Translations under genes and position numbers: made by a program
The notes under the pieces: generated by a model
Database searches by the model: none
Told to the model about the DNA's origin: nothing
What the model saw: the letters and a program-made list of their open reading frames with translations, nothing else
In this document: positions 1 to 64,000 of the stretch, in pieces
Layout: each line of letters begins with the position of its first letter
Numbering within the stretch: position 1 is the first letter of the stretch
NCBI GenBank assembly: GCA_025453395.1
Contig: JALOQK010000003.1
Coordinates: 82,711 to 146,710 of the forward strand
Reading direction: 5' to 3'
Source: Candidatus Omnitrophota bacterium
GTDB lineage: Bacteria; Omnitrophota; Gorgyraeia; Gygaellales; Profunditerraquicolaceae
Length of the DNA: 64,000 nt

Positions 1-239
1 AAGCTGTTCTAGGCAGGCGTATTGCGATATCTGTGATATGGGTAGCAGCATCCCCCGGGTTAATTCATGGGCGAAGGTTGCCGTGTGCAGTTGGCAGCAG
101 TAGCTTTGCTCAGTGTTGAAGTATATAAAATAAAGCCGGGTGGCTAATAGGCACAGGGCAAGAAAAAGAAATGTTGGATTCTTTGGGGCGGATAGCTTGC
201 GCATATTTTTGATGAAAGTGATTATAGCATATTATCCAA

Positions 240-400
240 TGCTTTAACAATAACCAATAATCAAGTTACCAATAATCCAATAATCATCAAACATCAATTA
301 CCAATACCCAAACTTGTTTGAAAACCCGTTTGGTTATTCGGATATTGATTATTGGAATTTGTTTGGTTATTGAAATTTGGTAATTGGGTATTATTATGTT
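240..400. repeat. AT-rich imperfect palindrome (about 160 bp) built from CCAATAAT / ATTATTGG units with a central CCAAAC..GTTTGG inverted repeat. Its 3' half recurs at 33675-33750.
   Basis: Direct reading: repeated 'accaataat' units at 240-320, their reverse complements ('ttggttattg', 'attgattattgg') at 330-400, and the palindromic centre 'ccaaacttgtttgaaaacccgtttgg'. Confidence 0.6.
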
Positions 401-428
401 ATACTACTGTCATTAAACAGGAGGAGAA

Positions 429-749
429 ATGGCTACAATAGAAGATTTCAAGAAAATAGAATTAAGGATCGGCCAGATTATAGAGGCAACAGAGCATCCT
501 AATGCCGACCGGCTTTTTGTGATTAAGGTGGACCTGGGAGATAAACAGAAGCAGTTAGTGGCGGGCATAAGAGCTTCTTACCAGAAAGAAGATTTAATCG
601 GCAAACAGGTTGTGGTTGTGGATAATCTGGAATCTGCGATGTTAAGGGGCGTGGAAAGCCAGGGCATGCTTTTGGCCTGTTCTGATGAAACAGGCATTGC
701 CATTGTTTCGCCGCAGCGGCAGATGAAATTAGGAAGCATTGTCAAATGA
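429..749 (+). CDS. tRNA-binding domain protein (CsaA / Trbp111 / MetRS C-terminal-like fold)
   Basis: 106 aa. Begins 'DFKKIELRIGQIIEATEHPNADRLFV..VDLG', the classic tRNA-binding-arm motif. RBS 'aggagg' at 419-424. Confidence 0.7.
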   Translation: MATIEDFKKIELRIGQIIEATEHPNADRLFVIKVDLGDKQKQLVAGIRASYQKEDLIGKQVVVVDNLESAMLRGVESQGMLLACSDETGIAIVSPQRQMKLGSIVK

Positions 750-1255
750 AGCTTAAACAAATCGTTCCCGAAAGTTTTTGTTTGAAATGCCAGGGGTGCT
801 GCCGTTTTCGCCAGGCCAATTCACCATGGCTGCCCTGTTTAATGCACGAGGAGATACAGGATTTACTGGATAGAAAAATACCGCCTGTGTCTATTTCCAT
901 AGATAGAAAGATCCAGCCGGTTTTTGATCCGCAATCAGAGATGTATCTATGCGCCCTTCTGGATAAGCCCTCTAATAAATGCAAGATTTACGGTTTTCAC
1001 CCCTTTGAATGCCAGCTTTATCCTTTTTTGATAAACTTACGCCAGGACAAAGCCATTATTACTGTGGATATGAATTGTCCGTATGTGGAAAAAAGCGCGC
1101 ATACGCAAGAATTTAGAGACTATGTTAAATACCTAACCGAATTTTTAAATGCCCCGGAGCAAATAAAGCTTATTAAAAACAACCCCCAGAACTTAGAGGC
1201 CTATGAAGAGCTGGCAAAGGTTATTGAATTAAATCTTCCCGATGAAGCTGCGTAA
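746..1255 (+). CDS. YkgJ-family (UPF0153) putative Fe-S / zinc-chelating protein
   Basis: N-terminal 'CLKCQGCC' = CxxCxxCC signature of YkgJ family. 169 aa. Start overlaps the upstream stop (ATGA). Confidence 0.55.
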   Translation: MKLKQIVPESFCLKCQGCCRFRQANSPWLPCLMHEEIQDLLDRKIPPVSISIDRKIQPVFDPQSEMYLCALLDKPSNKCKIYGFHPFECQLYPFLINLRQDKAIITVDMNCPYVEKSAHTQEFRDYVKYLTEFLNAPEQIKLIKNNPQNLEAYEELAKVIELNLPDEAA

Positions 1256-2153
1256 GCTATCACTAAAGAGCCGTGAAATATTTCAGGCGCATCTAAGAAA
1301 CTATAAATGCAATTTAGCCGCATATTCTTTTGAGAATATTTATATTTGGAAATGCCTGTTCGATATCAGGTGGGCAATTATCGAAAATAACCTCTGTATC
1401 TTTTTTAAAGATAGCTTTGGGACATTTCTTTATTTGCCGCCATTAGGCAAAAAGCCAGAGGCGCTATTAACGGGCGGGCTTTTTGCCTTTCTGGATAGTT
1501 TGAACAGGAATTCAGAAGTAAGCCGGATTGAAAACGTAAGAGAAGAAGAAGCCAACTTTTATAAAGCTTTAGGCTATGATGTTTCCCCAAAGCCGGGAGA
1601 TTTTATTTACGTTCGTCAAGCGCTTGCGGATTTGCGCGGAAATAAATATAAATCAAAGCGCTCCAGTTTGAATTTTTTCATCAAGAATTATCCGGCGCGG
1701 GTATTTGCCTATAAAGCTCAGCACGCGAAAGAGTGTTTAAAACTTTATAAAAACTGGGCAACAGCCCGAGCTAAGGAAACAACCGACACTTTTTATATCG
1801 GCATGATGGATGATAGCTATAAGGCTTTAGAGGTTTTATTGAAGAGCCAAAAAGGCTTGCGCTATCAAGGGATAGTGGTAGAAATAGGCGGTAAAATCTG
1901 CGCTTTTAGCTTAGGCTATGAATTAAACGGCCAATGTTTTTGCATTTTATATGAAGTAGCGGATTTATCCTATAAAGGAATAGCGCAATTTATTTTTCAG
2001 GAATTCTGCCGCAGGTTAGAGGATTATAAATACATTAATGCTATGGATGATTCTGGTTTAGATTCTCTTCGCCGGATAAAGCTTTCTTATCGCCCCGCAG
2101 AAATTATTCCCGCATATATTGTGAAGCAAAAGAATATCCAAAGCCGCAGTTAA
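1242..2153 (+). CDS. DUF2156-like protein (resembles the C-terminal aminoacyl-lipid transferase domain of MprF/LysX; GNAT-like fold)
   Basis: 303 aa; 'YSFENIYIWK' N-terminal block and overall size typical of standalone LPG_synthase_C/DUF2156 proteins. Assignment from memory of the family pattern only. Confidence 0.35.
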   Translation: MKLRKLSLKSREIFQAHLRNYKCNLAAYSFENIYIWKCLFDIRWAIIENNLCIFFKDSFGTFLYLPPLGKKPEALLTGGLFAFLDSLNRNSEVSRIENVREEEANFYKALGYDVSPKPGDFIYVRQALADLRGNKYKSKRSSLNFFIKNYPARVFAYKAQHAKECLKLYKNWATARAKETTDTFYIGMMDDSYKALEVLLKSQKGLRYQGIVVEIGGKICAFSLGYELNGQCFCILYEVADLSYKGIAQFIFQEFCRRLEDYKYINAMDDSGLDSLRRIKLSYRPAEIIPAYIVKQKNIQSRS

Positions 2154-2226
2154 TAATTCTTTAACATTAACCTCCTTTCTATTATAATAGACGCGTGGCG
2201 TAGCCTGAATCTTACGGGAAATTTTA

Positions 2227-2826
2227 TTGATGAATAAAGACATAAACGAAGTAGAATTTACTCTTTTTGATACCGAGACTACTGGTTTAAGCCCGGTGGC
2301 AGGGGACAGGGTTGTAGAGATAGCAGGCCTGCGTTTTAAGGGGGATCAGGTAATTGACGTCTTTGAATCTTTTGTGCAAACCGGCAAAGAAATTTCTCCC
2401 GGGGCTTTTGCAGTGAATAAGATCACCCCCCAGATGCTAAAAAACGCTCCTCTTCCCAATGAGGCGATCCCAAATTTTGTAGAATTTGCTAAGGATAGTT
2501 GCCTTTTATCTTATAATGCTATTTTTGATTGGGATTTTTTGACCAATGAATTGAGCTTAATCGGCATGAACTTGCCGCAGGAGACGGAGATTTTAGATAT
2601 TTTAAAGATGGCTCGCCGGGCAATGCCCGGATTAGGCCGGTATCCATTGTGGTTTGTGGCGCAAACTTTAGGCGTAGAAAATCCGCAAGAGCACCGCGCT
2701 TTAGCCGACGCCAAGATGTCTTTCAAAGTATTCTTGAAACTTAAAGCCATGTTAAAAACAAAAGGCGTGGAAGATTTTTCAGCTCTTTTGAATCTCTCGC
2801 GCATACAGCAAAGGTGTAATTTATGA
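2227..2826 (+). CDS. DnaQ-like 3'-5' exonuclease (DNA polymerase III epsilon family, DEDDh)
   Basis: 'FDTETTGL' Exo I motif, 'YNAIFDWDFL' Exo II, 'HRALADA' Exo III. Confidence 0.8.
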   Translation: MMNKDINEVEFTLFDTETTGLSPVAGDRVVEIAGLRFKGDQVIDVFESFVQTGKEISPGAFAVNKITPQMLKNAPLPNEAIPNFVEFAKDSCLLSYNAIFDWDFLTNELSLIGMNLPQETEILDILKMARRAMPGLGRYPLWFVAQTLGVENPQEHRALADAKMSFKVFLKLKAMLKTKGVEDFSALLNLSRIQQRCNL

Positions 2827-5189
2827 AAATCACGGCATCTAAGCTTTTTTTAGCCTTTGCAGTGCTTGTTTTATCGGGATGCCTGCCCAATAATTCCAGT
2901 ATTTCTCCCCAAGCCGCCATTTCGCAATCGGAAAAATATTACCAAGAAGGCATCGCAGGATACAAGAAACTTATAGCGGAAGGAAAAGACACAGACAATT
3001 TATATTTTAAATTGGGGCAGGTTTATTTCGGGCATGGCGAATTTGATAAAGCAATAGAGCAGTTTAAAAAAAGCAATAATCCAGAAGCAAGAAAGTATCT
3101 GGGTATTGCATATTTCAACCGCGGAAATTTTGTGGACGCGCTTGATACTTTCGCTAAGGTTGTCTCTCCGGATGACCAGGCCAATTACTACCACGGGTTA
3201 ACCGCGGAGAAACTGAATCTTTTTGACCAGGCGACTTCTTTTTATCAAAAGATCAAGGCGGGCAGGTTTTTACTGGAGGCGCGCTTAAGAATAAGTGAAA
3301 TTGAAAAGCAAGGGCGGGGTCTGAAGATTTCGCAGATATCGCCAGAAATAGCAAAGCTAATTCAGAGGCATCCTGCTCTTGAAAACTATCCTGAAGCAGG
3401 CACCCTTGTTCTTCTCTGCGACGAGAGAGTGCGCATTACCAAGGAGAATACAGAGATTTCCCAAATGCATTATCTGATCCAAGTGTTGAATCAGCGCGGC
3501 AAAGAGGATTGCGCTGAGACGGGCATAGAATATGATTCTACTTTTGAAAAAGTAGAGCTTGAATACGCGCGCACCATTAAACCTGACGGGACAGTCGTGG
3601 ATGTGGGCAGCCGCCATATCCGCGATGTTTCCAAATATATGAACTTTCCGCTTTATAGCAATGCCAGGGTGTATATTATTTCTTTCCCGGAGATTGCTGA
3701 AAACGCGGTTATTGAGTATAAATACAAAATCACCCGCAATAAGCTTGTCAATGATAAGGATTTTGTCACTGCCTATCCGCTTAAAGGCAAGGATCCGATA
3801 TTAAAAGCCAGATTTGAATTGGTTGTGCCTAAAGACAGGCAGCTTAGGTTTAAGATCATCAATGAGCAATTTAATGATTCTAAGGCCAAGCTAGAGCCGC
3901 AGGTTTCACAAGATAATGACGATAAAATTTATTCATGGGATTTTAAAGATATCCCGCAGATCGTTCCCGAACCGGATATGCCTGACGCGGTTAAGATCAA
4001 TCCGACAATTATGATTTCTTCTTTTTCCGGATGGGACAGCATTTATAAATGGTGGCAAGGCCTGTCAGCGGATAAAATCAAGCCGGATAAAGATATATCA
4101 GAAAAAACCTTGCAGCTAGTTAAAGGAAAGAAGACTGCCCGCGAAAAGGCCGCGGCAATATATGAATTTTGTTCTCGTAAAATAAGATATGTAGCCGTAG
4201 AATATGGGCAGGCAGGTTATCAGCCGCATCAGGCAGCGGATATCTTTAGCAATAAATATGGAGATTGTAAAGATAAGGCCATACTTTTGGTGACTATGTT
4301 GCGTTTGGCGGACTTACAAGCCTATCCGGTACTTATTCCCACAGAAGAGCTTTATGATCTGGATAAAGAATTTCCATCGATGATATTTAATCATGCCATT
4401 GCCGCGGTTATGCTGGGCAAAGAAATGATTTTTATGGATCCTACGTGCGAGGCCTGTTCTTTTGCAGACTTGCCTTCCGCAGACCAAGGAAGAAATGTGC
4501 TGGTGTTTACCCCTTCCGAATATACGATCGTCAATACCCCATTGTCTGAACCGCAACACAATTACCTGCAGCAGAAGTTATCCATTAAGATAAATCCTGA
4601 CGAAACTATAACAGCCAAGAGGACAGTAGTTTCTTCCGGCGTATACGCGCAAGCCCAAAGGTATTGGCTGTGGTATACTTCTCCGGAATTGATCGCTCAG
4701 ACCTTGCGGGGGAAAATACAAGGCATATCTATCGGAGCGCAATTAATCGATTATAAGTTTCAAAATTTAGAGGATCTAAGCCTGCCCGCCCGCTTGGAAT
4801 ATGATTTTCGGGGCAGTGAGTATCTGACATTGGCCGGGGATATGCGCATTCTGCCGCAATTTGCTTCGGTGGATGTCTCAATTGTGGCCCAAGAAAAAAG
4901 GATGTTTGATATACAAATTGGGTTTTTAAGCCAGGAAGACGTGGAGTTGGAGGTTGATATCCCTAAAGGGTTTGTGGTAAAATATATGCCTGATTGCATA
5001 AAAAAAGAAAGCCCTTGGTTTGATCTGGACGTGCAATATAAAATACAAAGCAACAGGATCTATTTTAAACAGAGCTCTATTGTTAAGCAAAGAAAGATAA
5101 GCCAGGGCCAATACGGACAATTCAAGAAATTTATTCAGGACCTGGCGCAGGCAATCAAGCAGAGGATTGTACTTGAAAAAGCAAGATGA
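2823..5189 (+). CDS. Lipoprotein with N-terminal TPR repeats, DUF3857-like region and transglutaminase-like cysteine-protease core
   Basis: Signal peptide plus lipobox 'LSGC'. TPR-like 'YFKLGQVYFGHGEFDKAIEQF'. 'YGDCKDKAILLVTMLR' resembles the transglutaminase-like Cys core. 788 aa. Confidence 0.5.
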   Translation: MKITASKLFLAFAVLVLSGCLPNNSSISPQAAISQSEKYYQEGIAGYKKLIAEGKDTDNLYFKLGQVYFGHGEFDKAIEQFKKSNNPEARKYLGIAYFNRGNFVDALDTFAKVVSPDDQANYYHGLTAEKLNLFDQATSFYQKIKAGRFLLEARLRISEIEKQGRGLKISQISPEIAKLIQRHPALENYPEAGTLVLLCDERVRITKENTEISQMHYLIQVLNQRGKEDCAETGIEYDSTFEKVELEYARTIKPDGTVVDVGSRHIRDVSKYMNFPLYSNARVYIISFPEIAENAVIEYKYKITRNKLVNDKDFVTAYPLKGKDPILKARFELVVPKDRQLRFKIINEQFNDSKAKLEPQVSQDNDDKIYSWDFKDIPQIVPEPDMPDAVKINPTIMISSFSGWDSIYKWWQGLSADKIKPDKDISEKTLQLVKGKKTAREKAAAIYEFCSRKIRYVAVEYGQAGYQPHQAADIFSNKYGDCKDKAILLVTMLRLADLQAYPVLIPTEELYDLDKEFPSMIFNHAIAAVMLGKEMIFMDPTCEACSFADLPSADQGRNVLVFTPSEYTIVNTPLSEPQHNYLQQKLSIKINPDETITAKRTVVSSGVYAQAQRYWLWYTSPELIAQTLRGKIQGISIGAQLIDYKFQNLEDLSLPARLEYDFRGSEYLTLAGDMRILPQFASVDVSIVAQEKRMFDIQIGFLSQEDVELEVDIPKGFVVKYMPDCIKKESPWFDLDVQYKIQSNRIYFKQSSIVKQRKISQGQYGQFKKFIQDLAQAIKQRIVLEKAR

Positions 5190-7126
5190 CCCATAAATCA
5201 GAAGCTTTAAACCGCAGGCAGTATGTGCGCCTGGATTCCGTGTTTCCTGTAGGCTTCAGGCTTTTTAAGAAAGACGCCAATTGTTTTCTTTCCGGCTGGG
5301 TCCAGGGGTTTACCAGTAACGTCGGGAAAGGCGGGATTTGTCTTGAGGCGCGTAAGATAAATCCCGAAATAGCCAGGCTTTTAAATGACCCATCAGTGGC
5401 CTTAGAAATAGAGTTACTGATGCCCTTAGGCTCAAGCGCTATCCGGGCAAAAGCGGAAGTGATTTGGGTAAGCAGAGGGCAATCCGAAGATGAGTATGTC
5501 ATCGGGTTAAAGTATGCTTCTATTTTGGAAAGTCAGCGTCGGAAGATTATCCGTTACGCGTGGGGAAAGAAAATATTCACCCCGTTGGTTTTATCGTTGG
5601 TTGCGATATTGGCGGTGGGTTTGCTTGTGAATAGCTATCTGCATCTAAGATTAATCCGGCAAAACCGCCAGCTCATAGAACAATTAGTTGTTTCCCGGAA
5701 AGAAGTTGAACGGATACAAAGCACGCTTGAAAAGATAACCGGGGAAAAAGCCAGCCTTCAGGAAAACCTAAAGGCTTTGGAAGAAAAGCTTAATAATACT
5801 ACAGAGGCAAAAAGCAGATTGTTGCCGGAGTCTATTCACGAGGCGCAGTCTTTGGTGAAATTGCGTGAAGCCAATTTATTAATCGCTCAAATAAATAAAG
5901 AACGAGCCTTCTTAAAGGAAAAGCTGTCTGAATTGTCAAATACCCAGGCACAGGCAGCAGAGCAATTAACCAGCGTTGAAAAGACGCGTCTGCGCTTAGA
6001 AAGGGCCAATGTGGACAAAATGTATGAGTGGATCAAGGTGCATCAAAGCCCGCGCACCGGCCTGGTGATGAGTTTTGAGGGCGACAAAGATTTTGCCTCG
6101 TGGGCGTTTACTTACGACCAGGCGTTATCAGCGCTGGCCTTTACTTATTTTGGGGACTACGCGCGTTCCAGGAAAATATTTGATTTTTACCTGAATAAAG
6201 CCGAGAAATTGCGCTGGGGGTTCTTAAACGGATATTATTTCAACGATGGGGCTGCGGCGGAATACACAGTGCATTCCGGGCCTAATCTTTGGGTGGGCAT
6301 AGCTATAGCGCAATATACGCGCAGAACCAATGATACTTCGTATTTGCCTTTGGCGGAAAAGATCGCTGATTTTATTATATCTTTGCAATCTGAAGATCAG
6401 GATTCGGGAATCCGCGGAGGCCCGGATGTTAAATGGTTTTCTACCGAGCATAACCTCGATGCCTATGCTTTTTTAAATATGCTTTATATCCTAACCGGCA
6501 AAAACAAATACCTTGTTGCCAGGGACGGGGTATTGGAATGGCTTAAGAAACACACCTATGATCAATATGATGTCCCGATTAATCGCGGCAAGGGAGATTC
6601 TACTATTGCCACCGATACTTATGCCTGGTCTGTGGCCGCGCTGGGCCCGGAAAAACTTATCGCCATCGGCATGGATCCGGTGGATATTATGGACTTTGCC
6701 GATAAGAATTGCGCGGTAGAAGTAGATTATATGCGCCCCGAAGCAGTCAAGGTAAGAGTAAAAGGTTTTGATTTTGCTGCCCAAAGGCATGTTGCAAGAC
6801 CAGCAGTGGTTTCCTCAGAGTGGACATCCCAGATGATCCTATCTTTTAAGATCATGGCGGATTTTTTAAGCCGCACCGGCCAGACCAAGAAAGCGCTGGA
6901 TTATAAACAGAAAGCGCAAGATTATTTAGCTTCTTTAAGCGGCATGATCATTTCAAGCCCTTCAGCCTCTGGCCAGGGGCAGGGGTGTCTTCCTTATGCC
7001 AGCGAAGACTTTGTGGATACCGGGCACGGGTGGACCACGCCTAAGGGGAAATCCACCGGTTCTCTTGCCGGGACAGCTTACACGATCTTTGCCTACTATA
7101 ATTTTAATCCTTTGAATTTTGAGTAA
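5186..7126 (+). CDS. PilZ-domain (c-di-GMP-binding) protein with a TM segment, a long coiled coil and a C-terminal alpha/alpha-toroid-like (glycoside-hydrolase-like) domain
   Basis: 'RRQYVRLD' (RxxxR) followed by 'NVGKGGICL' (D/NxSxGG) are the two PilZ motifs. A hydrophobic segment lies at about aa 125-148. A heptad-rich region follows (EKITGEKASLQENLKALEEKLNN...). The C-terminus has W/Y/F-rich helical repeats. Confidence 0.55.
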   Translation: MTHKSEALNRRQYVRLDSVFPVGFRLFKKDANCFLSGWVQGFTSNVGKGGICLEARKINPEIARLLNDPSVALEIELLMPLGSSAIRAKAEVIWVSRGQSEDEYVIGLKYASILESQRRKIIRYAWGKKIFTPLVLSLVAILAVGLLVNSYLHLRLIRQNRQLIEQLVVSRKEVERIQSTLEKITGEKASLQENLKALEEKLNNTTEAKSRLLPESIHEAQSLVKLREANLLIAQINKERAFLKEKLSELSNTQAQAAEQLTSVEKTRLRLERANVDKMYEWIKVHQSPRTGLVMSFEGDKDFASWAFTYDQALSALAFTYFGDYARSRKIFDFYLNKAEKLRWGFLNGYYFNDGAAAEYTVHSGPNLWVGIAIAQYTRRTNDTSYLPLAEKIADFIISLQSEDQDSGIRGGPDVKWFSTEHNLDAYAFLNMLYILTGKNKYLVARDGVLEWLKKHTYDQYDVPINRGKGDSTIATDTYAWSVAALGPEKLIAIGMDPVDIMDFADKNCAVEVDYMRPEAVKVRVKGFDFAAQRHVARPAVVSSEWTSQMILSFKIMADFLSRTGQTKKALDYKQKAQDYLASLSGMIISSPSASGQGQGCLPYASEDFVDTGHGWTTPKGKSTGSLAGTAYTIFAYYNFNPLNFE

Positions 7127-7764
7127 TGGATGTTAAAAAAGAATTAAAAGATATTTATAAAAAGTTATTCCGTTGTTTCGGGCGGCAATATTGGTGGCCG
7201 GCAGAAAGCCCTTTTGAGGTGATGGTCGGCGCGATATTAACCCAGAATACAAACTGGCGCAATGTAGAGAAAGCCATCGGTAATCTTAAGCAGAATAAGG
7301 CTCTTGACCCATTCAAGATGCTGGCTATGCCGCATAAGAAATTAGCCTGCATGATCCGGCCCGCGGGTTACTATAATATTAAAACCAAGAGGCTCAAAGA
7401 GTTCTTAAAATTCTTTACCCGTATTTATAAAGCTGACTTTGGCCTGATGCGCGCGCAAAATACTGATGCGTTGCGCAAAGAACTCTTGGCGGTAAAAGGC
7501 ATTGGAGAAGAAACCGCTGACTCCATACTTCTTTACGCCTTAAGCAAGCCGGTGTTTGTGATTGATGCCTACACAAAGAGGCTTCTTGCGCGGCACAATT
7601 TTATTGCCGGCAGTTGCCTGTATCAGCAGGCGCAGAAAATATTTATGGAAAACCTTAATAAAGACGTGAAAATGTTTAACGAATACCATGCCTTGATAGT
7701 AAAATTGAACAAAGAATTTTGCTTGAAAAACAACCCGAGGTGCCGGATATGTCCATTAAAGTAA
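7126..7764 (+). CDS. Endonuclease III-like HhH-GPD DNA glycosylase with C-terminal 4-Cys [4Fe-4S] loop
   Basis: 'GAILTQNTNWRNVEKA' HhH-GPD block. C-terminal 'C..NNPRCRICPL' Cys cluster. Confidence 0.7.
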   Translation: MDVKKELKDIYKKLFRCFGRQYWWPAESPFEVMVGAILTQNTNWRNVEKAIGNLKQNKALDPFKMLAMPHKKLACMIRPAGYYNIKTKRLKEFLKFFTRIYKADFGLMRAQNTDALRKELLAVKGIGEETADSILLYALSKPVFVIDAYTKRLLARHNFIAGSCLYQQAQKIFMENLNKDVKMFNEYHALIVKLNKEFCLKNNPRCRICPLK

Positions 7765-9113
7765 GCGATTTTTTATACAGGGTTTCCAATACCTATTTTA
7801 TTCAATATCTCCAGGAGATATTCGATATAGACCTTGATGAGATGCGCGAGATCCAGAAGGATTTTCTCTCGCAGATGAAGCGCGGCCTGCAGGGCAAGGA
7901 AAGCCCGTTAAAAATGCTGGTTACTTATGCGCATATGCCCGATGGCAATGAAAGAGGCAGTTTCATCGCCCTGGATTTAGGCGGGACAAATTTACGTATT
8001 CTTTTAGTAGAACTGCAGGGTGCCGGAAAAGTAAGGATGGTGAAAGAAAAGCGGGTTACTATACATAAGAGGCATACCCGGGGCAAGGCGGCCAAGCTTT
8101 TTGGTTTTATCGCCCGCTCTATTGAAGATTTTATGCGCGAATGCCGCATTAAACCATACATGAAAATAAACATAGGTTTTACCTTTTCTTTTCCGGTGAA
8201 GCAATTGGCAATTAACAGGGGAAAATTAATGCATTGGACTAAAGACTTTGCCATTACTGAAGAAGAGGGGTTGGATGTGGTAGAGCTTTTGAATTGCGCC
8301 CTTACCAAGAGAAATTTGCATAATCTAAAAGTCGCGGCACTCTTAAATGACACGGTAGGCACCCTTGTGACAAGGGGATACTCAGAACATGATTGCGACG
8401 CAGGCATGATCCTTGGCACCGGGACCAACGCCTGTTATATAGAAAAGCCTTCTAATATTACCAAGGCGCATATTAAAGGCTTAAAGAAAAAGGGCATGAT
8501 TGTCAATATCGAGTGGGGAAATTTTGATAAACTGCGTTTGACTGAATATGACCGCGCTATTGATAAAGAGTCCGGGAATATCGGGATGCAGCTTTTGGAA
8601 AAAACCGTTTCCGGAAAATATTTAGGCGAGATCGTGCGCGTGACTTTAAAGGATCTGGCGCGCAGGAAATTTATTTTCAGCCTTTATCCGCAAAGCAGGC
8701 CCTTTGATAAGCCGGGCACATTTAATGCCGAGTATTTATCGCGCATAGAGGCGGATTCTTCTTCGGATTTAAAGCAGGTCGCCTCTGTTTTTAAAGAAAT
8801 AGGAGCTGCGCCAACGGTTCTTGCCGAAAGGCGCTTGGTGAAAAATACCTGTGGCATTATAAGCCGAAGAGCAGCACGGATCATAGCTTCTGTGTTAACA
8901 GCGGTGATCTTTAAAATGGACCCCTATTTTCTTAAGCGCCACGTGGTGGCTGTAGACGGAAGTTTATATGAAAAGCATCCGTTTTTCTCTGCACATATAC
9001 TTGAAGCCATGCGGGAATTATTAGGCAAGCGCGCAGATAAAATAACCCTGGAATTAACCAAGGATGGTTCGGGAAAAGGCGCGGCGATCGTGGCGGCAAT
9101 ATCCACAGGTTAA
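7749..9113 (+). CDS. Hexokinase (eukaryotic-type hexokinase family; Hexokinase_1/_2 domains)
   Basis: 'LDLGGTNLR' and 'GFTFSFPVKQ' are the hexokinase signature (LGFTFSFP). Start taken at internal Met 'MSIKVSD' to limit overlap with the upstream gene. Confidence 0.8.
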   Translation: MSIKVSDFLYRVSNTYFIQYLQEIFDIDLDEMREIQKDFLSQMKRGLQGKESPLKMLVTYAHMPDGNERGSFIALDLGGTNLRILLVELQGAGKVRMVKEKRVTIHKRHTRGKAAKLFGFIARSIEDFMRECRIKPYMKINIGFTFSFPVKQLAINRGKLMHWTKDFAITEEEGLDVVELLNCALTKRNLHNLKVAALLNDTVGTLVTRGYSEHDCDAGMILGTGTNACYIEKPSNITKAHIKGLKKKGMIVNIEWGNFDKLRLTEYDRAIDKESGNIGMQLLEKTVSGKYLGEIVRVTLKDLARRKFIFSLYPQSRPFDKPGTFNAEYLSRIEADSSSDLKQVASVFKEIGAAPTVLAERRLVKNTCGIISRRAARIIASVLTAVIFKMDPYFLKRHVVAVDGSLYEKHPFFSAHILEAMRELLGKRADKITLELTKDGSGKGAAIVAAISTG

Positions 9114-9117
9114 AAAC

Positions 9118-10239
9118 ATGGAAAATCCAGTTATCCGTTTGACAGAGGATTTAATCCGTATTAATTCGGAGAATCCGGGAAGCAACGAATATAAGATAGG
9201 CCGTTTTGTTAAAACTTATTTTGACCGGCTTGGATTAGCGGCTAAATTGTATGAGTTTTCGCCCCGGCGCACCAATGTGGTTGCGGTATTAAAGAACGCT
9301 TCTTCGAGCAAATCACTTTTGATCACTCCGCATCTGGATACTGTCCCCGCGGGAAAAAACTGGAAAAATAAGCCTTTTGCCCCGGAAATAAAAAACGGCA
9401 AGCTTTTTGGCTTAGGCTCTACTGATTGTAAAGGTAATCTTGCGGTAGCGATGGAGGCGGTAAAAGCGCTGGTTACGCAGAAAGCAAGATTAGGTTATAA
9501 TCTTATCTTTGCCGCGACAAGCGATGAAGAAACCGGTTCCGCCTTGGGCCTTATGAAGCTTTTGGAAAGAAATATTATTAGGGCTTCTGCGGCAGTAGTT
9601 CTGGATTCTGACGATTTTAGGATTATCACCGCGCAAAAAGGCCTGATGCATCTTAAATTTATCTTTTCCGGAATTAAGGCGCATGCAGCTTATCCTTATT
9701 TAGGGATTAACGCCATAGACCTGGCCTGTAAGGCGATCAAAGAGATCAAGGATTTCCAGTTTAAGATAAAGAAACATCCGCTTTTAAGCCCGCCTACGGT
9801 GAATATCGGGACTATCCAGGGCGGAGATAAGGTTAATGTTGTGGCGGACTGGTGTTTCTTCGAGGCGGACTTACGTTTCTTGCCGCGAGAGAATCCGGAA
9901 GAAATTCTGCGCCAGGTTAAAAGCGCTGTCCACAAGAACGCAGGGAAATTTAAGCTTGAAATAGAGGGCGTACAAAAACCGTTTGAAATAGAAAAAAGCC
10001 ATCCGCTGGTGCAGGGGTTTATGCGGGCAATGCGCAATAATAAAATATCCCCGGTTATAGAAGGTTCAGAGGGCGCCACGGTAGTATCATTTTTTGATAA
10101 ATATCATATTCCTTCAATTGCTACCGGGTTTGGTTCTTCGGGTTGCGCGCATATTTGCGATGAATATGTAAAAATTTCCAATCTGGTTAAAGGCGTGGAA
10201 GTTTTGAGTGATTTTCTAAGAAATTATAAATTTAATTAG
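9118..10239 (+). CDS. M20-family metallopeptidase (ArgE/DapE-like deacetylase/desuccinylase)
   Basis: 'HLDTVPAG' metal-binding block, 'SDEETGS', Gly-rich dimerisation region. Start moved to 'MENPVIRL' just after the hexokinase stop. Confidence 0.7.
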   Translation: MENPVIRLTEDLIRINSENPGSNEYKIGRFVKTYFDRLGLAAKLYEFSPRRTNVVAVLKNASSSKSLLITPHLDTVPAGKNWKNKPFAPEIKNGKLFGLGSTDCKGNLAVAMEAVKALVTQKARLGYNLIFAATSDEETGSALGLMKLLERNIIRASAAVVLDSDDFRIITAQKGLMHLKFIFSGIKAHAAYPYLGINAIDLACKAIKEIKDFQFKIKKHPLLSPPTVNIGTIQGGDKVNVVADWCFFEADLRFLPRENPEEILRQVKSAVHKNAGKFKLEIEGVQKPFEIEKSHPLVQGFMRAMRNNKISPVIEGSEGATVVSFFDKYHIPSIATGFGSSGCAHICDEYVKISNLVKGVEVLSDFLRNYKFN

Positions 10240-10253
10240 CAAGGAGACAGATT

Positions 10254-11219
10254 ATGGAAGGAATCATTATGCAGAATAAGCCGAAATTAACCAATCCCTG
10301 CCTTATAGCTTCTTGGCCGGGAATGGGGGAAGTGGCTTTTAAAACAGCAAGCTATCTTATCCAGAAATTAGGGGCGAAAGAGTTCGCTTCTTTAGACCCG
10401 CAAGAATTTTTCTATTTTACCGCAAGCGCGGTTAAAGACGGGATATTGGATGTTCCGGAATTGCCGTCGGGAAAATTCTATTTTTGGAATAATCCCGGCC
10501 GCGCGGGGGATATTGTTTTTTTCTTAAGTAACGCCCAGCCGGATTTAGCTTATGCGCAAAAATATTGCGGGCGGATTATCCGCATGGCAAAACTATTAAA
10601 AATTAAAACAGTTATCGGTATGGCTGCGATGCCATCCGCGATTGATCATACTCAAACCCCAAGCGTTCATTTTGCCGCCACCCATAAGGCAGTAGCCGAG
10701 CATCTGAAGAAATTTAAAATCAACCTTCTTAACCAGGGCCACATAAGCGGAATGAACGGCTTGTTCTTAGGGCTTGTCAAGGAGGCGGGGCTTAAGGGAT
10801 TTTGCCTGTTGGGAGAAATCCCGTTTTACACTATTCAAATAGAGAATCCGCGCGCCAACGCCGCGGTTATTGAGGCGCTCAATCAAGTCTTAAATCTTAA
10901 AATCGATACCGCAGCTCTTATAGACCAGGGCAGGCTTCTGGAGGATGAGATCAATAAGCTGATGGAATTTTTGAAGGTTTCTCCTTCCATGGATAATCCC
11001 ATCGGCGAAGATGATATTGAAAAGATAAAAAAAGCGCTGACCCAGCTTACCACCCTGCCGGTTTCAGTTAAAGAAAAGATCGAACAGCTTTTTATTTTGG
11101 CTAAAAGCGATCTGGATAAGGCGGGGGAACTTAAGAGCGAGCTTGACAAGTGGAATGTCTATAAAGAATACGAAGACAGGTTTCTGGATCTTTTCAAGAA
11201 AAAAGATCCAGATAATTAG
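10254..11219 (+). CDS. PAC2-family (proteasome-assembly-chaperone-2-like) protein with C-terminal coiled coil
   Basis: N-terminal 'NPCLIASWPGMGEVAFKTASYLIQKL' matches the PAC2 family N-terminal pattern. Confidence 0.5.
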   Translation: MEGIIMQNKPKLTNPCLIASWPGMGEVAFKTASYLIQKLGAKEFASLDPQEFFYFTASAVKDGILDVPELPSGKFYFWNNPGRAGDIVFFLSNAQPDLAYAQKYCGRIIRMAKLLKIKTVIGMAAMPSAIDHTQTPSVHFAATHKAVAEHLKKFKINLLNQGHISGMNGLFLGLVKEAGLKGFCLLGEIPFYTIQIENPRANAAVIEALNQVLNLKIDTAALIDQGRLLEDEINKLMEFLKVSPSMDNPIGEDDIEKIKKALTQLTTLPVSVKEKIEQLFILAKSDLDKAGELKSELDKWNVYKEYEDRFLDLFKKKDPDN

Positions 11220-11237
11220 CCCTTCGCCAATACCGGC

Positions 11238-11978
11238 ATGGCAAAAAAAGCGGCCTTTCAAAAAAGATTCTATCGGCATTCTGTAAGACCCCAGGGGTTA
11301 TACGCGTGCGTTGCCAGATTGCAGGAAACCGATGTGCAGGTATTAACGGATACGCCTGTAAGCAAGGATTTCATCGTTAAAAGGATTAAGAAATACCGCA
11401 GAGAAATAGAAAACTATATTTCCCGCCATCCGCGTTTTTTAACAAGCCTGAAACCCATACCGGTAGAAATAAACGCCCAGCCGATTATTAAGAAAATGGC
11501 GCAAGCCGCCCAAAAAGCCAATGTCGGGCCCATGGCCGCTGTTGCCGGGGCAATCGCTTTTTTTCTGGGCAAAGACCTTATGCGCAGGAAATGCAGGGAT
11601 GTAATTATTGAAAACGGCGGAGATATTTTTGTAAAAACTTCCCGCGCGCGCATTGTAGGAATTTATTCCGGGCGGTCCAGCCTTTTTAACGGCATTAAGT
11701 TAAGAATCCGCCCCCGCATGAGAATATCAGGGGTTTGTGCTTCTTCTGGCACGATTGGGCATTCTTTGAGCTTTGGAAAAGCTGATAGCGCGGTTATTTT
11801 AGCCGTTGACCCTGTTATTGCCGACGCGGTAGCTACCGCTACCTGTAACTTAGTCCGAAAAAAAGAAGATTTAAAAAAGGCAATTGATTTTGCCAAATCC
11901 ATAAAGGCAGTTAAGGGCGCAGTGCTGATCATGGGGGATAATCTTGCCAGCTGGGGGAAAGCCGAACTTGTTTTATAA
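11238..11978 (+). CDS. UPF0280-family protein (COG2122)
   Basis: 'FYRHSVRPQGLYACVARLQETDVQV' matches the UPF0280 N-terminal consensus (FYR..V....L..F.V.V.ETDL). Confidence 0.5.
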   Translation: MAKKAAFQKRFYRHSVRPQGLYACVARLQETDVQVLTDTPVSKDFIVKRIKKYRREIENYISRHPRFLTSLKPIPVEINAQPIIKKMAQAAQKANVGPMAAVAGAIAFFLGKDLMRRKCRDVIIENGGDIFVKTSRARIVGIYSGRSSLFNGIKLRIRPRMRISGVCASSGTIGHSLSFGKADSAVILAVDPVIADAVATATCNLVRKKEDLKKAIDFAKSIKAVKGAVLIMGDNLASWGKAELVL

Positions 11979-11981
11979 AAT

Positions 11982-13142
11982 ATGCCTAAGGCCAGAATTC
12001 TATACATAATTACTAAACTTGAATTAGGCGGGGCGCAGAAACAACTGCTTAATCTTATTGACCTGTTAGACAAAGATAGGTTTGAGGTTTTTTTGTTTAC
12101 CGCCCAAGAAGGATATCTTTTGGGCCGGGCCAAGGCAATCCCCGGGGTTAGATTGTATTTATCGCGTTTTCTGGAAAGGCCGGTAAACCCGCTTAAAGAT
12201 ATCCGCGCCTTATTTGAAATACGCAAGTTTATCTTTGAGAATAAAATAGATATTGTGCATACCCACAGTTCCAAGGCCGGGATATTGGGCCGTTTTGCCG
12301 CCTGGATTTCAGGCGCGCCTTTTATTATCCACACTGTTCACGGATGGAGCTTCAACTGTTATCAAGTGTTTCCCCGGCGCGCTGTTTTTATTCTTTTGGA
12401 GCATTTTTGCGCGCGCCTGACGCGGGCTATCATTTGTGCCTGCAAAAGCGATCTGGAAAAAGGCCGCGGGTTTAACGATAGAGGTAAATATTATTTGATT
12501 CCATACGGCTTGTCCTTGGAAGATTTCGCGCCTTCTGACGGAAGAAAGGCAAAACAAAAACAGGGCATAAAAGATGATAAGCTTGTTATCGGGATGATCG
12601 CTTGTTTTAAGCCGCAGAAAGCCCCGCTTGATTTTGTTAAAGCAGTCAATATTTTTAAAGGGCAAGGCGGGGTTGCTAAATTTATTTTAATCGGAGATGG
12701 GGCCTTGCGCGGCAAGATAGAAAGGAAGATCAAAGAATTAAATCTTCAGGATGATATTTCACTCTTGGGCTGGAGAGAAGATATTGCAGGCTTAATCCAG
12801 GCTATGGATATTTTTGTTTTGACTTCTCTCTGGGAAGGGCTGCCGGTATCTGTTTTAGAAGCCATGGCAGCCTCCAAGCCGATAGTTGCCACAAATACCG
12901 GAGGCATAAGAGAGGTCCTTCGAGATGGAGAAAATGGATTTTTGGTCAAGCCTCAAGACGCTTTCGGTATCGCGAGAGGCTTAAGAGTCTTGGCCGATGA
13001 TGTTTTTTTGCGTGAATCTTTCGGCAAAGTTTCATTTTCTATCTCGCGATCTTTTCTTTCCCATAAAGAAGTTGCGGAAAAACATATGAAGCTGTATGAT
13101 AGTTTTATACAGGAGGGGGAATATGGCCCAAGTAGAAATTAA
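11982..13142 (+). CDS. Glycosyltransferase, GT4 family (GT-B fold)
   Basis: N-terminal 'ILYIITKLELGGAQKQLLNL'. C-terminal 'EGLPVSVLEAMAASKPIVATNTGGIREV' (E-X7-E type motif). Confidence 0.8.
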   Translation: MPKARILYIITKLELGGAQKQLLNLIDLLDKDRFEVFLFTAQEGYLLGRAKAIPGVRLYLSRFLERPVNPLKDIRALFEIRKFIFENKIDIVHTHSSKAGILGRFAAWISGAPFIIHTVHGWSFNCYQVFPRRAVFILLEHFCARLTRAIICACKSDLEKGRGFNDRGKYYLIPYGLSLEDFAPSDGRKAKQKQGIKDDKLVIGMIACFKPQKAPLDFVKAVNIFKGQGGVAKFILIGDGALRGKIERKIKELNLQDDISLLGWREDIAGLIQAMDIFVLTSLWEGLPVSVLEAMAASKPIVATNTGGIREVLRDGENGFLVKPQDAFGIARGLRVLADDVFLRESFGKVSFSISRSFLSHKEVAEKHMKLYDSFIQEGEYGPSRN

Positions 13143-14049
13143 GAATTTGATAGACAATATCGGCAAGGTTATTATCGGCAAGGATGAAACAGTAAAGTTG
13201 TTGTTGGTGGGGCTTTTGACAAATGGGCATATCTTAATAGAAGATGTCCCCGGGACGGGTAAAACCATGCTTGCCCTGGCCTTGGCAAAGTCCATACAGG
13301 CGGATTTTAAACGCATTCAGTTTACTCCGGATTTGCTTCCATCAGATGTTACAGGGGGTTTTATTTATAATTCAAAGACAGGGGAATTTGATTTCCATCA
13401 AGGCCCGGTATTTACTAATATACTTTTGGCGGATGAAATAAACCGTACTACTCCCCGGACGCAGTCAGCCCTTTTGGAGTGTATGCAGGAAGCAAAGATT
13501 ACTTTAGAGGGGAAAACCTTTAGCCTGCCTAAGCCGTTTATGGTTGTGGCTACCCAGAACCCCATTGAGTATCAAGGCACATATCCGTTGCCCGAAGCGC
13601 AGATAGACAGGTTTTTGATGTTGGTGCGCATGGGTTATCTTTCTCCTGAAGATGAAGTTAAGGTAATCTCCGGGCAGCAAAGACAGCACCCCATAGAATC
13701 TTTAAGCGCGGTAATGGAGACGTCAAGGCTTGTTGCTTTGCAGGAAGAGGTCAAGAAAATAGAGGTTTCTATCCATCTGTTGCAATACATTACCCGGCTT
13801 GTTTCTGCTACCCGCAAAAACGATTCTATAAAACTTGGGGCCAGCCCCCGCGCATCCATCGCGCTTATGAAAGCCGCTGCCGCCTGGGCTCTTTTAGAGG
13901 GGAGAAATTACGCTATACCCGAAGACGTGGTATTCTTGCTGCCCCATATTTTAACGCATAGGCTGATCCTGCATCCCAAGGTTTCTATTGCCGGGAAAAA
14001 TACCCAAGATATCATCAAGGAATTAGTGCATTCCGTAGCCATCCCTTAA
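13123..14049 (+). CDS. MoxR-family AAA+ ATPase
   Basis: 'GHILIEDVPGTGKT' Walker A, 'LLADEINR' Walker B, 'VVATQNP'. Typical MoxR length. Confidence 0.85.
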   Translation: MAQVEIKNLIDNIGKVIIGKDETVKLLLVGLLTNGHILIEDVPGTGKTMLALALAKSIQADFKRIQFTPDLLPSDVTGGFIYNSKTGEFDFHQGPVFTNILLADEINRTTPRTQSALLECMQEAKITLEGKTFSLPKPFMVVATQNPIEYQGTYPLPEAQIDRFLMLVRMGYLSPEDEVKVISGQQRQHPIESLSAVMETSRLVALQEEVKKIEVSIHLLQYITRLVSATRKNDSIKLGASPRASIALMKAAAAWALLEGRNYAIPEDVVFLLPHILTHRLILHPKVSIAGKNTQDIIKELVHSVAIP

Positions 14050-14055
14050 GAGAAT

Positions 14056-15288
14056 ATGGCGCGCCTATTTATTAAGAAGTGGATTTTTATAGGGGTTTTA
14101 ATTCTGGCCATGCCGATAATCGCTCTTAAAACCGGCATAGCCTTTTTTTATTTTTCTTCGTGGTTTCTTTTGTTTTTTATCCTGGGCAATATCTTCTGGG
14201 TAGTTTTTTCTTTTGTCTTGCTGGATGTCCAGATAAAACGGCAATTTTTTCCTACCGCGGTAGAAGGCGAAACCATAGAAGTGCAAGTATCTATAAAGAA
14301 TAAAAGTCTTCTGGGGGCCTATAATATTTTATTTCAAGATAACTGTCCGTGCGGGCGTCATGGCCAGGCAGAAAAAAATATGCCTGTTTGGCATATCCCC
14401 GCGCAGTCGTGGTTCTATGTAAAATACAATCTTTATTGCCTGCGCAGGGGTAAATATACGCTTGGCCCTTTTCATGCGTATGTGCTTGATCCTTTTGGGA
14501 TCTTTTATTTGACTGTGCATCTGCCTGTTTACGACGATTTATATGTTTATCCGCGCATTTTCCGGATTGAGAAATTCCCCGAGCTTGCCAAAGGAAATGC
14601 CCCTTGGTTTGGCATTCAGACCACTCGCTCCATCGGCGAAGACGATGAATTTTTTGGGTTAAGAGAATACCGTGCCGGTGATTCCCTGCGTAGGGTGCAT
14701 TGGATGTCTACCGCGAGGATGAATCAGGTTATTGTCAAACAGTTCCAGCGCCAGGGGTTTTGCCGGGCTACGATTATGTTCAGCCTTTTGCATAAGTATG
14801 ACCTTTCTTCGGGGGAAAAAAGGCTTTCAGACTATATAGTCAGCTTAGCCGCTTCTATAACAAAGTATTTACTGGATCAGGGCGTCTCTGTTGAGCTTGT
14901 GGCGCATACCGGTTCATATGCGCGCATAGATTTCAATAAAGGAAATGAGCATATGCAGGAGATCTTAAAGTTTTTGTCAGTTGCTCAGGCAGACAGCCAA
15001 ACAAGCGTTGTTGAGCTTTTTGAAGGGCATCGGCGTTTTTTACAGCATGATTCCACGGTGATCATTATTATGCCGGATGCCGAATGGGAGATCCTAAGCG
15101 CTGCTGTGCCGCTTGATAAAAGGGATTTTTCTTTTATACCCTTAGTCCTTTTATCCGCCTCTTTCTTAAGTAATTTGTCCACAGAGCGCGTTATCAAAGA
15201 TTCACAAATAAAATTATTAAACAGCACCACGTTTTCTCCGGTTGTTTTGCCCTGCAACCAATATTTTGAGGAGGCGTTTTTGCGCTAG
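14056..15288 (+). CDS. DUF58-domain protein (MoxR partner, vWA-like)
   Basis: 'EFFGLREYRAGDSLRRVHWMSTAR' is the DUF58 signature. N-terminal TM helices. Confidence 0.8.
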   Translation: MARLFIKKWIFIGVLILAMPIIALKTGIAFFYFSSWFLLFFILGNIFWVVFSFVLLDVQIKRQFFPTAVEGETIEVQVSIKNKSLLGAYNILFQDNCPCGRHGQAEKNMPVWHIPAQSWFYVKYNLYCLRRGKYTLGPFHAYVLDPFGIFYLTVHLPVYDDLYVYPRIFRIEKFPELAKGNAPWFGIQTTRSIGEDDEFFGLREYRAGDSLRRVHWMSTARMNQVIVKQFQRQGFCRATIMFSLLHKYDLSSGEKRLSDYIVSLAASITKYLLDQGVSVELVAHTGSYARIDFNKGNEHMQEILKFLSVAQADSQTSVVELFEGHRRFLQHDSTVIIIMPDAEWEILSAAVPLDKRDFSFIPLVLLSASFLSNLSTERVIKDSQIKLLNSTTFSPVVLPCNQYFEEAFLR

Positions 15289-15294
15289 GCGGAT

Positions 15295-17070
15295 ATGGAA
15301 GAAAGAGAATCTTTATACGAACGCGTTATTATGACAGCGATGGTGTTGTCGGCTTGCATTCTCTTGCGATCCGCCCATTCTTTTCTTATTGCTGCCGGAG
15401 CGGCAGTTTTTTTGGCAGGGAATATTTACCGCATTTTTTTTATTTCTTCAGATTCCCGCGGTTTAAGAAACCTTATTACCGCGCTGTGCATAGGGATAAT
15501 TTTATTGCAGGGGGCAGCTATTGTTAATTCCCACCTTCTCTATAAAGAGATCATCGGGATAGGCGCGCAGACTTCGGTATTATTAATGATGGTCTTAAGT
15601 TTTGCCTCATCTTCCCGCAAACATAAAGGATACATAGAGATATTAAGCCTTACGCTTATTCTTTGTTGCGGTATTTTTATACAAAAATACACAAATCTAG
15701 ACATATTTCTTTTAGGGGTTTATCTTTTGGCAGGATGCCTATTAATGCGCATAAGGTTTTATCGTATCTGGGGGGCAGAGGACAGTTCCGCCTCCGCCCT
15801 TTTTAATTCTTCCGGGTTTTTGGCGATGCTTTTTGTGCTATTGATTTCTTGCGCAGGATTATTTTTGACCGCTAAATTATCAGCAGGCAGATATTTACAT
15901 GGAGGGGTTTTTGCCGATATCGGTGAAGCGGGGGATATTATTGATCCCAAGGATTATTATAAGCTGCAGTCTGTTTTGCTGGATAAAATGCTTCCTCTTG
16001 TCTCTGAAGGTTATTACCCGAAGGACAAATTGTCGCTTTTAGGCATGCTAAATATTTTAGTGCGCGATGATGCCGTGCTTGTGGAAGTAGACCGCGCAGA
16101 GCAGGGGCTTGTTTCATTTTTGCGCACTCCCGGCTGGGGGGTGGAAGAAGACAAGAATCAGGCGCTTCAGATCTTGAAATCTTATATCCAGGAGAAAATA
16201 AGCAGAAAGATTTCCGCTTCGCAGGAACAGATAAACGAACTTTTTAAATTACAGGCGCCTTTTTCCCTGGGGCAGAGAATAAAGCAATCTTCTTTGGTGC
16301 AAGAATTAAAACAGGCTTCTTCGCTTTCCCAGGTTGAGAGTTTTCATAAGCAGGCGGAAGATTTCATAAATAAATCGTCTTTGTTTGCAGAGGCTGTTGA
16401 TAAGGCAGGCGAAGCCTTAAACGATATCAGGTCATGGAAGGAGTTTGAAATAAAGCACCAAACAAGATATGATGCAGATTTTGCCCCCGGAAAAGAACAG
16501 GCCCCAGGGCAAAATCCAGCTTCGGGCTTGTTGGAACCAACTGCGCCAGAGCCGGCTCAACCTTTGCCCATAGAAATACCTGCCCCGCAGGCCGGTACCG
16601 GATCAGTTTTAAGCCATGGCAGCCTTTGGGCGATTGCGCCTGTGTTCGCGCAGGCATTTTTTATTCTTTTGGCCGTTTTGCTCGCCTTAATATATATACT
16701 TGCGCAAATAGAAAGGTTAAACATCAAATCTCTTGCAGGCCAGCCCAGGCAGTTTATCTTGCGGCTTTATGCGCACTTGCGCCAGGCCTTATTTTACTCC
16801 AGGGCAGTTTACCAAGAAATCCTTCCGCCGCTTTATTACGCATCTAAAATAGAGCAGCAGATGGACTTAAAGGATAATTCTTTATTCCGCTTAAGCTCTA
16901 AATTTGAAGAAGCCAGATACAGCTCGCATATTTTAAGCCCTGAAGACGCAGAGGCCTGCCTTAGTGATTACAATTATTTTTTAAGGGCGTTCTTAAGGAA
17001 ATGTTCCATAAGCACCAAGCTTGTTTTTTATTGCAGGATGTTTTTCTCGCGCAAGCCGGTGTCCATATAA
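15295..17070 (+). CDS. Polytopic membrane protein, third member of the MoxR-DUF58 module. Has a Pro-rich linker and a possible DUF4129-like C-terminus.
   Basis: Multiple hydrophobic segments. 'APEPAQPLPIEIPAPQ' linker. Position immediately after the MoxR/DUF58 pair. Confidence 0.35.
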   Translation: MEERESLYERVIMTAMVLSACILLRSAHSFLIAAGAAVFLAGNIYRIFFISSDSRGLRNLITALCIGIILLQGAAIVNSHLLYKEIIGIGAQTSVLLMMVLSFASSSRKHKGYIEILSLTLILCCGIFIQKYTNLDIFLLGVYLLAGCLLMRIRFYRIWGAEDSSASALFNSSGFLAMLFVLLISCAGLFLTAKLSAGRYLHGGVFADIGEAGDIIDPKDYYKLQSVLLDKMLPLVSEGYYPKDKLSLLGMLNILVRDDAVLVEVDRAEQGLVSFLRTPGWGVEEDKNQALQILKSYIQEKISRKISASQEQINELFKLQAPFSLGQRIKQSSLVQELKQASSLSQVESFHKQAEDFINKSSLFAEAVDKAGEALNDIRSWKEFEIKHQTRYDADFAPGKEQAPGQNPASGLLEPTAPEPAQPLPIEIPAPQAGTGSVLSHGSLWAIAPVFAQAFFILLAVLLALIYILAQIERLNIKSLAGQPRQFILRLYAHLRQALFYSRAVYQEILPPLYYASKIEQQMDLKDNSLFRLSSKFEEARYSSHILSPEDAEACLSDYNYFLRAFLRKCSISTKLVFYCRMFFSRKPVSI

Positions 17071-17093
17071 AACGGTAAACCAAAAGAGGGAAA

Positions 17094-18077
17094 ATGCTTT
17101 TAGGGGTGTGTATTTTCGCTTCAGGGTTATTATTCACCTTAAGCCTTACCTTATTCCTGAGCAGGCTTGCTTCTAGGGGCTCTTCATTGCGCGCCTCCGA
17201 TGGCGTTTTAGCATCAGGCGGTATAGCTATTGCCGCAGGGTTTTTTGCCACGGCAGAAGCGTATCTTGTATTAGGTAATTCCTATCCCAAGATGCAATTT
17301 CTGATCATGGCTTCGTTAGCTATGTTTATTTTTGGCTTGCTTGACGATGTCCATGAATTTTCAGTGGGTTTAAAATTCTTGTCGCAAATTATCGCCTGCT
17401 CTATTGCCGTAGCGGGAGGAATAAAAACAGAGATTGTTTATATCGGGCCATGGGTTAATATAATTATTACCTATATATGGGTGCTGGGGATTACCAATGC
17501 ATTTAATCACCTTGATGTGTTGGACGGGGTAACAGCCGGGACAACTGTTTTTATAAGCGCAGGATTTTTAGTTATTTCCTTGTTTACCGGCCAGCCCATT
17601 GTGACAGTGATTGCGGCTTCGCTTTTGGCCTGCGCCTCGGGATTCTTTATTTTTAATTTTCCTCCCGCGCGCATATATATGGGCAATTCCGGAAGCCATT
17701 TTTTAGGGTTTGTTTTATCTCTAACCGCGCTTATGATTGATTACGCCCCCATGCAGCGCAAGATCGCCCTTATAAGCCCGCTTTTACTTTTGGGCCTGCC
17801 GATTTTTGACAGCGCGTTTTTGATCTGGGTTAGGTTAAAACAGGGCAGGTCTATTGTGAAAAAAAGCGGTGATCATTTTTGCCTGCGCCTTTTGCAGAAA
17901 ATCCCGTCCAAGAAAAAAACCTTATTTCTGATGCTGGGTTTAGCTTTGTTTTTTGTTTCCTGCGGGGTAATCACCAGCCGTTTCTCAAATTTGGCCGGAT
18001 TATTAGTGATTATTTTGTGTTTGGGCGTAAGTATCCCCATAATGTGGTTGATGGCAAAAGTCAAAGTTGATGCGTAA
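17094..18077 (+). CDS. Polyprenyl-phosphate N-acetylhexosamine-1-phosphate transferase (MraY/WecA family)
   Basis: 'ITNAFNHLDVLDGVTAG' = NAxNxxDGxDGL motif of the MraY/WecA family. 10-11 TM helices. Confidence 0.75.
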   Translation: MLLGVCIFASGLLFTLSLTLFLSRLASRGSSLRASDGVLASGGIAIAAGFFATAEAYLVLGNSYPKMQFLIMASLAMFIFGLLDDVHEFSVGLKFLSQIIACSIAVAGGIKTEIVYIGPWVNIIITYIWVLGITNAFNHLDVLDGVTAGTTVFISAGFLVISLFTGQPIVTVIAASLLACASGFFIFNFPPARIYMGNSGSHFLGFVLSLTALMIDYAPMQRKIALISPLLLLGLPIFDSAFLIWVRLKQGRSIVKKSGDHFCLRLLQKIPSKKKTLFLMLGLALFFVSCGVITSRFSNLAGLLVIILCLGVSIPIMWLMAKVKVDA

Positions 18078-19365
18078 GAAAAAAATTATTATTTTAGGCG
18101 CAGGAATAGCTGGTTTAAGCGCGGCGTGGCACTTAAAACAAAAGGGGGCGCATTTTTTATCCTTTGAAAAAGAGCCGCAGGTAGGAGGGTTGTGCCGCTC
18201 TAAGCATGTGGATGGTTTTACTTTTGATTACGATGGGCACTTGATGCATTTTAGGACTGATTATGCGTTTAATTTGGTGCAGCAGCTTTTAGGAAGCAAC
18301 CTTGCCATGCATAAGAGAAATTCCTTTATATATGCTTTCGCAGGTTATACGCGTTATCCTTTTCAGGCGAATTTATATGGCCTTCCGGAACAAGTGGTAA
18401 AAGAGTGTTTACTGGACAGGGTCTCTGTGGATGTGCAGAAAAAAAACAGCCATAGAAACTTTCTGGATTGGATACGCCATAATTTTGGCAACGGGATAGC
18501 GCGCTATTTTATGATTCCGTACAATCTTAAATTTTGGACCCTTTCTCCGGATAAGCTTACCTGTTCGTGGCTTCAGAGCTTTATTCCGGTTCCTTCGTTA
18601 AAACAGGTCCTGGAGGGGACGATTACCGACAGCGACACGCGTTTAGGCTATAACGCTTCTTTCTGGTATCCCAAGAAAGGCGGGATCGAAAAGCTGCCCT
18701 TTGCCTTTAGCCGGCAATTAGTGAATATTTATTGTAACCGTCAGGCTCGGGAAATTGATCTTAAAAGAAAGGAAGTTGTGTTTTCTTCAGGAGAAAAAGA
18801 AAACTACGATGTTTTAATTACCACGATAGCAATGCCGGGTTTAAAAAACCTCATCCAGATCGCTCCGCCTGCTGTGAATAAGGCGCTTTCAAAACTAAAA
18901 TGGAATTCAGTCTATAACCTCAATTTGGGCATAAAAAGAAAGAATGCCGCGGATAAGCATTGGGTGTATTTCCCGGAAAAGGAATTTAGTTTTTTTCGTG
19001 TCGGCTTTGCGCATAATTTTTCCGATTTTCTCGCTCCAGAAGGAAAGGGAATAATTTATACTGAAACTTCTTATTCGCCATGGAGGCCGCTGGACAGGAA
19101 GAGTATAAATAAAAAAATCATCGGTGACCTGGTCAAAGCGGGAATACTAGAGAGCAAGAATGATGTTGTGGCCTGGGACGTAAACGATATAAAATGCGCC
19201 TATCCGATATATGACGAAAATTATAAGCCTGCGCGTAACACCATTATGAAGTTTCTGAATAAGAATGATATTTTCCCCTGCGGCAGGTACGGCTCATGGA
19301 GGTATATGTCTATGGAGGATAGCATATTGGATGGAAAGGAAGTTTCCGAGAAGGTTTTAGCTTAG
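18067..19365 (+). CDS. FAD/NAD(P)-binding oxidoreductase (amine-oxidase / UDP-galactopyranose-mutase-like fold)
   Basis: 'IIILGAGIAGLSAAWHL' Rossmann dinucleotide motif, 'FEKEPQVGGL'. Confidence 0.6.
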   Translation: MMRKKKIIILGAGIAGLSAAWHLKQKGAHFLSFEKEPQVGGLCRSKHVDGFTFDYDGHLMHFRTDYAFNLVQQLLGSNLAMHKRNSFIYAFAGYTRYPFQANLYGLPEQVVKECLLDRVSVDVQKKNSHRNFLDWIRHNFGNGIARYFMIPYNLKFWTLSPDKLTCSWLQSFIPVPSLKQVLEGTITDSDTRLGYNASFWYPKKGGIEKLPFAFSRQLVNIYCNRQAREIDLKRKEVVFSSGEKENYDVLITTIAMPGLKNLIQIAPPAVNKALSKLKWNSVYNLNLGIKRKNAADKHWVYFPEKEFSFFRVGFAHNFSDFLAPEGKGIIYTETSYSPWRPLDRKSINKKIIGDLVKAGILESKNDVVAWDVNDIKCAYPIYDENYKPARNTIMKFLNKNDIFPCGRYGSWRYMSMEDSILDGKEVSEKVLA

Positions 19366-20466
19366 GCTTAAAATCGCCCCGCCTACCGCCCACCAGATCC
19401 AGGATATTTCTGGAAGAAAAAAACTGAAGCTGAATAAATTGTCTATTAGAAAAACCAGATACGCCCCCATTAAGGCGGATGCTTGGGGATTATGGGTTTT
19501 TATTCTTTTGGCGCCATAGAAAAAAACAGAAAAAACCAGGCACAGAAAGGCAGTCAGGCTTAATATTCCAGATTCCGCCCATAACTGCAAATATGATTGA
19601 TGCGCGAAGCGTGAGTGGGCCAGGTTAAAATTACCGCTTCCTATGCCAAATGCCGGGCTTCTTTGGATTATCTGCCAGGTTTGTTCCCAGTATTCCAGGC
19701 GCATCTGGGCAGAAAACCCGGGAGAAAAATGTTGCTTTAGGTAAAGCATTCTGAATAAAAATACCGCGGCAATAGATATGGCGATTGCCCCCAGATACAG
19801 CAGCCATTTTTTGTTCATCTTCGCGGTTAAAACAAAAAATAATGCCAGGCCCGCGCATATGCTGACAAGCGCGCTGATGGAACCGGTAAGAAGCAAAGCG
19901 AAGAATAATATCAAGCACAAATACGCTCTTTTTTTTAAGCCTGCCGCTATAAGAATAACCATGGCCAAATACGCGCCAAGGATATTAGCGGTTACAAAGG
20001 GCAAGAATACGCGTCTTGTGCCTAAAGAATCCGAAGCAAAATGGTTTATAATATTTTTCCCCGCCATGTATTCTTGCGTGTGAGAGAAGCCGAAGAAATA
20101 TTGGTAAATAGCAAGTATTGCTATTATTATCCCCGAGAAGACCACGCAGTAGATTAATTTCTGGCGTTGCTTATCTTTTAAGAAGCCGGCGCAAATAAAA
20201 ATAAGCCCTGATGCGGCATATTGCAGTATCCTTTCTAATCCCAGATCCGGATTAGGCAAAGCCAACATTAATAGATAGGGCAACAAAACAAACGCTCCCA
20301 CCATCCAGAGGGTAAATCCCGGTATTTTTACATCTTTTATATTTTTCAATACCCAAAACAGAAGAAATATGATGCACAGGCAAGTATAAACTGTATTTTC
20401 AAGTGGATAAGCCATTGATGAAAGAAAAGGCCTCAGGCAGATGAAGATTAGGAATGGGTATAACAT
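19357..20466 (-). CDS. O-antigen ligase / polymerase-like (Wzy_C domain) membrane protein
   Basis: About 10 TM helices. 'GIGSGNFNLAHSRFAHQSYLQLWAESGI' resembles the O-antigen ligase periplasmic loop motif. Confidence 0.6.
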   Translation of the reverse strand: MLYPFLIFICLRPFLSSMAYPLENTVYTCLCIIFLLFWVLKNIKDVKIPGFTLWMVGAFVLLPYLLMLALPNPDLGLERILQYAASGLIFICAGFLKDKQRQKLIYCVVFSGIIIAILAIYQYFFGFSHTQEYMAGKNIINHFASDSLGTRRVFLPFVTANILGAYLAMVILIAAGLKKRAYLCLILFFALLLTGSISALVSICAGLALFFVLTAKMNKKWLLYLGAIAISIAAVFLFRMLYLKQHFSPGFSAQMRLEYWEQTWQIIQRSPAFGIGSGNFNLAHSRFAHQSYLQLWAESGILSLTAFLCLVFSVFFYGAKRIKTHNPQASALMGAYLVFLIDNLFSFSFFLPEISWIWWAVGGAILSLS

Positions 20467-20488
20467 TGTGTTATAATATTATGCAAAA

Positions 20489-21421
20489 ATGGATAAGTCA
20501 AACGAATTAGTAAGCGTTATTATTGTGGCCTCCGGCATTTCAAGGTATTTGTTTGACTGCCTTGTTTCAGTGCATGCTCAAAGCCACTCTCATCTGCAGG
20601 TCATAGTTATTGATAACAGCCTGAACAGTTTCTTATCAGGCAAGATTAAACGGGCCGCCCCCTCGGCCCATTTGCACATTTGCCAAGTTTCAACTTCTTA
20701 TTGTGACTCTTTAAACATCGGCATAGAAAAAAGTAGCGCAGAGTATATACTCTGCTTGAATGATGATGTTATCCTTGAAAATAACTTTTTGGAAGAGGCG
20801 CTTAAAGGATTCTTATCTGGAGTGGGCATGGTAAGCGGCAAGATCTTGCGCATGGATAAGAAAACCATAGACACCACCGGCCTTTTTTTAAGCTGTTTCA
20901 GGACCCCACGCGAGCGGGGGTATTCTCAAAAAGACCGCAGGAAATTCCAGGATCCCGGTTTTTGTTTTGGCGTAAACGGGGCAGTTGCTTTATATAAAAA
21001 AGAGATGCTTGATAAAATTAAAGAGGAAAATTATTTTGATTCAAGTTTTGGCTTCTTTTATGAAGACTTGGATATTGCTTGGCGCGCCCAGCGTAAAGGC
21101 TGGAAAGGCTTTTATGCCCCCTTGGCAGTGGCATATCACGCCAGAGGCGCTACCTTAAGAAAAGAAGCTGTAAGTGGGAAAATTTTTGCCAGAGCAAGTA
21201 TAAGCGACAGCTTATTAGCCGACTTGATAAAAAATAGATATCTTGCTATTATTAAGAACGAGTCGCTCTTAGGGTTTTTATGGCATTTACCGGAAATACT
21301 AATCTATGATTGCGCTGCTTGGTCGTATTGTTTGTTATTCAGGCCTGGCGCAGCAGTAATATTTTTATCACGCTTAAAAATAATTCAGTACGCGTTAAAG
21401 AAGCGATTGGCCAAGAAATGA
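20489..21421 (+). CDS. Glycosyltransferase, GT2 family (GT-A fold)
   Basis: 'VSVIIVASG', 'CLNDDV' (DXD). Typical GT2 layout. Confidence 0.75.
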   Translation: MDKSNELVSVIIVASGISRYLFDCLVSVHAQSHSHLQVIVIDNSLNSFLSGKIKRAAPSAHLHICQVSTSYCDSLNIGIEKSSAEYILCLNDDVILENNFLEEALKGFLSGVGMVSGKILRMDKKTIDTTGLFLSCFRTPRERGYSQKDRRKFQDPGFCFGVNGAVALYKKEMLDKIKEENYFDSSFGFFYEDLDIAWRAQRKGWKGFYAPLAVAYHARGATLRKEAVSGKIFARASISDSLLADLIKNRYLAIIKNESLLGFLWHLPEILIYDCAAWSYCLLFRPGAAVIFLSRLKIIQYALKKRLAKK

Positions 21422-22047
21422 AAAAGCCTCCGGAAATATCAATTAGCCGTTTAAGCCTGTATCTGAGGTTTTTGGATGATTACCTGCGCCAAAAAGGCCT
21501 GAATGCCACAATTAGCTCTGAAGAATTAGCTCAACAACTTGACCTTAATCCGCATCAAATCCGCAAAGATCTTTCATACTTTGGTAAATTCGGCTCTCCC
21601 GGAGTGGGGTATCGGGCCCAAGAGTTAAAGTCCAGGGTTTCTGAGATTTTGGGCTTACGCAGGAAATGGAATTTATGTATTTGCGGAAGCGGGAATCTGG
21701 GGGCAGCCTTAGCCGCTTATGAAGGGTTTAAGAAAATGAATTTACACATCGTAGCTTTATTTGACAATGATCCGCTTAAAATAGGAAAAAAGTTTCAAGG
21801 GATCGATGTCTATAGCACTAAAGGCATGGCTTCGGTGTTAGCTTGGCTTAAAGTGGATATTGCCATTATTGCTGTGCCCCAAGAAGCGGCCCAGGCGCTT
21901 GCCGATAAATTAGCGGACGCAGGGGTTAAGGCTATACTTAACTTTGCCCCGGTTTCTCTCTCATCTTCCAAAGAAATAAAAATAAGAAACATGGATGTGG
22001 CGGCAGAATTGCTTAACCTCACCTATTTTTTATCCACCGCAAGATAA
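21418..22047 (+). CDS. rex: Redox-sensing transcriptional repressor Rex
   Basis: 'ISRLSLYLRFL' winged-helix block. 'ICGSGNLGAAL' NADH-binding Rossmann. Start at 'MKKPPE', overlapping the GT2 stop by ATGA. Confidence 0.85.
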   Translation: MKKPPEISISRLSLYLRFLDDYLRQKGLNATISSEELAQQLDLNPHQIRKDLSYFGKFGSPGVGYRAQELKSRVSEILGLRRKWNLCICGSGNLGAALAAYEGFKKMNLHIVALFDNDPLKIGKKFQGIDVYSTKGMASVLAWLKVDIAIIAVPQEAAQALADKLADAGVKAILNFAPVSLSSSKEIKIRNMDVAAELLNLTYFLSTAR

Positions 22048-22182
22048 AATATCATTTCTCGACGCTGATTGCCCGTAGAAATTCCTTGACAAAAGCCGCC
22101 CATTGTGATAAAAAATAAATAAGAAGCAAATAAACTTACAGAGAAAGAAAAGACAAAACTTGGAAAAAATATAGAAGTTTAA

Positions 22183-22216
22183 AGAAAAGGGCTAAGAAGG
22201 GGCCCTTATTTTTTTT
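22183..22216 (+). terminator. Rho-independent-terminator-like hairpin (AAGGGC-N9-GCCCTT) followed by a T8 tract. Either the rex terminator or an attenuator in the leader of the ATP-grasp/KamA operon.
   Basis: Stem 22187-22192 / 22202-22207, then 'atttttttt'. A TTGACA hexamer at 22086 lies upstream. Confidence 0.5.
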
Positions 22217-22229
22217 GTTTTACTTATAA

Positions 22230-23219
22230 ATGAAAACAGTTGGTTTGACCTACGATTTAAAAACAGAATATAAATTCAAAGAAAACGACCCGCCTGACGC
22301 AAACGCCGAGTTTGACCATCCGTCTACCATCGAGGTTATCGCAAACGCCATTGAATCTCAAGGTTTTAAGGTAAAAAAAATCGGAAACGCCTATAATGTT
22401 ATGGAAGGTATGGGCAAATTAGGCGTGGATATCGTGTTTAATATTTCTGAAGGCATTTCCGGAAGAAACCGTGAATCACAGGTTCCTCTTTTGCTGGAAA
22501 TGTCCGGGGTGCCTTTTGTGGGATCGGATGCCTTAACTTTAGGCTTAACCTTGGATAAGGTCATGGCCAAAAAAATATTTATCTCGGAGAAAATACCTAC
22601 CCCGAAATTCTTTGAAATAAAATCCCTGGATGCTTTAGTGGATTCAGACCACCTGCATTATCCCTTGATCGTTAAACCTCGCTTTGAAGGCTCGTCCAAA
22701 GGATTAACCGAAAGCTCGCGTGTGGAAAATATGGAGGAGCTTAAGAAACAAGCAGATCAAATTATAAATATGTATAAGCAGCCTGCTCTTATTGAAGAAT
22801 TTATTGTCGGCCAGGAATTTACAGTTGCCCTGGTGGGAAATGACCCGGTTGAAGTTTTGCCTCCGGTGCAGATCAAGATAGACGGAAAATTAAAACTCAA
22901 TGAGAAATTTTATACCTTTTCGCGGATCACCTCTGATCGTTTGGAATATATTTGCCCGGCTAAGATAAGCGCAGAATTAAGAGATAAGATATCGCAGATA
23001 GCTTTAAAGGTATATAATGCGGTTGAATGCTGTGATTTCGGCAGGGTGGATTTTAGGGTCACAAACGACGGGCATCCTTATGTCTTAGAGATCAATCCTT
23101 TACCTTCGCTTTCCACGGAAGATGTTTTTCAAATAGTAGCCAGAGAAACAGGTATATCTTATGAACAGATTATCGGCAAGATTTTAAACGCGGCCCTAAA
23201 AAGGCACAACCTGAATTAA
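22230..23219 (+). CDS. ATP-grasp ligase, D-Ala-D-Ala-ligase-like (paralogue 1)
   Basis: 'LIVKPRFEGSSKG', 'EEFIVGQEFTV', 'YVLEINPLPSLS' are ATP-grasp/Ddl-family blocks. No Gly-rich Ddl N-terminus. Confidence 0.7.
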   Translation: MKTVGLTYDLKTEYKFKENDPPDANAEFDHPSTIEVIANAIESQGFKVKKIGNAYNVMEGMGKLGVDIVFNISEGISGRNRESQVPLLLEMSGVPFVGSDALTLGLTLDKVMAKKIFISEKIPTPKFFEIKSLDALVDSDHLHYPLIVKPRFEGSSKGLTESSRVENMEELKKQADQIINMYKQPALIEEFIVGQEFTVALVGNDPVEVLPPVQIKIDGKLKLNEKFYTFSRITSDRLEYICPAKISAELRDKISQIALKVYNAVECCDFGRVDFRVTNDGHPYVLEINPLPSLSTEDVFQIVARETGISYEQIIGKILNAALKRHNLN

Positions 23220-23221
23220 AA

Positions 23222-24232
23222 ATGAAAGTCGCCCTGACTTATAATTTAAAGAAAAAAGACGAGACCAAGCCCATAGATTATTTCTCCGAGTTTGATACTC
23301 AGGATACAATTAATGCTATAGTAGGCGCCCTCCAATCCCGCGGGCATGATGTAACCCCGGTTGAAGCAGAGTATGAAAATCTTTTTAGCTTCTTCAAAAA
23401 TAATAAGGTTGATATGGTTTTTAATGTTGCCGAAGGAAAATCCGGGAAGATGCGCGAGTCAGAGATCCCGGCGCTTTTGGAGTATTTACGAATTCCGCAC
23501 ACAGGCTCCAATACTTTTTCTCTGGCCATTGCCTTAAATAAGGCGGTTACCAAGAAAATATTAAGCGCGGAGAATATTCCTACTCCGCGTTATCAGCTTT
23601 TTAGCAAGACAGACGAAGAGCTGAATCCAGAACTTAAGTTTCCTTTGATTGTAAAGCCCAATTGCGAAGGCTCTGCCAAAGGGATTAATAAAACAAGCGT
23701 TGTGCATGATCAGGGTGAATTATCCCGGGAAGTATACAGAGTAATTTCTGTTTATCATCAGGAAGCGTTAGTAGAGGAATTTATCAATGGCAGAGAATTT
23801 ACCGTCGGGATATTAGAAGATGATAAAACCACTATTTTGCCGGTGATGGAAATAGATTTTGCAAGCTGTGAAAAAAGCGGGGAATATTTTTATTCCTGGA
23901 GGATGAAAGAATACCAGGGCAATGCTGAGTTAGGCCTTACTCCCACATTTCATTGCCCGGCGGCCCTTGATAAAGAAACCGAAAGAAAAATAAAAGAAGT
24001 GGCTCTCAGGACGCATCATGCCATTGGATGTTTTGATATTTCGCGTACTGATATACGCTTGAGCGAAGATAATATTCCTTATGTCTTGGAAATCAATCCT
24101 TTGCCGGGTTTATCCCCCAGAGATTCCAATTTCCCCTTGATGGCGTATGCCAATGGCATGCGTTATGAAGATCTAATTGAGGCGATCCTTAAGAGCGCCT
24201 GCAAAAGAAAGGAAAAAATTGAGCCAGCTTGA
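23222..24232 (+). CDS. ATP-grasp ligase, D-Ala-D-Ala-ligase-like (paralogue 2, tandem duplicate)
   Basis: Same block order as paralogue 1: 'LTYNLK', 'LIVKPNCEGSAKG', 'EEFINGREFTV', 'YVLEINPLPGLS'. Confidence 0.7.
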   Translation: MKVALTYNLKKKDETKPIDYFSEFDTQDTINAIVGALQSRGHDVTPVEAEYENLFSFFKNNKVDMVFNVAEGKSGKMRESEIPALLEYLRIPHTGSNTFSLAIALNKAVTKKILSAENIPTPRYQLFSKTDEELNPELKFPLIVKPNCEGSAKGINKTSVVHDQGELSREVYRVISVYHQEALVEEFINGREFTVGILEDDKTTILPVMEIDFASCEKSGEYFYSWRMKEYQGNAELGLTPTFHCPAALDKETERKIKEVALRTHHAIGCFDISRTDIRLSEDNIPYVLEINPLPGLSPRDSNFPLMAYANGMRYEDLIEAILKSACKRKEKIEPA

Positions 24233-25424
24233 TAACTCCCAAGGAAACAGCGCTTTAGAGACACAAAAGCAGCAGGTGGAATTTTCTCCTTCGATACGAA
24301 CCTCCAGAAGATCCAGAGATTATCAGCAGATTGGGATCTACAAAGATGTCAATCCGTTAGATTGGGAGGATTGGCATTGGCAGATCAAGAACAGGGTTTG
24401 CACCAGAGATGTCCTTTCGCAGATAATCCGCTTGACAGCTGATGAGGAAAAAGGGATTGAAAAAGCTAAGGGTAGATTATCCATGGCGATTACTCCTTAT
24501 TGGGCGGCGCTTTTGGATGCAGATGACCCGCAGTGCCCGATTAGAAGGCAGGCTGTGCCGGTAAAAGACGAGTCAGCTGTTTCCGCGCATGAAATGACTG
24601 ATCCTTGCGCCGAAGACAGGGATTCTCCGGCGCCGCATTTGGTGCATCGTTATCCCGACAGGGCGCTTTTATTGGCAACTGATCATTGCGCGATGTACTG
24701 CCGCCACTGCACCCGCAGGCGTTTAGTGGGAGACCATGTTGAAGAAAAAACCAATGGAGTGGACAAATTTGACGCGGCAATCGAATATTTAAGCCAGAAT
24801 AAGAAAATAAGGGATGTGCTTATTTCCGGAGGAGACCCGCTTTTCTTGGAAGATGAGCAGTTAGAATCTTTGATCCAAAGGATCCGGGCCATTTCGCATA
24901 TTGAATTTTTGCGCATTGGAACGCGCATTCCGGTTACCTTGCCGCAACGCATTACCGAAAATCTGGTGAATATGCTTAAGAAATATTCGCCCATTTGGAT
25001 GAGCATACACTTTAACCATCCCAAAGAAATTACCAAGCGTTGCAAGATCGCCTGCGATATGCTGGCGGATTCAGGTATTCCTTTGGGAAGTCAGTCTGTG
25101 CTTTTAAAAGGCATCAATGACCGGCCGTATATCATGAGAAAATTGGTGCATGAATTACTGCAAGTTCGAGTTAGGCCGTATTATATTTACCAGTGCGATC
25201 CGGTTAAAGGCACCCAGCATTTCCGCACTCCGGTTGCCACGGGCATTAACATCATGGAAAAACTGCGCGGGCATACTTCAGGTTACGCGGTTCCTACTTA
25301 TGTAATTGATGGTCCTGGAGGAGGCGGTAAGATCCCGGTGGGCCCTAATTACATTCTTTCCCAGGCTAAGGGAAAATATGTGTTACGCAATTACAAGGGC
25401 AAGATTTATACCTATCTAGAGTAA
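24177..25424 (+). CDS. Lysine 2,3-aminomutase family radical SAM/PLP enzyme (KamA/EpmB/AblA-like)
   Basis: 'CAMYCRHCTRRR' = CxxxCxxC of the KamA family. 'ITPYWAALLD..PIRRQAVP' N-terminal KamA block. 'DWHWQIKN'. The annotated ORF start overlaps the previous gene by about 55 nt, so the true start may lie downstream (non-ATG). Confidence 0.8.
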   Translation: MRRSLRAPAKERKKLSQLDNSQGNSALETQKQQVEFSPSIRTSRRSRDYQQIGIYKDVNPLDWEDWHWQIKNRVCTRDVLSQIIRLTADEEKGIEKAKGRLSMAITPYWAALLDADDPQCPIRRQAVPVKDESAVSAHEMTDPCAEDRDSPAPHLVHRYPDRALLLATDHCAMYCRHCTRRRLVGDHVEEKTNGVDKFDAAIEYLSQNKKIRDVLISGGDPLFLEDEQLESLIQRIRAISHIEFLRIGTRIPVTLPQRITENLVNMLKKYSPIWMSIHFNHPKEITKRCKIACDMLADSGIPLGSQSVLLKGINDRPYIMRKLVHELLQVRVRPYYIYQCDPVKGTQHFRTPVATGINIMEKLRGHTSGYAVPTYVIDGPGGGGKIPVGPNYILSQAKGKYVLRNYKGKIYTYLE

Positions 25425-25445
25425 AACAGGGGATGGTTTTATCCC

Positions 25446-25474
25446 TTGACCCGCCTTTTTGTGTATTATATAAT
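25446..25474 (+). promoter_or_regulatory. Sigma70-type promoter TTGACC-N17-TATAAT, followed by two hairpins in the roughly 140-nt leader of the EF-G-like gene
   Basis: Read directly. The -35 hexamer is at 25446-25451 and the -10 hexamer at 25469-25474. Leader hairpins are ACTCCGCG/CGCGGAGT (25544-25565) and AAATAAACAATA/TATTGTTTATTT (25566-25602), just before the RBS 'aggagc'. Confidence 0.5.
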
Positions 25475-25616
25475 TAATAAACCTTAGGAATATCCATAAA
25501 AATATATAGTCTATTTATCTTTTGATAATATACTAACCCGAAGACTCCGCGCAAAATCGCGGAGTTAAATAAACAATAAGCGCCAGTGGTATTGTTTATT
25601 TAAGGAGCTAAAATAT

Positions 25617-27557
25617 ATGGATACCAAGAACAAGCGCAATTTTATTCTTTTGGGCCATGCCCAGTCAGGCAAGACTTCCTTGGCAGAAAGCATGCTCTTT
25701 TTTGCTCATGCTACAACCCGCAAAGGCGCAATCAACGAAGGCAATACTGTTAGTGATTATAGCTTTGACGAAATTGAAAGAAAAAGTTCAATTAACGCCG
25801 GCTTTTTATATTGTGATTATAAGGGTTGCCGCATCCAGATGGTGGATGCTCCGGGTTACGCGGATTTTTTTGGCGAACCTCTATCATCTGCGCGCGCAGT
25901 AGACAGCGCCATAATCGTGGTAGATGCCGCAAGCGGCATAGAAGTAGGCACGGAAAAAGCTTGGGATTTGGCAGAAGAGCAAAATCTGCCGGTAATGTTC
26001 TTTCTAAATAAAATAGACAAGGAAGGCGCCTCCGCCCAAAGAGTGCTGGCAGATTTAAAATCGCGCTTTTCTAAAGCCTGCGTGATTATTGAGACCTTGG
26101 AAGACCCGGATTTAATGGAGGCCATTGCCGAAAGCGATGATACTTTATTGGCAACCTATTTGGACACCCTGAAGCTTTCTGTTGACCAGATCAAAAACGG
26201 CCTGAAGCAGGCAGTTGTTAAGCGCAAACTTTTTCCGGTTTTAAGCGGCTCGGCGGTTACGGATAAAAGATTGCAGGATTTATTGGAGGATATCATAGAA
26301 TATATGCCTAATCCTCTTGAGCGCGCGCCTGTCTTGGCAGAAGATAAAGAAGTAAGCTTAACGCATGATGGGCCCTTCAGCGCCTTTGTCTTTAAGACCA
26401 TAGTTGACCCTTATGTTGGCCAGCTTACTTTATTAAGGGTTTTTTCCGGATCCCTGTCTTCCAATGGCACCTTTTATAATGCCACCAAGAAGCTCAAAGA
26501 GAAATTCGGCAGTATCTATATTTTGCAAGGAAAAGAACAGCGCGCGGTTGAGGCGGCTTCTTGCGGAGATATTGTGGCCATTGCCAAATTAAAAGACACC
26601 GTAACCGGCGATTCTTTAGCCAATGAAAAATCCCCGGTGTTGTTTGAGCCTCTTGTTTTTCCGGAGCCTGCGATTTCAGCTTCGGTGAAGCCTAAATCCC
26701 GCGCCGATGAGGATAAAATTTCCCTGGCCTTGCATAAGTTAGCCGCTGAAGACCCGACCTTTCATTTTACTCATGATCCCCAGAGTAAAGAGCTTATCAT
26801 TTCCGGGATGGGAGATTTGCATTTAGCGATTATGGTAGGAAGAATAAAAAAGCGCTTTAATGTGGAAGTAGAGCTTGGCACTCCCAAAGTAAGTTACAAA
26901 GAAACTATTACTAAGAAAATCAAGGTGCAGGGAAAATTCAAACGCCAGTCTGGCGGCCGCGGGCAATACGGCGATGTCTGGATTGAAATTGAGCCTAAGT
27001 TAAGAGGAGAAGGTTTTGAATTCGTAGATAAGATTTTTGGAGGTGCCATCCCAAGAAATTATATTCCTTCTGCGGAAAAAGGTATTTTGCAGGCTTGCTC
27101 TGAAGGCGCGGTTGCGGGTTATCCGATTGTGGATTTAAAAGTAACCCTGGTGGATGGTTCGTATCACGACGTAGATTCTTCGGATATGGCCTTTCAGATT
27201 GCCGGAGCCATGGCCTTAAGAAAGGCAGTGGCCGAGGCTGGGCCGGTTCTTCTTGAGCCGGTGATGCAGGTAGATATTTCTATACCTGAAGATTGCCTTG
27301 GCGGGGTAAGCGGAGACATAAATTCCCGCAGAGGCCACATGGCTGGTATGGAAGTAAAAGGTAAGACCCAAGTGTTAAAAGCCTCAATACCGCTTGCGGA
27401 AATGTTTACTTACGCTAATGACTTAAGGTCTTTAACCGGCGGCAGGGGAAGTTACACTATGCGTTTTTCGCATTATGCCGAGGTTCCGCATAAGATTGCC
27501 TCCACGATTATAAGCCACTATCAGGCTTCGCGTAAACAGGACGCGGAAAATCAGTAG
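25617..27557 (+). CDS. Elongation factor G-like translational GTPase (EF-G paralogue, 646 aa)
   Basis: G1 'GHAQSGKTSL', 'DAPGYADF' G3, domain IV/V blocks 'GRGQYGDVWIEIEP', 'GYPIVDLKVTLVDGSYHDVDSS'. Shorter than canonical FusA. Confidence 0.8.
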   Translation: MDTKNKRNFILLGHAQSGKTSLAESMLFFAHATTRKGAINEGNTVSDYSFDEIERKSSINAGFLYCDYKGCRIQMVDAPGYADFFGEPLSSARAVDSAIIVVDAASGIEVGTEKAWDLAEEQNLPVMFFLNKIDKEGASAQRVLADLKSRFSKACVIIETLEDPDLMEAIAESDDTLLATYLDTLKLSVDQIKNGLKQAVVKRKLFPVLSGSAVTDKRLQDLLEDIIEYMPNPLERAPVLAEDKEVSLTHDGPFSAFVFKTIVDPYVGQLTLLRVFSGSLSSNGTFYNATKKLKEKFGSIYILQGKEQRAVEAASCGDIVAIAKLKDTVTGDSLANEKSPVLFEPLVFPEPAISASVKPKSRADEDKISLALHKLAAEDPTFHFTHDPQSKELIISGMGDLHLAIMVGRIKKRFNVEVELGTPKVSYKETITKKIKVQGKFKRQSGGRGQYGDVWIEIEPKLRGEGFEFVDKIFGGAIPRNYIPSAEKGILQACSEGAVAGYPIVDLKVTLVDGSYHDVDSSDMAFQIAGAMALRKAVAEAGPVLLEPVMQVDISIPEDCLGGVSGDINSRRGHMAGMEVKGKTQVLKASIPLAEMFTYANDLRSLTGGRGSYTMRFSHYAEVPHKIASTIISHYQASRKQDAENQ

Positions 27558-27674
27558 GGATTTTAATAAACCATTAATTTATCCCGAAGTTCCGGATATA
27601 AATCTGTCCAGCGCGCCGGAAATTAAATAAAATACTCCGGGGCAATATTTTGGTGCTCCAGAAAGGTATGGATC

Positions 27675-28379
27675 ATGAAGATCGGTATTTTTGGTATTGA
27701 TGGTTTTTCTCAAGGCAAAGCCAATATTGTTGACCAGAGAGTAAAAACTTTGGAGCAGATGTTTAAGTCGGCAAAACAAGTTTTTATACAGGCGGATATT
27801 TTAACTCAGGAAGATAAACTTAAAGAGGCAGATGGTATAATCTCCCTTGAAGAGTCACGCTTGGTTTTAGTGATGACAGACTTGGAATTTGTGGAATTAA
27901 GGCTTTCACGCGGAGCCGAAGCATTAGAAAAGGAATTACTTTTGCGCGCCAAAGACTGCCTTTCCAAAGAAAATATGCTTTCAACTTTGGAATTAACTGA
28001 AGAAGAGAAAAAGATTTCCGCAGCCTTTCCGTTTTTGACTAATAAACCCATATTTTTCTGTAAGCCAGAGGATGCGCAAGAAAAAGAAAAACTTTTATTT
28101 AACGCCTACTACGGGTTTGGATATATTTCCTTTTTTACCGCCGGAGATAAAGACGCGCACGCCTGGTCAATAAAAAAAGGCGCCAATGCCTACGAATCAG
28201 CCGGATGTATTCATTCGGATATCCAGAAAGGTTTTATCCGCGCCGAGGTCTTAAGCTACGATGACCTCATAAAAGATGGCGGGCTTTCTCAGGCCAGGCA
28301 AAATAATCATATCCGCCTTGAGAACAAAGAATATATTGTTCAGGACGGTGACTATATAGTGTTTAAGTGTAATAAATAA
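27675..28379 (+). CDS. Truncated YchF/Obg-like protein. It keeps the YchF helical segment and the C-terminal TGS/DUF933 domain but has a degenerate P-loop and lacks most of the G domain.
   Basis: The C-terminus 'AWSIKKGANAYESAGCIHSDIQKGFIRAEVLSYDDLI...IRLENKEYIVQDGDYIVFK' closely parallels the YchF C-terminus. 'LTEEEKKISAAFPFLTNKP' parallels the YchF helical domain. The N-terminal 'GIFGIDGFSQGKAN' is not a proper GxxxxGK[ST]. Confidence 0.55.
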   Translation: MKIGIFGIDGFSQGKANIVDQRVKTLEQMFKSAKQVFIQADILTQEDKLKEADGIISLEESRLVLVMTDLEFVELRLSRGAEALEKELLLRAKDCLSKENMLSTLELTEEEKKISAAFPFLTNKPIFFCKPEDAQEKEKLLFNAYYGFGYISFFTAGDKDAHAWSIKKGANAYESAGCIHSDIQKGFIRAEVLSYDDLIKDGGLSQARQNNHIRLENKEYIVQDGDYIVFKCNK

Positions 28380-28446
28380 AGAGCATGGGGTTGGTTATGA
28401 GTTATGAGTGAGGGTGAGTTGTGGGGGAAAGAAGAAAGGATAATAT

Positions 28447-30012
28447 ATGCTAAAAATTAAACGCGCATTGATCAGTGTTTCTGATAAAACAGGAATTCTC
28501 GACTTTGCCAAAGTCCTGCAAAGTTTTGGAGTAGAAATTCTTTCTACCGGAGGCACGGCAAAAATTTTTAGAGACAATAATATTCCTGTGCTTGAAGTTT
28601 CAGATTACACCGGTTTTCCGGAAATGCTCGATGGCAGGGTTAAGACTCTCCACCCTAAGATCCACGGTGGGCTTTTGGCGGTGCGTGATAATAGCGCGCA
28701 TATGGAAACTGTGAAAAAGCACAATATCGGTTTGATTGATATGGTGGTAGTTAATCTTTATCCTTTTGAGAAAGTAATTCAAAAAGAAGGTATTCCAATA
28801 GAAGAGGCAATTGAGAATATTGATATCGGTGGGCCCAGTATGCTTCGCTCGGCAGCCAAGAACCACAGGTCAGTGGCGGTTATTTCTTCACCTTTACGCT
28901 ACGCGCAGGTTTCCGAGGAGCTTAAGCGCAGCAAAGGCTTTTTATCAGAAAAGACGCTTCAGGAATTGGGCGTAGAAGTTTTTAAGGTTACATCTTGTTA
29001 CGATTCAGCTATCAATGCATATTTGGGGGAACACATTTTAAATAATCACCAAACATCAAATAACCAATTTCCGGATAAATTAAGTTTGTCATTTTCTAAG
29101 CTGCAGGATTTACGTTACGGAGAAAACCCGCATCAAAGGGGAGCGTTTTACCGCGATCAAAATGCCTGCGTTGGTATTTGCGGGATGAAACAGCTTTGGG
29201 GAAAAGAATTGTCATTTAATAATATTTTGGACCTTAATGCCGCGATAAATATTGTCCAGGAATTTTCCAATCCGGGAGTAGTTTTTATCAAGCACAATAA
29301 TCCTTGCGGGGTAGCGGAAAATAAAAATATCCTGAAAGCTTACCGTGATGCCTGGAGCTGCGATAAATTATCCGCCTTTGGCGGGATCTTGGCAATTAAC
29401 CGAAAAATAGATTTAAATCTGGCTAAATTAATCGCCAGGAGCGGATTTTTAGAATGTATCGTCTGCCCCGGATTCGCGCAAGAGGCAGTAGAATTATTAA
29501 CCGCTAAGAAAAATTTAAGGCTTTTGGAATTCTCCGGGTTACTTGATAAGATAGCGCAAGTTGATTTCAAGAGGGTAAGTGGCGGGCTTCTCGTTCAGGA
29601 CGGCGACGGTAAACTTTTTAATCCGGAAGAGCTAAAAACAGTAACTTCTTTGAAACCTTCAAAATCGCAAATGCAGTCGCTTCTTTTTGCCTGGAAAGTG
29701 GCCAAGCATGTGAAATCAAACGCCATTGTTTTAGTTAAGGGCGCAAAAACCGTCGGTATTGGCGCGGGGCAAATGTCCCGGGTGGATTCGGTATTTATTT
29801 CTACCAAGAAATCCGGCAAGTTAGCCATTGGTTCAGTTATGGCCTCGGACGCATTTTTTCCCAAAGAAGATGCCATACAATTAGCTGCGAAATTTAAGAT
29901 CAGGGCGATCATTCAGCCCGGAGGCTCTATTGCTGATGAGGCGATCATTAAGATGGCAGATAAGCATAAGATCGCCATGGTCTTTACCGGGACAAGGCAC
30001 TTTAAACATTAA
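28447..30012 (+). CDS. purH: Bifunctional AICAR transformylase / IMP cyclohydrolase
   Basis: 'ALISVSDKTGILDFAK', 'STGGTAK', 'VSDYTGFPEMLDGRVKTLHPKIHGG' are near-invariant PurH blocks. Confidence 0.9.
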   Translation: MLKIKRALISVSDKTGILDFAKVLQSFGVEILSTGGTAKIFRDNNIPVLEVSDYTGFPEMLDGRVKTLHPKIHGGLLAVRDNSAHMETVKKHNIGLIDMVVVNLYPFEKVIQKEGIPIEEAIENIDIGGPSMLRSAAKNHRSVAVISSPLRYAQVSEELKRSKGFLSEKTLQELGVEVFKVTSCYDSAINAYLGEHILNNHQTSNNQFPDKLSLSFSKLQDLRYGENPHQRGAFYRDQNACVGICGMKQLWGKELSFNNILDLNAAINIVQEFSNPGVVFIKHNNPCGVAENKNILKAYRDAWSCDKLSAFGGILAINRKIDLNLAKLIARSGFLECIVCPGFAQEAVELLTAKKNLRLLEFSGLLDKIAQVDFKRVSGGLLVQDGDGKLFNPEELKTVTSLKPSKSQMQSLLFAWKVAKHVKSNAIVLVKGAKTVGIGAGQMSRVDSVFISTKKSGKLAIGSVMASDAFFPKEDAIQLAAKFKIRAIIQPGGSIADEAIIKMADKHKIAMVFTGTRHFKH

Positions 30013-30017
30013 GTAAA

Positions 30018-31337
30018 ATGATTTACCCGGAAGCAATCAAATATTTGGAATCGTTCATTAATTACGAGAAAATCCCGTATTATTCTTACAAGGATTCTGT
30101 AAAGTTAGAGCGCATCAAAGATTTTCTTTCCCTTATTGGAAATCCCCAAGAAAGCTTGCGCGTAATCCATGTTGCCGGCAGTAAGGGCAAGGGTTCTACA
30201 AGCGCTTTTATCGCCCAGATATTAAAAGAAGCGGGATTTAAAACCGGATTATACACTTCTCCGCACCTGTCAGACTTCAGGGAAAGAATTCGTGTCTTCA
30301 GCTGTCAGCCTTCAGCTATCAGCCTTCAGCCAAAAGAATTTGAAGGCATGATTGAGAAAAAAGATTTAACGCGCTTAGTTAAAAAACTAAGGCCTAAAAT
30401 AGAACAATACAATAGGATTTTAAAATATGGCCCATTATCATTCTTTGAGGCCTACACAGCGCTAGCTTTTGTTTATTTTAAAGAAAAAAAAGTAGATTTC
30501 GCGGTTTTAGAGACTGGCATGGGCGGAAGGTTAGACGCAACAAATACTACTAATGCCCAAGTTTGTGTGATTACCCCTATTAGCTATGAGCATACGGACA
30601 AATTAGGTAAAACTCTAAGGCAAATAGCAAGAGAAAAGGCCGGAATAATCAAATCCGAAATCCGAAATCCGAAATCCGAAAGTGCAAAACCAATTGTGAT
30701 TTGCGCGCCGCAGGAAAAAGAGGCGTTAGATGTTATTAGAAAAAGATGTATAGATGTTGGCGCAAAGATTTACGAAATAAAGAAAAATAAATTAACGCAG
30801 TTTAAAACTCAACTTTTAGGGTTTCATCAGCAGATAAACGCGAATGTTGCAAAAGAAGCGGTTAAGGCCTTGTCTTATTTTGGAGCAAAAATAAGCGATA
30901 GTAAAATTCGAAAAGGCCTCGCAGGCACTTTTTGGCCGGGAAGATGCGAGGTGATTTCTCAAAAGCCATTTATTGTTTTAGACGGTGCGCAGAATAAAGC
31001 TTCGGCAAAAGCATTAAAAGAAGCTATCAGGGCTAATTTCCGCTATAATAAGTTAATCTTGGTTTTAGGGATTTCACAGGATAAGGATATAAGGGGGATT
31101 TGCGCGCAATTGCGCACTTTAGCGGGTACAGTTATTTTAACTAAATCCAGTAATCCGCGCGCCACAGAACCAAAAGTCTTAGCGCGATATTTTCCTAAGA
31201 AAGATACGCGGCAAACTTCCGGCGTAAAAGAAGCCTTGTGTTTAGCTAAAGAAGAGGCGAAGGAAAAAGATTTAATATTGGTGACTGGGTCGCTGTTTGT
31301 GGTCGGAGAAGCCAGGGAAGATATATTAAGTTATTAA
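30018..31337 (+). CDS. folC: Folylpolyglutamate synthase / dihydrofolate synthase
   Basis: 'HVAGSKGKGST' P-loop, 'TSPHL'. Mur-ligase fold blocks. Contains two in-frame heptamer tandem-repeat tracts. Confidence 0.85.
   Translation: MIYPEAIKYLESFINYEKIPYYSYKDSVKLERIKDFLSLIGNPQESLRVIHVAGSKGKGSTSAFIAQILKEAGFKTGLYTSPHLSDFRERIRVFSCQPSAISLQPKEFEGMIEKKDLTRLVKKLRPKIEQYNRILKYGPLSFFEAYTALAFVYFKEKKVDFAVLETGMGGRLDATNTTNAQVCVITPISYEHTDKLGKTLRQIAREKAGIIKSEIRNPKSESAKPIVICAPQEKEALDVIRKRCIDVGAKIYEIKKNKLTQFKTQLLGFHQQINANVAKEAVKALSYFGAKISDSKIRKGLAGTFWPGRCEVISQKPFIVLDGAQNKASAKALKEAIRANFRYNKLILVLGISQDKDIRGICAQLRTLAGTVILTKSSNPRATEPKVLARYFPKKDTRQTSGVKEALCLAKEEAKEKDLILVTGSLFVVGEAREDILSY
30299..30333 (+). repeat. Heptanucleotide tandem repeat (cagcNNt x5) inside folC
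   Basis: cagctgt cagcctt cagctat cagcctt cagccaa, encoding 'SCQPSAISLQP'. Confidence 0.7.
30654..30681 (+). repeat. Heptanucleotide tandem repeat (tccgaaa x4) inside folC
   Basis: tccgaaa x4, read directly. Encodes 'EIRNPKSES', an apparent insertion relative to canonical FolC. Confidence 0.8.
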
Positions 31338-31365
31338 AAGCCGATGATTGGTAGCGGGGCCTTGT

Positions 31366-31501
31366 CTGTATTTTTGCGGGAACGTTTGCCCCGCCCCAGC
31401 GTGGCGGGGCTGCACTTCGTTCCAGCCCCTCGCTCTCGCTATATGTTTTTAGCGGGCGAACCTTGCCCGCTCGGGGCTTCCAAGATCCCGCAAAAACACA
31501 G
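31366..31501. ncRNA. GC-rich structured element with a three-way-junction-like fold: a 16-bp closing stem encloses two GC hairpins. Candidate small ncRNA or cis-regulatory RNA; strand and family are unassigned.
   Basis: 31366-31381 'ctgtatttttgcggga' pairs with 31486-31501 'tcccgcaaaaacacag' (one mismatch). Hairpin A is GCCCCGCC-ccagcgt-GGCGGGGC (31388-31410). Hairpin B is AGCCCC...AGCGGGC-gaacctt-GCCCGCT-c-GGGGCT (31424-31478). Local GC is far above the window average. The overlapping short ORFs 31344-31547(+) and 31439-31648(-) are probably spurious. Confidence 0.45.
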
Positions 31502-31553
31502 CCAAGCCACCCGCTTAATCAGAGAGTATAATTTTGCTATACTATGAGGAGGG

Positions 31554-32216
31554 GTGATGGAGAAGAAAAGAATAATTCTTGGAGTTTTATTTCTTGTTGG
31601 CGGCTTTGTTATTTTAGTTCTAGTATTGAATATAATAAAGATAAACAAAGCGGAAACTTTCTTAAACAGCCTGAAGGGCGAAATAATTTACGTTAATAGG
31701 GATGGGCAGTATTCAAATGTGTATAAAATATCCGCTAATGGTAAAAATAGACAAATGCTATATCATAATATCGATAGGACGAATTCAAATTGCTTATTTC
31801 CTCAATGGTCATCGGATGGTTCAAGAATTTTCTTCACGGCAATGAGAAATGGTCAATGGAGAACGTTTATCATGGATTCAGATGGTAGCAATGTAGAAGT
31901 AGTTGAAAATAAAGAAAGTTCACTGGTGAGTCATTATTCAAGGGCAAACGACATTATAGTGAAAGCCGGAAATGTGTATTGTGTAGATGATAAAGGAAAT
32001 GAATTTAAAGTATATAGTTTTGATGGTTATGATTACAAATTTAATCCAGGTGCTTCTGAAGCATCATGGAGCCCCGATAAAAAATTTGTTATTTTCCAAT
32101 CATGCGAATATGGTTTCTTAGGAATGTGGGGAGGGTGTAGTATTTTAATAGCAGATCCGGGAACTGCAGAAGTGGTAAAGATAACTGCAGGTAAAGCGCC
32201 TGATTGGAAGTATTAA
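31554..32216 (+). CDS. Membrane-anchored TolB-like beta-propeller (PD40/WD40-like repeat) protein
   Basis: N-terminal TM. 'SSDGSRIFFTAMRNGQWRTFIMDSDGSN' is a PD40-type repeat. Confidence 0.5.
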   Translation: MMEKKRIILGVLFLVGGFVILVLVLNIIKINKAETFLNSLKGEIIYVNRDGQYSNVYKISANGKNRQMLYHNIDRTNSNCLFPQWSSDGSRIFFTAMRNGQWRTFIMDSDGSNVEVVENKESSLVSHYSRANDIIVKAGNVYCVDDKGNEFKVYSFDGYDYKFNPGASEASWSPDKKFVIFQSCEYGFLGMWGGCSILIADPGTAEVVKITAGKAPDWKY

Positions 32217-32249
32217 CCTTTTTATCTTCTAAATTAAAAAAGCATTCTA

Positions 32250-33671
32250 ATGATCAATATGCAGAGTTTAAATTTAAATGATACTATCGCAGCGATTGCT
32301 ACACCTTGCGGAGAAGGCGGGATTGGGATTGTGCGCATAAGTGGTAAAGACGCCTTGCTAGTTGCAGATAAAGTTTTCTCTGCCAAAAGCAATAAGAAGC
32401 CGTCTACTTTTAAGAGTCATATGGTTCATTATGGTTGGATCATGGAAGCGAAAAGCGAAAAGCGAAAAGCGCAAAACGAAAAAATCATAGATGAGGTCCT
32501 GTTGACTGTCATGCGGGCTCCTCGCACTTATACCAAAGAAGATATTGTGGAAATAAACTGTCACGGCGGGATGGTGGCCTTAAAAAGTGTTTTAGATTTG
32601 GTTTTATCCTGCGGCGCGCGCCTTGCCGCTCCGGGTGAATTTACCAAGCGTGCCTTTTTAAACGGAAGAATTGATTTGGCCCAGGCAGAATCAGTGCTTG
32701 ATATTATCCACGCCAAGAGCCAAGAAGCCCTCAGGGTAAGCTTAAGACAACTAAAGGGCGGCTTGTCAGAGAGAATAAATAAAATCCGCCAGGGGCTTTT
32801 GGAATCTTTAGCGTTATTAGAGGCAAATATTGAATTCCCCGATGAGGAAATCGGCAATATTGATAAAGATGCCTTGTTGGGCAAATTAAATGACGCGCTT
32901 GATAAATTAAATAGCCTTATTCAAACTTCTTTCTACGGGAAGATGATGCGCGATGGGATCCACGTTGTTATTTGCGGAAAGCCTAATGCCGGGAAGTCTT
33001 CTCTTTTAAATGCCATTCTTAAAGAAGAGCGCTCCATTGTTACTCCTATTGCCGGGACTACCCGGGATACAGTAGAAGAATTTATTTCCCTAAAAGGGGT
33101 GCCGGTGTGTTTAGTGGATACCGCCGGGCTTAAAGACGCATCCGGTTTGATTGAAAAAGAAGCCATGTCGCGTTCCCGAAAAAAGATAAAACACGCGGAT
33201 GTAGTTTTGGTTGTTTTTGATTCTAGCACTAAACTGAACAAGGACGATAAAAAAATCCTGCGTCAGGCCAACTCCGATATTACAGTTGCGGTTTTAAACA
33301 AAATAGACTTGAAGAAAAGAATAGAAGAGGATGTAATCCGCAGGAGTTTGCCAAGAATAGTGGAAGTTTCCGCGAAAAAAGAAAGAAATATACAGGCTTT
33401 GGAAGAAGCAATTGTGGGGTTGGCCTGTAAAAGACAAGGCTCTTGCCAGGATGGATTTTTTGTTTCCAACACCCGGCACATTCAAGCCCTAAAAGAGGCA
33501 CATAAACTTGTTGCTTCCGCAGTAAGTTCTATGGATAATAATTTATTGCCTGTGGAGTTAGTGGCTCAGGAATTAAAAGACGCATTATCTGGTTTGGATG
33601 AAGTTCTAGGAAAAGATTCAAATAAAGATATTTTAGATAAGATATTTTCGCAATTCTGCATTGGTAAATAA
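32250..33671 (+). CDS. mnmE: tRNA modification GTPase MnmE (TrmE)
   Basis: 'TIAAIATPCGEGGIGIVRISG', G domain 'ICGKPNAGKSSL', C-terminal 'FCIGK' (C[IL]GK motif). Contains an in-frame heptamer repeat insertion. Confidence 0.9.
   Translation: MINMQSLNLNDTIAAIATPCGEGGIGIVRISGKDALLVADKVFSAKSNKKPSTFKSHMVHYGWIMEAKSEKRKAQNEKIIDEVLLTVMRAPRTYTKEDIVEINCHGGMVALKSVLDLVLSCGARLAAPGEFTKRAFLNGRIDLAQAESVLDIIHAKSQEALRVSLRQLKGGLSERINKIRQGLLESLALLEANIEFPDEEIGNIDKDALLGKLNDALDKLNSLIQTSFYGKMMRDGIHVVICGKPNAGKSSLLNAILKEERSIVTPIAGTTRDTVEEFISLKGVPVCLVDTAGLKDASGLIEKEAMSRSRKKIKHADVVLVVFDSSTKLNKDDKKILRQANSDITVAVLNKIDLKKRIEEDVIRRSLPRIVEVSAKKERNIQALEEAIVGLACKRQGSCQDGFFVSNTRHIQALKEAHKLVASAVSSMDNNLLPVELVAQELKDALSGLDEVLGKDSNKDILDKIFSQFCIGK
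32448..32482 (+). repeat. Heptanucleotide tandem repeat (gcgaaaa x3 plus two degenerate units) inside mnmE
   Basis: gcgaaaa gcgaaaa gcgaaaa gcgcaaa acgaaaa, encoding 'KSEKRKAQNEK', an insertion relative to canonical MnmE. Confidence 0.8.
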
Positions 33672-33674
33672 CTA

Positions 33675-33750
33675 GTTTGGTTATTGATGTTTGATTATTG
33701 GTAAGCTTATTTGGTTGTTGGAATTTGGTTATTGATTATTGAATATATAG
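33675..33750. repeat. Second copy of the TTGGTTATTGATTATTGG-type AT-rich repeat (related to 330-400), immediately upstream of folE
   Basis: 'tttggttattgatgtttgattattggtaagcttatttggttgttggaatttggttattgattattgaa' compared with 'tttggttattcggatattgattattggaatttgtttggttattgaaatttggtaattggg' at 330-400. Confidence 0.6.
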
Positions 33751-33778
33751 ATATGTAATTTAACTGGGAGATAAACGA

Positions 33779-34336
33779 ATGGATAAAAAGAAGATTGAGA
33801 AAGCGGTCCGTGATATATTAGTGGCAATCGGGGAAAACCCTAAGAAAAAAGATCTTTTGGAAACGCCTAAGCGCGTAGCAGAGATGTATGAAGAAATATT
33901 TTCTGGGGTAGGGCAAGACCCGCAGAAGTATTTAGAGGTTCTTTTAGAGCAGAAGCACCACGAGATAGTTCTTTTAAAGGGAATTCCTTTATATAGTGTT
34001 TGTGAACATCATCTTTTGCCGTTTTTTGGCAAGGCGCACGTGGCCTATATCCCTAAACAAGGACGGGTTACAGGTTTAAGTAAATTAGCTAGAGTTGTGG
34101 ATATGCTGGCTCGCCGTCCGCAAGTACAGGAGCGTTTGACTACGCAGATCGCGGAAATCATCATGGAGAAATTAAAACCCCAAGGCTGCATGGTAGTTAT
34201 TCAGGCAGAGCATCTTTGTATGTCCATGCGAGGCGTAAGAAAGCCCGGGACTTTGACGGTAACTTCCGCGGTAAGGGGCATCTTTAAAGAAAATCAGAAA
34301 ACCCGTTCGGAAACCTTAGCTTTGATGCGGGATTAA
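33779..34336 (+). CDS. folE: GTP cyclohydrolase I
   Basis: '[18 protein letters not shown]', '[20 protein letters not shown]', 'QVQERLT' are the FolE catalytic blocks. Confidence 0.9.
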
Positions 34337-34348
34337 AACCTTAAAATT

Positions 34349-35287
34349 ATGTTACCCGAGCAAAAGATAAGAACGGCATTATTCTACTTAAGCGTTTTTA
34401 TTTTCTTTTCCGGTCTTCCCTTTATCCTTGCCTTTTCTTTAGGGTATAAATTTGACTATCGCCATTTCAAATTCGCCAAGGCAGGGATGATTGTTTTAAA
34501 AACACAACCCGCAGGCGCGGATGTTTACCTTGATGGCGTATTGATTGAGCAAAAAACTACCGCCACTTTAAATGAGCTTTTGCCCGCCACTTATAATATC
34601 AGGCTGGAATTGCAAGGGCATTATCCGTGGTCAAGCCAGATTAAAGTAGAGCAAGGTAAGGCGTCTTTATTCGAGAAAATAATCCTGTTTGCCAAAAGAA
34701 CCGATATTGAACAGCTGAATAAAACCAGCTTTTCTTCTTTCTATGTTGATAAAGAGCAAAAAAATATTTATTCCCTTGATTATGAAAATAGGAAACTTTA
34801 TGTTTCAGGTTTGCAGGGAGAACACCATCGCCTTGCGGCGCTTGTTCCGAAGATGTCCCAAGAACCGCTTAAATTCATAATTTCTTTTGATAGAAAAAAG
34901 GTCATTTTTTTAAATAGCCGCCAGGTAGCAGTTTCTGAGATATTCACTCGGGAAGAAGATGTAATTGCAGATCAGGGGATTGTTTTGGATTATCCCTCGG
35001 ATGTAATAGTAGATGCATTTTGGTATTCGGATAATTACCACTTTATGCTTGTTTGCCGAAAAAGAATTATTATCTGCGAGCCGGTAGAAGATTTCAAGCC
35101 TGTGGAATTGGCCAGTCTCTCAGGTCATAACCATAGTTATTTTTATGATATATCAAGTGACGTGTTGTACTTTTCTGATTATCAAAAGGCTGTGGATGGC
35201 CAGATGCACCAGAATTTGTATAAATTGGATGTAGCTCCTAAAGTTACTGTTCTGCCTAGAATTATTAAAATAAAGGCCAATGAGTAG
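34349..35287 (+). CDS. Membrane-anchored PEGA-domain protein
   Basis: N-terminal TM, then 'LKTQPAGADVYLDGVLIEQKTTATLNELLPATYNIRLELQGHYPW', a PEGA-domain pattern. Confidence 0.5.
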   Translation: MLPEQKIRTALFYLSVFIFFSGLPFILAFSLGYKFDYRHFKFAKAGMIVLKTQPAGADVYLDGVLIEQKTTATLNELLPATYNIRLELQGHYPWSSQIKVEQGKASLFEKIILFAKRTDIEQLNKTSFSSFYVDKEQKNIYSLDYENRKLYVSGLQGEHHRLAALVPKMSQEPLKFIISFDRKKVIFLNSRQVAVSEIFTREEDVIADQGIVLDYPSDVIVDAFWYSDNYHFMLVCRKRIIICEPVEDFKPVELASLSGHNHSYFYDISSDVLYFSDYQKAVDGQMHQNLYKLDVAPKVTVLPRIIKIKANE

Positions 35288-36782
35288 TTTAGTTTACAAC
35301 AGAAGATTTCTGGAAATCATTCCGGGAGCTGTTTCCTGGGGAATAATTATTTTCTTGGCGGGGATGTCTTTTATGAATCCCAAAGCCTGCGCCGTATTGA
35401 TAATTATTTTTGATTTTTACTGGATCGTGCGCACAGTTTACCTGACAACGCTTCTTTTAATCGCCCATCATAAACTACATGTTCAAAGAAATATGGATTG
35501 GCTTGAGCGGTGCCGGAATTTAAGCGCGCAATACCGCTGGCAAAGTTTGTACCACTTGGTTATTTTTCCTGTTTATAAGGAGGACGCGGAAGTATTGCGT
35601 TTTTCTTTAGCGGCGATCAGAGAAAGCCAGTACCCCAAGGAAAAAATAATTGTTGTCCTGGGGTTTGAACAGCGCAACCATTTTGCAAGCTTTACTGCGA
35701 AAATACTGGAAGAAGAGTTTAAGGGTGATTTCTTAATCCTGTTTTCTGTTTTTCATCCCCAGGATATCCCGGGGGAAACCCAAACTAAAGGTGCCAATGC
35801 GACCTGGGCGGCTAAGCAAGCCAAAGATTTCTTAGATCAAAAACACATAAAATATGAGGATGTAGTCTTATCGTGTTTTGACGCTGATACCTGTGTGCAT
35901 AATCAATATTTTGCTTGTCTGTCGCATTATTTTTTAACTGTGCCTTTTCCTCATCAGGCAAGTTATCAGCCTGTGCCGGTGTACAACAACAATATATGGC
36001 ATGCGCCCTCATTCGCAAGGATCGTGGAAATAAGCTCATCTTTTACCCAGATGATTGAAAGCATGCGCCTTGAGAAATTTGTTACCTTTTCAAGCCATAG
36101 CATGAGTTTTAAGGCCTTAGTGGATATAAATTATTGGCCGGTGGATATGATTTCCGATGATTCTGTGGTTTATTGGAAAGCATTTTTATTTTATAAAGGG
36201 CAATACAGAGTTGTGCCGCTTCCCACAACCGTTTCCATGGACGTGGCATACAGTAAAGGGCTCTTCCGGACGATTGTTACCCAGTATAAACAAAAACGCA
36301 GATGGGCCTGGGGGGTTGAGAATTTTCCATTTTTAGTTATGGGGTTTAAAGATAACCCGGGTATTCCTTTTTTAATCCGTCTGCGGCGCACCTATAATCT
36401 TTTAGAAAGCCACGTAACCTGGGCGGTTTGGGCGGTTATTATTACTTTTATCAGCCCTCTGCCGGTTATTGTGGGAGGGGTATTATTTCAGCAGATGCCT
36501 TTAAGCCAGAATCTACCGCAAGTCACCGGGCTTCTTTTACGTTTTACCCTTGTAACTAGTTTAATCTGGGTTATTTTAAGCCGCCTGACTTTGCCCGCGC
36601 GGCCGCGGGATGTCAGCTGGATGAAAAACATTGTTATGTTTCTGGAGTGGGCGATTGTGCCGTTTGTAATTCTCATATTGGGCTCTACTCCGGCTTTGGA
36701 TGCTCAAACCTGCCTTTTATCCGGCAGGCGAATGAAATTTGTTACTACCCCGAAAATAAAGAGGCCAAATGCCGGCAAATAA
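35280..36782 (+). CDS. Integral-membrane GT2-like (processive, synthase-type) glycosyltransferase
   Basis: Two N-terminal and about four C-terminal TM helices flank a cytoplasmic domain with 'SCFDADTCVH' (DxD) and 'QYKQKRRWAWG' (resembles the QxxRW motif of processive GT2 synthases). Confidence 0.5.
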   Translation: MSSLVYNRRFLEIIPGAVSWGIIIFLAGMSFMNPKACAVLIIIFDFYWIVRTVYLTTLLLIAHHKLHVQRNMDWLERCRNLSAQYRWQSLYHLVIFPVYKEDAEVLRFSLAAIRESQYPKEKIIVVLGFEQRNHFASFTAKILEEEFKGDFLILFSVFHPQDIPGETQTKGANATWAAKQAKDFLDQKHIKYEDVVLSCFDADTCVHNQYFACLSHYFLTVPFPHQASYQPVPVYNNNIWHAPSFARIVEISSSFTQMIESMRLEKFVTFSSHSMSFKALVDINYWPVDMISDDSVVYWKAFLFYKGQYRVVPLPTTVSMDVAYSKGLFRTIVTQYKQKRRWAWGVENFPFLVMGFKDNPGIPFLIRLRRTYNLLESHVTWAVWAVIITFISPLPVIVGGVLFQQMPLSQNLPQVTGLLLRFTLVTSLIWVILSRLTLPARPRDVSWMKNIVMFLEWAIVPFVILILGSTPALDAQTCLLSGRRMKFVTTPKIKRPNAGK

Positions 36783-38211
36783 GATAACTTTTCTGGCTGT
36801 GCTTATTATTATTTTCTCCGCGGCGTGTGTTTATCTTAATTCACTCTCCGGAGATTTTGTTTGGGACGATTGTCTTCTCATCCGCGATAACGATTCTATT
36901 AACAGCTGGAACATAAAATCAATTTTTTTCGCCGACAGGAATACGTTAAGCCCCGGCATGTATGTCAGTTACCGTCCGCTAGAATCCCTAAGCTATTTAT
37001 TTTCCTATAAACTATGGCAGCTTAATCCAGGAGGTTACCATTTTGTAAGCTTGGTTTTGCATATTTTGGTCGGGGTTTTTATTTTTTTGTTCGTAGGCTT
37101 AGTTTTTTCAGACTACCTGCTTTCTTTTCTGGCGGCCCTATTCTTTGTTGTTCATCCGGCGCATACTGAATCGGTTTCATACATAAGCGCCCGCGCAGAA
37201 CCTTTGGCCTTTTTGTTTATCCTTTTGAGCTTTATATTCTATCTTTCCTGCCGCAAGCGCAATTCAGCTTTTGTTTATGCGGGGATATTTATTTTATCTT
37301 CGCTGGCTTTTTTATCCAAGGAAAGCGCTCTTATCCTGCCGGTATTAGTTATTTTATGGCACCTGGTTTTCAAAGAGTCAATTAAGCCTATTAAGATATT
37401 GCTTATGTTTCTAGCTGGCGCCATATTTATCTTTATCAGACAAAAAGCAACAGGCAGCTTTTTACCATCGGGCACAAGCCTTGCAGTTGTTCTTGAGAGG
37501 ATCCCGGGATTCTTTTCTGCCTTCTCAGGGTATATAAGGATTTTATTCTTTCCCAAAGATCTGCATATGGAATATGGAATAGCGCATTTTAGCATATTAA
37601 GCTATGAGGCGCTTTTGGGTCTGGCAGAATTTATCTTTCTGATTTTTATTATGTACAAATACCGTTGGAATAAGATAATATTTTTCTGCTTGGGATGGTT
37701 TATGTGTGCGCTTATTCCGGTGGCGAATATCATTCCTTTTAATGCAACTTATTACATGGCCGAACACTGGCTGTATGTGCCGTCCTTAGGATTTTTTATT
37801 TTGCTGGCCTACTGTATATGCCGGCTTAAAACAAATTATAGAATTTTGGCTTTGAGCGCGGCATTAATCGTTTTTTGTGTTAGCGCGTATTTGACGTTTA
37901 AGCAAAATACTTACTGGAAAGATGAAATATTTTTTTACAACACCACCCTAAAATATAACCCGCAAAGCGCGCGGGTCTGGTATAATTTAGGCAATAGTTA
38001 TTCGTCCAGGGATGATTATAAAAATGCTGTTCAGGCGTATCAGCAGGCAATACGCCTGAAGCCAGATTATACGCAAGCCTGCTATAACCTGGCGTTGGTT
38101 TACTATTGGCAGAAGGAATTTTCTTTAGCCAAAAAATATTTTCTGGAGGCTAAAAAACTAGGGCATTTAGGAAGAATAGATTCTTTGTTGCAAGGGTATA
38201 AGGCAAAATGA
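36769..38211 (+). CDS. Polytopic membrane protein with C-terminal TPR repeats (PMT/TMTC-like or DUF2723-like glycosyltransferase family)
   Basis: About 11 TM helices. C-terminal 'YNLGNSYSSRDDYKNAVQAYQQAIRLKPDYTQACYNLALVYY' TPR repeats. Confidence 0.45.
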   Translation: MPANKITFLAVLIIIFSAACVYLNSLSGDFVWDDCLLIRDNDSINSWNIKSIFFADRNTLSPGMYVSYRPLESLSYLFSYKLWQLNPGGYHFVSLVLHILVGVFIFLFVGLVFSDYLLSFLAALFFVVHPAHTESVSYISARAEPLAFLFILLSFIFYLSCRKRNSAFVYAGIFILSSLAFLSKESALILPVLVILWHLVFKESIKPIKILLMFLAGAIFIFIRQKATGSFLPSGTSLAVVLERIPGFFSAFSGYIRILFFPKDLHMEYGIAHFSILSYEALLGLAEFIFLIFIMYKYRWNKIIFFCLGWFMCALIPVANIIPFNATYYMAEHWLYVPSLGFFILLAYCICRLKTNYRILALSAALIVFCVSAYLTFKQNTYWKDEIFFYNTTLKYNPQSARVWYNLGNSYSSRDDYKNAVQAYQQAIRLKPDYTQACYNLALVYYWQKEFSLAKKYFLEAKKLGHLGRIDSLLQGYKAK

Positions 38212-38930
38212 AAAAATTAATCGCCTGTTTATTTCTAACATTTGTTTTCTGCGGTATAGGTTTTTGCGGTTCTGTCATCCAGATTATTCAGGACTCCATG
38301 CCTGCGATGGTGATTTTGGAGTCTTATAATGTGCAGATTGTTCAGGGCCAGGACACTTATGTTAAGGATGGCCCCATGCTTGCGGTAGTCAAGCCAGTAG
38401 GTATTTCACAATATACAAGAAAAGGGGGAGGGGTGATAGTTGATCCTTCGGGGCTTATTGTGGCTAACAGCCATACCACCCAGCAGGCAGGACGCGTAAA
38501 GGTTGTTTTGGCGGATAACACCGAATATCAGGCAGAGATTTTGGTTTTCTCTCCAGATGATGATTTGGCAATCTTACGCATTAAGCCGGATGCGCCGTTA
38601 AAGTATATAACTCTTGCAGACATAAACAAGATTAAGTTAGGGGATCCGGTTTACAATGTGGGCAGATCTGATATTTTAAAGGATTCCATAAGCGAAGGCA
38701 AGATTATCGGCATCGGGACAAAGACTGACCCGGCAGATAAAAGCGTCTCCACCCAGATGCTAAAAATAGATTTTAATGTTTATCAGGGCGACAGCGGCGG
38801 CCCGGTGCTTAATAAGGACGGAGAGCTTCTGGGCCTTATTTTGGGCGGGTCAGTTACTTCCGGCAGATTAGCCTTGGCAGTTCCCTCTAACAAAATCAAA
38901 AAGTATCTCGATGATGCGCTTTCCAGGTGA
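38208..38930 (+). CDS. Secreted trypsin-like serine protease (S1 family, no PDZ)
   Basis: Signal peptide, 'GDSGGPVLNKDGELLGLILGG' catalytic Ser block, His/Asp blocks upstream. Confidence 0.7.
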   Translation: MKKLIACLFLTFVFCGIGFCGSVIQIIQDSMPAMVILESYNVQIVQGQDTYVKDGPMLAVVKPVGISQYTRKGGGVIVDPSGLIVANSHTTQQAGRVKVVLADNTEYQAEILVFSPDDDLAILRIKPDAPLKYITLADINKIKLGDPVYNVGRSDILKDSISEGKIIGIGTKTDPADKSVSTQMLKIDFNVYQGDSGGPVLNKDGELLGLILGGSVTSGRLALAVPSNKIKKYLDDALSR

Positions 38931-38986
38931 GTAGGTTATTTTGGCCTTGCTGCCGCGCAGATTCATAGGTATAATAAATCCCACTT

Positions 38987-40366
38987 ATGGCTAAATATAT
39001 AAAATTCATACCCACATTTCTATTTTTGATCTTTTTTGCTGCATTGGCGTTGGCTCAAACCCCATCAGGATTCCCGGAAATATCTTTTTCTCCAGAAGAC
39101 AGGGTACTTATCCTGGCTCCTCACCCCGACGATGAGACCATAGCTTGCGCCGGAGTAATCCAAAGGGCGCGCAGTATGAATATACCGGTAGAGGTAGTGC
39201 TTTTTACCGCAGGCGACAACAATCAATGGTCTTTTCTTGTTTACCGCAAGCATCCGGTTTTTTTCCCCAAGGCAGTTCAGAATCTTGGGCTGCTGCGTTA
39301 TGCGGAGTCAATTGTCTCAGGGGCCTTTTTGGGAATCCCCGAAGAAAATATTATTCTTCTGGGCTATCCGGATTTTAAAACCCTGAATATCTGGTATGCT
39401 AATTGGGGAGACAATCCTCCTGTAAAAAGCCTCTTGACCAATGTGCGCGCGGTGCCCTATAAAAATGCTTTTCGTCCCGGGGCCGCCTATAAAGGCGATG
39501 ATATATTGCGTGATTTAAAAACCATCATCAGAGAGTTTAAGCCTACCAAAATATTTGTCTCTCATCCCGCAGACCATAATCCCGACCACCGTTCGCTGTA
39601 TCTATTTTGCCGGGTTGCTCTCTGGGACCTGGAGGGTGAGGTTGCCCCGCAAGTTTTTCCGTATTTGGTGCATTTTAAGAATTGGCCTAAGCCCTCGGCA
39701 TATCGTCCGGAAATGAAAATAATTCCGCCGGCCTTCTTTAAAAATAATGTCAATTGGCAGGAATTAGCATTGACTGCCGAGCAGATAAAGAATAAAACCT
39801 CGGCCGTAGAAAAACACAATTCTCAATATAAATCCAGCAAGAATTACCTTCTTTCTTTTGTCAGGAGCAATGAATTATTCGGGGACTATCCGGTTTTGAA
39901 ATTGCGCAGTTCCTCAGCTAATGAGGATTTTTTAATTTCAGAGGCAGGCGAAGAAATTGAAATACCCGAACAACTTGAAAATAAGGAGAGAGTTTCTTTT
40001 GTGGGGCTTCAATCCAGCTCTGTGCACGTAGAGAAAGATCAGCTTGTGATAAAGCTTGAATTTTCCAGGCCCCTAGGCAGGCAGACAGCGGCGTCTTTGC
40101 ACGTTTTTGGTTACCGGCATGACCGCGAGTTTAGCCAGATGCCCAAGATTCACGTCAAATACGGGATGCTTTGGTATAAAATATTTGATCAAACCAGGCA
40201 ATTAAGATCTAAAATATTTAAGGTAGTGCGTAAAAATAAGCAAACAACAGTCTATATTCCCCTAAAGGTCCTGGGGGATCCGGAAAAAATCCTCATTGGT
40301 TCACACACCTATCTTGGTGCGGTTCCCCTTGACTGGGTGGCCTGGCGCGCGGTAGAGATTAATTAA
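38987..40366 (+). CDS. Secreted PIG-L/LmbE-family N-acetylglucosaminyl deacetylase with C-terminal extension
   Basis: Signal peptide. 'LAPHPDDETIACAG' is the PIG-L Zn-binding motif. 'HPADHNPDH'. Confidence 0.7.
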   Translation: MAKYIKFIPTFLFLIFFAALALAQTPSGFPEISFSPEDRVLILAPHPDDETIACAGVIQRARSMNIPVEVVLFTAGDNNQWSFLVYRKHPVFFPKAVQNLGLLRYAESIVSGAFLGIPEENIILLGYPDFKTLNIWYANWGDNPPVKSLLTNVRAVPYKNAFRPGAAYKGDDILRDLKTIIREFKPTKIFVSHPADHNPDHRSLYLFCRVALWDLEGEVAPQVFPYLVHFKNWPKPSAYRPEMKIIPPAFFKNNVNWQELALTAEQIKNKTSAVEKHNSQYKSSKNYLLSFVRSNELFGDYPVLKLRSSSANEDFLISEAGEEIEIPEQLENKERVSFVGLQSSSVHVEKDQLVIKLEFSRPLGRQTAASLHVFGYRHDREFSQMPKIHVKYGMLWYKIFDQTRQLRSKIFKVVRKNKQTTVYIPLKVLGDPEKILIGSHTYLGAVPLDWVAWRAVEIN

Positions 40367-41889
40367 AAATTTCTGTCCAAGCAGCGATATTGTACCGCTT
40401 CTGAGAGGTGTTCGGTTTTTATATCTTCTGATCCTGCCAAGTCCGCAATCGTCCTTGAAACCTTCAAGATTTTATCATAGGCTCGGGCGCTGAAATTAAG
40501 CTCTGTAATGGCTGATTTGAGTAATTCATTTTCATCTTTTCCTAAAAAACAAAATTTTCTTACCTGTTTGTGGTTCATTTGGGCGTTGTGAAAAATATTT
40601 TCATTTTGAAAACGCCCAAGCTGTATGCTGCGGGCTTTATTGATTCGTTTTTTAATGTCTGCTGAACTTTCTGCCGGCAGGCTACTTGAAAATTCCTGAT
40701 ATCTGGCAGCAGGCACATCTATATGAATATCAATTCTGTCTAAAAGCGGCCCCGAAATTCTTCCGATATAATTTTGGACTTTGCTGGTTCCGCAGCGGCA
40801 GACTTTTTTGGGATGGGTCAGATACCCGCACGGGCAAGGGTTCATTGCTGCCACAAGCATAAATGAGGCCGGGAAGGTAAAAAATTTGTTTGCCCGGGAA
40901 ATACGGATGATGCGCTCTTCAAGCGGCTGGCGCAGTGCCTCAAGGCAGTCGCGGTGAAATTCCGGAAGCTCATCAAGAAATAATACGCCTTGATGCGCTA
41001 AGCTTATTTCTCCGGGCCGGATAGAAGAGCCTCCTCCAACTAAAGCGATATTGGAGGCGGTATGATGCGGGTTTCTAAAGGGCCGCCTTCCGATGAATCC
41101 CTCTTCAGAATCGATCATGCCGGCCACAGAATGGATTTTAGTTACTTCAAGCGCCTCTTGCAGTGTTAGCTGCGGCATAATGCCGGGGATGCGCCCGGCA
41201 AGCATGGATTTGCCGCTTCCCGGGGGGCCGATCATCAGGATATTATGCCCTCCGGCAACCGCCACTTCAATGGCGCGTTTGGCCAGAAACTGTCCTTTGA
41301 CTTCAGAAAAATCCAGAGGGTAAACCGCGCCTTGTTTAAAAATGCCGCAGGTGTCTAATTTATACGGTAACCTAAATTCAGGGTTATGTAAAAGCTCTAT
41401 AGCCTCACACAGGGTGCTTACCGGCAGGGCATTTATCTGTTCTACTAGCGCAGCCTCTTTGGCATTAGCAATAGGAAGGACTAATTTGTATATCTTTCTG
41501 TTTGGCATGGCCATGGCTATGGGAAGCGCCCCGGAAATTCTTCTTAATGCGCCCTCAAGCGACAACTCTCCTAAGAAGCAGAATTCTTCCAGATATTTTG
41601 TATTTATTTGGGCGCTTGAGCCTAAGATTCCGATGGCAATCGCCAGGTCAAAATAAGAACCTTCTTTGCGTATATCAGAGGGAGCCAGGTTCACCGTGAT
41701 TTTTTCTGACGGCCACTTGTAACCGGAGTTTTTAATCGCTGCTTTTACCCTTTCCTTGCTTTCTTTGACTGCGGTGTCTGCCAGGCCAATAATGTTAGTG
41801 AAGGGCAGCCCCCTTGTAACATCTACTTCTATTTCAACAGGATATGCTTCTGTGGCAAAAAGCCCCCAGCCGCAAACTTTAGTTAACAT
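40363..41889 (-). CDS. YifB/ComM-family Mg-chelatase-like AAA+ ATPase
   Basis: N-terminal Lon-protease-like domain, 'MIGPPGSGKSML' Walker A, 'VLFLDELPEF' Walker B, C-terminal 'Mg_chelatase_C' block. Confidence 0.85.
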   Translation of the reverse strand: MLTKVCGWGLFATEAYPVEIEVDVTRGLPFTNIIGLADTAVKESKERVKAAIKNSGYKWPSEKITVNLAPSDIRKEGSYFDLAIAIGILGSSAQINTKYLEEFCFLGELSLEGALRRISGALPIAMAMPNRKIYKLVLPIANAKEAALVEQINALPVSTLCEAIELLHNPEFRLPYKLDTCGIFKQGAVYPLDFSEVKGQFLAKRAIEVAVAGGHNILMIGPPGSGKSMLAGRIPGIMPQLTLQEALEVTKIHSVAGMIDSEEGFIGRRPFRNPHHTASNIALVGGGSSIRPGEISLAHQGVLFLDELPEFHRDCLEALRQPLEERIIRISRANKFFTFPASFMLVAAMNPCPCGYLTHPKKVCRCGTSKVQNYIGRISGPLLDRIDIHIDVPAARYQEFSSSLPAESSADIKKRINKARSIQLGRFQNENIFHNAQMNHKQVRKFCFLGKDENELLKSAITELNFSARAYDKILKVSRTIADLAGSEDIKTEHLSEAVQYRCLDRNF

Positions 41890-41950
41890 ATAATTCTCCT
41901 TTCTTATTTAATAGACGCATAAAGGGGGACAAATCTTACAAGAAAAACAC

Positions 41951-41979
41951 TTGCTTTTTAGGTGGCCGTTTTATATAAT
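41951..41979 (+). promoter_or_regulatory. Sigma70-type promoter TTGCTT-N17-TATAAT for the coiled-coil protein gene
   Basis: Read directly. -35 at 41951-41956, -10 at 41974-41979. Confidence 0.45.
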
Positions 41980-42030
41980 AATACAACTATTAATTGATAG
42001 TATAAGCAGGGTAAATCCAGAGGAGAAAAT

Positions 42031-42669
42031 ATGGGCGGCCCTTTTAGCTTTAAGAAGTTGGTAGTTATTCTATCAGTAACTATCGCTGCTTTCACAAGTT
42101 ACAAATATTTTTCCTCTTTGAAAGAACATTATGGGCTGGTTGAGGAATTAGACACCATGCACCAGGAGCTTTCCGGCTTAAGCAGCGATAAAAACAAGGC
42201 CTTAAAAAAGATAGAAGATCAAAATCAGGCATTGCAGGATTTAAAAACTCAAAATCAGGGTTTAGCTGAAGATTTAAAAATTGCGCAGGATAATTTATCC
42301 CAAGCAAATGACGAGCTTTCCCAGGCTAAGGATAGTTTAGGCAAAACCGAAGCGCGTGCCGCAGGCCTAGAGCAGGAAAATACGCAGTTAAAAGCTGATA
42401 ATCAGAAATTAAAAGTTGACGCTGACAATCTGGCCCAAGAGAACGCCTCATTAAAAGTTAAATTAAGCTCGGTTCAGGAATTAAAAAAGGCAATCCGTGA
42501 GCTTAAGCTGCAGGCGCGTCAGGTTGGAAAAGCGATCATGGCTAAGGCGGTTGAGCCATCTTTAGGAGCAACAGTTGCTGAAGGTAATCGAGGGTTTGTA
42601 ATCAAGGAAGGCAAGTCCACATATTCCGCCCAAGTTAATATTCAGGTCGTTCCTGCCAGCGGGCAATAA
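42031..42669 (+). CDS. Membrane-anchored coiled-coil protein (function unknown)
   Basis: N-terminal TM followed by Q/N/L-rich heptad repeats (QNQALQDLKTQNQGLAEDLK...). Confidence 0.4.
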   Translation: MGGPFSFKKLVVILSVTIAAFTSYKYFSSLKEHYGLVEELDTMHQELSGLSSDKNKALKKIEDQNQALQDLKTQNQGLAEDLKIAQDNLSQANDELSQAKDSLGKTEARAAGLEQENTQLKADNQKLKVDADNLAQENASLKVKLSSVQELKKAIRELKLQARQVGKAIMAKAVEPSLGATVAEGNRGFVIKEGKSTYSAQVNIQVVPASGQ

Positions 42670-42674
42670 CACAG

Positions 42675-43121
42675 ATGAAAGACATTTTTTTTCAGATATC
42701 GCACAATAAAATTTTCCTAAATACGCTTCTTACCTGGATTATAGCGCAGACTATAAAAGTTTTAATCGGGGTAGCGCGTTATAAGAAAATAGATTTCCGC
42801 TGGTTTGTCGGTACAGGGGGCATGCCTTCAAGCCACGCGGCAGGGGCCTCTTGTCTGGCGACAAGCGTAGGTTTAAATTGCGGTTTTGACAGCGCGTATT
42901 TTGCTTTGGCAGCAGCCTTCGCGCTTGTGGTCATGTTTGATGCCCAAGGGGTGCGCCGTTCCAGCGGTAAACAGGCGCGGATACTTAATTTCATCATGGA
43001 AGATATATACTGGAAAGGCAAGATCAACGAAGGGCGTTTGCGCGAACTTATCGGGCACACTCCGGTTGAGGTTATAGCGGGATTTCTATTAGGCGTGCTA
43101 ATAGGTTACTGGGCTAATTAA
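42675..43121 (+). CDS. DUF212 / divergent PAP2 (acid phosphatase / vanadium haloperoxidase-related) membrane protein
   Basis: 'GMPSSHAA' (PSGH-type motif) and 'DAQGVRR'. Size and TM layout typical of the YuiD-like DUF212 family. Confidence 0.6.
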   Translation: MKDIFFQISHNKIFLNTLLTWIIAQTIKVLIGVARYKKIDFRWFVGTGGMPSSHAAGASCLATSVGLNCGFDSAYFALAAAFALVVMFDAQGVRRSSGKQARILNFIMEDIYWKGKINEGRLRELIGHTPVEVIAGFLLGVLIGYWAN

Positions 43122-43133
43122 AGGGGGCACAGG

Positions 43134-43940
43134 GTGAAGAAAATTATCACTTTAGCGGTTATTATTTTAATTGTAGCAGCGTCGGGATTGCTTATTTTCA
43201 AGATCGCCTCGCGCGCGCAAGCAAAACAATGCGCGGCAGGTTCCCTGTCGGATTTATTGGCCAAGGCCAAACAGGCTGAAGCATCACGGGATTATCTGGC
43301 GGCCAAGGATGCCTACCAAAAAATAATTGAAGGTTTTCCTTCCTCGCGGGACCTAATCCTATGGCAGAAGAAACTGGAAGAATTAAGCATCAAGATTATT
43401 GTTTCTGATATCTCTGTGCCGCAGTCCGTTGTTTATGAAGTAAAATCCGGGGATACCCTTGTAAAGATCGCGCGTGATTTTAAGACAACCGTAGAGTTAA
43501 TAAAGAAAAGCAATAATTTAAGCACCGACAAAATCGTTTTGGGCCAGAAATTAAGGGTTTGGAACTCCGCGTTTAATATCTTAGTTGATAAGTCTCAAAA
43601 CCTGCTTACTTTGCAGAATATGAATGAGGTGGTTAAGACATACACTGTGTCAACCGGGGCGAATAATTGTACGCCTGTGGGCACGTTTAAGATTGTTAAT
43701 AAAATAGTTGATCCGACTTGGTATAAAGCTGGGGCAGTGGTTGCTTCAGGGGCCCCCGAAAATATATTAGGCACGCGCTGGATGGGGCTTGATCTTAAAA
43801 GCTATGGAATCCATGGCACCACAGAGCCTAAGAATTTAGGCAAGCAGGTGACTGCTGGCTGTGTGCGCATGGCCAATCCCGAAGTAGAAGAGCTTTACAC
43901 GATTGTTCCGGTTGGGACAGAAGTAACTATCGTAGATTAA
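43134..43940 (+). CDS. LysM-domain L,D-transpeptidase (YkuD family)
   Basis: LysM '[29 protein letters not shown]'. Catalytic 'HGT...[13 protein letters not shown]'. Confidence 0.8.
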
Positions 43941-43983
43941 GAACGAGGATAAACTTTTTACTTTTAACTTTTTACTTTTAACT

Positions 43984-44937
43984 TTGACTATGGCAGGACT
44001 TGATTTTGAGAAACCAATTTTAGAGCTCGAGAAGAAAATTCATGAATTAACGCATTTTGCTTCGGATAAGAAGATCGATATCTCAAGCGAAGTCAAGAAA
44101 CTACAGGAGAAGCTTGAGGATTTAAAGAAACATACCTATACAAGCCTGACGCCTTGGCAGAGAGTTCAGATCGCCCGCCACCCCCAAAGGCCGTATACTT
44201 TAGATTATATCAGTATGATTGCCACGGATTTCTTAGAGCTGCATGGCGATCGCACATTTTCCGACGATATGGCTATTGTGTCGGGGGTTGCTAAAATAGA
44301 TAATCAAAAAGTAGTGATTATGGGTCATCAAAAAGGAAGAGACACAAAAGAAAATTTGCTGCGTAATTTTGGCTGTGCCCATCCCGAAGGGTACAGGAAG
44401 GCCTTGAGGATGATGCAATTAGCTGAAAAGTTTGGCCTGCCGGTTGTGATCTTTATTGATACCCCGGGCGCTTATCCGGGTATAGGCGCGGAAGAGAGGG
44501 GCCAGGCGCAGGCGATCGCGGTTAATTTAAAAGAAATGACTGTTATCGGCTCCCCCATAATTTCTATTGTTATTGGAGAAGGCGGTTCAGGCGGGGCCCT
44601 TGGCATTGGAGTAGCGGATAAAGTTTGTGTTTTGGAAAATTCTTATTATTCGGTTATTTCTCCTGAAGGCTGCGCCGCTATATTATGGAAAAGCGGCACT
44701 AAAGCCCCGCAGGCGGCAGAGGTATTGAAATTAACCGCGCAGGACCTTTTAGGCTTTGGAATTATAGACCAGATAATCTCAGAGCCGTTGGGAGGGGCGC
44801 ATCGTGATCCCCAAAAAACCGCCCAAAATATCAAAGAGGTTATCGTAAAGGCCTTAAAGGATTTCAAATCCCATTCTATGCAAGAACTTCTGGAAGCAAG
44901 ATATAGAAAATTCCGCACTATCGGCGCCTTGGCATGA
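43984..44937 (+). CDS. accA: Acetyl-CoA carboxylase carboxyltransferase alpha subunit
   Basis: '[17 protein letters not shown]', '[48 protein letters not shown]', '[10 protein letters not shown]' are invariant AccA blocks. Confidence 0.9.
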
Positions 44938-45452
44938 TTGAAAATGAAATGATCCTTCTGGGGCTTTTAAAAGAAAGCCCAAAGCACGGCTATGAAATTA
45001 AGAAAGCAGTCAAAGAGATCCTTTCTTTGGTTGCCGGGATTCATTTTAAATCCATATATTATCCCTTAATGGTCCTAGAGAAAAATGGCCTTATTTCCAG
45101 GCGCGCAAGCAAGAAAGGCAATAGGCCTCTAAGGGTGGTTTATGAGCTTACCTCTAAGGGGCATGCCCGTTTTGAACAGCTTCTTTCACAAAGCTTCTTA
45201 AGACTGCAGAGGCCGAAATTCAGCCTTGATACCAGCCTGTTTTTTCTGCAATATCTGGATCCCGCATTAGCTAAGCGCAGCCTCAAGGTGCGCATGCGTA
45301 TCTTGGACAGGCTTCAGTATGATCTAAAAAAGATGATCTCTTCTTTGGGGCAGGATATTCCATCTTCATGGGCGCATATTCTTGAGCATAATCTGCAGAT
45401 GCTTCAGGCAGAATCAAGATTCCTCTCCGGGCTTATCCAGTCTCTTGCCTAA
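44934..45452 (+). CDS. PadR-family transcriptional regulator
   Basis: '[20 protein letters not shown]...[16 protein letters not shown]' winged-helix PadR pattern. Confidence 0.75.
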
Positions 45453-45547
45453 AAGATTCTTAAATATCTTTCTTGACAAAGCGTGTTTCTTAAGATATGC
45501 TTTACTTAGTTTATAGTTAATATAGTTAAATATTAAGGAGATTAATA

Positions 45548-46003
45548 GTGCCCTTGCTTTCTGTCGATCAGTTTGCCGCCCGGATGTCTGAGGCGATACC
45601 GGTGATCATGAAGGAATTCGCCCGCAGGCACCTTGTGGACATCTGTCATGAGAAGATCACCCTGCCGCAGATGCTTATTTTAAATGCCCTGCATACCAGA
45701 GGCGAAGTCAAGATGAAGGATCTGGCGATATGTTTGCGGGTGAGCATGCCGGCCATGACCGGGATTATCAGCAGATTAGTGCGGGATAAATATTGTCAAA
45801 GGGTATACCAAGAACAAGACAGAAGGATTATTAAGGTAAGGCTTACTGCCAAGGGAGAAGCCTTTTTAGAAAAGGTTAACGCCGGACGCAAACAGATGAT
45901 CCTTAAGGTGTTTAGTAAAATATCAGATAAGGACAGGCAGGATTATCTGCGCATTATTACGCAGATAAAAGATATACTAATTAAGGGCCAAGATGAACAA
46001 TAA
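45548..46003 (+). CDS. MarR-family transcriptional regulator (first gene of efflux operon; GTG start)
   Basis: 'LPQMLILNALHTRGEVKMKDLAICLRVSMPAMTGIISRLVRDKY...DRRIIKVRLTAKGEAF' MarR wHTH. Confidence 0.8.
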   Translation: MPLLSVDQFAARMSEAIPVIMKEFARRHLVDICHEKITLPQMLILNALHTRGEVKMKDLAICLRVSMPAMTGIISRLVRDKYCQRVYQEQDRRIIKVRLTAKGEAFLEKVNAGRKQMILKVFSKISDKDRQDYLRIITQIKDILIKGQDEQ

Positions 46004-47261
46004 ATTAATATGCGTATTTTTATTATTCCTGTTTATTCCCTGTTTCTTGCGGGCGGCAGAAGTTTCGCTTGATATCCAAGAGGCGGTGGGCTTAGCCTTA
46101 AGGCAAAACCGCGATATTGCTTTGCAGTCGCAGCAGGTAATGAAAGCCAAAGCAAAGATTAAAGAAGCGCAAGCGGGGCTTCTTCCTGCTTTAAGCGTAA
46201 GCCAGACTTTTATGCTTGTCAGAGGCGCGTATGGAAAAGATTTTTCAAATCTTACCGGCCAGGCTACGATTAAGCAGAAAATTTACACAGGCGGATTGGT
46301 TACTAATACCATTAAATACAACGGCATTGATTTTCAAATTCAAGAGGCGCTTTTAGATAAAGCCAATATGGATACTGCCTGGGCAGTGAAAAAGGCATTT
46401 TACGCTTTAGTTTTAAGCGCCAAATTAAAAACCTTAAACCAGAAGATTTTGGAAAATACTCAGAAGCATCTGGATTATCTTCAGGCCCGTTATCAGAATG
46501 GGCAGGCCTCTGAATCCGAGATTATAAAGTTAGAATCTTCTTTATCTGGCGTTAAGAAAGAGTACGAAGTGTCTTTGAATCAAGAAGAACAGGCCAGGCA
46601 TATATTAACTAATTTGCTGGTTATTTCAAGCGATGTTATAATAAAGCCGCAGGGCGATTTTGTTTATAACCCCCGTCAGGCGGCTTTTGACGAAGCGCTC
46701 TTGGAGGCGGTGAAAAACCGGCCCGAGGTGCGTCAATATCGGCTGGGGGAGAAAGCCGCCCAAGTTAATGTGGACCTTAATCGTGCCGGGAATAAGCCGA
46801 CTGTATATGCCTCTTGGGATTATTATAACAGCTCTCATGCTGCCGCGGGGACAAGCAAAAACTGGCAGGATTCCAATATTCTGGGGATCACATTTTCCTG
46901 GCCGATATTTGACGGCGGTTTGACTAAGGCCAAGATTGAAGAGGCATTGGTGGATTTAAAGAAGGCGCAGATACTCAAAGATAAAATAATAAGCGACATC
47001 GGCCTGGAATTAAAAGAGGCTTATCTTAATCTAAAAAGCTCTCTATGGCGGGTAGAGGCAGCAGATCAAGACGCGCGCGCTTATAAAGATAATCTTTCTG
47101 TGGTTAATGCGAAGTACAAGCAGGGTTTAGCCAGTACGCTTGATGAAGATGACGCGCTTTTGAAATACGAGATTGCGAATTTTAATTATGAGCAGGCAGT
47201 TTACGGTTATTTAACGGCAAGAGAAGATTTTAATAAGGCAACTGGATCTTCGGAAATATAG
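45993..47261 (+). CDS. TolC-like outer-membrane efflux protein (OEP family)
   Basis: Signal peptide. Two OEP repeats with 'ALRQNRDIALQ' and 'LLEAVKNRPEV' starts. Confidence 0.8.
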   Translation: MNNKLICVFLLFLFIPCFLRAAEVSLDIQEAVGLALRQNRDIALQSQQVMKAKAKIKEAQAGLLPALSVSQTFMLVRGAYGKDFSNLTGQATIKQKIYTGGLVTNTIKYNGIDFQIQEALLDKANMDTAWAVKKAFYALVLSAKLKTLNQKILENTQKHLDYLQARYQNGQASESEIIKLESSLSGVKKEYEVSLNQEEQARHILTNLLVISSDVIIKPQGDFVYNPRQAAFDEALLEAVKNRPEVRQYRLGEKAAQVNVDLNRAGNKPTVYASWDYYNSSHAAAGTSKNWQDSNILGITFSWPIFDGGLTKAKIEEALVDLKKAQILKDKIISDIGLELKEAYLNLKSSLWRVEAADQDARAYKDNLSVVNAKYKQGLASTLDEDDALLKYEIANFNYEQAVYGYLTAREDFNKATGSSEI

Positions 47262-47279
47262 CTTTTTAGGAGAATAAAA

Positions 47280-48161
47280 ATGAAAATAAGAAATGCTTAT
47301 ATTTTACCTTTGATAATTGCTTGTTTACTGTTTTTGACAGGTTGCCATAAAGAAACCAAGGTTAAAAACGGCAATGGCGATGTCTATCCGGTTAAAGTAA
47401 GTAAAGTCCAGCTTCGTGATTTAGATGATATTATTGAATATGTGGGCAATGTTAAGGCGCAAGATGAGGCAGTGGTGTATCCTAAGGCAGCAGGTAAGAT
47501 CATTAAGAAGCTTAAGCAGGAGGGCGATATTGTGGCTAAGGCAGAGCCGATCCTTTTGATTGACCGCGATGAGGTGGGGTTGAAATTTGAGAATTCTCCG
47601 GTAGAAAGCCCCATCGACGGGGTAGTAGGCAGGGTATATGTGGACATAGGAGAAAATGTAAGCGCTCAAAGCAAGGTTGCCCTGGTGGTTAATATGGATA
47701 CGGTAAAAATTAATTTAGACATTCCAGAAAAATATCTTTCTAAGATTTCTTTGGGGCAGGAAGCAAAAGTTGGCGTGGATGCCTATCCTAAAGAGGAATT
47801 CCCCGGTAAAATTACCAAGATCAATCCGGTTGTGGATATTGCCAGCCGTTCCGCGCAGGTTGAAATAACCGTGGATAACCCGAAGCATTTCTTAAAGTCG
47901 GGGATGTTCGCTCGCGCCAGCCTTGTCTTGGAAAAACGTTCAAAGATAGTGGTCGTGATGAAGGAATCTGTTATCGGGAAAGGCCCGGATACCTATATTT
48001 ATACGGTCTCAAACGATACGGCATCTTTGAAAAAGGTTTCTTTGGGATTACGCTATGGGGCTTATTATGAGATTAAGAACGGGCTTTCTGCCGGTGATCA
48101 AGTAGTAGTCATGGGGCAGCAAAAACTATTTGAAGGCGCCAAAGTCAAAGTGGAGCAATAA
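47280..48161 (+). CDS. RND efflux periplasmic adaptor (membrane fusion protein, HlyD_D23 family) lipoprotein
   Basis: Lipobox 'LTGC'. Biotinyl-lipoyl-like and beta-barrel blocks ('VESPIDGVVGRVYVDIGENV'). Confidence 0.8.
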   Translation: MKIRNAYILPLIIACLLFLTGCHKETKVKNGNGDVYPVKVSKVQLRDLDDIIEYVGNVKAQDEAVVYPKAAGKIIKKLKQEGDIVAKAEPILLIDRDEVGLKFENSPVESPIDGVVGRVYVDIGENVSAQSKVALVVNMDTVKINLDIPEKYLSKISLGQEAKVGVDAYPKEEFPGKITKINPVVDIASRSAQVEITVDNPKHFLKSGMFARASLVLEKRSKIVVVMKESVIGKGPDTYIYTVSNDTASLKKVSLGLRYGAYYEIKNGLSAGDQVVVMGQQKLFEGAKVKVEQ

Positions 48162-51100
48162 TGAAGCTTCCCGAATTCGGAGTAAAGCGTCCGGTTACCA
48201 ATTTAATGATTTTCTGCGCGATCTTGGTTTTGGCTTTTTACAGCTTAAGCCGTCTGGGTATCGATCTGTATCCAGAAATTGAGCCTCCCGTAGTAAGCGT
48301 TATTACTGCTTATCCCGGGGCCAGCCCTGGGGATGTAGAAATAAAAGTAACCGAAGTCTTGGAAAACCAGTTAGCCACTACTCCGGCTCTGGAGAAAATT
48401 ACTTCTACTTCCGCTGAGGGGATTTCTTTTATAAACTTGAAGTTTATTTGGGGCACAGACCTTGATGCTGCCTCCAATGATATTCGTGATCGTATTGAGC
48501 TTGCTAAGCGGCTCTTGCCTGATATCCCCGATGAAATGGATAATCCTTATATATTCAAGTTTAACTCCGCGAATATCCCGATCCTTTTTATGGGCGTTAC
48601 CGCCAAGGAATCTTACACCCAGTTGTATGATATGATTGACCAGAGGTTAGGCGATGCCTTACGCCAGCTGCCCGGGGTGGGGACAGTGCAAATTCAGGGC
48701 GGCGGCCTTAAAAGGCAGATTAATATTTGGGTAGACAGGCAGAGGCTTGAGGGGTACGGGTTTTCTATCCTGGAGATAAATAATGTTATCGCCAAAGAAA
48801 ATATAACTCAACCGGTGGGGAACCTTAAGACCGGGATGACCGATTACCTTATTCGTTTGCCGGGAGAATTTAAGAATCCGGAAGAGATCAATAACGTTAT
48901 TCTGGGGATGCGTTCTGGAAAGGCAGTTTATCTAAAGGATGTTGCGCGCGTGGAGGATGGTTTTCAGGAAACAGTCAACGTGGTCAGGTTTAATAAAGAG
49001 CCGGCGCTTATGATGATGGTTCAGAAACAAAGCGGGACAAATACCGTTGAGGTTACTGAAAGGGTAAAACAAAAGCTTGCCCAAATGCAAAAGGTCTTGC
49101 CCGCGGATGTTAAGATAAGCATTGTCTTTGATACCTCTAAGGATATTATTAGTTCCATTAATACCTTAACATCTTCTTTGTGGCAGGCGATTGTTTTGGT
49201 TATTTTGGTAGTTTGGTTTTTCTTGCGCCAAGCCTCTCCCAGCATGATTATCGCTTTAAGCATACCCTTCTCATTATTGATAAGCTTTATCTACATATTC
49301 TTGGCGGGCAAGACCATCAACGCTATCAGTTTGTCGTCTTTGGCGATTGCTTCGGGCATGGTTGTGGATAATGCCATAGTGGTAGTAGATAATATTCATA
49401 GGAAGATGGAAAGCGGGCAGCGTATCAAAGAGGCCGCTATCTTCGGGGCGCAGGAGATGTTCTTGCCGATTGTCGCCTCCACGCTTACCACAGTAGTTGT
49501 TTTTGTGCCCATGCTTTTTATCCCCGGAGTAGTTGGTATTATGTTCGGGGAGTTGGCAATAATTGTTATTGTGACGCTTGCGGCCAGTCTTTTTACCGCG
49601 TCGACCTTTACGCCGATGCTTTGTTCCAAATGGATGGCTAAAATTGATAAAGCCAAGAAAGGCTGGGTGCAGGGGTGGTATAACGCTTGGGAAAGAATAT
49701 TTTGTTCTTGGGAAGAGGCCTATTCTAAATCCCTTGCCTGGGCGCTTAAGCATAAGAAAATAGTCATATTGGGCTTTACGGCGATTTTTATTTCTTCGCT
49801 TTTTCTCACCTCTTTTGTAGGGAATGAATTTATCCCCAATGAAGACACGGGGGATGTGCGCTTGACGGTAAATCTTCCTATAGGAACCAGGTTTGAAGAG
49901 TCAGAAAAAGTAGCTTCTAAAATAGAAGACATGATTAAATCCGATGTTCCGGAGGCCAGGCTTTATTTTGCCCGCTGCGGGCAAATTCCCGGGCAGGCTC
50001 GCGCTTATGGCAATACTTCTGGAAGCCATGTGATTGTTGCCGGAGCAAAGCTTGTTTCCAAGACACAGCGCAAGCGTTCGGATACGCAAATCGCGAATTC
50101 TTTGCGCTCAAAAATAGAAAATATCCCCGGAGTAATGAAGATAGATATAACTACCGGCAATCCGATAGGGCGTTTAATTACTGGCACAGGGGGGAAAAGC
50201 ATCCAGGTTGAGATTTTAGGAAATTCTTTTGAAGACACAGATGCTTTAGCAGCTAAGATAAAGCTTATTATGGAAAAGATCAACGGGGCAGTAGACGTGA
50301 GCATCTCCCGTGAAGCTAACCGGCCGGAATTGCGCCTTACCATTGACAGGGAAAAAGCAAGCTTCTTGGGCCTTAATATGTACACCATTACCCAGACTTT
50401 AAATACATATCTGCAAGGGTACACTGCTTCGCGTTATCGCGAGAAGGGTGAAACCTATGATATCTACGTGCGCCTTGAGGAATCTTCCCGCAGTAAAATA
50501 GAAGATATTGAAAATTTATTCGTCGTATCTTCCTCGGGCGAGAAAATACGCTTTTCCAATTTTGCCACTGTCCAGGAGACCACCAGCCCTCAGGAAATAG
50601 AGCGGAAGAACAGGCAGCGCCTTGTCAGGGTAGAATGTAACGCCTTTGGCCGTTCAAGCGGGAAGATAGTAGAAGATGTGAAGACAGCCTTGCGTGATGT
50701 TGTCCTGCCCCAGGATGTGATGCTTAATATCGGAGGCGAGGCCGAAGAGCAGGCCAAGGCCTTTAGAGATATGGGCATTTTGCTGGCCTTGGGGATTATT
50801 TTGGTGTATATGGTAATGGCCGCGCAGTTTGAATCTTTGCTGCAGCCGTTTATTATCATGTTTGCCATTCCTTTTACTTTTACAGGGGTTATCTGGGGAT
50901 TTTTGCTGACAGGGGTTACCTTAAGCTTAATTAGCTATCTGGGGATAATTATGCTAATGGGTATCGTTGTGAATAACGCTATAGTTTTAATAAGCTATAT
51001 TAATATTTTGCGCGCAAGAGGCCACGGTATTCTAGAGGCAGTGACTATGTCCGGGAAAAGTAGATTACGTCCGGTATTGATGACTACCATTACTACCCTA

Positions 51101-51277
51101 GTGGGGTTGTTGCCTTTGGCTTTATCGCGAGGTGAAGGTTCAGAAACTTGGCAGCCATTAGGGGTAACTATGATCGGGGGTTTGACCGTTTCAACCTTGA
51201 TTACTTTATTATTTGTTCCTACATTGTATGCGGTTTTTGAAGTCCGCCGCATTAAAAAGGAAGTGCCAAATGGATAA
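48161..51277 (+). CDS. RND-family efflux transporter permease (AcrB/CzcA superfamily, about 1038 aa)
   Basis: 12-TM + 2 large periplasmic loop architecture. TM4 'ASGMVVDNAIVVVDNI'. Confidence 0.85.
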   Translation: MKLPEFGVKRPVTNLMIFCAILVLAFYSLSRLGIDLYPEIEPPVVSVITAYPGASPGDVEIKVTEVLENQLATTPALEKITSTSAEGISFINLKFIWGTDLDAASNDIRDRIELAKRLLPDIPDEMDNPYIFKFNSANIPILFMGVTAKESYTQLYDMIDQRLGDALRQLPGVGTVQIQGGGLKRQINIWVDRQRLEGYGFSILEINNVIAKENITQPVGNLKTGMTDYLIRLPGEFKNPEEINNVILGMRSGKAVYLKDVARVEDGFQETVNVVRFNKEPALMMMVQKQSGTNTVEVTERVKQKLAQMQKVLPADVKISIVFDTSKDIISSINTLTSSLWQAIVLVILVVWFFLRQASPSMIIALSIPFSLLISFIYIFLAGKTINAISLSSLAIASGMVVDNAIVVVDNIHRKMESGQRIKEAAIFGAQEMFLPIVASTLTTVVVFVPMLFIPGVVGIMFGELAIIVIVTLAASLFTASTFTPMLCSKWMAKIDKAKKGWVQGWYNAWERIFCSWEEAYSKSLAWALKHKKIVILGFTAIFISSLFLTSFVGNEFIPNEDTGDVRLTVNLPIGTRFEESEKVASKIEDMIKSDVPEARLYFARCGQIPGQARAYGNTSGSHVIVAGAKLVSKTQRKRSDTQIANSLRSKIENIPGVMKIDITTGNPIGRLITGTGGKSIQVEILGNSFEDTDALAAKIKLIMEKINGAVDVSISREANRPELRLTIDREKASFLGLNMYTITQTLNTYLQGYTASRYREKGETYDIYVRLEESSRSKIEDIENLFVVSSSGEKIRFSNFATVQETTSPQEIERKNRQRLVRVECNAFGRSSGKIVEDVKTALRDVVLPQDVMLNIGGEAEEQAKAFRDMGILLALGIILVYMVMAAQFESLLQPFIIMFAIPFTFTGVIWGFLLTGVTLSLISYLGIIMLMGIVVNNAIVLISYINILRARGHGILEAVTMSGKSRLRPVLMTTITTLVGLLPLALSRGEGSETWQPLGVTMIGGLTVSTLITLLFVPTLYAVFEVRRIKKEVPNG

Positions 51278-51563
51278 AATGATTATGATCATCTATAACG
51301 AAGCCATAGACATTGAAGTTATGGAGGTTTTAGAAAAGTGCGCGGTAAAAAGTTATACTAAGGTTCCGGGGGTCTTTGGCGCAGGAGAAAAATCCGGCAT
51401 ACATTTAGGCGATGATATCTGGCCGGGAAGGAACAATTTGCTTTTTGCTGCGGTAAACGCCATCCAGTCGGCAAAGGTTTTGGAAGAAATAAGAAAGTTA
51501 CGAATAAGTTTAGCCCATGAAGGGGTTAAGGCGTTTGTTATGCCAATTGAATCCTTCACATAA
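51270..51563 (+). CDS. PII-like small protein (DUF3240-like, commonly encoded next to RND pumps)
   Basis: 'MIMIIYNEAIDIEVMEVLEKCAVKSYTKVPGVFGAGEKSG' follows the beta-alpha-beta PII/GlnB-like pattern. Start taken at 'MDKMIMII', overlapping the RND stop. Confidence 0.4.
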   Translation: MDKMIMIIYNEAIDIEVMEVLEKCAVKSYTKVPGVFGAGEKSGIHLGDDIWPGRNNLLFAAVNAIQSAKVLEEIRKLRISLAHEGVKAFVMPIESFT

Positions 51564-51565
51564 TC

Positions 51566-52228
51566 TTAGCTGGGGCTAAAGATGTAGCCTTTTGCATAAA
51601 CACTTCTTATATACCTGTTTCCGATCTTTTTGCGCAAGGCATTGATGTGCACGTCTACTGTGCGGGTGTCTTGCGCGCTGTGGTATCCCCAAACCTGCTG
51701 CAAAAGTTCTTCCCGGGAAACCACCTTGTCTTTATTGGAGATTAAAAAGCGCAGGATCTTCAATTCCAATAGTGAAAGCGCAAGCTTCCTTTTTTTCTTC
51801 ACAGCAAGGCATCTTCGAAAGTCTATTTCCAGCGCGCCATCTTTATACTCTACCGCAGTAGAAGCTTCTTTGCGCCGCAGAAGGGCTTTTATTCTGGCTT
51901 TTAACTCCTCCAGGCTGAAGGGTTTAGTGATATAATCATCACTTCCCATTTCAAGCCCCTTGACTTTATCCGAGATCTGATCTTTTGCCGTGAGCATAAT
52001 AATACAAGCGTCAATGCCGTTTTCTTTTAGTTTCCGGCATAACAAGAAGCCGTCTGCGTCAGGCAGGATTATATCCAGCAAAATAAGATCCACTTCTTGG
52101 GATTGGGCTATATTTAAGCCTTCTTTTCCGGTTGAAGCGCTTAATACAGTATATTCTTTTTCCAGCTCGTCTTTTAATCCCAGCATAATCGCCGGCTCGT
52201 CTTCTATTATCAATATCTTGTTAGGCAT
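51566..52228 (-). CDS. OmpR/PhoB-family response regulator
   Basis: Receiver 'ILIIEDEP...DLILLDIILPDADG...IIMLTAK' plus winged-helix C-terminus. Confidence 0.85.
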   Translation of the reverse strand: MPNKILIIEDEPAIMLGLKDELEKEYTVLSASTGKEGLNIAQSQEVDLILLDIILPDADGFLLCRKLKENGIDACIIMLTAKDQISDKVKGLEMGSDDYITKPFSLEELKARIKALLRRKEASTAVEYKDGALEIDFRRCLAVKKKRKLALSLLELKILRFLISNKDKVVSREELLQQVWGYHSAQDTRTVDVHINALRKKIGNRYIRSVYAKGYIFSPS

Positions 52229-52242
52229 AAACTTTCAATTTT

Positions 52243-53187
52243 TTAGGGTATGGTTATGGTGAATTTTACCCCTCGCGGGATTTGATTTTCTACCGTAATT
52301 TCTCCATGGTTTTTTTCTATGAAATTCTTGGCTAAGGTTAACCCCAGGCCGGTGCCTTTGCCTTTGTGGTAAAACGGGTCAAATATTTTCTTCTGCTCAT
52401 CTTTTGGTATTCCATCTCCCTGGTCGATAATCTCTATTGTTGCGCCCTGTCCTTGGGCGGACAAATTAATAGTTATTTTACCCGATGCGGGTGAAAATTT
52501 CAGGGCGTTGTCCAATATATTGATAAATGCGCGGGTAAATGATTCTTTGTCCAGCTTGATCTTATGCCCTATGTCTTTGAAGTTTATTTCCAGGCGGCAA
52601 TCAGGGCGGATTAAAGACGCGGGGTATTCCTGGATAGCTTTTTGCGTTAACTGGCCAATGTCTGTTTCTTCAAAACACAAATTTTCTTTTTTGTTTTCCG
52701 CCTTAGAAAAGTCCAAGATATTGCTGATTAGGCTGCTCAAATAATAGCTTTGCTGCAGGATGTGCAAGTGGTATTGGCTTTGTTTATCCGCTTCTTGAGG
52801 ATTATTCACCAGCCTTTCTGCTAAAAGCCGTATTGCGGTTAAGGGTGTTTTTAATTCGTGGGAAACGGTGGAAACGAAGTTGTTTTTCAGCTTTGATATT
52901 TCCATCTGCCTTTGGATGTCTTGAGAGCTTAAATAGCTTCCCGTGGCCATGATAAGGACCAGGGCAAAAATGATGAGCGAGAAAGCCAGGGTGCTTATTT
53001 TGGTATAGGAACCGATATTTTCTCTTATAAAAAACGCTTTTCCGGACTCGTTTAGGACATAGGAAATTATCTGGTATTGACGGGTGAGCATCCAGAGGGC
53101 GATTACCCCCAGGATGACGCTTGAGGCAACTACAATATAAGCGTAAATTTCTATGCGTTTATTGTTTATAAAGTCAACTTTGCCCAT
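52243..53187 (-). CDS. Sensor histidine kinase (HisKA + HATPase_c), membrane-anchored
   Basis: H-box 'VSHELKTPLTAI', N-box 'ILDNALKFSP', G-boxes 'DQGDGIP', 'GTGLGLTLAK'. Confidence 0.85.
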   Translation of the reverse strand: MGKVDFINNKRIEIYAYIVVASSVILGVIALWMLTRQYQIISYVLNESGKAFFIRENIGSYTKISTLAFSLIIFALVLIMATGSYLSSQDIQRQMEISKLKNNFVSTVSHELKTPLTAIRLLAERLVNNPQEADKQSQYHLHILQQSYYLSSLISNILDFSKAENKKENLCFEETDIGQLTQKAIQEYPASLIRPDCRLEINFKDIGHKIKLDKESFTRAFINILDNALKFSPASGKITINLSAQGQGATIEIIDQGDGIPKDEQKKIFDPFYHKGKGTGLGLTLAKNFIEKNHGEITVENQIPRGVKFTITIP

Positions 53188-53317
53188 TAAAGTAAATCTA
53201 ACACAGCAGCCCTAAGATGTAAAGGGAATTTAGGATTGTAAGGGAAATGTAAAATCAGCTTAAAAGGTATTGCAATTGTCTTTGGAAAGAGGTATATTTT
53301 GTATAAGGAGAATTATC

Positions 53318-56300
53318 ATGGAAAAGATTACCGGGAATAAAGGGATGGTTCTTATTGTTTCTCTTTTCTTGGCCATTGTAATCGCTACCATGGCTGGCAT
53401 ATTATATTTTCGCGCGGTTAACGAATCGCGTTTGTCAGTAATAAGCGACGCGGCGCTTCAGGCTTTTTACGAAGCAGAGGCGGGACTGGCTTTTGCTTAT
53501 GCCGCGGAAAAAAAGAGCAATTTTACCTGGTTTACCCACGCAGATAAGATTACAAAGGCAAGCGCAGTTTCGGTTCCTTCTGGCGTTCCGGGCGCAATTG
53601 ATAACTCAAGCGGTTGTTATGTTGTATCAGGGCGTAATTTTAAAGTCAAAACTTTCCCAGAGAAAAAAGGTACTGTTGAAACCGGAATTGTGGTTGTGCT
53701 GTCACAGGCTACTATTAACGGGGTTACCCGTACTTTAGAGCATCGCATTGGCCAGAAATCCGCTTATCAATATTTTTTCTTCTTTCCTGAAGACCACACC
53801 TTTGATACCGCCACTTACGACGGACGCAACTTTGGCGGGCTTCATGTGAATGGCGATATCAACCTTATCAACCATCCGACCTTTGCTTTCTTAACTGAAT
53901 TAAGCAGCGGTTCAAATACTTCCCATAAAGGCTATATCCGAAGGCCGCTTTTAGAGGCCTTTACAGCTTTAAGCGGCAACAAGGATTATAATATTTCAGC
54001 TTCTAGCGTCCAAGGGCTTCCATGGCAGCTTTATACAAATATTAACTATCGCACTTCAAACGGAGATATCGGTTCAGGAACATATACTACTTTTAAGATT
54101 GGCGATATCAACAGCCCCGCAACAATAAATATCCCAGAATATATGGGCGGGCAGTGGTCATTTGATAAATATACCAAGGCGGGTTCGCCCACAACTTATA
54201 ATATTACGGAAACCTCTTTGAAGAATGCCGGATTGCGAGAGATTACTTCTTCCGCAGGAGATGTTTCCTTGTTTGATAATAACAAATCTATCAATATCAA
54301 CTTTGGGGGTTCACCAGAAAGCCTTACTGAGAAAGAAATGTTTAAGAGGATATACAACCTTCCGGATGATCAGCAAACCAGTTATTGGAGCCAATATTGG
54401 GATCAGTGGAAAGTCAATCATAATTCCGATTATTCAGCTTATCATACTTCTGGAGTGTTAACAGCGGGAGATGATTGGAAAAGAAGATTATTTTGGGCAA
54501 CTTATGACTGGAAAGATTACAATTCTGACGGTATCCCTTACGGAATAAACCGGGAGTGGTGGGAAGATTTAAGTTATGGAGACGATTATTACGATTATGG
54601 CCCTAATGGCACATCCCCGGCCTGCGTGGTAGACCACGACACAGGATTGTCATTAGATAAATATTTCTTGAACACAGAAGAACAGGGTACGCAATGGAAA
54701 AATTTGTTAGATGCAAACAACCTTGATGAGGCCGCAGATAATAAAACCCTTGTTTTAGACAGAAGCCAGGGCGGCAAAGAAATCAATGCCGGGGATATCA
54801 TTAGCAATTATGATACTTCAAGTTATAGTGTTTTAGAAGGCCAAGCGCGCAACAGCGGGATTTATATGGGGGTTAAGACTGATCAGGCCTATAAGGATTG
54901 GCAGATTTTGGCTGTGACTGCCAGCATGAAGGCAAATTCTGCGCTTGATAAAGCGAATGCCAAATTTTCTGAATGCACGGTAAAATATAATCAGACCGCA
55001 TGTTCTTCAACTTCCGGAGGCTCAACATCAGCAGAAGCCGTTGCTTGTTGGTCAGATTATAGCGGCCTATACCAAAAATATACTCAAGCTTATGGCGAAT
55101 ACACGCAAGTTATGCAGGATAAGCCTCCTACTGTTTGGTGGGAAGGTAAAAATTCAAATCTTCTTAAGGATTGCGTTTCTGAAACTCCGTTTTATAACGC
55201 GCAAAACCCTGCCCGGGGCAGCGATGGGAAATATTCTCCCAGCCATATCCTTACCATTGATTTAGCTAAGCTTAAAAGCAATATTGACCAGAAAGGTTCG
55301 GGTTTTAACGGGATCATCTATATAGATTTGGACGCTTACCAATGGCAAGAGAATACTGTGGATGACGGAACTAAAGTTTCAGATGAAAAGAGCGCTATTG
55401 GAGTAATGTTTGTTAATGGAGAGCGCCTTCCGGATCAGGGTTTAAGCATAGTTACTAAGCATAATGTTTACGTTAAGGGGGATTTTAACCTTGACCCGGA
55501 TGGAGATTCTAGCCGTAACCGCGCTGCCGACCCCTCAAATGTTTTAAATACCGTTGCGAATAATAAAGGCCTTGATGTTGATGATTTTAAATGGCGCCCA
55601 GCGGAAATAATCACCTACAGGCAGGTATACTTTCTATCGAATGATTTCAATCTGCCAAAAACCATGCCTTTATTGGATACACAATATGGGCAATTTTACG
55701 ATGAATATTATAATAAGACTCGAGCGGATGTGGTTACGCATCCTTTATATGGCGCACCGGATACTGCCACAAGCGCTTCTGCCAGTTGGATGCCTGCGTA
55801 TAATAGCTCGGATTCTTCATGGGGGAAGATAAATGATTGGTTTTCTCTTACCGGGATAACCCCCCCAGCTTCATGGGATGTAAACTGGCTTGATGGCAAT
55901 CAGCTGAACCAGATGGATTCCACCCCGGATTTGTTAACTGGCGTAAACGGGAAACAATACCCCAAATGGGATAATTACAGCTGGAGTGATTCTTATGTCT
56001 ATAAATTAGACGATGGCTCAGGCGGGACAACATATATCATGCGTCAGGATTTAAAGTATCAACTTTATAGCAAAGTACTGAGTGCCTATAGAAATCAATA
56101 CGCTTACAATGTTAGTAACTCGCCCGCGGCATACCAGATGGTTGATGTTGTGACCCGCCCGGAAAGCTATATTTACAATACGGCAGTGATTACTCCCTAT
56201 GCCCCAGAGGGGTATAGTTTAGAGCGCTGGAACAATAAGAATCGCGTGATTAACGGCGCGTTTATTCAGCTGCCTTCAGGTATGCAACTTCCCGTTCCCG

Positions 56301-56476
56301 TTGAATCTTATAAGGATACTGGTTCCGGAGCAATAAGGTTTAACCAGCCCAAGAAAACATTTAATTATGAGTCTCGCTTTGGTAAAAACGGGGATCCTTC
56401 TGATCAGCCCCACGCAAGGTTATTATTTGGCATGGATTCAACATGGAGGGAAATAAATAATGCCGCGTTTCAATAA
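53318..56476 (+). CDS. Giant PilX-N-domain minor-pilin-like protein (about 1050 aa), a putative pilus tip adhesin
   Basis: N-terminal 'KGMVLIVSLFLAIVIATMAGILYFRAVNESRLSVISDAALQAFYEAEAGLAFAYA' matches the PilX_N pattern (hydrophobic helix + 'QAFyaAEAGl'). The remainder is N/Y/W/D/S/T-rich with no TM. Confidence 0.55.
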   Translation: MEKITGNKGMVLIVSLFLAIVIATMAGILYFRAVNESRLSVISDAALQAFYEAEAGLAFAYAAEKKSNFTWFTHADKITKASAVSVPSGVPGAIDNSSGCYVVSGRNFKVKTFPEKKGTVETGIVVVLSQATINGVTRTLEHRIGQKSAYQYFFFFPEDHTFDTATYDGRNFGGLHVNGDINLINHPTFAFLTELSSGSNTSHKGYIRRPLLEAFTALSGNKDYNISASSVQGLPWQLYTNINYRTSNGDIGSGTYTTFKIGDINSPATINIPEYMGGQWSFDKYTKAGSPTTYNITETSLKNAGLREITSSAGDVSLFDNNKSININFGGSPESLTEKEMFKRIYNLPDDQQTSYWSQYWDQWKVNHNSDYSAYHTSGVLTAGDDWKRRLFWATYDWKDYNSDGIPYGINREWWEDLSYGDDYYDYGPNGTSPACVVDHDTGLSLDKYFLNTEEQGTQWKNLLDANNLDEAADNKTLVLDRSQGGKEINAGDIISNYDTSSYSVLEGQARNSGIYMGVKTDQAYKDWQILAVTASMKANSALDKANAKFSECTVKYNQTACSSTSGGSTSAEAVACWSDYSGLYQKYTQAYGEYTQVMQDKPPTVWWEGKNSNLLKDCVSETPFYNAQNPARGSDGKYSPSHILTIDLAKLKSNIDQKGSGFNGIIYIDLDAYQWQENTVDDGTKVSDEKSAIGVMFVNGERLPDQGLSIVTKHNVYVKGDFNLDPDGDSSRNRAADPSNVLNTVANNKGLDVDDFKWRPAEIITYRQVYFLSNDFNLPKTMPLLDTQYGQFYDEYYNKTRADVVTHPLYGAPDTATSASASWMPAYNSSDSSWGKINDWFSLTGITPPASWDVNWLDGNQLNQMDSTPDLLTGVNGKQYPKWDNYSWSDSYVYKLDDGSGGTTYIMRQDLKYQLYSKVLSAYRNQYAYNVSNSPAAYQMVDVVTRPESYIYNTAVITPYAPEGYSLERWNNKNRVINGAFIQLPSGMQLPVPVESYKDTGSGAIRFNQPKKTFNYESRFGKNGDPSDQPHARLLFGMDSTWREINNAAFQ

Positions 56477-56867
56477 GAATAAGGGTTTTAGTTTGATTGA
56501 AATCCTTGTTGCCTGCGTGATTATCGCGGCATCCGCAGGAGCTTTTATGCTGTCTTTAGGCCAGACAGCTAAGGCAACCGGAACATTTGATGATACCGAT
56601 ATAGCGCTTAATGCCGCCCAGTCTAAGATGGAAGAGGTCGGAAATGAAGATTTTAGCACCGATAATATAGCTAATATTATATCAGCATACAATAATAAAT
56701 ATTTCGCGGTATCCGGGCTTTCCGCGCCAAACAATTGGCCCAACCCAATACTTGTGACTATAAGCCAGATCAATAATGATTTATATGATGTTTTGGTTAA
56801 AGTAAGTTGGCAGGCCAGGGGAAGGACATATCTTAAGCAATTAAAAAGGACATTCGCTTTGAAATAA
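56460..56867 (+). CDS. Type IV pilin / pseudopilin with prepilin N-terminal cleavage-methylation motif
   Basis: 'NKGFSLIEILVACVIIAASAGAF' = G|FxLIE prepilin peptidase site plus hydrophobic helix. Confidence 0.75.
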   Translation: MPRFNKNKGFSLIEILVACVIIAASAGAFMLSLGQTAKATGTFDDTDIALNAAQSKMEEVGNEDFSTDNIANIISAYNNKYFAVSGLSAPNNWPNPILVTISQINNDLYDVLVKVSWQARGRTYLKQLKRTFALK

Positions 56868-56868
56868 T

Positions 56869-57486
56869 ATGAAGAATAAGGGGTTTACTTTAGTTGAAGT
56901 ATTTATTTCTGCGGGGATAATGTTATTGGTTGTTGGGACAGCCTATACTATTATCTTGACAGGAAATTTTTCTATGAACACGCAGGAAAACGAAATTAAT
57001 GCTCAAAATTCCGCGCAGCTTGCCTTATTTCAAATAGCCCAAGATTTACGCCTTGCAAGCGGAGTTAAGGTTTGGGTTTCTGACGGTTTTGGGACTACAC
57101 AGGGCACACCAGCAGTCGCCTATAAAGTAGTAAACTTTCAAATACCTGTGGGCAGCTTTGAGTCTGCGATAGCTCTGGATAGCAATAATTACATTTCTTG
57201 GGGCAGTGAAAGGCTAAGCTTAAGCGATGATGGCACGGGTAATTATATCGCTTATAGCCTCGATAACCAGGGCCAGATCATAAGGACAGTTTATAGCGCG
57301 TCTGGCACAGTCTATACCACTAAAAAGACAAGGATTGTGGCAAGGAACATTTCTAGCCTGAATTTCACGCGCAGCTTATCAGAAAATTTACTGCAGATTC
57401 AAATTACTTCTAATATTCTAGCCAGCAAGCAGTCCGCGCCCATACAAAAGACGGTGTCCACGACAGTATTATTAAGGAACGGTTAA
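56869..57486 (+). CDS. Minor pilin (PilW/GspJ-like) with prepilin N-terminal motif
   Basis: 'NKGFTLVEVFISAGIMLLVVGTAY' prepilin motif. 'LALFQIAQDLRLAS' resembles PilW-type minor pilins. Confidence 0.7.
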   Translation: MKNKGFTLVEVFISAGIMLLVVGTAYTIILTGNFSMNTQENEINAQNSAQLALFQIAQDLRLASGVKVWVSDGFGTTQGTPAVAYKVVNFQIPVGSFESAIALDSNNYISWGSERLSLSDDGTGNYIAYSLDNQGQIIRTVYSASGTVYTTKKTRIVARNISSLNFTRSLSENLLQIQITSNILASKQSAPIQKTVSTTVLLRNG

Positions 57487-57531
57487 TCCAACCCTTTTAT
57501 AATCCTATACTTACATTCTAAACAAAATTGC

Positions 57532-57560
57532 TTGACAGGGTTGTTTTGTCTTTATATAAT
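57532..57560 (+). promoter_or_regulatory. Consensus sigma70 promoter TTGACA-N17-TATAAT in front of the biosynthetic locus
   Basis: Read directly. TTGACA at 57532-57537, 17-nt spacer, TATAAT at 57555-57560. RBS 'gaaggaag' precedes the ATG at 57614. Confidence 0.6.
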
Positions 57561-57613
57561 AACGAGAAATTAGAATAGTAAAATTTTACTATATTAAAAA
57601 AAGAAGGAAGTTT

Positions 57614-57892
57614 ATGGATTGGGATATAGAGGTAAAAGAGCGCCTAAAGCAGATGACTGCGAAGATTCCGGTTTTTCACCGGCACATTACCCAAAACGCG
57701 GTTACGCTTAAGGCGGAAGAAAACGCCCGCCAAAGAAACTGCCCCAAGGTGGAAGAAGTGGATGTCTTGGGCGCTTTTTTTTCGGATGTGCCTTCGCCAT
57801 TCTACAGTATGATGGTCAGGCTATTAGAGCAAAGCGGTTTTGACTATAAAAAATACGGTTTTCCTAAAACGAAACCCAAACTTATGGAGTGA
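57614..57892 (+). CDS. PCP_red-domain small protein (the domain is otherwise C-terminal in protochlorophyllide reductase subunit B; standalone form of unknown function)
   Basis: 'WDIEVKERLKQMTAKIPVFHRHITQNAVTLKAEENARQRN' matches the PCP_red pattern W..eA...l..iP.fvR..v....E..Ar. Confidence 0.5.
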   Translation: MDWDIEVKERLKQMTAKIPVFHRHITQNAVTLKAEENARQRNCPKVEEVDVLGAFFSDVPSPFYSMMVRLLEQSGFDYKKYGFPKTKPKLME

Positions 57893-57901
57893 TAACGCAC
57901 T

Positions 57902-57921
57902 CCTGCCTGCCGGCAGGCAGG
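57902..57921 (+). terminator. Perfect 20-nt GC palindrome CCTGCCTGCCGGCAGGCAGG followed by a weak T-rich tract; terminator or attenuator between the PCP_red gene and the reductase gene
   Basis: Read directly. The downstream tract 'taagtttgaggttgagttt' is only weakly U-rich. Confidence 0.4.
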
Positions 57922-57940
57922 TAAGTTTGAGGTTGAGTTT

Positions 57941-58000
57941 ATCCCGACGAATATGCCAAAATTATGGAACAGAATTTTGGCATAGTTTATGAGTCGGGAT
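57941..58000 (+). promoter_or_regulatory. Nested inverted repeats ATCCCGAC-[ATGCCAAAATT-loop-AATTTTGGCAT]-GTCGGGAT forming a roughly 60-nt stem-loop 20 nt upstream of the reductase start
   Basis: Read directly. Outer arms are 57941-57948 / 57993-58000. Inner arms are 57953-57963 / 57973-57983. Confidence 0.45.
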
Positions 58001-58019
58001 AGAGAAGCAATAAAATAGA

Positions 58020-59030
58020 ATGAAAATTGGGGTTATTGGCGCCGGGGCAATAGGCAACCTTGTTGCCGCGTATCTTAAATTAAAAGAAGAAGATGTTTTT
58101 CTTGCTGGCACAGCATCGTCTATTGATGCCATAAAGAAAAATGGCCTTGATGTTTCTGGTGTGCGCGGAGATTTTCATCTGTCTTTAGATTGCGGATTAT
58201 TGCTTAATGAAAAAAAAGACCTTGTAATACTGGCGGCCAAGACACAGGATTTAAAAGAAGCCCTTAACGCCAACTTAGATTTTATTAAAGGCGCTTTATT
58301 GGTTACTACGCAAAACGGCGTTGCCGCAGATAGTATTGCTGCTGGTTTTGCCCCCAAGGAAAATATTATCTCAAGCATTGTTATGTTTGGCGCTACTTAT
58401 TTAGAGCCGGGAAAAATAGTGCATAATTTTGAAGGAAGCTGGATTTTAGCAGGCGCCTTTGGCAAAAATAATAAAAAAACCCCGCAGGTATCAGAGGTTT
58501 TAAATAAAATATTCCCTTGTTTAGTAAGTGAAGATATCCGGGGGATGAAGTATTTAAAGATCTTTGTTAACGCCAACAATTGTATCCCGGCGGTATTAGG
58601 CCAGAGCATGCAGGAAGCGTTCTCTGACCTAGAAATAAGCAGAATCAGTATTGCTATTTGGAAAGAGGCCATGGATGTGGTTTCGCGCTCTAATATAAAA
58701 CTTGTTTCTCTGCCGGATTTTCCTCTTGAAAGGCTAGTGCGTATGACCCAAATGCCGATTTCCGAAGCCGCGCGCATTTATTCCGGGATCATGGCGTCTT
58801 TAAGCAAACAGCCCGTTTATGGCTCGATATTGCAGAGTATTAAACGTAAACGCGCTTCCGAAATAGATTACATTAATGGCGAATTCGTTTCTCTGGCAAA
58901 AGTCCATAATTCACAGGCGCCGCTTAATGAAATGCTGGTTAGTATGGTGCACAGGGTAGAAAAAACAGGGGATTTCTTTTCAAAAGAAGAGCTTTTGAGT
59001 AAAACCAAAGATTTAGTGGAGAAGATATGA
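58020..59030 (+). CDS. Ketopantoate-reductase-family (ApbA/PanE-like) NAD(P)H-dependent reductase
   Basis: 'MKIGVIGAGAIGNLVAAYL' Rossmann motif. ApbA_C-like C-terminal half ('EIDYINGEFVSLAK'). Confidence 0.65.
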   Translation: MKIGVIGAGAIGNLVAAYLKLKEEDVFLAGTASSIDAIKKNGLDVSGVRGDFHLSLDCGLLLNEKKDLVILAAKTQDLKEALNANLDFIKGALLVTTQNGVAADSIAAGFAPKENIISSIVMFGATYLEPGKIVHNFEGSWILAGAFGKNNKKTPQVSEVLNKIFPCLVSEDIRGMKYLKIFVNANNCIPAVLGQSMQEAFSDLEISRISIAIWKEAMDVVSRSNIKLVSLPDFPLERLVRMTQMPISEAARIYSGIMASLSKQPVYGSILQSIKRKRASEIDYINGEFVSLAKVHNSQAPLNEMLVSMVHRVEKTGDFFSKEELLSKTKDLVEKI

Positions 59031-59620
59031 GCGAAGTCAATACACCGTTCCCAAAACTAAGGTTAACCGTTAGCGCTGTTTATGGTGAATGTTACCATGG
59101 CTACAAAAAGGGCGACGAAATAATTTTAGAGGATTTTACCCACCCGCCAAAGCATTTTTGTCTGGGCCTGGCGCATGCCCTTTTTCCGGTAATTTACGCG
59201 TTAAGTTTCGGAGCAAGATTTCCCTTTCGTGACAATCAAAGGTCTTTATTGGTGACCTGCCCTGATGGTGGTAAGCTTGAATTTAAAGCTGAAATCTTAA
59301 ACAAAGATGGCAAGATAGAAGAAATGCCTAAGGATCCGAATTTCAAAGGGCCAAATCCAAAGAAGATGATAATTGAGGTGGTTGAGGCAAAAGGAAAATG
59401 TACTTTTGGTTATAAAGTAGGCGATAAATGGGAGACTTGTGGCTTGAAGTGTATTCCCGGATTTTGCGGAGCAGCATTTCATACTGCCTTTCCGGCATTG
59501 TTCGCGCTTAATTTTGGCGCCAAGTTCTTTTTTATGCAGGATCCAAATTCTATTGATACTGTAACTTGTCCCGATGGCGGGAACATTATATTTAAGGTAA
59601 AAAGGATTGAAGAGAAATAA
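59027..59620 (+). CDS. Tandem-duplicated TIGR04076-like Cys-rich protein (two copies of about 95 aa, each ending in CPDGG)
   Basis: Internal repeat: 'CYHGYKKGDEI...HPPKHFCLGLAHALFPVIYALSFGARFPF...LLVTCPDGGKLEFK' versus 'CTFGYKVGDKW...CIPGFCGAAFHTAFPALFALNFGAKFFF...DTVTCPDGGNIIFK'. Confidence 0.5.
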   Translation: MSEVNTPFPKLRLTVSAVYGECYHGYKKGDEIILEDFTHPPKHFCLGLAHALFPVIYALSFGARFPFRDNQRSLLVTCPDGGKLEFKAEILNKDGKIEEMPKDPNFKGPNPKKMIIEVVEAKGKCTFGYKVGDKWETCGLKCIPGFCGAAFHTAFPALFALNFGAKFFFMQDPNSIDTVTCPDGGNIIFKVKRIEEK

Positions 59621-59622
59621 TT

Positions 59623-60885
59623 ATGAATAAAAAACGCGTTGTGATTACAGGTTTAGGGGTTATATCCCCCAATGGCATTGGAAAAGATAATGTCTGGCAG
59701 GCGATGGTAAATGGAAAGTCCGCGGTGCGTAGGGTGGATAGTTTTGATGTTTCGGTTTTTAACACCAAGATTGCCGCCGAGGTTAGAGATTTTGATCCTT
59801 TTAAATTGGGCCTAACCCATGACGAGGCCATGCGTATGGACCGCTATGTGCAGTTTGGGGTTGTGGCAGCTGATATGGCGATAAAGGATAGTAAATTAGA
59901 TTTTTCTAAAGTAAACCTAGAGCGCGTGGGGGTGTGCCTTGCCAATGCCATCTGCGGCACAAAATATATGGAAGAAGAATTCGCCCTTGTTACTGATGAC
60001 GGGAGAAATCCCATTGATCCTTTAAAGGTGCGCCCTGATTTGTATGATGCCGCGATGTTTAATACTCCCTCCATAGAGATTTCCGCGCGTTATAAATTAA
60101 AAGGTTTCTGCAACACTCTTTCTACCGGTTGCACCGCCGGGACAGACTCGCTTGGATTCGGTTTAGAGGCCATTCAGGACGCAGAACAGGATATTATGGT
60201 CTGTGGCGCGGCCGAGGCGCCGATTACGCCGATTACCTTTGGGGCTTTTGACGTGGTCAATGTCTTGTCTGTGCATAATGATATTCCGGAACAGGCCTCC
60301 AGGCCGTTTGATAAGAAACGTAACGGCTTTGTGATTTCCGAGGGGGCAGGGATACTTATCTTGGAAGAATTAAGCCACGCCTTAAAAAGAAACGCGCATA
60401 TTTACGCGGAGGTATCGGGTTTTGGCACAAGCTGTAACGCCTTTCATATGACTGACCTGCCTTCTGACGGAACAGCTATGGCAAATTGTATTAATCTTGC
60501 CCTTGCCGATGCTTCTATGAAACCGCAGGAGATCGATTACATAAATGCCCATGGCTCTTCCACGCGCATGAACGATATCTTTGAGACTGCGGCCTATAAA
60601 ATGTCATTTGGGGATTACGCCTATAAATTGCCGGCAAGTTCCTTAAAATCCATGATCGGCCACCCGTTAGCTGCGGCAAACGCCATAGAGTTAGTGGTTT
60701 GTTGTTTTATTTTTAAGAATAATATTCTTCCTCCGACAATAAATCAAGAGGAGCGCGACCCTTTATGCGACTTGGATTATGTTTCAAACGTGGCACGGGA
60801 AAAGAAAGTAAATACAATATTAAAGACTTCAAGCGGTTTTTCAGGGATACATTCGGCCTTAATTGTGAAGAGGTTCAAAGAATAA
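59623..60885 (+). CDS. Beta-ketoacyl-ACP synthase (KAS I/II / type-II PKS KS-alpha-like), catalytically complete
   Basis: 'RVVITGLGVISPNG'. Active-site Cys in 'LSTGCTAGTDSL'. 'NAHGSST' His and 'MIGHPLAAANAIE' His are both present. Confidence 0.8.
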   Translation: MNKKRVVITGLGVISPNGIGKDNVWQAMVNGKSAVRRVDSFDVSVFNTKIAAEVRDFDPFKLGLTHDEAMRMDRYVQFGVVAADMAIKDSKLDFSKVNLERVGVCLANAICGTKYMEEEFALVTDDGRNPIDPLKVRPDLYDAAMFNTPSIEISARYKLKGFCNTLSTGCTAGTDSLGFGLEAIQDAEQDIMVCGAAEAPITPITFGAFDVVNVLSVHNDIPEQASRPFDKKRNGFVISEGAGILILEELSHALKRNAHIYAEVSGFGTSCNAFHMTDLPSDGTAMANCINLALADASMKPQEIDYINAHGSSTRMNDIFETAAYKMSFGDYAYKLPASSLKSMIGHPLAAANAIELVVCCFIFKNNILPPTINQEERDPLCDLDYVSNVAREKKVNTILKTSSGFSGIHSALIVKRFKE

Positions 60886-60886
60886 A

Positions 60887-62119
60887 ATGGATAGAAAAAT
60901 AGCAATCACAGGTTTAGGGATAGTCGCTCCTTCGGGAATAGGCCGTAGGCAGTTTTGGGCAAACATTAAATCCGCAAGAAGCTTTGTGAAAAAGATCAAC
61001 CGTTTTGACGCTTCTCGGTATCCATCGCATATTGCCGGGCAAATTGATGAGCTTGATAAGTATAGCAATGTCTCCGAGCGGCTTCTAAAAAAGATGGATG
61101 CCTTTTCCCACATGGCGTTGATTGCTTCGGAGCTGGCGTTAGAGGATGCCAAGATTGATATAAAAAAAGAAGACCCGAATTTAGTGGGGATATTTTTGGG
61201 CAATGCCATTGGCGGCTGGCTTTATGCCGAAACAGAATTAAGGGACCTGTATATTGAGGGAAGAGACGGAGTTTCTCCTTATATGGCCTCAGCCTGGTTT
61301 CCGGCTGCGCCGCAGGGCCAGGTGTCTATTTATTACGGGATAAAAGGTTTTTCTAAGACCGTTGTTTCTGACCGCGCCAGCTCCCTTGACGCGTTAGGCT
61401 ATGCCAGAAAAACCATTTCTAAGGGCAAGCTAAATATGATTTTAGCCGGAGGCATGGAAGCGCCGGTTACTCCTTATGCTCTTTTATGCTGCAATACTTA
61501 TGGCGGGCTTTCCGTAGAGAATGATAACCCGGAAACAGCCTATAGGCCATTTGATAAGAAAAGAAGCGGGTTTGTTATTGCTGAAGGAGCCGGGATAGTG
61601 GTGTTAGAGCCGCAGGAAAGAGCTTGCAAGCGAAATGCTCCGGTTCAGGCCTATATCTGTGGTTATGGCTCTACCTGCGACGCAGTAGACAGGATTAATC
61701 CGGATAAAGAAGGCAAAGAATTAGCCCGCGCGATTAACATGGCTTTATCTGATGCTAACTTTTCTCCTGAAGATATTGATTATATAAGCCTTGATGGCTT
61801 AGCAGTGGGCGTGTGGGATGATTCAGAAATTAAAGCCCTAAAAGAGGTTTTTGGAAAGCGTATGGAAAAAATACCAGTTAGCTGCCCCAAGAGCATGTTT
61901 GGAAACTTATTGGGCGCATCTGGGGCGGTGGACCTTATCGCAACAATTTTAGCTATGGAGAATAATTTGATTCCGCCTACCATAAATGTAGAATCTTGCG
62001 CCTATGAAGGGATAAACTTGATTTGCAATAAGGCAGTTCCAGCAGAAATAAAAAAAGCGCTTATTATCTCCCGCGGCAGAGGCGGGATAAATTCAGTCTT
62101 GGCAATAGAGAAAGCATAA
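60887..62119 (+). CDS. Ketosynthase-like protein lacking the Cys-His-His triad (KS-beta / chain-length-factor-like partner)
   Basis: Thiolase fold ('IAITGLGIVAPSG'). The Cys position reads 'VVSDRASSLDA' with no Cys. The 'HGT' position reads 'SLDGLAVG'. The 'GH' position reads 'FGNLLGASGA' (His to Asn). Confidence 0.7.
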   Translation: MDRKIAITGLGIVAPSGIGRRQFWANIKSARSFVKKINRFDASRYPSHIAGQIDELDKYSNVSERLLKKMDAFSHMALIASELALEDAKIDIKKEDPNLVGIFLGNAIGGWLYAETELRDLYIEGRDGVSPYMASAWFPAAPQGQVSIYYGIKGFSKTVVSDRASSLDALGYARKTISKGKLNMILAGGMEAPVTPYALLCCNTYGGLSVENDNPETAYRPFDKKRSGFVIAEGAGIVVLEPQERACKRNAPVQAYICGYGSTCDAVDRINPDKEGKELARAINMALSDANFSPEDIDYISLDGLAVGVWDDSEIKALKEVFGKRMEKIPVSCPKSMFGNLLGASGAVDLIATILAMENNLIPPTINVESCAYEGINLICNKAVPAEIKKALIISRGRGGINSVLAIEKA

Positions 62120-62227
62120 AGCGTAAAACGAAAAATTAAAAACCATAATTCAAAACTCAAAATTTTTAATTTTACACTATAGTTTTTCACTTTGAGCTTT
62201 TAGTTTTACGCTAAAAATGGAGGATTT

Positions 62228-63688
62228 ATGAAGATTTTATTTGTGATGCCTAAAGTTGGAGCCTGGGCTACCCACGGAATACATCGTTCGCCTAACCAGC
62301 TTTACGCGCATTGGGCCGCCTATGTCCGCGAAAGAGGCTATAAGGATATCGCGGTTATAGACGGAAAAGCTGATCAGACCCCTATGGATGAATTAGTCCA
62401 AAAGGTTAAAGTTATAAATCCCGATGTGGTAGTTATGGGTGAGCAGCTGCATGGTTATGGCGGATACGGGGTCCTAAGGCATTTTAAAGAAGCAGCGCAA
62501 AAGATTAAAAAGGCGCTTCCCAGGACTAAAATCATCTTAGGCGGCTTGTGGTATTCAGCTATGCCAGTACCCACCCTTGAGGAAAACCCGGAAGTAGATT
62601 TTATTGTCATGGGCGAAGAAGAATCCTTTGGCGATTTAATAGAAGCAATAGACAAAAAAACGGATCTTAAGAATGTAGGAGGGGTTACTTCTCGCGTAGA
62701 CGGACAAATTGTGATGGGGCCGCATAAACCATTAATGAAAGACTTGGATAAATTGCCTTTGCCGGCCTATGATTTGTTTCCCATGGATAAATATGTGGGC
62801 CACACTTATTGGAAACCATTTGTGGATATGGTAACAAGCCGCGGTTGTCCTTCGGCGTGCACATTTTGTTATGAGTGGGATCAATATGATCCTCGCCATC
62901 CTTCGGATTTTTTGACTTGGCGCGCCAAATCTCCAGAGAGAGTCATTGAGGAGATGGAAGTCCTGCAGAATAAATATGGGGTAAAGGTAGTAGTTATCCA
63001 GGATGATAATTTTAATGTCGACCCGGAACGGGTAAGAAAATTTTGTGAATTAAAAAAGAAGAAGAAAATTGATATTAAATGGGTTTCCTTAGGAAGAGCC
63101 ATTGACTGGGTGAATTGTGAACAAGTATTGCCATTAATGAAAGAAACCGGGCTTTTTATGGGAGTTTTCGGCATTGAGGTAACTACACAGTCAGAGCTTA
63201 AGAAAATCGCCAAGGGTATTACTCTTGATCAGATCCAGAAAACTATTGAGCTTTTGCGCAAACACGATATCGCCATTGTCGCGGATATTATGATGGGTTT
63301 TGATTATGACACCGAGCAGATTATTAAGAAGCGATTTGAATTTACCGATCAGGTTGATCCGGATATTTTGTGGGTGGGCTACGTAACCCCAGCTCCTAAT
63401 TCTCCGATGTGGAGGATCGCCATGAAGAAAAACTGGATCGATCCTAAGAAAGTTGATTTCAGCACTTGGGATTTTCTGCATCCGGTTATTCCTACGGATC
63501 ATCTTACTACCGAAGACTTAGGCAGGCTTGGCTCATGGTGCATGAGAGAATTTTTCTCTAAGCCCGGAAGAATACATAGGATCATGGAAAGCAATTTTGA
63601 TCCTCTAGCGAAGTTATGCTTTAAAGATGTTATGGATGGGATTAATAAATGGGAAAACGCAGCCACTAAAGGTGAAGTGCAGATATAG
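62228..63688 (+). CDS. Cobalamin-binding-domain radical SAM enzyme (class B radical SAM)
   Basis: N-terminal B12-binding-like Rossmann domain. 'SRGCPSACTFC' = CxxxCxxC radical SAM cluster motif. Confidence 0.8.
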   Translation: MKILFVMPKVGAWATHGIHRSPNQLYAHWAAYVRERGYKDIAVIDGKADQTPMDELVQKVKVINPDVVVMGEQLHGYGGYGVLRHFKEAAQKIKKALPRTKIILGGLWYSAMPVPTLEENPEVDFIVMGEEESFGDLIEAIDKKTDLKNVGGVTSRVDGQIVMGPHKPLMKDLDKLPLPAYDLFPMDKYVGHTYWKPFVDMVTSRGCPSACTFCYEWDQYDPRHPSDFLTWRAKSPERVIEEMEVLQNKYGVKVVVIQDDNFNVDPERVRKFCELKKKKKIDIKWVSLGRAIDWVNCEQVLPLMKETGLFMGVFGIEVTTQSELKKIAKGITLDQIQKTIELLRKHDIAIVADIMMGFDYDTEQIIKKRFEFTDQVDPDILWVGYVTPAPNSPMWRIAMKKNWIDPKKVDFSTWDFLHPVIPTDHLTTEDLGRLGSWCMREFFSKPGRIHRIMESNFDPLAKLCFKDVMDGINKWENAATKGEVQI

Positions 63689-63730
63689 CCCGCAGTTATG
63701 GACAGGTAAGAACTCAAAAAGAGGAGTAAG

Positions 63731-63961
63731 ATGGATACAAAAGCAAAAATAAAAGATACCTTTGTGAAGCTACTTAAAGTAAAGCCAGAAGAATTAAAAG
63801 ACGAAGTGTCTTTGGTAAATAGCATTGGAGTAGATTCAACCGAGATGGTGGAAGCCTTGATTGCCTTGGAGAAAGTCTTTAATACCAAGCTTGGGCCCAA
63901 AGAGATTACCAAGAATTCTACCATAAGCGAAATCGAAAAAGTTATTCAGTCCAAACTATAA
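63731..63961 (+). CDS. Acyl carrier protein
   Basis: 76 aa. 'IGVDSTEMVEALIALE' contains the phosphopantetheine-attachment DS motif in a helix II-like context. Confidence 0.7.
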   Translation: MDTKAKIKDTFVKLLKVKPEELKDEVSLVNSIGVDSTEMVEALIALEKVFNTKLGPKEITKNSTISEIEKVIQSKL

Positions 63962-64000
63962 GGCGGCATCTGATGCGCATAATTGACTTGAGCCTTCCCA

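Follow-up and report, generated by a model that had tools for sequence, protein, structure and literature searches.

Three adjacent genes of this Omnitrophota genome, encoding two paralogous ATP-grasp ligases related to D-alanine-D-alanine ligase (Ddl) and a lysine 2,3-aminomutase of the KamA family, probably constitute one metabolic module in which KamA would supply beta-lysine and the ligase pair, one A-type and one B-type, would form two ATP-dependent amide bonds to yield a small beta-lysine peptide or conjugate. The enzyme families, their intact catalytic residues and their distinctness from Ddl, EpmB and AblB are established, and the linkage of KamA with the ligases is conserved, not due to chance. 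The features of the operon within the window, i.e. the whole 64-kb stretch of DNA analysed, are the following:

22086-22114, + strand: putative promoter-like site recognised by eye (TTGACA, 17 nt, TG-extended TAAAAA)
22156-22174, + strand: leader core AAACTTGGAAAAAATATAG (family consensus AAATTGRAAAA, often then nTAGG)
22187-22207, + strand: terminator-like hairpin, followed by a run of eight T (22209-22216) located 13 nt 5' of the AG1 ATG; candidate attenuator
22230-23219, + strand: AG1, A-type Ddl-like ATP-grasp ligase (329 aa; open reading frame with Pfam match)
23222-24232, + strand: AG2, B-type Ddl-like ATP-grasp ligase, paralogue of AG1 (336 aa)
24276-25424, + strand: KamA, short-form lysine 2,3-aminomutase (KamA/AblA-like radical SAM and PLP enzyme; 382 aa; reading frame open from 24177)
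25430-25445, + strand: weak hairpin at the operon end, then a promoter-like site (25446-25474) serving an EF-G-like gene

The preliminary description of this DNA had reported two tandem Ddl-like ATP-grasp genes followed by a KamA gene, and the open reading frames lie exactly where it had placed them. Both ligases match Pfam Dala_Dala_lig_C (6e-39 for AG1 and 1e-36 for AG2), and the third frame (24177-25424) matches Radical_SAM and LAM_C as well as the Clostridium subterminale lysine 2,3-aminomutase (LAM; PDB 2A5H, 478 bits). AG1 and AG2 are only 2 nt apart and the EF-G-like gene has its own promoter-like site 3' of KamA (11 of 12 consensus matches), so that the three genes look like a self-contained operon unit. 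KamA probably begins with the GTG at 24276, since a start at the TTG at 24177 would overlap AG2 by 56 nt and KamA homologues at other loci start 50-110 nt 3' of AG2. A Rex gene lies 5' of the operon, which in Omnitrophota adjoins translation genes, namely the EF-G-like gene and a YchF-C-domain gene. No dcw-type murC/murF-ddl-ftsQ context occurs among the annotated genes flanking the operon, and the sole Mur-ligase-domain gene of the window (30018-31337) is FolC-like.

KamA keeps the residues of lysine-type specificity. The CxxxCxxC motif, the carboxylate-binding R134, the PLP-binding K337 and the epsilon-amine-binding D293 and D330 (LAM numbering) are identical to those of 2A5H, and nearly all KamAs linked to a cassette retain D293 and D330 as well as a GGGGK motif. 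The protein passes the KamA subfamily model TIGR00238 (352 bits for a threshold of 199), falls just under the cut-off of the AblA-type equivalog TIGR03820 (517.6 versus 525.4 bits) and stays far below that of the EpmB equivalog (250.6 versus 369.3 bits). These scores, together with the absence of efp from the window and from ~170 related loci, speak against a grouping with EpmB, which the preliminary description had named as one way to refute its reading. Compared with the 416 residues of LAM, KamA stops at position 367 and is missing the final ~50, a region that holds the zinc-site cysteines in LAM, and it has R in place of LAM C268.

AG1 and AG2 are 40% identical to each other, and identity of the cassette ligases to Ddl is 20-28%. 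The AF2 model of AG1 (pLDDT 95.9) has the three-domain ATP-grasp fold of Ddl (TM ~0.8, 20-26% identity), which the VanA-type D-Ala-D-Lac and D-Ala-D-Ser ligases share; AG2 is likewise of the Ddl fold. The residues K97, K144, E180, E187, R255, D257, E270 and N272 of DdlB (numbering checked against 2DLN) are kept in AG1, AG2 and both subfamilies of other phyla, and S150 is also kept in the cassette ligases; the ATP, Mg and catalytic residues are common to both groups of enzymes and an acyl-phosphate mechanism is expected. By contrast, the residues of the Ddl substrate site are altered. H63 is replaced by an E that is invariant across the cassette ligases (E74 in AG1), E68 by R and L282 by V or N (N in AG2), whereas Y216 is lost, AG2 having E at this position and AG1 having R, I or T according to the alignment used; S281 is D in AG1 (D298). 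E27 is probably the counterpart of DdlB E15, a position outside the profile alignment. The acidic residues at substrate-site positions (H63 to E and, in AG1, S281 to D) would fit a cationic, lysine-like substrate. The cassette ligases also have an insertion of ~14 residues in the first substrate loop compared with Ddl, and the omega-loop region is longer in AG2; the omega-loop lid is present and modelled with confidence, and its retention in the model fits a small substrate. The family scores are low: 183.3 bits for AG1 and 203.1 for AG2 with NF002378 (NCBIfam Ddl model, cut-off 243), 155.2 and 173.4 with TIGR01205 (Ddl, cut-off 245.65), and only 76 bits for the B-type ligase of Desulfovibrio mangrovi against the Ddl model. 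In a phylogenetic tree all cassette ligases form one clade with A-type and B-type partners, separate from canonical Ddl, and AG1 groups with AGa, the ligase that comes first in the cassettes of other phyla. On two contigs (L099 and L106) the cassette has, 5 kb away, a gene for a canonical Ddl with 40% identity to DdlB. Scores and D-alanine-site residues thus indicate that these ATP-grasp enzymes are not true Ddl, the other outcome by which the preliminary description would have been refuted; the annotated flanking genes and the two contigs with a separate Ddl fit this conclusion.

Gene-neighbourhood conservation, proposed in the preliminary description as a check, turned out to be strong. Among the Omnitrophota loci retrieved by AG1 similarity and flanked on either side by 2.5 kb or more (n=47), KamA is present at all 47 and both ligases at 44. 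The genome scan gave Omnitrophota only, and loci of other phyla came from a metagenome scan and from looking up clusters and contigs; at the 19 equally well-flanked metagenome loci of other lineages, KamA occurs at 18, KamA with two ligases at 17 and, in addition, a GNAT acetyltransferase at 15. The homologous cassette of other phyla is KamA-ligase-ligase-GNAT, also in cultured Desulfovibrio; it is present in cultured D. mangrovi and on an Oleidesulfovibrio-like contig. Its flanks outside Omnitrophota are unrelated. Gene fusions join the same parts: one protein (P0202) is an AG-KamA fusion (AG standing for an ATP-grasp ligase), one locus (L089) has a KamA-AG fusion followed by an AG-GNAT fusion, and AG-AG tandem fusions, with motifs kept in both halves, account for ~45 of the best 150 representatives. 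Some family members (L088, L090 and L175) have no nearby KamA, which means that the ligase family at large does not strictly require beta-lysine. Another AG-KamA fusion (L087), located beside a GntC/VioD-like enzyme and with Q at KamA position D293, is probably part of another natural-product pathway and was therefore left out of the evidence for lysine chemistry. Neither transporter genes nor osmotic-stress genes accompany the cassette consistently. Nor was a known anti-phage defence system recognised, with zero PADLOC matches for AG1, AG2, KamA, the GNAT and a GNAT-HDAC protein.

The cassette GNAT is a protein of 150-180 aa resembling PDB 2R7H and RimI; RimI models matched it weakly and AblB models did not match. 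The structure 2R7H belongs to this same GNAT family: it matches the L171 GNAT at 1e-44, and P0404, 99% identical to it, is encoded in a sigma54 activator-KamA-AG-AG-GNAT cluster. This structural-genomics orphan is titled 'putative D-alanine N-acetyltransferase of GNAT family', which appears to be a guess borrowed from neighbouring 'Ddl' annotations. GNAT genes are absent from the window and from 83 Omnitrophota loci, so the product may differ there. Partner genes in some lineages encode a RimI-like GNAT, a GNAT-HDAC fusion or a SET domain. In two distant lineages, the AG-AG fusions share an operon with a Peptidase_S58 protein (DmpA/BapA-type aminopeptidase), which fits a peptide product.

In Omnitrophota, the operon is preceded by a conserved leader. 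The candidate promoter at 22086-22114, missed by the promoter consensus scan because its last base is not T, aligns with a -10-like ATAnAATAT block kept 5' of AG1 in other Omnitrophota. The columns A-TTG-A-A of the leader core are invariant in 27 aligned leaders, 7 of the 8 pairs in the conserved hairpin stem show compensatory changes, and motif and hairpin together occur only 5' of AG1 in 1.6 Mb of retrieved sequence. Between the T-run and the AG1 ATG there is neither space for a promoter nor a Shine-Dalgarno sequence. RNAalifold gives the terminator hairpin alone as structure; a stem between the U-tract and A-tract of the leader might form in addition. No known riboswitch or leader RNA family was recognised, as no Rfam covariance model matched at E<=1 across 21800-25800. 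Regulation by Rex was rejected: there is no Rex-box, and TTGTGAAnnnnTTCACAA matches occur at chance frequency, none of them intergenic. Attenuation by a leader peptide, a TTG-led mini-ORF with Lys codons, was discarded too; the length and frame of this mini-ORF vary while the nucleotides are kept, and an RNA or DNA motif is therefore preferred.

In the pathway that we propose, free L-lysine would be converted to beta-lysine by the radical-SAM, PLP-dependent KamA. AG1 and AG2, which by analogy with the Ddl homodimer probably form a heterodimer, would then take beta-lysine as substrate, each ligase turning a carboxylate into an acyl-phosphate and joining it to an amine; the paired or fused ligase genes of the cassettes echo this dimeric logic of Ddl. 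The presumed outcome would be two amide bonds, of tentative number and order, in a soluble small molecule (a peptide or amino-acid conjugate that contains beta-lysine), which in most other phyla would be further N-acetylated by the 2R7H-type GNAT. By analogy with N-epsilon-acetyl-beta-lysine and NAGGN, our leading guess is that it acts as a solute protecting against stress or osmotic imbalance, or else as a metabolite rich in nitrogen; the presence of KamA at all 47 AG1-retrieved loci and the housekeeping neighbours would suit a core cellular function equally well. A role as cell-wall modifier gains no support from the gene context.

A pathway combining KamA or beta-lysine with an ATP-grasp or Ddl-like ligase was found neither in curated families (NCBIfam) nor in PADLOC or the open-access literature, in line with the preliminary description, which knew of none. 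Several known systems share parts of its logic. In the AblA/AblB system of methanogens and some bacteria, an AblA-like lysine 2,3-aminomutase also supplies beta-lysine and an acetyltransferase follows, as in the homologous cassettes of other phyla, but the cassette adds two ATP-grasp ligases, its GNAT is not AblB, and the KamA of the window is the truncated, C268-lacking form. The beta-lysylation of EF-P by EpmA/EpmB likewise leads from a KamA-family aminomutase through beta-lysine to an ATP-dependent ligase; however, the cassette KamA is LAM/AblA-like, its ligases are ATP-grasp enzymes instead of aminoacyl-tRNA-synthetase paralogues, and neither efp nor epmA is linked to it. Ngg, a fused GNAT and ATP-grasp ligase, makes an N-acetylated dipeptide that serves as a solute, and does so with neither ribosomes nor NRPS. 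The Ngg/AsnO pathway, reportedly described by Sagot et al. (PNAS 2010), leads to the osmolyte N-acetylglutaminylglutamine amide. The AG-GNAT fusion of L089 parallels that of Ngg, although the ATP-grasp subfamily is different, the amino acid is glutamine instead of beta-lysine, and Ngg/AsnO has an amidotransferase partner and no radical SAM enzyme. L-amino-acid ligases (BacD/YwfE, RizA, TabS, BL00235) and Ddl-like ligases of the MysD type (mycosporine MysC/MysD) are also stand-alone ATP-grasp enzymes that link amino acids into defined dipeptides or oligopeptides within small-molecule pathways, sometimes with two ligases in series, but their similarity to AG1 and AG2 is remote (BL00235, E about 1e-7) and we know of no L-amino-acid or MysD-type ligase that uses beta-lysine or pairs with KamA.

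Among the alternatives, the one that survives best, though we consider it rather unlikely, is that the ligases attach beta-lysine to a macromolecule, either a protein (EF-P, one of the ribosomal proteins, or a carrier protein as in RimK, LysX and TTL systems) or a peptidoglycan precursor (cf. D-aspartate ligase). Some ATP-grasp enzymes do modify proteins or UDP-MurNAc-peptides, the GNAT, GNAT-HDAC and SET partners come from families known above all for acting on protein lysines, and in Omnitrophota the operon adjoins the EF-G-like and YchF-C-domain genes and occurs at every well-flanked locus retrieved. Nevertheless, flanking genes outside Omnitrophota are unrelated, no epmA-like, carrier-protein or mur gene is linked to the cassette in the window or the ~170 loci, efp is equally missing, KamA is not EpmB-like and the AG1 model retains the lid loop; to our knowledge, all characterised Ddl-subfamily enzymes use small molecules. 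Less probable still is that the two ligases, one priming and the other elongating, polymerise beta-lysine into cationic oligomers or longer chains of poly-beta-lysine that would serve for storage or as an antimicrobial (cf. cyanophycin, epsilon-poly-lysine). The differences in acceptor-site residues between the two paralogues, the acidic pocket residues suited to a polycationic chain, and the S58 aminopeptidase linked to the AG-AG fusions, from a family with beta-peptide hydrolases that could complete a synthesis/degradation pair, speak for such a polymer. Yet neither an exporter nor a primer-binding domain nor a cyanophycinase-like partner is conserved, processivity is not known for the closed active sites of Ddl-type enzymes, and the terminal GNAT of most cassettes suggests a defined small product. 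That AG1 and AG2 are ordinary or specialised peptidoglycan D-Ala-D-X ligases beside a KamA of no significance is largely refuted and very improbable, for although Ddl is their top match in every library, public annotation names such proteins D-alanine-D-alanine ligase and the genome has peptidoglycan-related proteins including an L,D-transpeptidase, both score below all Ddl cut-offs, H63, Y216 and S281/L282 are not conserved, the KamA linkage is kept across phyla and fixed by fusions, and canonical Ddl can coexist nearby. An equally slim chance is left for a plain AblA/AblB-type N-epsilon-acetyl-beta-lysine pathway with ligases of unrelated function, as suggested by the near-equivalog AblA score and the GNAT after the ligases in most non-Omnitrophota cassettes, given that this GNAT lacks an AblB match, that the Omnitrophota operon has none and that some genomes fuse the ligases to KamA and to the GNAT.

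Beyond the three-gene module itself, we tentatively suggest a wider reading: an unrecognised beta-lysine metabolite, a beta-lysyl peptide that is N-acetylated in most phyla, may be made by a dedicated KamA and two-ligase module in at least 8 bacterial phyla and at every well-flanked Omnitrophota locus retrieved, where it might serve a core function under a new cis-regulatory leader sensing lysine, beta-lysine or the product. Beta-lysine is known to us only as a substrate of acetylation, EF-P modification and fermentation and as a building block of NRPS natural products. A route through ATP-grasp ligases would give its metabolism a new branch and probably a new metabolite class. Although the window comes from an uncultured nanobacterial phylum, the presence of the cassette in cultivable, genetically tractable Desulfovibrio makes the proposal directly testable. 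We know of no natural substrate of the DmpA/BapA-family beta-aminopeptidases, and the operons combining AG-AG fusions with S58 peptidases could point to one. Thousands of public proteins of this family carry the D-alanine-D-alanine ligase label, from which the 'D-alanine N-acetyltransferase' name of 2R7H was apparently caught by contagion; for the ligases and for 2R7H alike, the evidence points to a different, lysine-derived pathway.

Three ORFs on one strand fill window positions 22230-25424 and encode two Ddl-like ATP-grasp ligases (AG1 and AG2, 40% identical to each other and separated by 2 nt), followed by a lysine 2,3-aminomutase-type radical SAM enzyme (KamA) that matches Pfam Radical_SAM and LAM_C. 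KamA likely starts at the GTG at 24276, since an alternative TTG at 24177 overlaps AG2. A strong promoter-like site 3' of KamA would serve the downstream EF-G-like gene, so the three genes appear to make up an operon of their own. The window belongs to Candidatus Omnitrophota, as AG1 shares 100% identity with a protein of an NCBI 'Candidatus Omnitrophica bacterium' MAG.

Ligase genes of the operon and the leader that precedes them (window positions)
22086-22216: leader element, upstream of AG1
22160-22169: leader core
22187-22207: leader hairpin, terminator-like
22209-22216: leader T8 run
from 22230, + strand: AG1, 329 aa, Pfam Dala_Dala_lig_C match
from 2 nt 3' of AG1, ending before KamA, + strand: AG2, 336 aa, Pfam Dala_Dala_lig_C match

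The EF-G-like protein (25617-27557, 646 aa) has a strong promoter-like site to itself and may be a paralogue of EF-G; it is shorter than typical EF-G, and its G-domain match falls in two stretches, the second from profile position 211. Beyond it, a 234-aa protein (27675-28379) carries the C-terminal YchF domain alone (residues 151-233), without the GTPase domain and with 150 N-terminal residues lacking annotation; many Omnitrophota loci keep it 3' of the operon, at 39-70% identity. Elsewhere in the window are a hexokinase (7719-9113; Pfam Hexokinase_1 and Hexokinase_2, E 1e-63 and 1e-71), unusual for a bacterium because these families are mostly eukaryotic, an isolated PAC2 (proteasome-assembly-chaperone-like) family protein (10254-11219), a stand-alone LPG_synthase_C domain protein (1242-2153; MprF C-terminal, aminoacyl-phosphatidylglycerol synthase) and two ORFs without a Pfam match at 1e-5 (53270-56476, 1068 aa, and 15295-17070, 591 aa).

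The AlphaFold model of AG1 (pLDDT 95.9) superposes on Ddl structures with a TM-score of about 0.8 at 20-26% identity, and structure comparison of this model found no closer solved relative. Both ligases score too low for any curated Ddl or Van ligase model (183 bits for AG1 and 203 for AG2 against the Ddl cut-off of 243). We mapped the residues of E. coli DdlB, its sequence checked against 2DLN, onto about 260 members of the family. In every subfamily, the residues for ATP and Mg binding and catalysis (K97, K144, E180, E187, R255, D257, E270 and N272, DdlB numbering) are intact. By contrast, the substrate site is altered: Glu invariably replaces His63, Arg replaces Glu68, the position of Tyr216 has lost its Tyr (AG1 has R, I or T, and AG2 has E), Asp takes the place of Ser281 in AG1, and Val or Asn that of Leu282. 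An insertion of ~14 residues (consensus YDL...P.D..AE.D) stands before helix 1 in place of the short GGxS loop, and Glu27, in a segment outside the profile alignment, is probably the counterpart of Ddl Glu15. The added acidic residues would suit a cationic, lysine-like substrate. By these sequence criteria, AG1 and AG2 are Ddl-like ligases and not Ddl, and the possibility raised in the preliminary description that they might be true Ddl enzymes loses its footing. In two homologous loci (L099 and L106), a canonical Ddl is encoded 5 kb away from the cassette, so that the housekeeping role there does not fall to the cassette ligases.

KamA aligns with Clostridium subterminale lysine 2,3-aminomutase (LAM, PDB 2A5H) over 363 residues (478 bits) and keeps the CxxxCxxC cluster motif, the PLP lysine in GGGGK, Arg134, Asp293 and Asp330. 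In LAM, Arg134 binds the substrate carboxylate, and Asp293 and Asp330, which are replaced in the glutamate enzyme, bind the lysine epsilon-amine. KamA is a short form that ends at LAM residue 367 of 416 and lacks the C-terminal segment, which in LAM carries the zinc site; Arg replaces Cys268. Cassette-linked KamAs elsewhere are likewise short at the C-terminus, and nearly all of them retain the two Asp residues. Given this retained pair, here and in those homologs, the expected substrate is free L-lysine and the expected product beta-lysine, which could be of either configuration. The score against the NCBIfam AblA-type lysine 2,3-aminomutase is 517.6 bits (cut-off 525.4) and that against EpmB only 250.6 (cut-off 369.3). 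Together with the absence of efp from ~170 loci, this upholds the earlier assignment to beta-lysine-forming KamA-type enzymes and not to EpmB.

A one-genome-per-species scan yielded 80 Omnitrophota loci. Among the 47 scan and look-up loci flanked on each side by 2.5 kb or more, KamA is present in all 47 and both ligases in 44, in the constant order AG1-AG2-KamA; a few loci have AG1-KamA only. Contig look-ups, together with a metagenome scan that started from a distant family member, brought in loci of other lineages with 31-71% GC; the sources that carry a name include Elusimicrobiota, Acidobacteriota, Verrucomicrobiae, Thermodesulfobacteriota, Anaerolineales, Geminicoccaceae and Eisenbacteria. 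In these loci the arrangement KamA-AGa-AGb-GNAT predominates, where AGa and AGb are the first and second ligase: 17 of 19 well-flanked loci have KamA and two ligases, and 15 of 19 the GNAT as well. An exhaustive profile-free search gave 1,015 cluster representatives at E<1e-30, of which about 45 of the best 150 are tandem AG-AG proteins (500-790 aa) with the family motifs retained in both halves; AG-KamA and KamA-AG fusions also occur, and one locus (L089) packs the four domains into two genes, KamA-AG and AG-GNAT. The association of KamA with two ligases noticed at the outset is thus conserved and fixed by fusions. In a neighbour-joining tree, the cassette ligases all share a clade that excludes E. 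coli DdlB and the canonical Ddl of L099. AG1, AGa and the C-terminal halves of the fusions examined group as A-type; AG2, AGb and the N-terminal halves (B-type) fall outside that clade as successive branches and not as a single clade. From this split, the two-ligase design looks ancestral. MAGs labelled 'uncultured Planctomycetales' or Margulisiibacteriota (L016, L005, L006 and many others) have AG1 at 73-77% identity and Omnitrophota synteny; their taxonomic assignment is probably mistaken or out of date.

The cassette GNAT (150-180 aa) matches RimI weakly and has no match to the AblB model. It resembles PDB 2R7H (1e-44), a structural-genomics orphan whose title, 'putative D-alanine N-acetyltransferase', seems to derive from neighbouring mis-annotated ligases; P0404, which shares 99% identity with 2R7H, is encoded in a sigma54 activator-KamA-AG-AG-GNAT cluster. 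A cluster of this kind is carried by an Oleidesulfovibrio-like contig (L174:4874-10531) and by cultured Desulfovibrio mangrovi (CP104208.1; L173:4857-12386), followed in the latter by a GNAT-histone-deacetylase-family (GNAT-HDAC) gene; this deacetylase-family gene is also found in seven metagenome loci. A Geminicoccaceae MAG cassette has an extra SET-domain gene, and in a Thermodesulfobacteriota-type arrangement the A-type ligase is separated from KamA-AGb by a sigma54 two-component system. Two lineages far from each other (53% and 69% GC) have an AG-AG fusion that precedes a Peptidase_S58 gene (DmpA/BapA-type aminopeptidase), with a 24-nt gap in L088:8001-11432 and a stop/start overlap in L175:676-3811. 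The two peptidases are 43% identical, neither contig carries a KamA, and the arrangement looks like a synthetase/hydrolase pair whose peptide would have an unusual N-terminal residue. The window and the 83 Omnitrophota loci contain none of the accessory genes named here. Another locus (L087:5022-9258) encodes an AG-KamA fusion with Gln at the Asp293 position, next to a GntC/capreomycidine-synthase-like PLP enzyme and a RaSEA-like radical SAM protein; it probably represents a different natural-product pathway using another amino acid.

The leader upstream of AG1 is common to most Omnitrophota loci (for example, L033:5887-6003 and L014:5885-6003). Its parts are, in order, a -10-like block, in many cases GGAGG, the invariant core AAATTGRAAAA, a GC hairpin in which 7 of 8 pairs show compensatory changes, and a T-run. 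In 1.6 Mb of fetched sequence, the full motif was seen at the AG1 operon alone, and it has no Rfam match. In the window, only 13 nt without a Shine-Dalgarno sequence separate the T-run from the AG1 ATG, so that read-through of the hairpin would be required; in some loci, the leader lies 100-220 nt from AG1 and could therefore be a short transcript of its own. The element may thus work as an attenuator or a riboswitch-like leader, or else as a small RNA.

We consider it fairly likely that KamA would supply beta-lysine and that the A-type/B-type ligase pair would form two ATP-dependent amide bonds, yielding a small beta-lysine-containing peptide or conjugate whose identity we infer throughout. 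In most phyla the GNAT would acetylate this product, and in some a deacetylase could reverse the acetylation. The closest known functional analogue is Ngg, in which a GNAT is fused to an ATP-grasp enzyme and which produces NAGGN, an osmolyte that consists of an N-acetylated dipeptide. Attachment of beta-lysine to a macromolecule (EF-P, a ribosomal protein or a peptidoglycan precursor) is unlikely: the RimI-like GNAT, HDAC and SET partners are thematic hints towards it and the operon adjoins translation genes in Omnitrophota, but efp is missing from about 170 loci and the flanking genes are unrelated in other phyla. A small peptide is also favoured by the omega-loop lid retained in the AG1 model and by the S58 aminopeptidase partner. 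Synthesis of poly-beta-lysine by the ligase pair appears somewhat less probable still, and true Ddl function or a plain AblAB pathway, contradicted by the cut-offs and altered D-Ala-binding residues in the former case and by the lack of an AblB-type acetyltransferase in the latter, can hardly be entertained.

No model in NCBIfam, PADLOC or Rfam describes the cassette, nor does any paper in the open-access literature searched (subscription literature lay outside that search), in agreement with the initial statement that no described pathway joins these parts. We rate it as a variation on ATP-grasp amino-acid ligase and beta-lysine pathways and not as categorically new. The small beta-lysine-containing product could serve as a solute or a signal, store nitrogen or have another role, and Omnitrophota, whose version lacks the GNAT, may make a different product from the one made by the four-gene cassette. 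That all well-flanked Omnitrophota loci retrieved contain the operon hints at a core role in this phylum.

Follow-up and report, generated by a model that had tools for sequence, protein, structure and literature searches.

A dispersed, structure-constrained hairpin repeat at the 3' ends of genes in Omnitrophota genomes

The folC–mnmE region and its GC-rich element

The window, meaning the whole 64-kb stretch of DNA that was analysed, is part of a 187-kb JGI metagenome contig from a Candidatus Omnitrophota bacterium and carries a run of genes all encoded on the + strand: purH (28447–30012), folC (30018–31337), a PD40/TolB-like gene (31557–32216), mnmE (32250–33671) and folE (33779–34336). The gap 3' of folC is 219 nt long and contains a GC-rich island of 177 nt, 31345–31521, with ca. 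60% GC in a genome of 43% GC. Measured in 100-nt windows, the region 31350–31499 has 61% GC relative to a mean of 42.8% for the whole stretch, and the 80-nt maximum at the island, 0.68, is the joint highest in 64 kb – the other peak of 0.68 lies within a 508-aa ORF. The folC stop codon ends 7 nt 5' of the island, and the two are co-oriented. The features of the region are as follows.

30018–31337, + strand: folC, with Pfam Mur_ligase_M and Mur_ligase_C domains; Omnitrophota homologues are named folylpolyglutamate synthase
31344–31547, + strand: spurious 67-aa ORF, no Pfam family and no JGI gene call, start codon in the locus-specific flank
31345–31521, + strand: whole repeat element, short form, 177 nt; strand assigned from the left and right arm types, the same as that of folC
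31345–31381, + strand: left arm, 5' strand of the outer stem P1; inverted repeat with the invariant core CTTGTCTGTATTTTTGCGGGA at 31361–31381
31384–31413, + strand: hairpin P2, GCCCCGC/GCGGGGC at 31388–31410 with closing G-C and U.G pairs
31424–31478, + strand: helix P3, AGCCCC..GC (31424–31433) with GC..GGGGCT (31469–31478)
31452–31470, + strand: short-form inner hairpin GCGGGC/GCCCGC, enclosed by P3
31486–31521, + strand: right arm, 3' strand of P1; inverted repeat with the invariant core TCCCGCAAAAACACAGCCAAG at 31486–31506
31439–31648, − strand: spurious 69-aa ORF, no Pfam family and no JGI gene call
31557–32216, + strand: PD40/TolB-like gene, a JGI gene call with a weak PD40 match, outside the element

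The PD40-like gene has its own ribosome-binding site (GAGGAGG, 31546–31552) and a TATAAT sequence at 31528–31533, immediately beyond the right arm of the element. The gene is missing from the orthologous folC–mnmE interval in all of the relatives examined (L013, L037, L038, L043, L044 and L045; L numbers denote individual loci), which makes it a lineage-specific insertion at the junction where the repeat also lies. A second kind of repeat is found elsewhere in the window. Short AT-rich sequences, TTGGTTATTGA/TTGGTAATTGG, fill two intergenic regions in both orientations. One region, 240–395, lies upstream of a tRNA_bind gene at 429; the other, 33668–33745, is in the gap between mnmE and the start of folE at 33779. 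A common operator is one possibility, a further repeat family another.

The outer stem of the element, P1, is an imperfect inverted repeat of ca. 40 bp formed by the two arms, with two family-wide mismatches, A.C and U.C, between the right arm and the left. A preliminary description, made from the sequence of the window, had drawn a strongly GC-rich island between folC and the TolB-like gene as a 16-bp closing helix (31366–31381 with 31486–31501) enclosing two GC hairpins. The GC richness was confirmed, and both hairpins are present, their helices backed by the alignment of the family. The 16-bp helix is also present, as the inner portion of the longer stem; the extent given, 31366–31501, lies inside the element but is too narrow, the element reaching from about 31345 to 31521. 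It is P2, P3 and the inner hairpin that the family alignment supports, not the single-sequence minimum-energy pairing GGGGCUG/CAGCCCC.

The element folds far more stably than dinucleotide-shuffled sequences. The free energy of the + strand as RNA is −93.0 kcal/mol (z −6.30), that of the − strand as RNA is −99.1 kcal/mol (z −6.79), and folding as DNA gives z = −6.59; in each of the three runs, none of 200 shuffles equalled the fold of the element. Because both strands fold nearly equally well, the folding models suggest that the element is a palindrome at the level of DNA.

The element does not correspond to a known RNA class. Across the whole window there was no match to Rfam 15 at gathering score, and a search of 31200–31700 at E-values up to 10 gave only noise (best E-value 0.23), in agreement with the earlier failure to place the sequence in a known class; the families without a match include the THF and ZTP riboswitches. 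The two overlapping ORFs, already suspected to be artefacts, were confirmed as such – they match no family and have no gene call, and their frame is not kept in other copies: the first half of the copy at L003 is read in a different one. No sigma-70-like promoter was found inside the element. A terminator scan of the element was negative, and neither the window copy nor any of the others has a T-run 3' of its right arm. A CRISPR repeat/anti-repeat reading was also dropped, given the inverted arms, an interior conserved among copies and the lack of an array.

Copies of the element in other Omnitrophota genomes

The arm core, CTTGKCTGTRTTTTTGCGGGA, was used as a query in public collections of MAGs, JGI metagenomes, viral contigs, plasmids and phages. 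The 21-nt core occurs at 15 or more loci in one further Omnitrophota MAG, Prado152, in every case between ORFs. The JGI metagenomes contain 20 stretches with the core, 19 of them related to one another and derived from several genomes; the match at L018, on an unrelated GC-rich contig, arose by chance and was discarded. The related copies are on large contigs (714, 378, 187, 149 and 88 kb) and on many small ones, and several matches are at contig ends, as expected because repeats break assemblies. There was no arm-core match in the viral contigs, plasmids or phages. The search of the literature found no paper on repeats in Omnitrophota.

A covariance model built from 18 copies was run on 298 kb and matched the sense strand 23 times with more than 90 bits. 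In the window it has a single match, 31348–31520, scoring 183.6 bits on the + strand (48.8 bits on the − strand). The arm pattern, a repeat finder and the covariance model all failed to find a second copy in the 84 kb of this genome that were examined (the 64-kb window and 20 kb of the same contig). The window copy is 96–97% identical to those at L010 and L028, and over 77 nt it matches those at L003 and L005 without a difference; the adjoining purH-folC DNA is just 69% identical to the Prado152 orthologue, L013.

Copies of the family are ca. 115–210 nt in length and non-coding, with two inverted arms of ca. 35 nt around a variable, GC-rich hairpin cargo. The arm cores, of 20–21 nt, are invariant across genomes in the 18 aligned copies. 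The left arm has the consensus ...(A)GTTTCGCGTGTGTCTTGTCTGTATTTTTGCGGGAAC and the right arm GATCCCGCAAAAACACAGCCAAGCC.C.CGCTAAGCAAGT, and in all paired copies the two arms differ in the same way, T..A on the left and G..G on the right, which gives the A.C and U.C mismatches of the stem. The short form is found in the window, L010 and L028. The long form has an extra 11-bp helix, P4 (CCCGCAGCCGG/CCGGCUGCGGG), inserted within the P3 region, while L002 has a form of 113 nt, and the left arms of L013, L015 and L040 are variants. There are also truncated single arms, and composites in which the element is joined to other GC-rich palindromic modules. By analogy with the BIMEs of other bacteria, the family can be described as a BIME-like mosaic.

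Palindromic modules of other types lie beside the element at L008 (5826–5917), L009 (560–620), L030 (1620–1850), L013 (4080–4125) and L015 (4353–4395), and in the right flanks of L025, L031 and L032. Examples are ATGAATCTG.CGC.TTTTC.CGCTCAG.GTCGATTTTGCCCCGCC...GGCGGGGCAAAATCGAC...CAGATTCAT and hairpins of the type GCGGGTGRC...GGACCCGC. With several such module families beside the element, these genomes carry a mosaic of several repeat types.

A four-helix structure (P1, P2 and P3, the last enclosing P4), comprising 51 base pairs, was tested on the alignment of 18 copies. Standard pairs make up 94.2% of the cells, as against 38–48% when the partners are slid by 1–3 columns; 19 of the 51 pairs have changed on both sides (6–8 in the slid controls), and the covariation score is 0.183 (0.04–0.07 in the slid controls). 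None of 500 shuffles reached the observed percentage paired, number of both-side changes or covariation score.

Compensatory substitutions maintain all four helices. In P2, 99% of the cells are paired and five of the nine pairs have changed on both sides, with the compensatory variants GTTTTGC/GCAAAAC, GCTGCGG/CCGCAGC and GTCCCGC/GCGGGAC in other copies. The P3 pairing AGCCCC/GGGGCT becomes GGCCTT/AAGGCC in L017, and a C-G pair in its extension becomes U-A in L025 and L031. In P4, GCAGCCGG/CCGGCTGC is replaced by CAAGCTGG/CCAGCTTG, GCAGACGG/CCGTCTGC or GTATTCGG/CCGAATGC. Towards the outer end of P1, too, the two strands have changed together, as in ATGGTTG/CAACCAT of L033 and L024. The junction-like, multi-helix drawing of the preliminary description was therefore essentially right, as was its view that this is a genuine structured element: the check for covariation among homologues that it proposed finds the same element in related genomes, with its helices kept by compensatory changes. 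On the sense strand there are 24 G.U cells and 6 A.C cells; a single position supplies 12 of the 24, and the excess favours the sense strand as the strand of function only weakly.

Copies are not placed at random relative to genes. Of 26 left arms, 18 have, 0–45 nt upstream (mostly 0–20 nt), the end of an ORF of 90 aa or more on the same strand. Only 3 of 22 right arms follow such an ORF, and those three ORFs look spurious (Fisher p = 1.3e-4 relative to the left arms). The exceptions are arms at contig starts, nested copies, and the loci L006 and L027, in which the element faces a divergent gene. The upstream genes are mutually unrelated; by eye they include folC, a gene with an LPG_synthase_C domain and a PIN-domain toxin. 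Since the left arm is normally within ca. 20 nt of a co-oriented stop codon, a copy is expected to lie in the 3' UTR or the intercistronic part of an mRNA. In none of the loci do gene strand and GC skew disagree, so that orientation biases linked to transcription and to replication are confounded.

A gene lies between two copies at L003 and at L019. At L003, a 236-aa ORF containing an EREWR motif has an inverted pair of copies around it (12–217 and 1530–1733), in an arrangement like that of a composite transposon; by eye the ORF is possibly abortive-infection-like, and not transposase-like. At L019, copies in direct orientation (3625–3831 and 4683–4830) bracket a gene that, by eye, seems to encode a PIN-domain (VapC-like) toxin, and every small gene in that stretch has a copy of the repeat 3' of it.

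The ancestral order of the genes around the window copy is fusA-ychF-purH-folC-mnmE-folE, with folC overlapping or abutting mnmE. The folC–mnmE junction is filled in the window, in Prado152 (L013) and in L040, the last two with a variant left arm. L038 has a remnant of the end of a right arm at this junction, and in the close relatives L037, L043 and L045 the junction is empty and the genes overlap. The FolC of the empty L045 is 73–74% identical to those of the filled L013 and L040 and falls inside their cluster, which makes the occupancy patchy; that of the window is ca. 67% identical to all of them, and the window copy is probably an independent arrival. At a second junction, 3' of the LPG_synthase_C gene, L008 (Prado152) and L021 have a copy, and the window, at about 2153, has none. 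Comparison of these junctions indicates that copies have been gained or lost between related genomes. In L008, a composite copy of the repeat is accompanied by a 1.5-kb insertion (L008 4540–5830, corresponding to 2056–2151 of the window), which by eye contains an ORF6N/KilA-N-like ORF and an unknown 204-aa ORF.

Nature of the element

The element is multi-copy, dispersed, non-coding and constrained in structure, and it lies in the 3' regions of genes in one orientation. We consider it probable that it is an undescribed, non-autonomous, hairpin-forming interspersed repeat of an Omnitrophota clade, transcribed as part of 3' UTRs. As such it would spread, or would once have spread, as a non-autonomous unit. 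By analogy with the RAYT enzymes that act on REPINs (Y1/HUH transposases whose single-copy gene is flanked by the repeats) and the transposases that act on MITEs, a trans-acting enzyme may recognise the folded arms in single-stranded DNA. In the transcript of the upstream gene, the stem of ca. 40 bp could act as a barrier to 3' exonucleases, as a processing site for RNase III, or as a partial terminator independent of a U-tract. In the window, the stem has folC on one side and, on the other, the promoter-like TATAAT that precedes the inserted PD40-like gene.

Candidates for the enzyme were sought around the copies. No ORF with the Y..NPV signature of RAYT was found with a signature regular expression in the 349 kb examined, and an all-against-all BLAST of the same 349 kb found no recurrent ORF beside the copies. 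Within 36 loci with 8-kb flanks there is no autonomous parent IS with the same ends, and no large repeated segment links the copies. Inspection by eye found no transposase in the ORF between the two L003 copies or in the L008 insertion. When the flanks of 18 copies were aligned, no consistent direct repeat indicative of a target-site duplication was seen; the ends merge into the stem. With a single copy in 84 kb, any activity of the family in the genome of the window is hypothetical.

The invariance of the arm cores across genomes that are ca. 30% diverged could also mean a sequence-specific function at the level of the host rather than mobility. Selection would then act on the RNA: as a structured module in the 3' UTRs or intercistronic regions of many operons, the element would control the stability, processing or termination of their mRNAs, and its mobility would be secondary or extinct. 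The compensatory changes in four helices, the strong bias in orientation and toward stop codons, the mild excess of G.U over A.C on the sense strand, and the occupation of the folC 3' end in three genomes are all consistent with a module of this kind, as is the retention of the arm cores and the two stem mismatches in genomes with ca. 67% FolC identity. However, the same features are known for selfish REPINs, and a function for the host is harder to reconcile with patchy occupancy in close relatives, where L045 has no element and overlapping genes, with a cargo that varies widely, with truncated single arms, with the single copy in 84 kb of the window's genome, and with two strands that fold equally well. 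We regard a host function of this kind as unlikely.

A tentative proposal along related lines is that the element is a domesticated, orientation-specific 3'-UTR RNA module whose arm cores and mismatches are read by a dedicated host factor. This factor would be an RNase or RNA-binding protein, or else a hairpin-specific recombinase unrelated to RAYT, which places or retains the module after stop codons. It would explain the presence of the element, nearly identical in sequence, at the same gene junctions of different genera. We give this proposal little weight.

A plain intrinsic terminator or a small protein-coding ORF might be expected from a GC-rich hairpin straight after a stop codon, overlapped by ORFs of 67 and 69 aa. 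But the stem has no U-tract at its 3' side and was negative in the terminator scan, and 177 nt with four helices far exceeds what a terminator needs; as for the ORFs, there is no family match, gene call or conserved frame, and the substitutions compensate for one another in pairs and are not codon-like. This explanation is very improbable, although a terminator role would be compatible with the interspersed repeat as a secondary function.

The preliminary description had proposed a novel ncRNA or cis-regulator next to purH-folC, with a topology typical of riboswitches or small structured RNAs. Taken further, this would be a regulatory RNA or riboswitch of this one locus, acting on the folate and one-carbon genes purH-folC or on the PD40-like gene. 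The single-locus part of that reading does not hold for a dispersed repeat found after various unrelated genes in four or more further genomes of Omnitrophota, and the riboswitch, which has its adjacency to folC (repeated in Prado152 and L040) and its junction-like fold to recommend it, is hardly tenable for an element that lies 3' of folC and not in a 5' leader, follows many unrelated genes, is absent from three relatives in which folC and mnmE leave no intergenic space, accompanies the PD40-like gene in none of the other filled loci, and matches neither THF, ZTP nor any other Rfam family.

Recognising the element as a repeat removes a folate-linked riboswitch as a false lead and adds a previously unreported repeat family, supported by covariation, to what is described for an uncultivated phylum. 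There are practical consequences as well: repeats of this kind break assemblies, their GC richness yields spurious ORF calls, and the covariance model can be used to mask or annotate the element in Omnitrophota MAGs. If a cognate enzyme exists, this would be a REPIN-like system outside the Proteobacteria with an unusual placement, oriented and close to stop codons. That placement, the invariance of the arm cores across genera, and a host phylum with no described examples in the literature searched are the main points of interest.

Comparison with known repeats and recombination sites

The attC sites of integrons share several features with the element – an imperfect palindrome with conserved unpaired bases, a position right after the stop codon of an ORF, a fixed orientation, and a structure that is kept more than the inner sequence. 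An integron attC reading was dropped because of the end sequences, the lack of intI or a cassette array, and the housekeeping synteny: the ends, (A)GTTTCGCG...CGCTAAGCAAGT, contain no RYYYAAC/GTTRRRY core sites, there is no integrase, and the neighbours are the syntenic genes fusA-ychF-purH-folC-mnmE-folE.

REPINs have invariant ends and a spacer that forms a hairpin in single-stranded DNA or mRNA, in which compensatory changes are common (PMC3116915). In the same description, their distribution over extragenic space is random, and they are accompanied by a RAYT (PMC3116915). The element has the same plan, with two conserved inverted ends (31345–31381 and 31486–31521 in the window; 18 copies) and a spacer that together form a long hairpin, compensatory changes in 19 of 51 pairs, and a small GC-rich palindrome beside each arm core, P2 on the left and GCGGGC/GCCCGC on the right. 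It is likewise extragenic and multi-copy in Prado152, with at least 15 loci, and has one copy in 84 kb of the window's genome. Single arms occur as apparent remnants, and copies persist at orthologous sites, as for REPINs. The element differs in being larger, with a core of 146–180 nt compared to about 70–110 nt, and in having a modular, multi-helix interior and arms that are not palindromic REPs. Unlike REPINs, which are random in extragenic space, it has an orientation strongly tied to the upstream gene, and no RAYT was found beside it in 349 kb. Omnitrophota is not a phylum with REPINs described in the literature found.

The BIMEs of E. coli are mosaics of alternating palindromic units and short motifs that lie between co-directional genes and at the 3' ends of genes. 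The element is similarly a mosaic 3' of genes, with an expected action on the 3' ends of mRNAs. Its sequence is unrelated to that of BIMEs, however, and its outer stem far exceeds theirs in length.

MITEs with long terminal inverted repeats include the Correia elements of Neisseria and the ERIC sequences of enterobacteria, which are co-transcribed with neighbouring genes. The element resembles these in its length of 100–200 nt, its terminal inverted repeats and its lack of coding capacity. Its long double-stranded RNA stem would be a plausible substrate for RNase III, and its short and long forms differ by internal indels, as in MITEs. In contrast to MITEs, the element has no recognisable target-site duplication in the flanks of 18 copies and no parent IS in the 36 loci with 8-kb flanks, its internal hairpins covary, and its orientation is strongly biased. 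Taken by analogy, the element appears to belong with the interspersed hairpin repeats of the REPIN, BIME and MITE type, to which it is similar in kind.

Follow-up and report, generated by a model that had tools for sequence, protein, structure and literature searches.

A set of three adjacent genes in a 64,000-nucleotide stretch of DNA from a Candidatus Omnitrophota bacterium (the window) probably encodes the tip, or initiation, complex of a type IVa pilus, in which a protein of 1052 residues would be the apical, solenoid-headed subunit of the PilX/PilK/GspK class. The two smaller proteins, of 135 and 205 residues, would be unremarkable minor pilins that have Glu5, one GspI/PilV-like and the other GspJ/PilW-like. 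In the arrangement that we propose, prepilin peptidase would cleave the large protein behind Gly9, its Glu5-less α1 helix (residues 10-66) would bundle with the helices of both small pilins, and its three-stranded pilin sheet (residues 108-148) would be closed in cis by the protein's own strand 1036-1046. The approximately 890 residues in between would form a decorated β-solenoid head on the pilus axis, acting as a cap or plug and offering an exposed binding surface, for which a cell-surface glycan, a prey or host cell, or DNA are candidate ligands. Most likely, the large protein has the architecture of ComZ and cyanobacterial PilX and combines the functions of PilX and PilY1 in one polypeptide. 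Thermus and cyanobacteria already provide examples of a tip pilin with a solenoid; what is new is an undescribed, larger family, to which this protein most likely belongs, within the solenoid-bearing PilX/ComZ tip-pilin class. The preliminary description of this DNA had taken the genes for an operon of minor pilins that begins with an unusually large one, and this is upheld by the Glu5-less leader, the homology of the helix, the GspJ-like gene, the ComZ-like fold and the synteny seen in relatives.

Gene arrangement and regulatory DNA

The features considered, in window coordinates, are these:

51566-52228, minus strand: OmpR-type response regulator, 220 aa (Response_reg and Trans_reg_C)
52243-53187, minus strand: histidine kinase, 314 aa, with two N-terminal hydrophobic segments and a short loop (HisKA and HATPase_c)
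53195-53223, minus strand: promoter-like site of the kinase/regulator operon, TTTACA-17-TAGATT with TG before it (sequence pattern)
53237-53254, plus strand: direct repeat TGTAAGGGAAATGTAAAA, candidate binding site of the OmpR-type regulator (recurrence in loci)
53270-53298, plus strand: promoter-like site for the pilin genes, TTGCAA-17-TATATT, immediately 3' of the repeat and 20 nt 5' of the ATG at 53318
53318-56476, plus strand: gene of the large, probably apical minor pilin (ORF of 1052 aa, ribosome-binding site, homologues, AF2 model)
53318-53515, plus strand: class-III-like signal peptide and pilin α1 helix, residues 5-66 (relatives' motif, profile alignments, model)
53639-53761, plus strand: predicted pilin-like sheet of three long β-strands, residues 108-148 (DSSP of the model)
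53771-56368, plus strand: predicted β-solenoid head with inserted subdomains, residues ~152-1017 (short strands in the model, rung motifs, covariation)
56423-56455, plus strand: conserved C-terminal β-strand, residues 1036-1046, then ..NNAAF (model, motif, covariation)
56460-56867, plus strand: small minor pilin, 135 aa, GspI/PilV-like (size, position, best match)
56869-57486, plus strand: minor pilin, 205 aa, GspJ/PilW-like (G/FTLVE motif, GspJ profile match)

All three open reading frames of the pilin operon are real. The large gene begins with the ATG at 53318, which has AAGGAG on its 5' side, and stops at 56476; the start of the 135-aa gene overlaps this end by 17 nt and the 205-aa gene abuts in turn, an arrangement that suggests translational coupling of the three. 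Both downstream proteins do carry the prepilin motifs that had been read in them, MPRFNKNKG/FSLIE in the 135-aa protein and MKNKG/FTLVE in the 205-aa protein (the slash marks the predicted cleavage site).

The 135-aa protein matches N_methyl (PF07963) with 28.8 bits against a cut-off of 21.2, and TIGR02532 with 20.3 bits against a cut-off of 16.3. Its top NCBIfam match is gspI (5e-7), under the gspI cut-off, and its apparent I-type identity rests on size, position and this sub-threshold match, homology being demonstrated for the N-terminal helix only. The 205-aa protein is borderline with N_methyl, falling approximately 2 bits short (19.2 against 21.2), and has the G/FTLVE motif; the profile of its family aligns with E. 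coli GspJ over nearly the full length (hhalign 94.8%, 153 columns), which supports a J-type identity on profile similarity. In every type A locus the 135-aa gene follows the large gene, and the 205-aa gene is conserved in all related loci; an adapter pilin of the GspH/FimU type is absent from the three-gene module.

The histidine kinase and the OmpR-type regulator diverge from these genes. A regulator orthologue of 54-75% identity occupies the same divergent position in loci L005, L006-8, L011, L013, L016, L017 and L029-31, these loci also keep the kinase beside the pilin module, and in most relatives the divergent pair accompanies the module together with a TGTAA-N5/6-TGTAAAA repeat. This repeat occurs once in the window, against 0.03 occurrences expected, and once in each of seven distinct related loci (L005/10, L011, L012, L013, L014, L016 and L017), always just 5' of the large gene. 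In other loci, too, TTTACA/TGTAAA and AATCTAACACA elements stand next to the kinase gene, and they keep to its side if an insertion has divided the intergenic region. Transcription of the pilin operon would probably start at the σ70-like promoter at 53270-53298 and is probably under the control of the divergent kinase and regulator, acting through the repeat. There are precedents for a two-component system dedicated to the expression of a minor-pilin or tip operon, with FimS-AlgR controlling fimU-pilVWXY1E in Pseudomonas aeruginosa (PMC5979040) and HsfBA controlling PilY1 sets in Myxococcus (PMC9109919). The system described here would resemble these, but its regulator is of the OmpR type, not of the LytTR or NtrC type, and its link to the operon is read from divergent synteny and the repeat only.

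Predicted architecture of the large protein

The leader of the large protein, MEKITGNKG/MVLIV, has no Glu at +5, and the combination of G(-1) without Glu5 in NKG/MVLIV is that of apical subunits of the PilK/PilX/GspK class. Among 110 relatives, G(-1) is conserved in 101, K/R(-2) in 86 and L(+3) in 95, and Glu is absent from the eight commonest residues at +5. The N-terminal profile of the family aligns in register with the signal peptide of Geobacter PilA, a bona fide pilin leader, and the N-terminal helix aligns with those of the two neighbouring pilin families (hhalign 91%); the alignment with GspK specifically is weak (25%). The preliminary description had seen a canonical PilX_N start here. 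This label has to be given up, since PF14341 (PilX_N) was silent, a result that the preliminary description had itself named among its refutations: there was no match at E ≤ 1 for the whole 1052-aa protein, none at E ≤ 10 for residues 1-148 alone, and none at E ≤ 1 for any of the 15 close homologues searched. Further out, PilX_N scores in 7 of 58 distant relatives (best E 2.5e-4), among which it is the only recurrent Pfam family. One homologue, P0011, bears the NCBI name 'PilX N-terminal domain-containing'. Models of T2SSK (the GspK model, which we take to be Pfam PF03934) gave no match to the protein or to the 15 close homologues (Pfam, with NCBIfam for the protein itself). PilY1/PilC-type models, which had been put forward as possible matches, found nothing in the same set, no β-propeller domain was detected, and scans of the 1052-aa protein with Pfam and NCBIfam as a whole returned zero matches.

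As first described, the large protein has no further transmembrane segment after its N-terminus, its single hydrophobic segment spanning residues 4-35, and it is rich in N (7.5%), D (7.5%), Y (6.5%) and W (2.6%), with S and G enriched too. The characterisation of its approximately 1000 extracellular residues as low-complexity was mistaken: mean entropy over 12-residue segments is an ordinary 2.99 bits (against 2.91-3.02 for the window's other proteins), low entropy is confined to 7 of 1041 segments, no tandem repeats were found, and the AF2 model is confident and globular (pLDDT 88.7, pTM 0.84). The mature protein is approximately 116 kDa and acidic (pI 5.0). Its close homologues (n = 16) are each of approximately 940-1070 aa.

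Structure prediction gave a solenoid together with helices, the model running from a long helix through three long strands and many short rungs to a last long strand. Inserted into the predicted head are a helical domain (298-427) and a 90-aa helical hairpin (521-612), the latter nearly unique to this protein. The head carries conserved rung motifs (GxIHVNG[DN]I, LPxGGLTVVSPxNVYxKG[DN]YN and PAAIIT..VYTLS) and rung-to-rung covariation (710-763, 715-768, 169-669/959 and 956-1021), and the variable segments of the protein are 301-440, 521-612, 721-760 and 781-940. When the model was compared with the PDB using Foldseek, the top three matches were ComZ chains (E 2e-3 to 5e-3), the next standing at E 0.41, and ComZ was likewise the top match for a weaker first model. 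The match is marginal (probability 0.44-0.63, TM approximately 0.14), and ComZ, a GspK-like tip pilin bearing a β-solenoid, would be the only notable structural match of the modelled protein. A PDB profile search with the close-family profile gave 0 matches, with no sequence similarity to ComZ detectable.

The C-terminal strand comprises 11 residues (block pLDDT 86-93), and its motif, PPGD[LF]..S.W.E[ILV]....F, is kept across the superfamily although the middle of the protein varies. Columns 1034-1051 covary with strand 136-149 in antiparallel register; the pair 141-1044 ranks 4th among 122,342 long-range column pairs, and 12 of the 90 top-partner slots of the C-terminal block fall in strand 136-149, against 3.0 ± 1.9 in 398 control blocks (maximum 8). 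We propose, from covariation and the model, that this strand completes the pilin sheet in cis. Secondary structure and covariation also point to where the solenoid would be inserted in the pilin domain, between its penultimate and last strands, in agreement with the insertion point reported for ComZ (PMC6561018) and cyanobacterial PilX (bioRxiv 10.64898/2026.02.12.705559). The covariation pattern agrees, too, with the terminal-strand mechanism described for GspK, CpaL and ComZ, in which the apical subunit needs a terminal β-strand, supplied in cis when PilC/PilY1 is absent (PMC13533445).

Related loci and competing explanations

Wherever the sequence of a related locus extends far enough, the large, I-like and J-like genes are found together, in one of two orders. 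The module is embedded in a cluster of type IVa pilus genes in 8 of approximately 13 related loci (L006-8, L011, L015/24, L016, L017, L018, L033 and L035), with genes for MshEN, PilT, PilB, PilC, PilN/O/P/Q, PilM and PilZ around it, and several relatives (L005, L024 and L033) have two alternative modules in a single pilus cluster. Two otherwise identical strains differ in the large gene in codons 200-960 only (dS 0.16-0.39), with dS 0 in the neighbouring pilC and in both small pilin genes; given this replacement between near-identical strains, we read this part of the protein as exposed. The preliminary description had thought such a system unusual for this kind of organism, a view that does not survive: genes for type IVa pili are present in almost every Omnitrophota genome, and such pili are the norm there (PMC10066038), the superfamily of the large protein comprises 1076 representative clusters, and solenoid-bearing PilX is known in Thermus and cyanobacteria. 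The 83 kb of contig read here (positions 30615-113830) holds no pilus ATPase, platform, secretin or other PilMNOPQ protein, prepilin peptidase or major pilin. This absence counts against the tip reading, as do the failures with PilX_N, T2SSK and PilY1/PilC, the weak GspK and marginal ComZ matches and the lack of a GspH/FimU-type adapter in the module, and a 116-kDa head must still get through the secretin.

The same tip-pilin architecture could serve a competence pilus, its job being DNA capture by small-genome Omnitrophota that scavenge DNA or nucleotides. DNA capture of this sort has been shown for ComZ-PilA2 in Thermus and for the competence set of cyanobacterial PilX/PilV. The closest solved structure is that of ComZ, a DNA-binding protein that has a GspI-like pilin as its partner (PMC6561018), and the two modules per cluster in L005, L024 and L033 recall the division of cyanobacterial minor pilins into two specialised sets (bioRxiv 10.64898/2026.02.12.705559). 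We nevertheless consider this job unlikely, given that the ComZ match is too weak for function to be transferred, that the mature protein is acidic, that comEA, comEC and dprA are absent from the 83 kb read, and that an exposed part exchanged between near-identical strains is more in keeping with a variable ligand than with DNA. It is very improbable that the trio belongs to type II secretion, forming a pseudopilus tip (GspK-I-J) and not the tip of an extended pilus: the neighbours of the relatives' modules are a PilT-like ATPase, PilM, PilN/O/P and PilZ, with no GspC, GspL or GspM seen, the large protein lacks a T2SSK match, and a permanently attached 116-kDa head would block the secretion piston. 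These points outweigh, in our view, the best curated matches of the small proteins (gspI and GspJ), the three-gene module without PilY1, and the fact that GspK is also without Glu5 and has a large insertion (PMC13533445).

We give hardly any credence to an explanation that dispenses with the pilus, in which the large protein would be a signal-anchored surface protein or a polysaccharide-active β-helix enzyme that neighbours the pilins by chance. Linkage of both pilins in every sufficiently long locus, in two gene orders, speaks against chance, as do the conservation of G(-1) and the pilin-like helix, and that of the extreme C-terminus with its covariation with the N-terminal sheet. The explanation can appeal to the lack of any match to PilX_N or another pilin family, and to parallel β-helices being common in lyases and depolymerases, a search of BFVD having returned faint, non-significant matches (E ~1) to a parallel-β-helix protein and an EPS depolymerase. 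An enzyme displayed at the tip would be compatible with the pilus-tip explanation too.

Comparison with known tip complexes

The nearest counterparts of the tip complex that we favour carry solenoids. ComZ of Thermus thermophilus (PDB 6QVI; PMC6561018) has a proposed tip site and a GspI-like partner encoded next to it, as here, but has approximately 500-550 residues as opposed to 1052 with extra helical subdomains, binds DNA where the present protein is acidic, and has no dedicated two-component system described for its gene. The likeness to cyanobacterial PilX (bioRxiv 10.64898/2026.02.12.705559) is one of description: its solenoid has been proposed as a tip plug, a single machine is served by alternative minor-pilin sets, as also seen here in L005, L024 and L033, and one subfamily has especially long solenoids with extra domains. 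The genes described here differ in coming from another phylum and in their order (large, I-like, J-like) with a divergent two-component system, and most proteins of the large-protein family fail the PilX_N model.

The GspK-GspI-GspJ tip complex of type II secretion and the PilK/PilX-PilI-PilJ licensing complex (PMC13533445) likewise combine a Glu5-less apical subunit with two Glu5-bearing partners, and the J-like protein matches GspJ. GspK, however, has approximately 330 aa with an α-domain inserted mid-sheet, its T2SSK model does not match the large protein, and the machinery around the relatives' modules is of the type IVa pilus kind. In size the 1052-aa protein is like the large (600-1200 aa) tip-associated proteins CpaL/TadG (Tad) and PilY1/PilC/MshQ. 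CpaL has a pilin-like N-terminal domain joined to its own C-terminal strand (PMC13533445), as the large protein would, but it is a component of Tad systems, whose genes are not found near the large gene. PilY1 is of similar mass and would share the role of plug and adhesin, but PilY1, PilC and MshQ are separate, non-pilin β-propeller proteins that give their strand in trans, a domain which Pfam and NCBIfam do not detect here, and PilY1/PilC carry a Sec-type signal peptide whereas the N-terminus of the large protein is pilin-like.

The large protein and its two small partners

Three open reading frames on the same strand fill positions 53318-57486 of the window, which is itself part of a 187-kb contig from an uncultured Candidatus Omnitrophota MAG (JGI 3300037461). 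The first encodes the proposed apical tip pilin (NCBI locus tag MUF05_04725, listed as hypothetical) and the other two encode minor pilins, with a two-component system on the opposite strand beside them.

51566-52228, minus strand: OmpR-type response regulator
52243-53187, minus strand: histidine kinase
53237-53254: direct repeat TGTAA-N5/6-TGTAAAA, between the two divergent promoter-like elements; window copy TGTAAGGGAAATGTAAAA
53318-56476, plus strand: large gene, 1052 aa, ATG start behind AAGGAG
56460-56867, plus strand: I-like (GspI/PilV-like) pilin gene, 135 aa, MPRFNKNKG|FSLIE; its start overlaps the large gene end by 17 nt
56869-57486, plus strand: J-like (GspJ/PilW-like) pilin gene, 205 aa, MKNKG|FTLVE; its start lies one base past the I-like stop codon
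57532-57560: perfect sigma-70 consensus, TTGACA-17-TATAAT
57614-57892: 92-aa ORF, with only weak DUF2621 and PCP_red matches

The last of these appears to be a transcription unit separate from the pilin operon, since it has its own sigma-70 consensus in front. Reading of the ORFs bears out the coordinates, sizes and two prepilin motifs (FSLIE, FTLVE) given in a preliminary description made from the sequence alone, and the large protein has, as was claimed there, no further transmembrane segment after the single hydrophobic stretch at residues 4-35. The 'canonical PilX_N start' did not survive scrutiny, as PF14341 gave no match to the large protein, to residues 1-148 alone (E<=10) or to 15 close homologues (E<=1). 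Searches of the whole protein against Pfam and NCBIfam, and of four separate pieces against Pfam, returned only noise, and membership of PilY1/PilC or of GspK proper was rejected, as neither model matched.

Judged from alignments and profiles, the N-terminus of the large protein is nevertheless pilin-like, on evidence other than PilX_N. Among 110 aligned relatives a Gly stands before the hydrophobic stretch in 101, that Gly follows a Lys or Arg in 86 and a Leu occupies +3 in 95, and Glu falls outside the eight commonest residues at +5. In the family profile the leader and alpha1N line up in register with those of Geobacter PilA (nnkG|vvLit vs NKKG|FTLIE), and in profile-profile comparison residues 1-150 matched the families of both neighbouring pilins with 91% probability over 61-72 columns, against only 25% for E. 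coli GspK. PilX_N was the sole Pfam family to recur among 58 distant relatives (7 matches, best E 2.5e-4). The apical GspK/PilX subunit has as its hallmark a leader without Glu5 (bioRxiv 10.64898/2026.02.12.705559). Glu5 is retained in both small pilins. The J-like family matches E. coli GspJ over almost its full length (94.8% probability, 153 columns), and the I-like protein lies above the N_methyl and TIGR02532 cut-offs; its best curated match, gspI at 5e-7, is under the cut-off. Beyond the N-terminal helix its assignment as GspI-like is tentative.

Fold, proposed strand return and exchange of the exposed part

A first structure model built from 15 sequences was too weak (pLDDT 60.5) and was replaced by an AlphaFold model using a 77-sequence alignment, which is confident (pLDDT 88.7, pTM 0.84). 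It predicts a helix at 5-66 and three long strands within 108-148; these are followed, as far as about residue 1017, by dozens of short strands, among which lie one helical domain (298-427) and one helical hairpin (523-600), and an 11-residue strand at 1036-1046 comes last. When this model was compared with the PDB by Foldseek, the top matches were three chains of Thermus thermophilus ComZ (E 2e-3 to 5e-3, marginal in absolute terms, with the next at 0.41), and ComZ also came first with the weaker model. ComZ carries a beta-solenoid inserted between the penultimate and last strands of a GspK-like pilin domain; its proposed location is the pilus tip, and it binds a GspI-like pilin (PMC6561018). 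At the sequence level, the close-family profile found nothing in the PDB and the broad profile found only the Geobacter pilin leader.

Conservation across the superfamily falls mainly in residues 1-300, 441-520, 621-680, 701-720, 761-780 and 941-1052, segments which include Asn- and Gly-rich rung motifs. Rung-to-rung covariation pairs (710-763, 715-768, 169-669/959 and 956-1021 by MI-APC) indicate that a single solenoid runs through the whole insert. The 90-aa hairpin at 521-612 is almost unique to the window protein (columns about 715-800 of alignment A1); in two homologues, P0012 and P0013, the same slot is filled by dockerin-type repeats (Dockerin_1, best E 9.5e-5). A PilY1-like calcium-binding loop in NLDPDGD (724-730) was considered and dropped, the loop being missing from most of the superfamily. 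The C-terminal 1000 residues had been described as N/Y/W/D-rich and low-complexity. The compositional bias is real (N, D, S, G, Y and W; the protein's pI is 5.0), but the low complexity is not: local entropy equals that of other window proteins and there are no tandem repeats. This entropy, together with the confident AlphaFold model, rules out a 'low-complexity adhesin'.

Despite the variable middle, the extreme C-terminus is conserved across the superfamily as PPGD[LF]..S.W.E[ILV]....F, after which the protein ends. Among 122,342 long-range column pairs, 141-1044 comes fourth, and the last 18 columns place 12 of their 90 top-partner slots in strand 136-149, compared with 3.0 +/- 1.9 (maximum 8) in 398 control blocks, with an antiparallel register. 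These data support, to a limited extent given an Neff of about 104 and the shared ancestry of the sequences, a C-terminal strand that returns to complete the N-terminal pilin sheet. Such 'beta-strand addition' licenses tip-complex assembly in GspK, CpaL, and PilK with PilC/PilY1, and large insertions precede the donor strand in systems that have no tip adhesin (PMC13533445); the return proposed here would be the cis form.

The exposed part behaves differently from the pilin domain between two near-identical strains. Loci L006 and L008 have 100% identical flanks, and dS is 0 in pilC and in both small pilin genes. In the comparison at L006 10500-13000, codons 1-200 of the large gene are essentially the same, with two amino-acid differences, whereas from codon 200 to the end dS is 0.16-0.39 and amino-acid identity 70-90%, with indels and a dN/dS of 0.35 (0.54-0.69 in codons 300-500). 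Judging by these rates, the exposed part is swapped by recombination, as allele replacement, with the pilin domain kept, which is as expected of a surface-exposed specificity determinant.

Family, pilus machinery and probable regulation

A word-indexed search returned 16 homologues of 940-1071 aa, and an exhaustive profile search 1076 representative proteins at E<=1e-3 (102 at E<=1e-30), mostly of 700-1200 aa and sharing the first 200-300 positions and a few later stretches. Cluster look-up of ten distant relatives gave one named protein, from Omnitrophota, and every homologue from the word-indexed search with an organism name is from this phylum. A member on the 8-kb contig L009 (CAZPSS010000042.1) comes from a MAG labelled 'uncultured Planctomycetia', all other named sources being Omnitrophota, and may represent a mis-binned contig or a transfer.

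The module occurs in two arrangements. In type A loci, including the window, the large, I-like and J-like genes come after a response regulator and a histidine kinase that are encoded on the opposite strand; type B loci have MshEN, PilC, I-like, J-like and one or two large genes, followed on the other strand by PilM, PilQ, PilP, PilO and PilN. Of the roughly 13 non-redundant loci whose flanks could be used, 8 have type IVa machinery genes adjoining the module (L006-8, L011, L015/24, L016, the 1.8-Mb chromosome L017, L018, L033 and L035). In the window the module is detached, no pilus machinery being found in contig positions 30615-113830 (the window and 10 kb beyond each end). Given that type IVa pilus clusters are reported from nearly all Omnitrophota genomes (Seymour et al., PMC10066038), which also runs against the earlier view that such a system would be unusual for this organism, the machinery is likely to lie elsewhere in the genome.

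L024 combines both arrangements in one cluster, and in L005 two large paralogues flank one pilin pair. Two large tip pilins, or two complete sets, were seen within single pilus clusters at L024 7907-15243, L033 6655-14480, L005 6080-12871 and L018 5580-13619. This duplication suggests that double-module genomes may hold alternative tips for one pilus machine, as has been proposed for cyanobacteria. A gene for a retropepsin-like aspartic protease (Asp_protease_2 / gag-asp_proteas, 363 aa) also recurs beside the module inside pilus clusters, on the minus strand at L006 13921-15012, L008 13888-14979 and L011 19309-20067; this is not a prepilin peptidase of the Peptidase_A24 kind.

Between the large gene and the kinase gene lie two promoter-like elements, TTGCAA-17-TATATT, 20 nt upstream of the large-gene start codon, and the divergent TTTACA-17-TAGATT, facing the kinase gene. 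The direct repeat between them occurs once in the 64-kb window, against 0.03 expected. Single copies, each immediately upstream of the large gene, recur in seven distinct related loci with large proteins that are only 35-45% identical (L005 5983-5999, L011 9443-9459, L012 9901-9917, L013 1820-1836, L014 1067-1083, L016 3263-3280 and L017 9889-9905). OmpR-family regulators usually bind direct repeats spaced one helical turn apart, and the divergent OmpR-type regulator probably has its operator in this repeat. FimS-AlgR (PMC5979040) and HsfBA (PMC9109919) are precedents for the control of tip operons by two-component systems.

Comparison with known tips and possible role

Among known kinds, ComZ and the cyanobacterial solenoid-bearing PilX come closest, the latter proposed in a 2026 preprint to replace PilY1 as tip plug (bioRxiv 10.64898/2026.02.12.705559). 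The Omnitrophota protein resembles both in its pilin-like domain without Glu5, its trio with I- and J-type pilins and the absence of PilY1, and its large insert probably also precedes the last strand of the pilin domain. The Omnitrophota protein differs in being about twice the size of ComZ, with extra subdomains, in lacking sequence similarity to any solved structure and failing the PilX_N model, and in its dedicated two-component system and own repeat. GspK, CpaL/TadG and PilY1/MshQ are functional analogues. Pilus specialists would expect such a variation and not be surprised by it, and it is not unusual for Omnitrophota. It also brings a further phylum under the emerging rule that the tip plug is built into PilX in lineages without PilY1.

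In the proposed mechanism, a prepilin peptidase would cut the large protein after Gly9, and the I-like and J-like pilins would pair and recognise the large subunit by its folded sheet. The trimer would prime polymerisation on the PilC platform and remain at the tip, where the solenoid head would serve as plug and binding surface, so that one chain would do the work of both PilX and PilY1.

Omnitrophota, nanobacteria known without cultivation, are thought to live by attaching to larger cells or by preying on them, and no other 'symbiosis' trait is as widespread among them as type IVa pili (PMC10066038). The literature searched gave no description of the tip content of their pili and no paper tying them to minor pilins, PilX or PilY1. 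Being phylum-wide (1076 representative clusters), unannotated in Pfam/NCBIfam, about twice ComZ in size and swapped in its exposed part between near-identical strains, the large-pilin family is the obvious and best candidate for what these pili touch partners with, and offers a concrete target for host-range and attachment studies. A fuller reading, which we regard as rather unlikely, is that these ultra-small cells recognise their host or prey by means of the head, which possibly also cleaves surface polysaccharides and would be displayed at the type IVa tip as a single-chain equivalent of PilX plus PilY1. On this reading, recombination would exchange the exposed part between strains and so switch specificity, and expression would be set by a dedicated two-component system that senses the envelope. 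If the head did serve recognition in this way, two-module genomes would build alternative tips for different targets from one pilus cluster.

Two further gene groups were noted around the module. Just left of the window, at L021 76-5955 and 50 kb from the pilin module, is a V/A-type ATPase operon coding for subunits A, B and D, a 585-aa protein and the c subunit; unusual ATPases have been linked with pilus loci in the Omnitrophota literature. On the other side, the genes from 58020 to 64000, continuing to about L020 12314, look like a pathway for a type II polyketide or an unusual lipid. They encode an ApbA-like reductase, two ketoacyl synthases from tandem genes, a B12-binding radical SAM enzyme, an acyl carrier protein, a cyclase, a Polyketide_cyc2 protein and a short-chain reductase.
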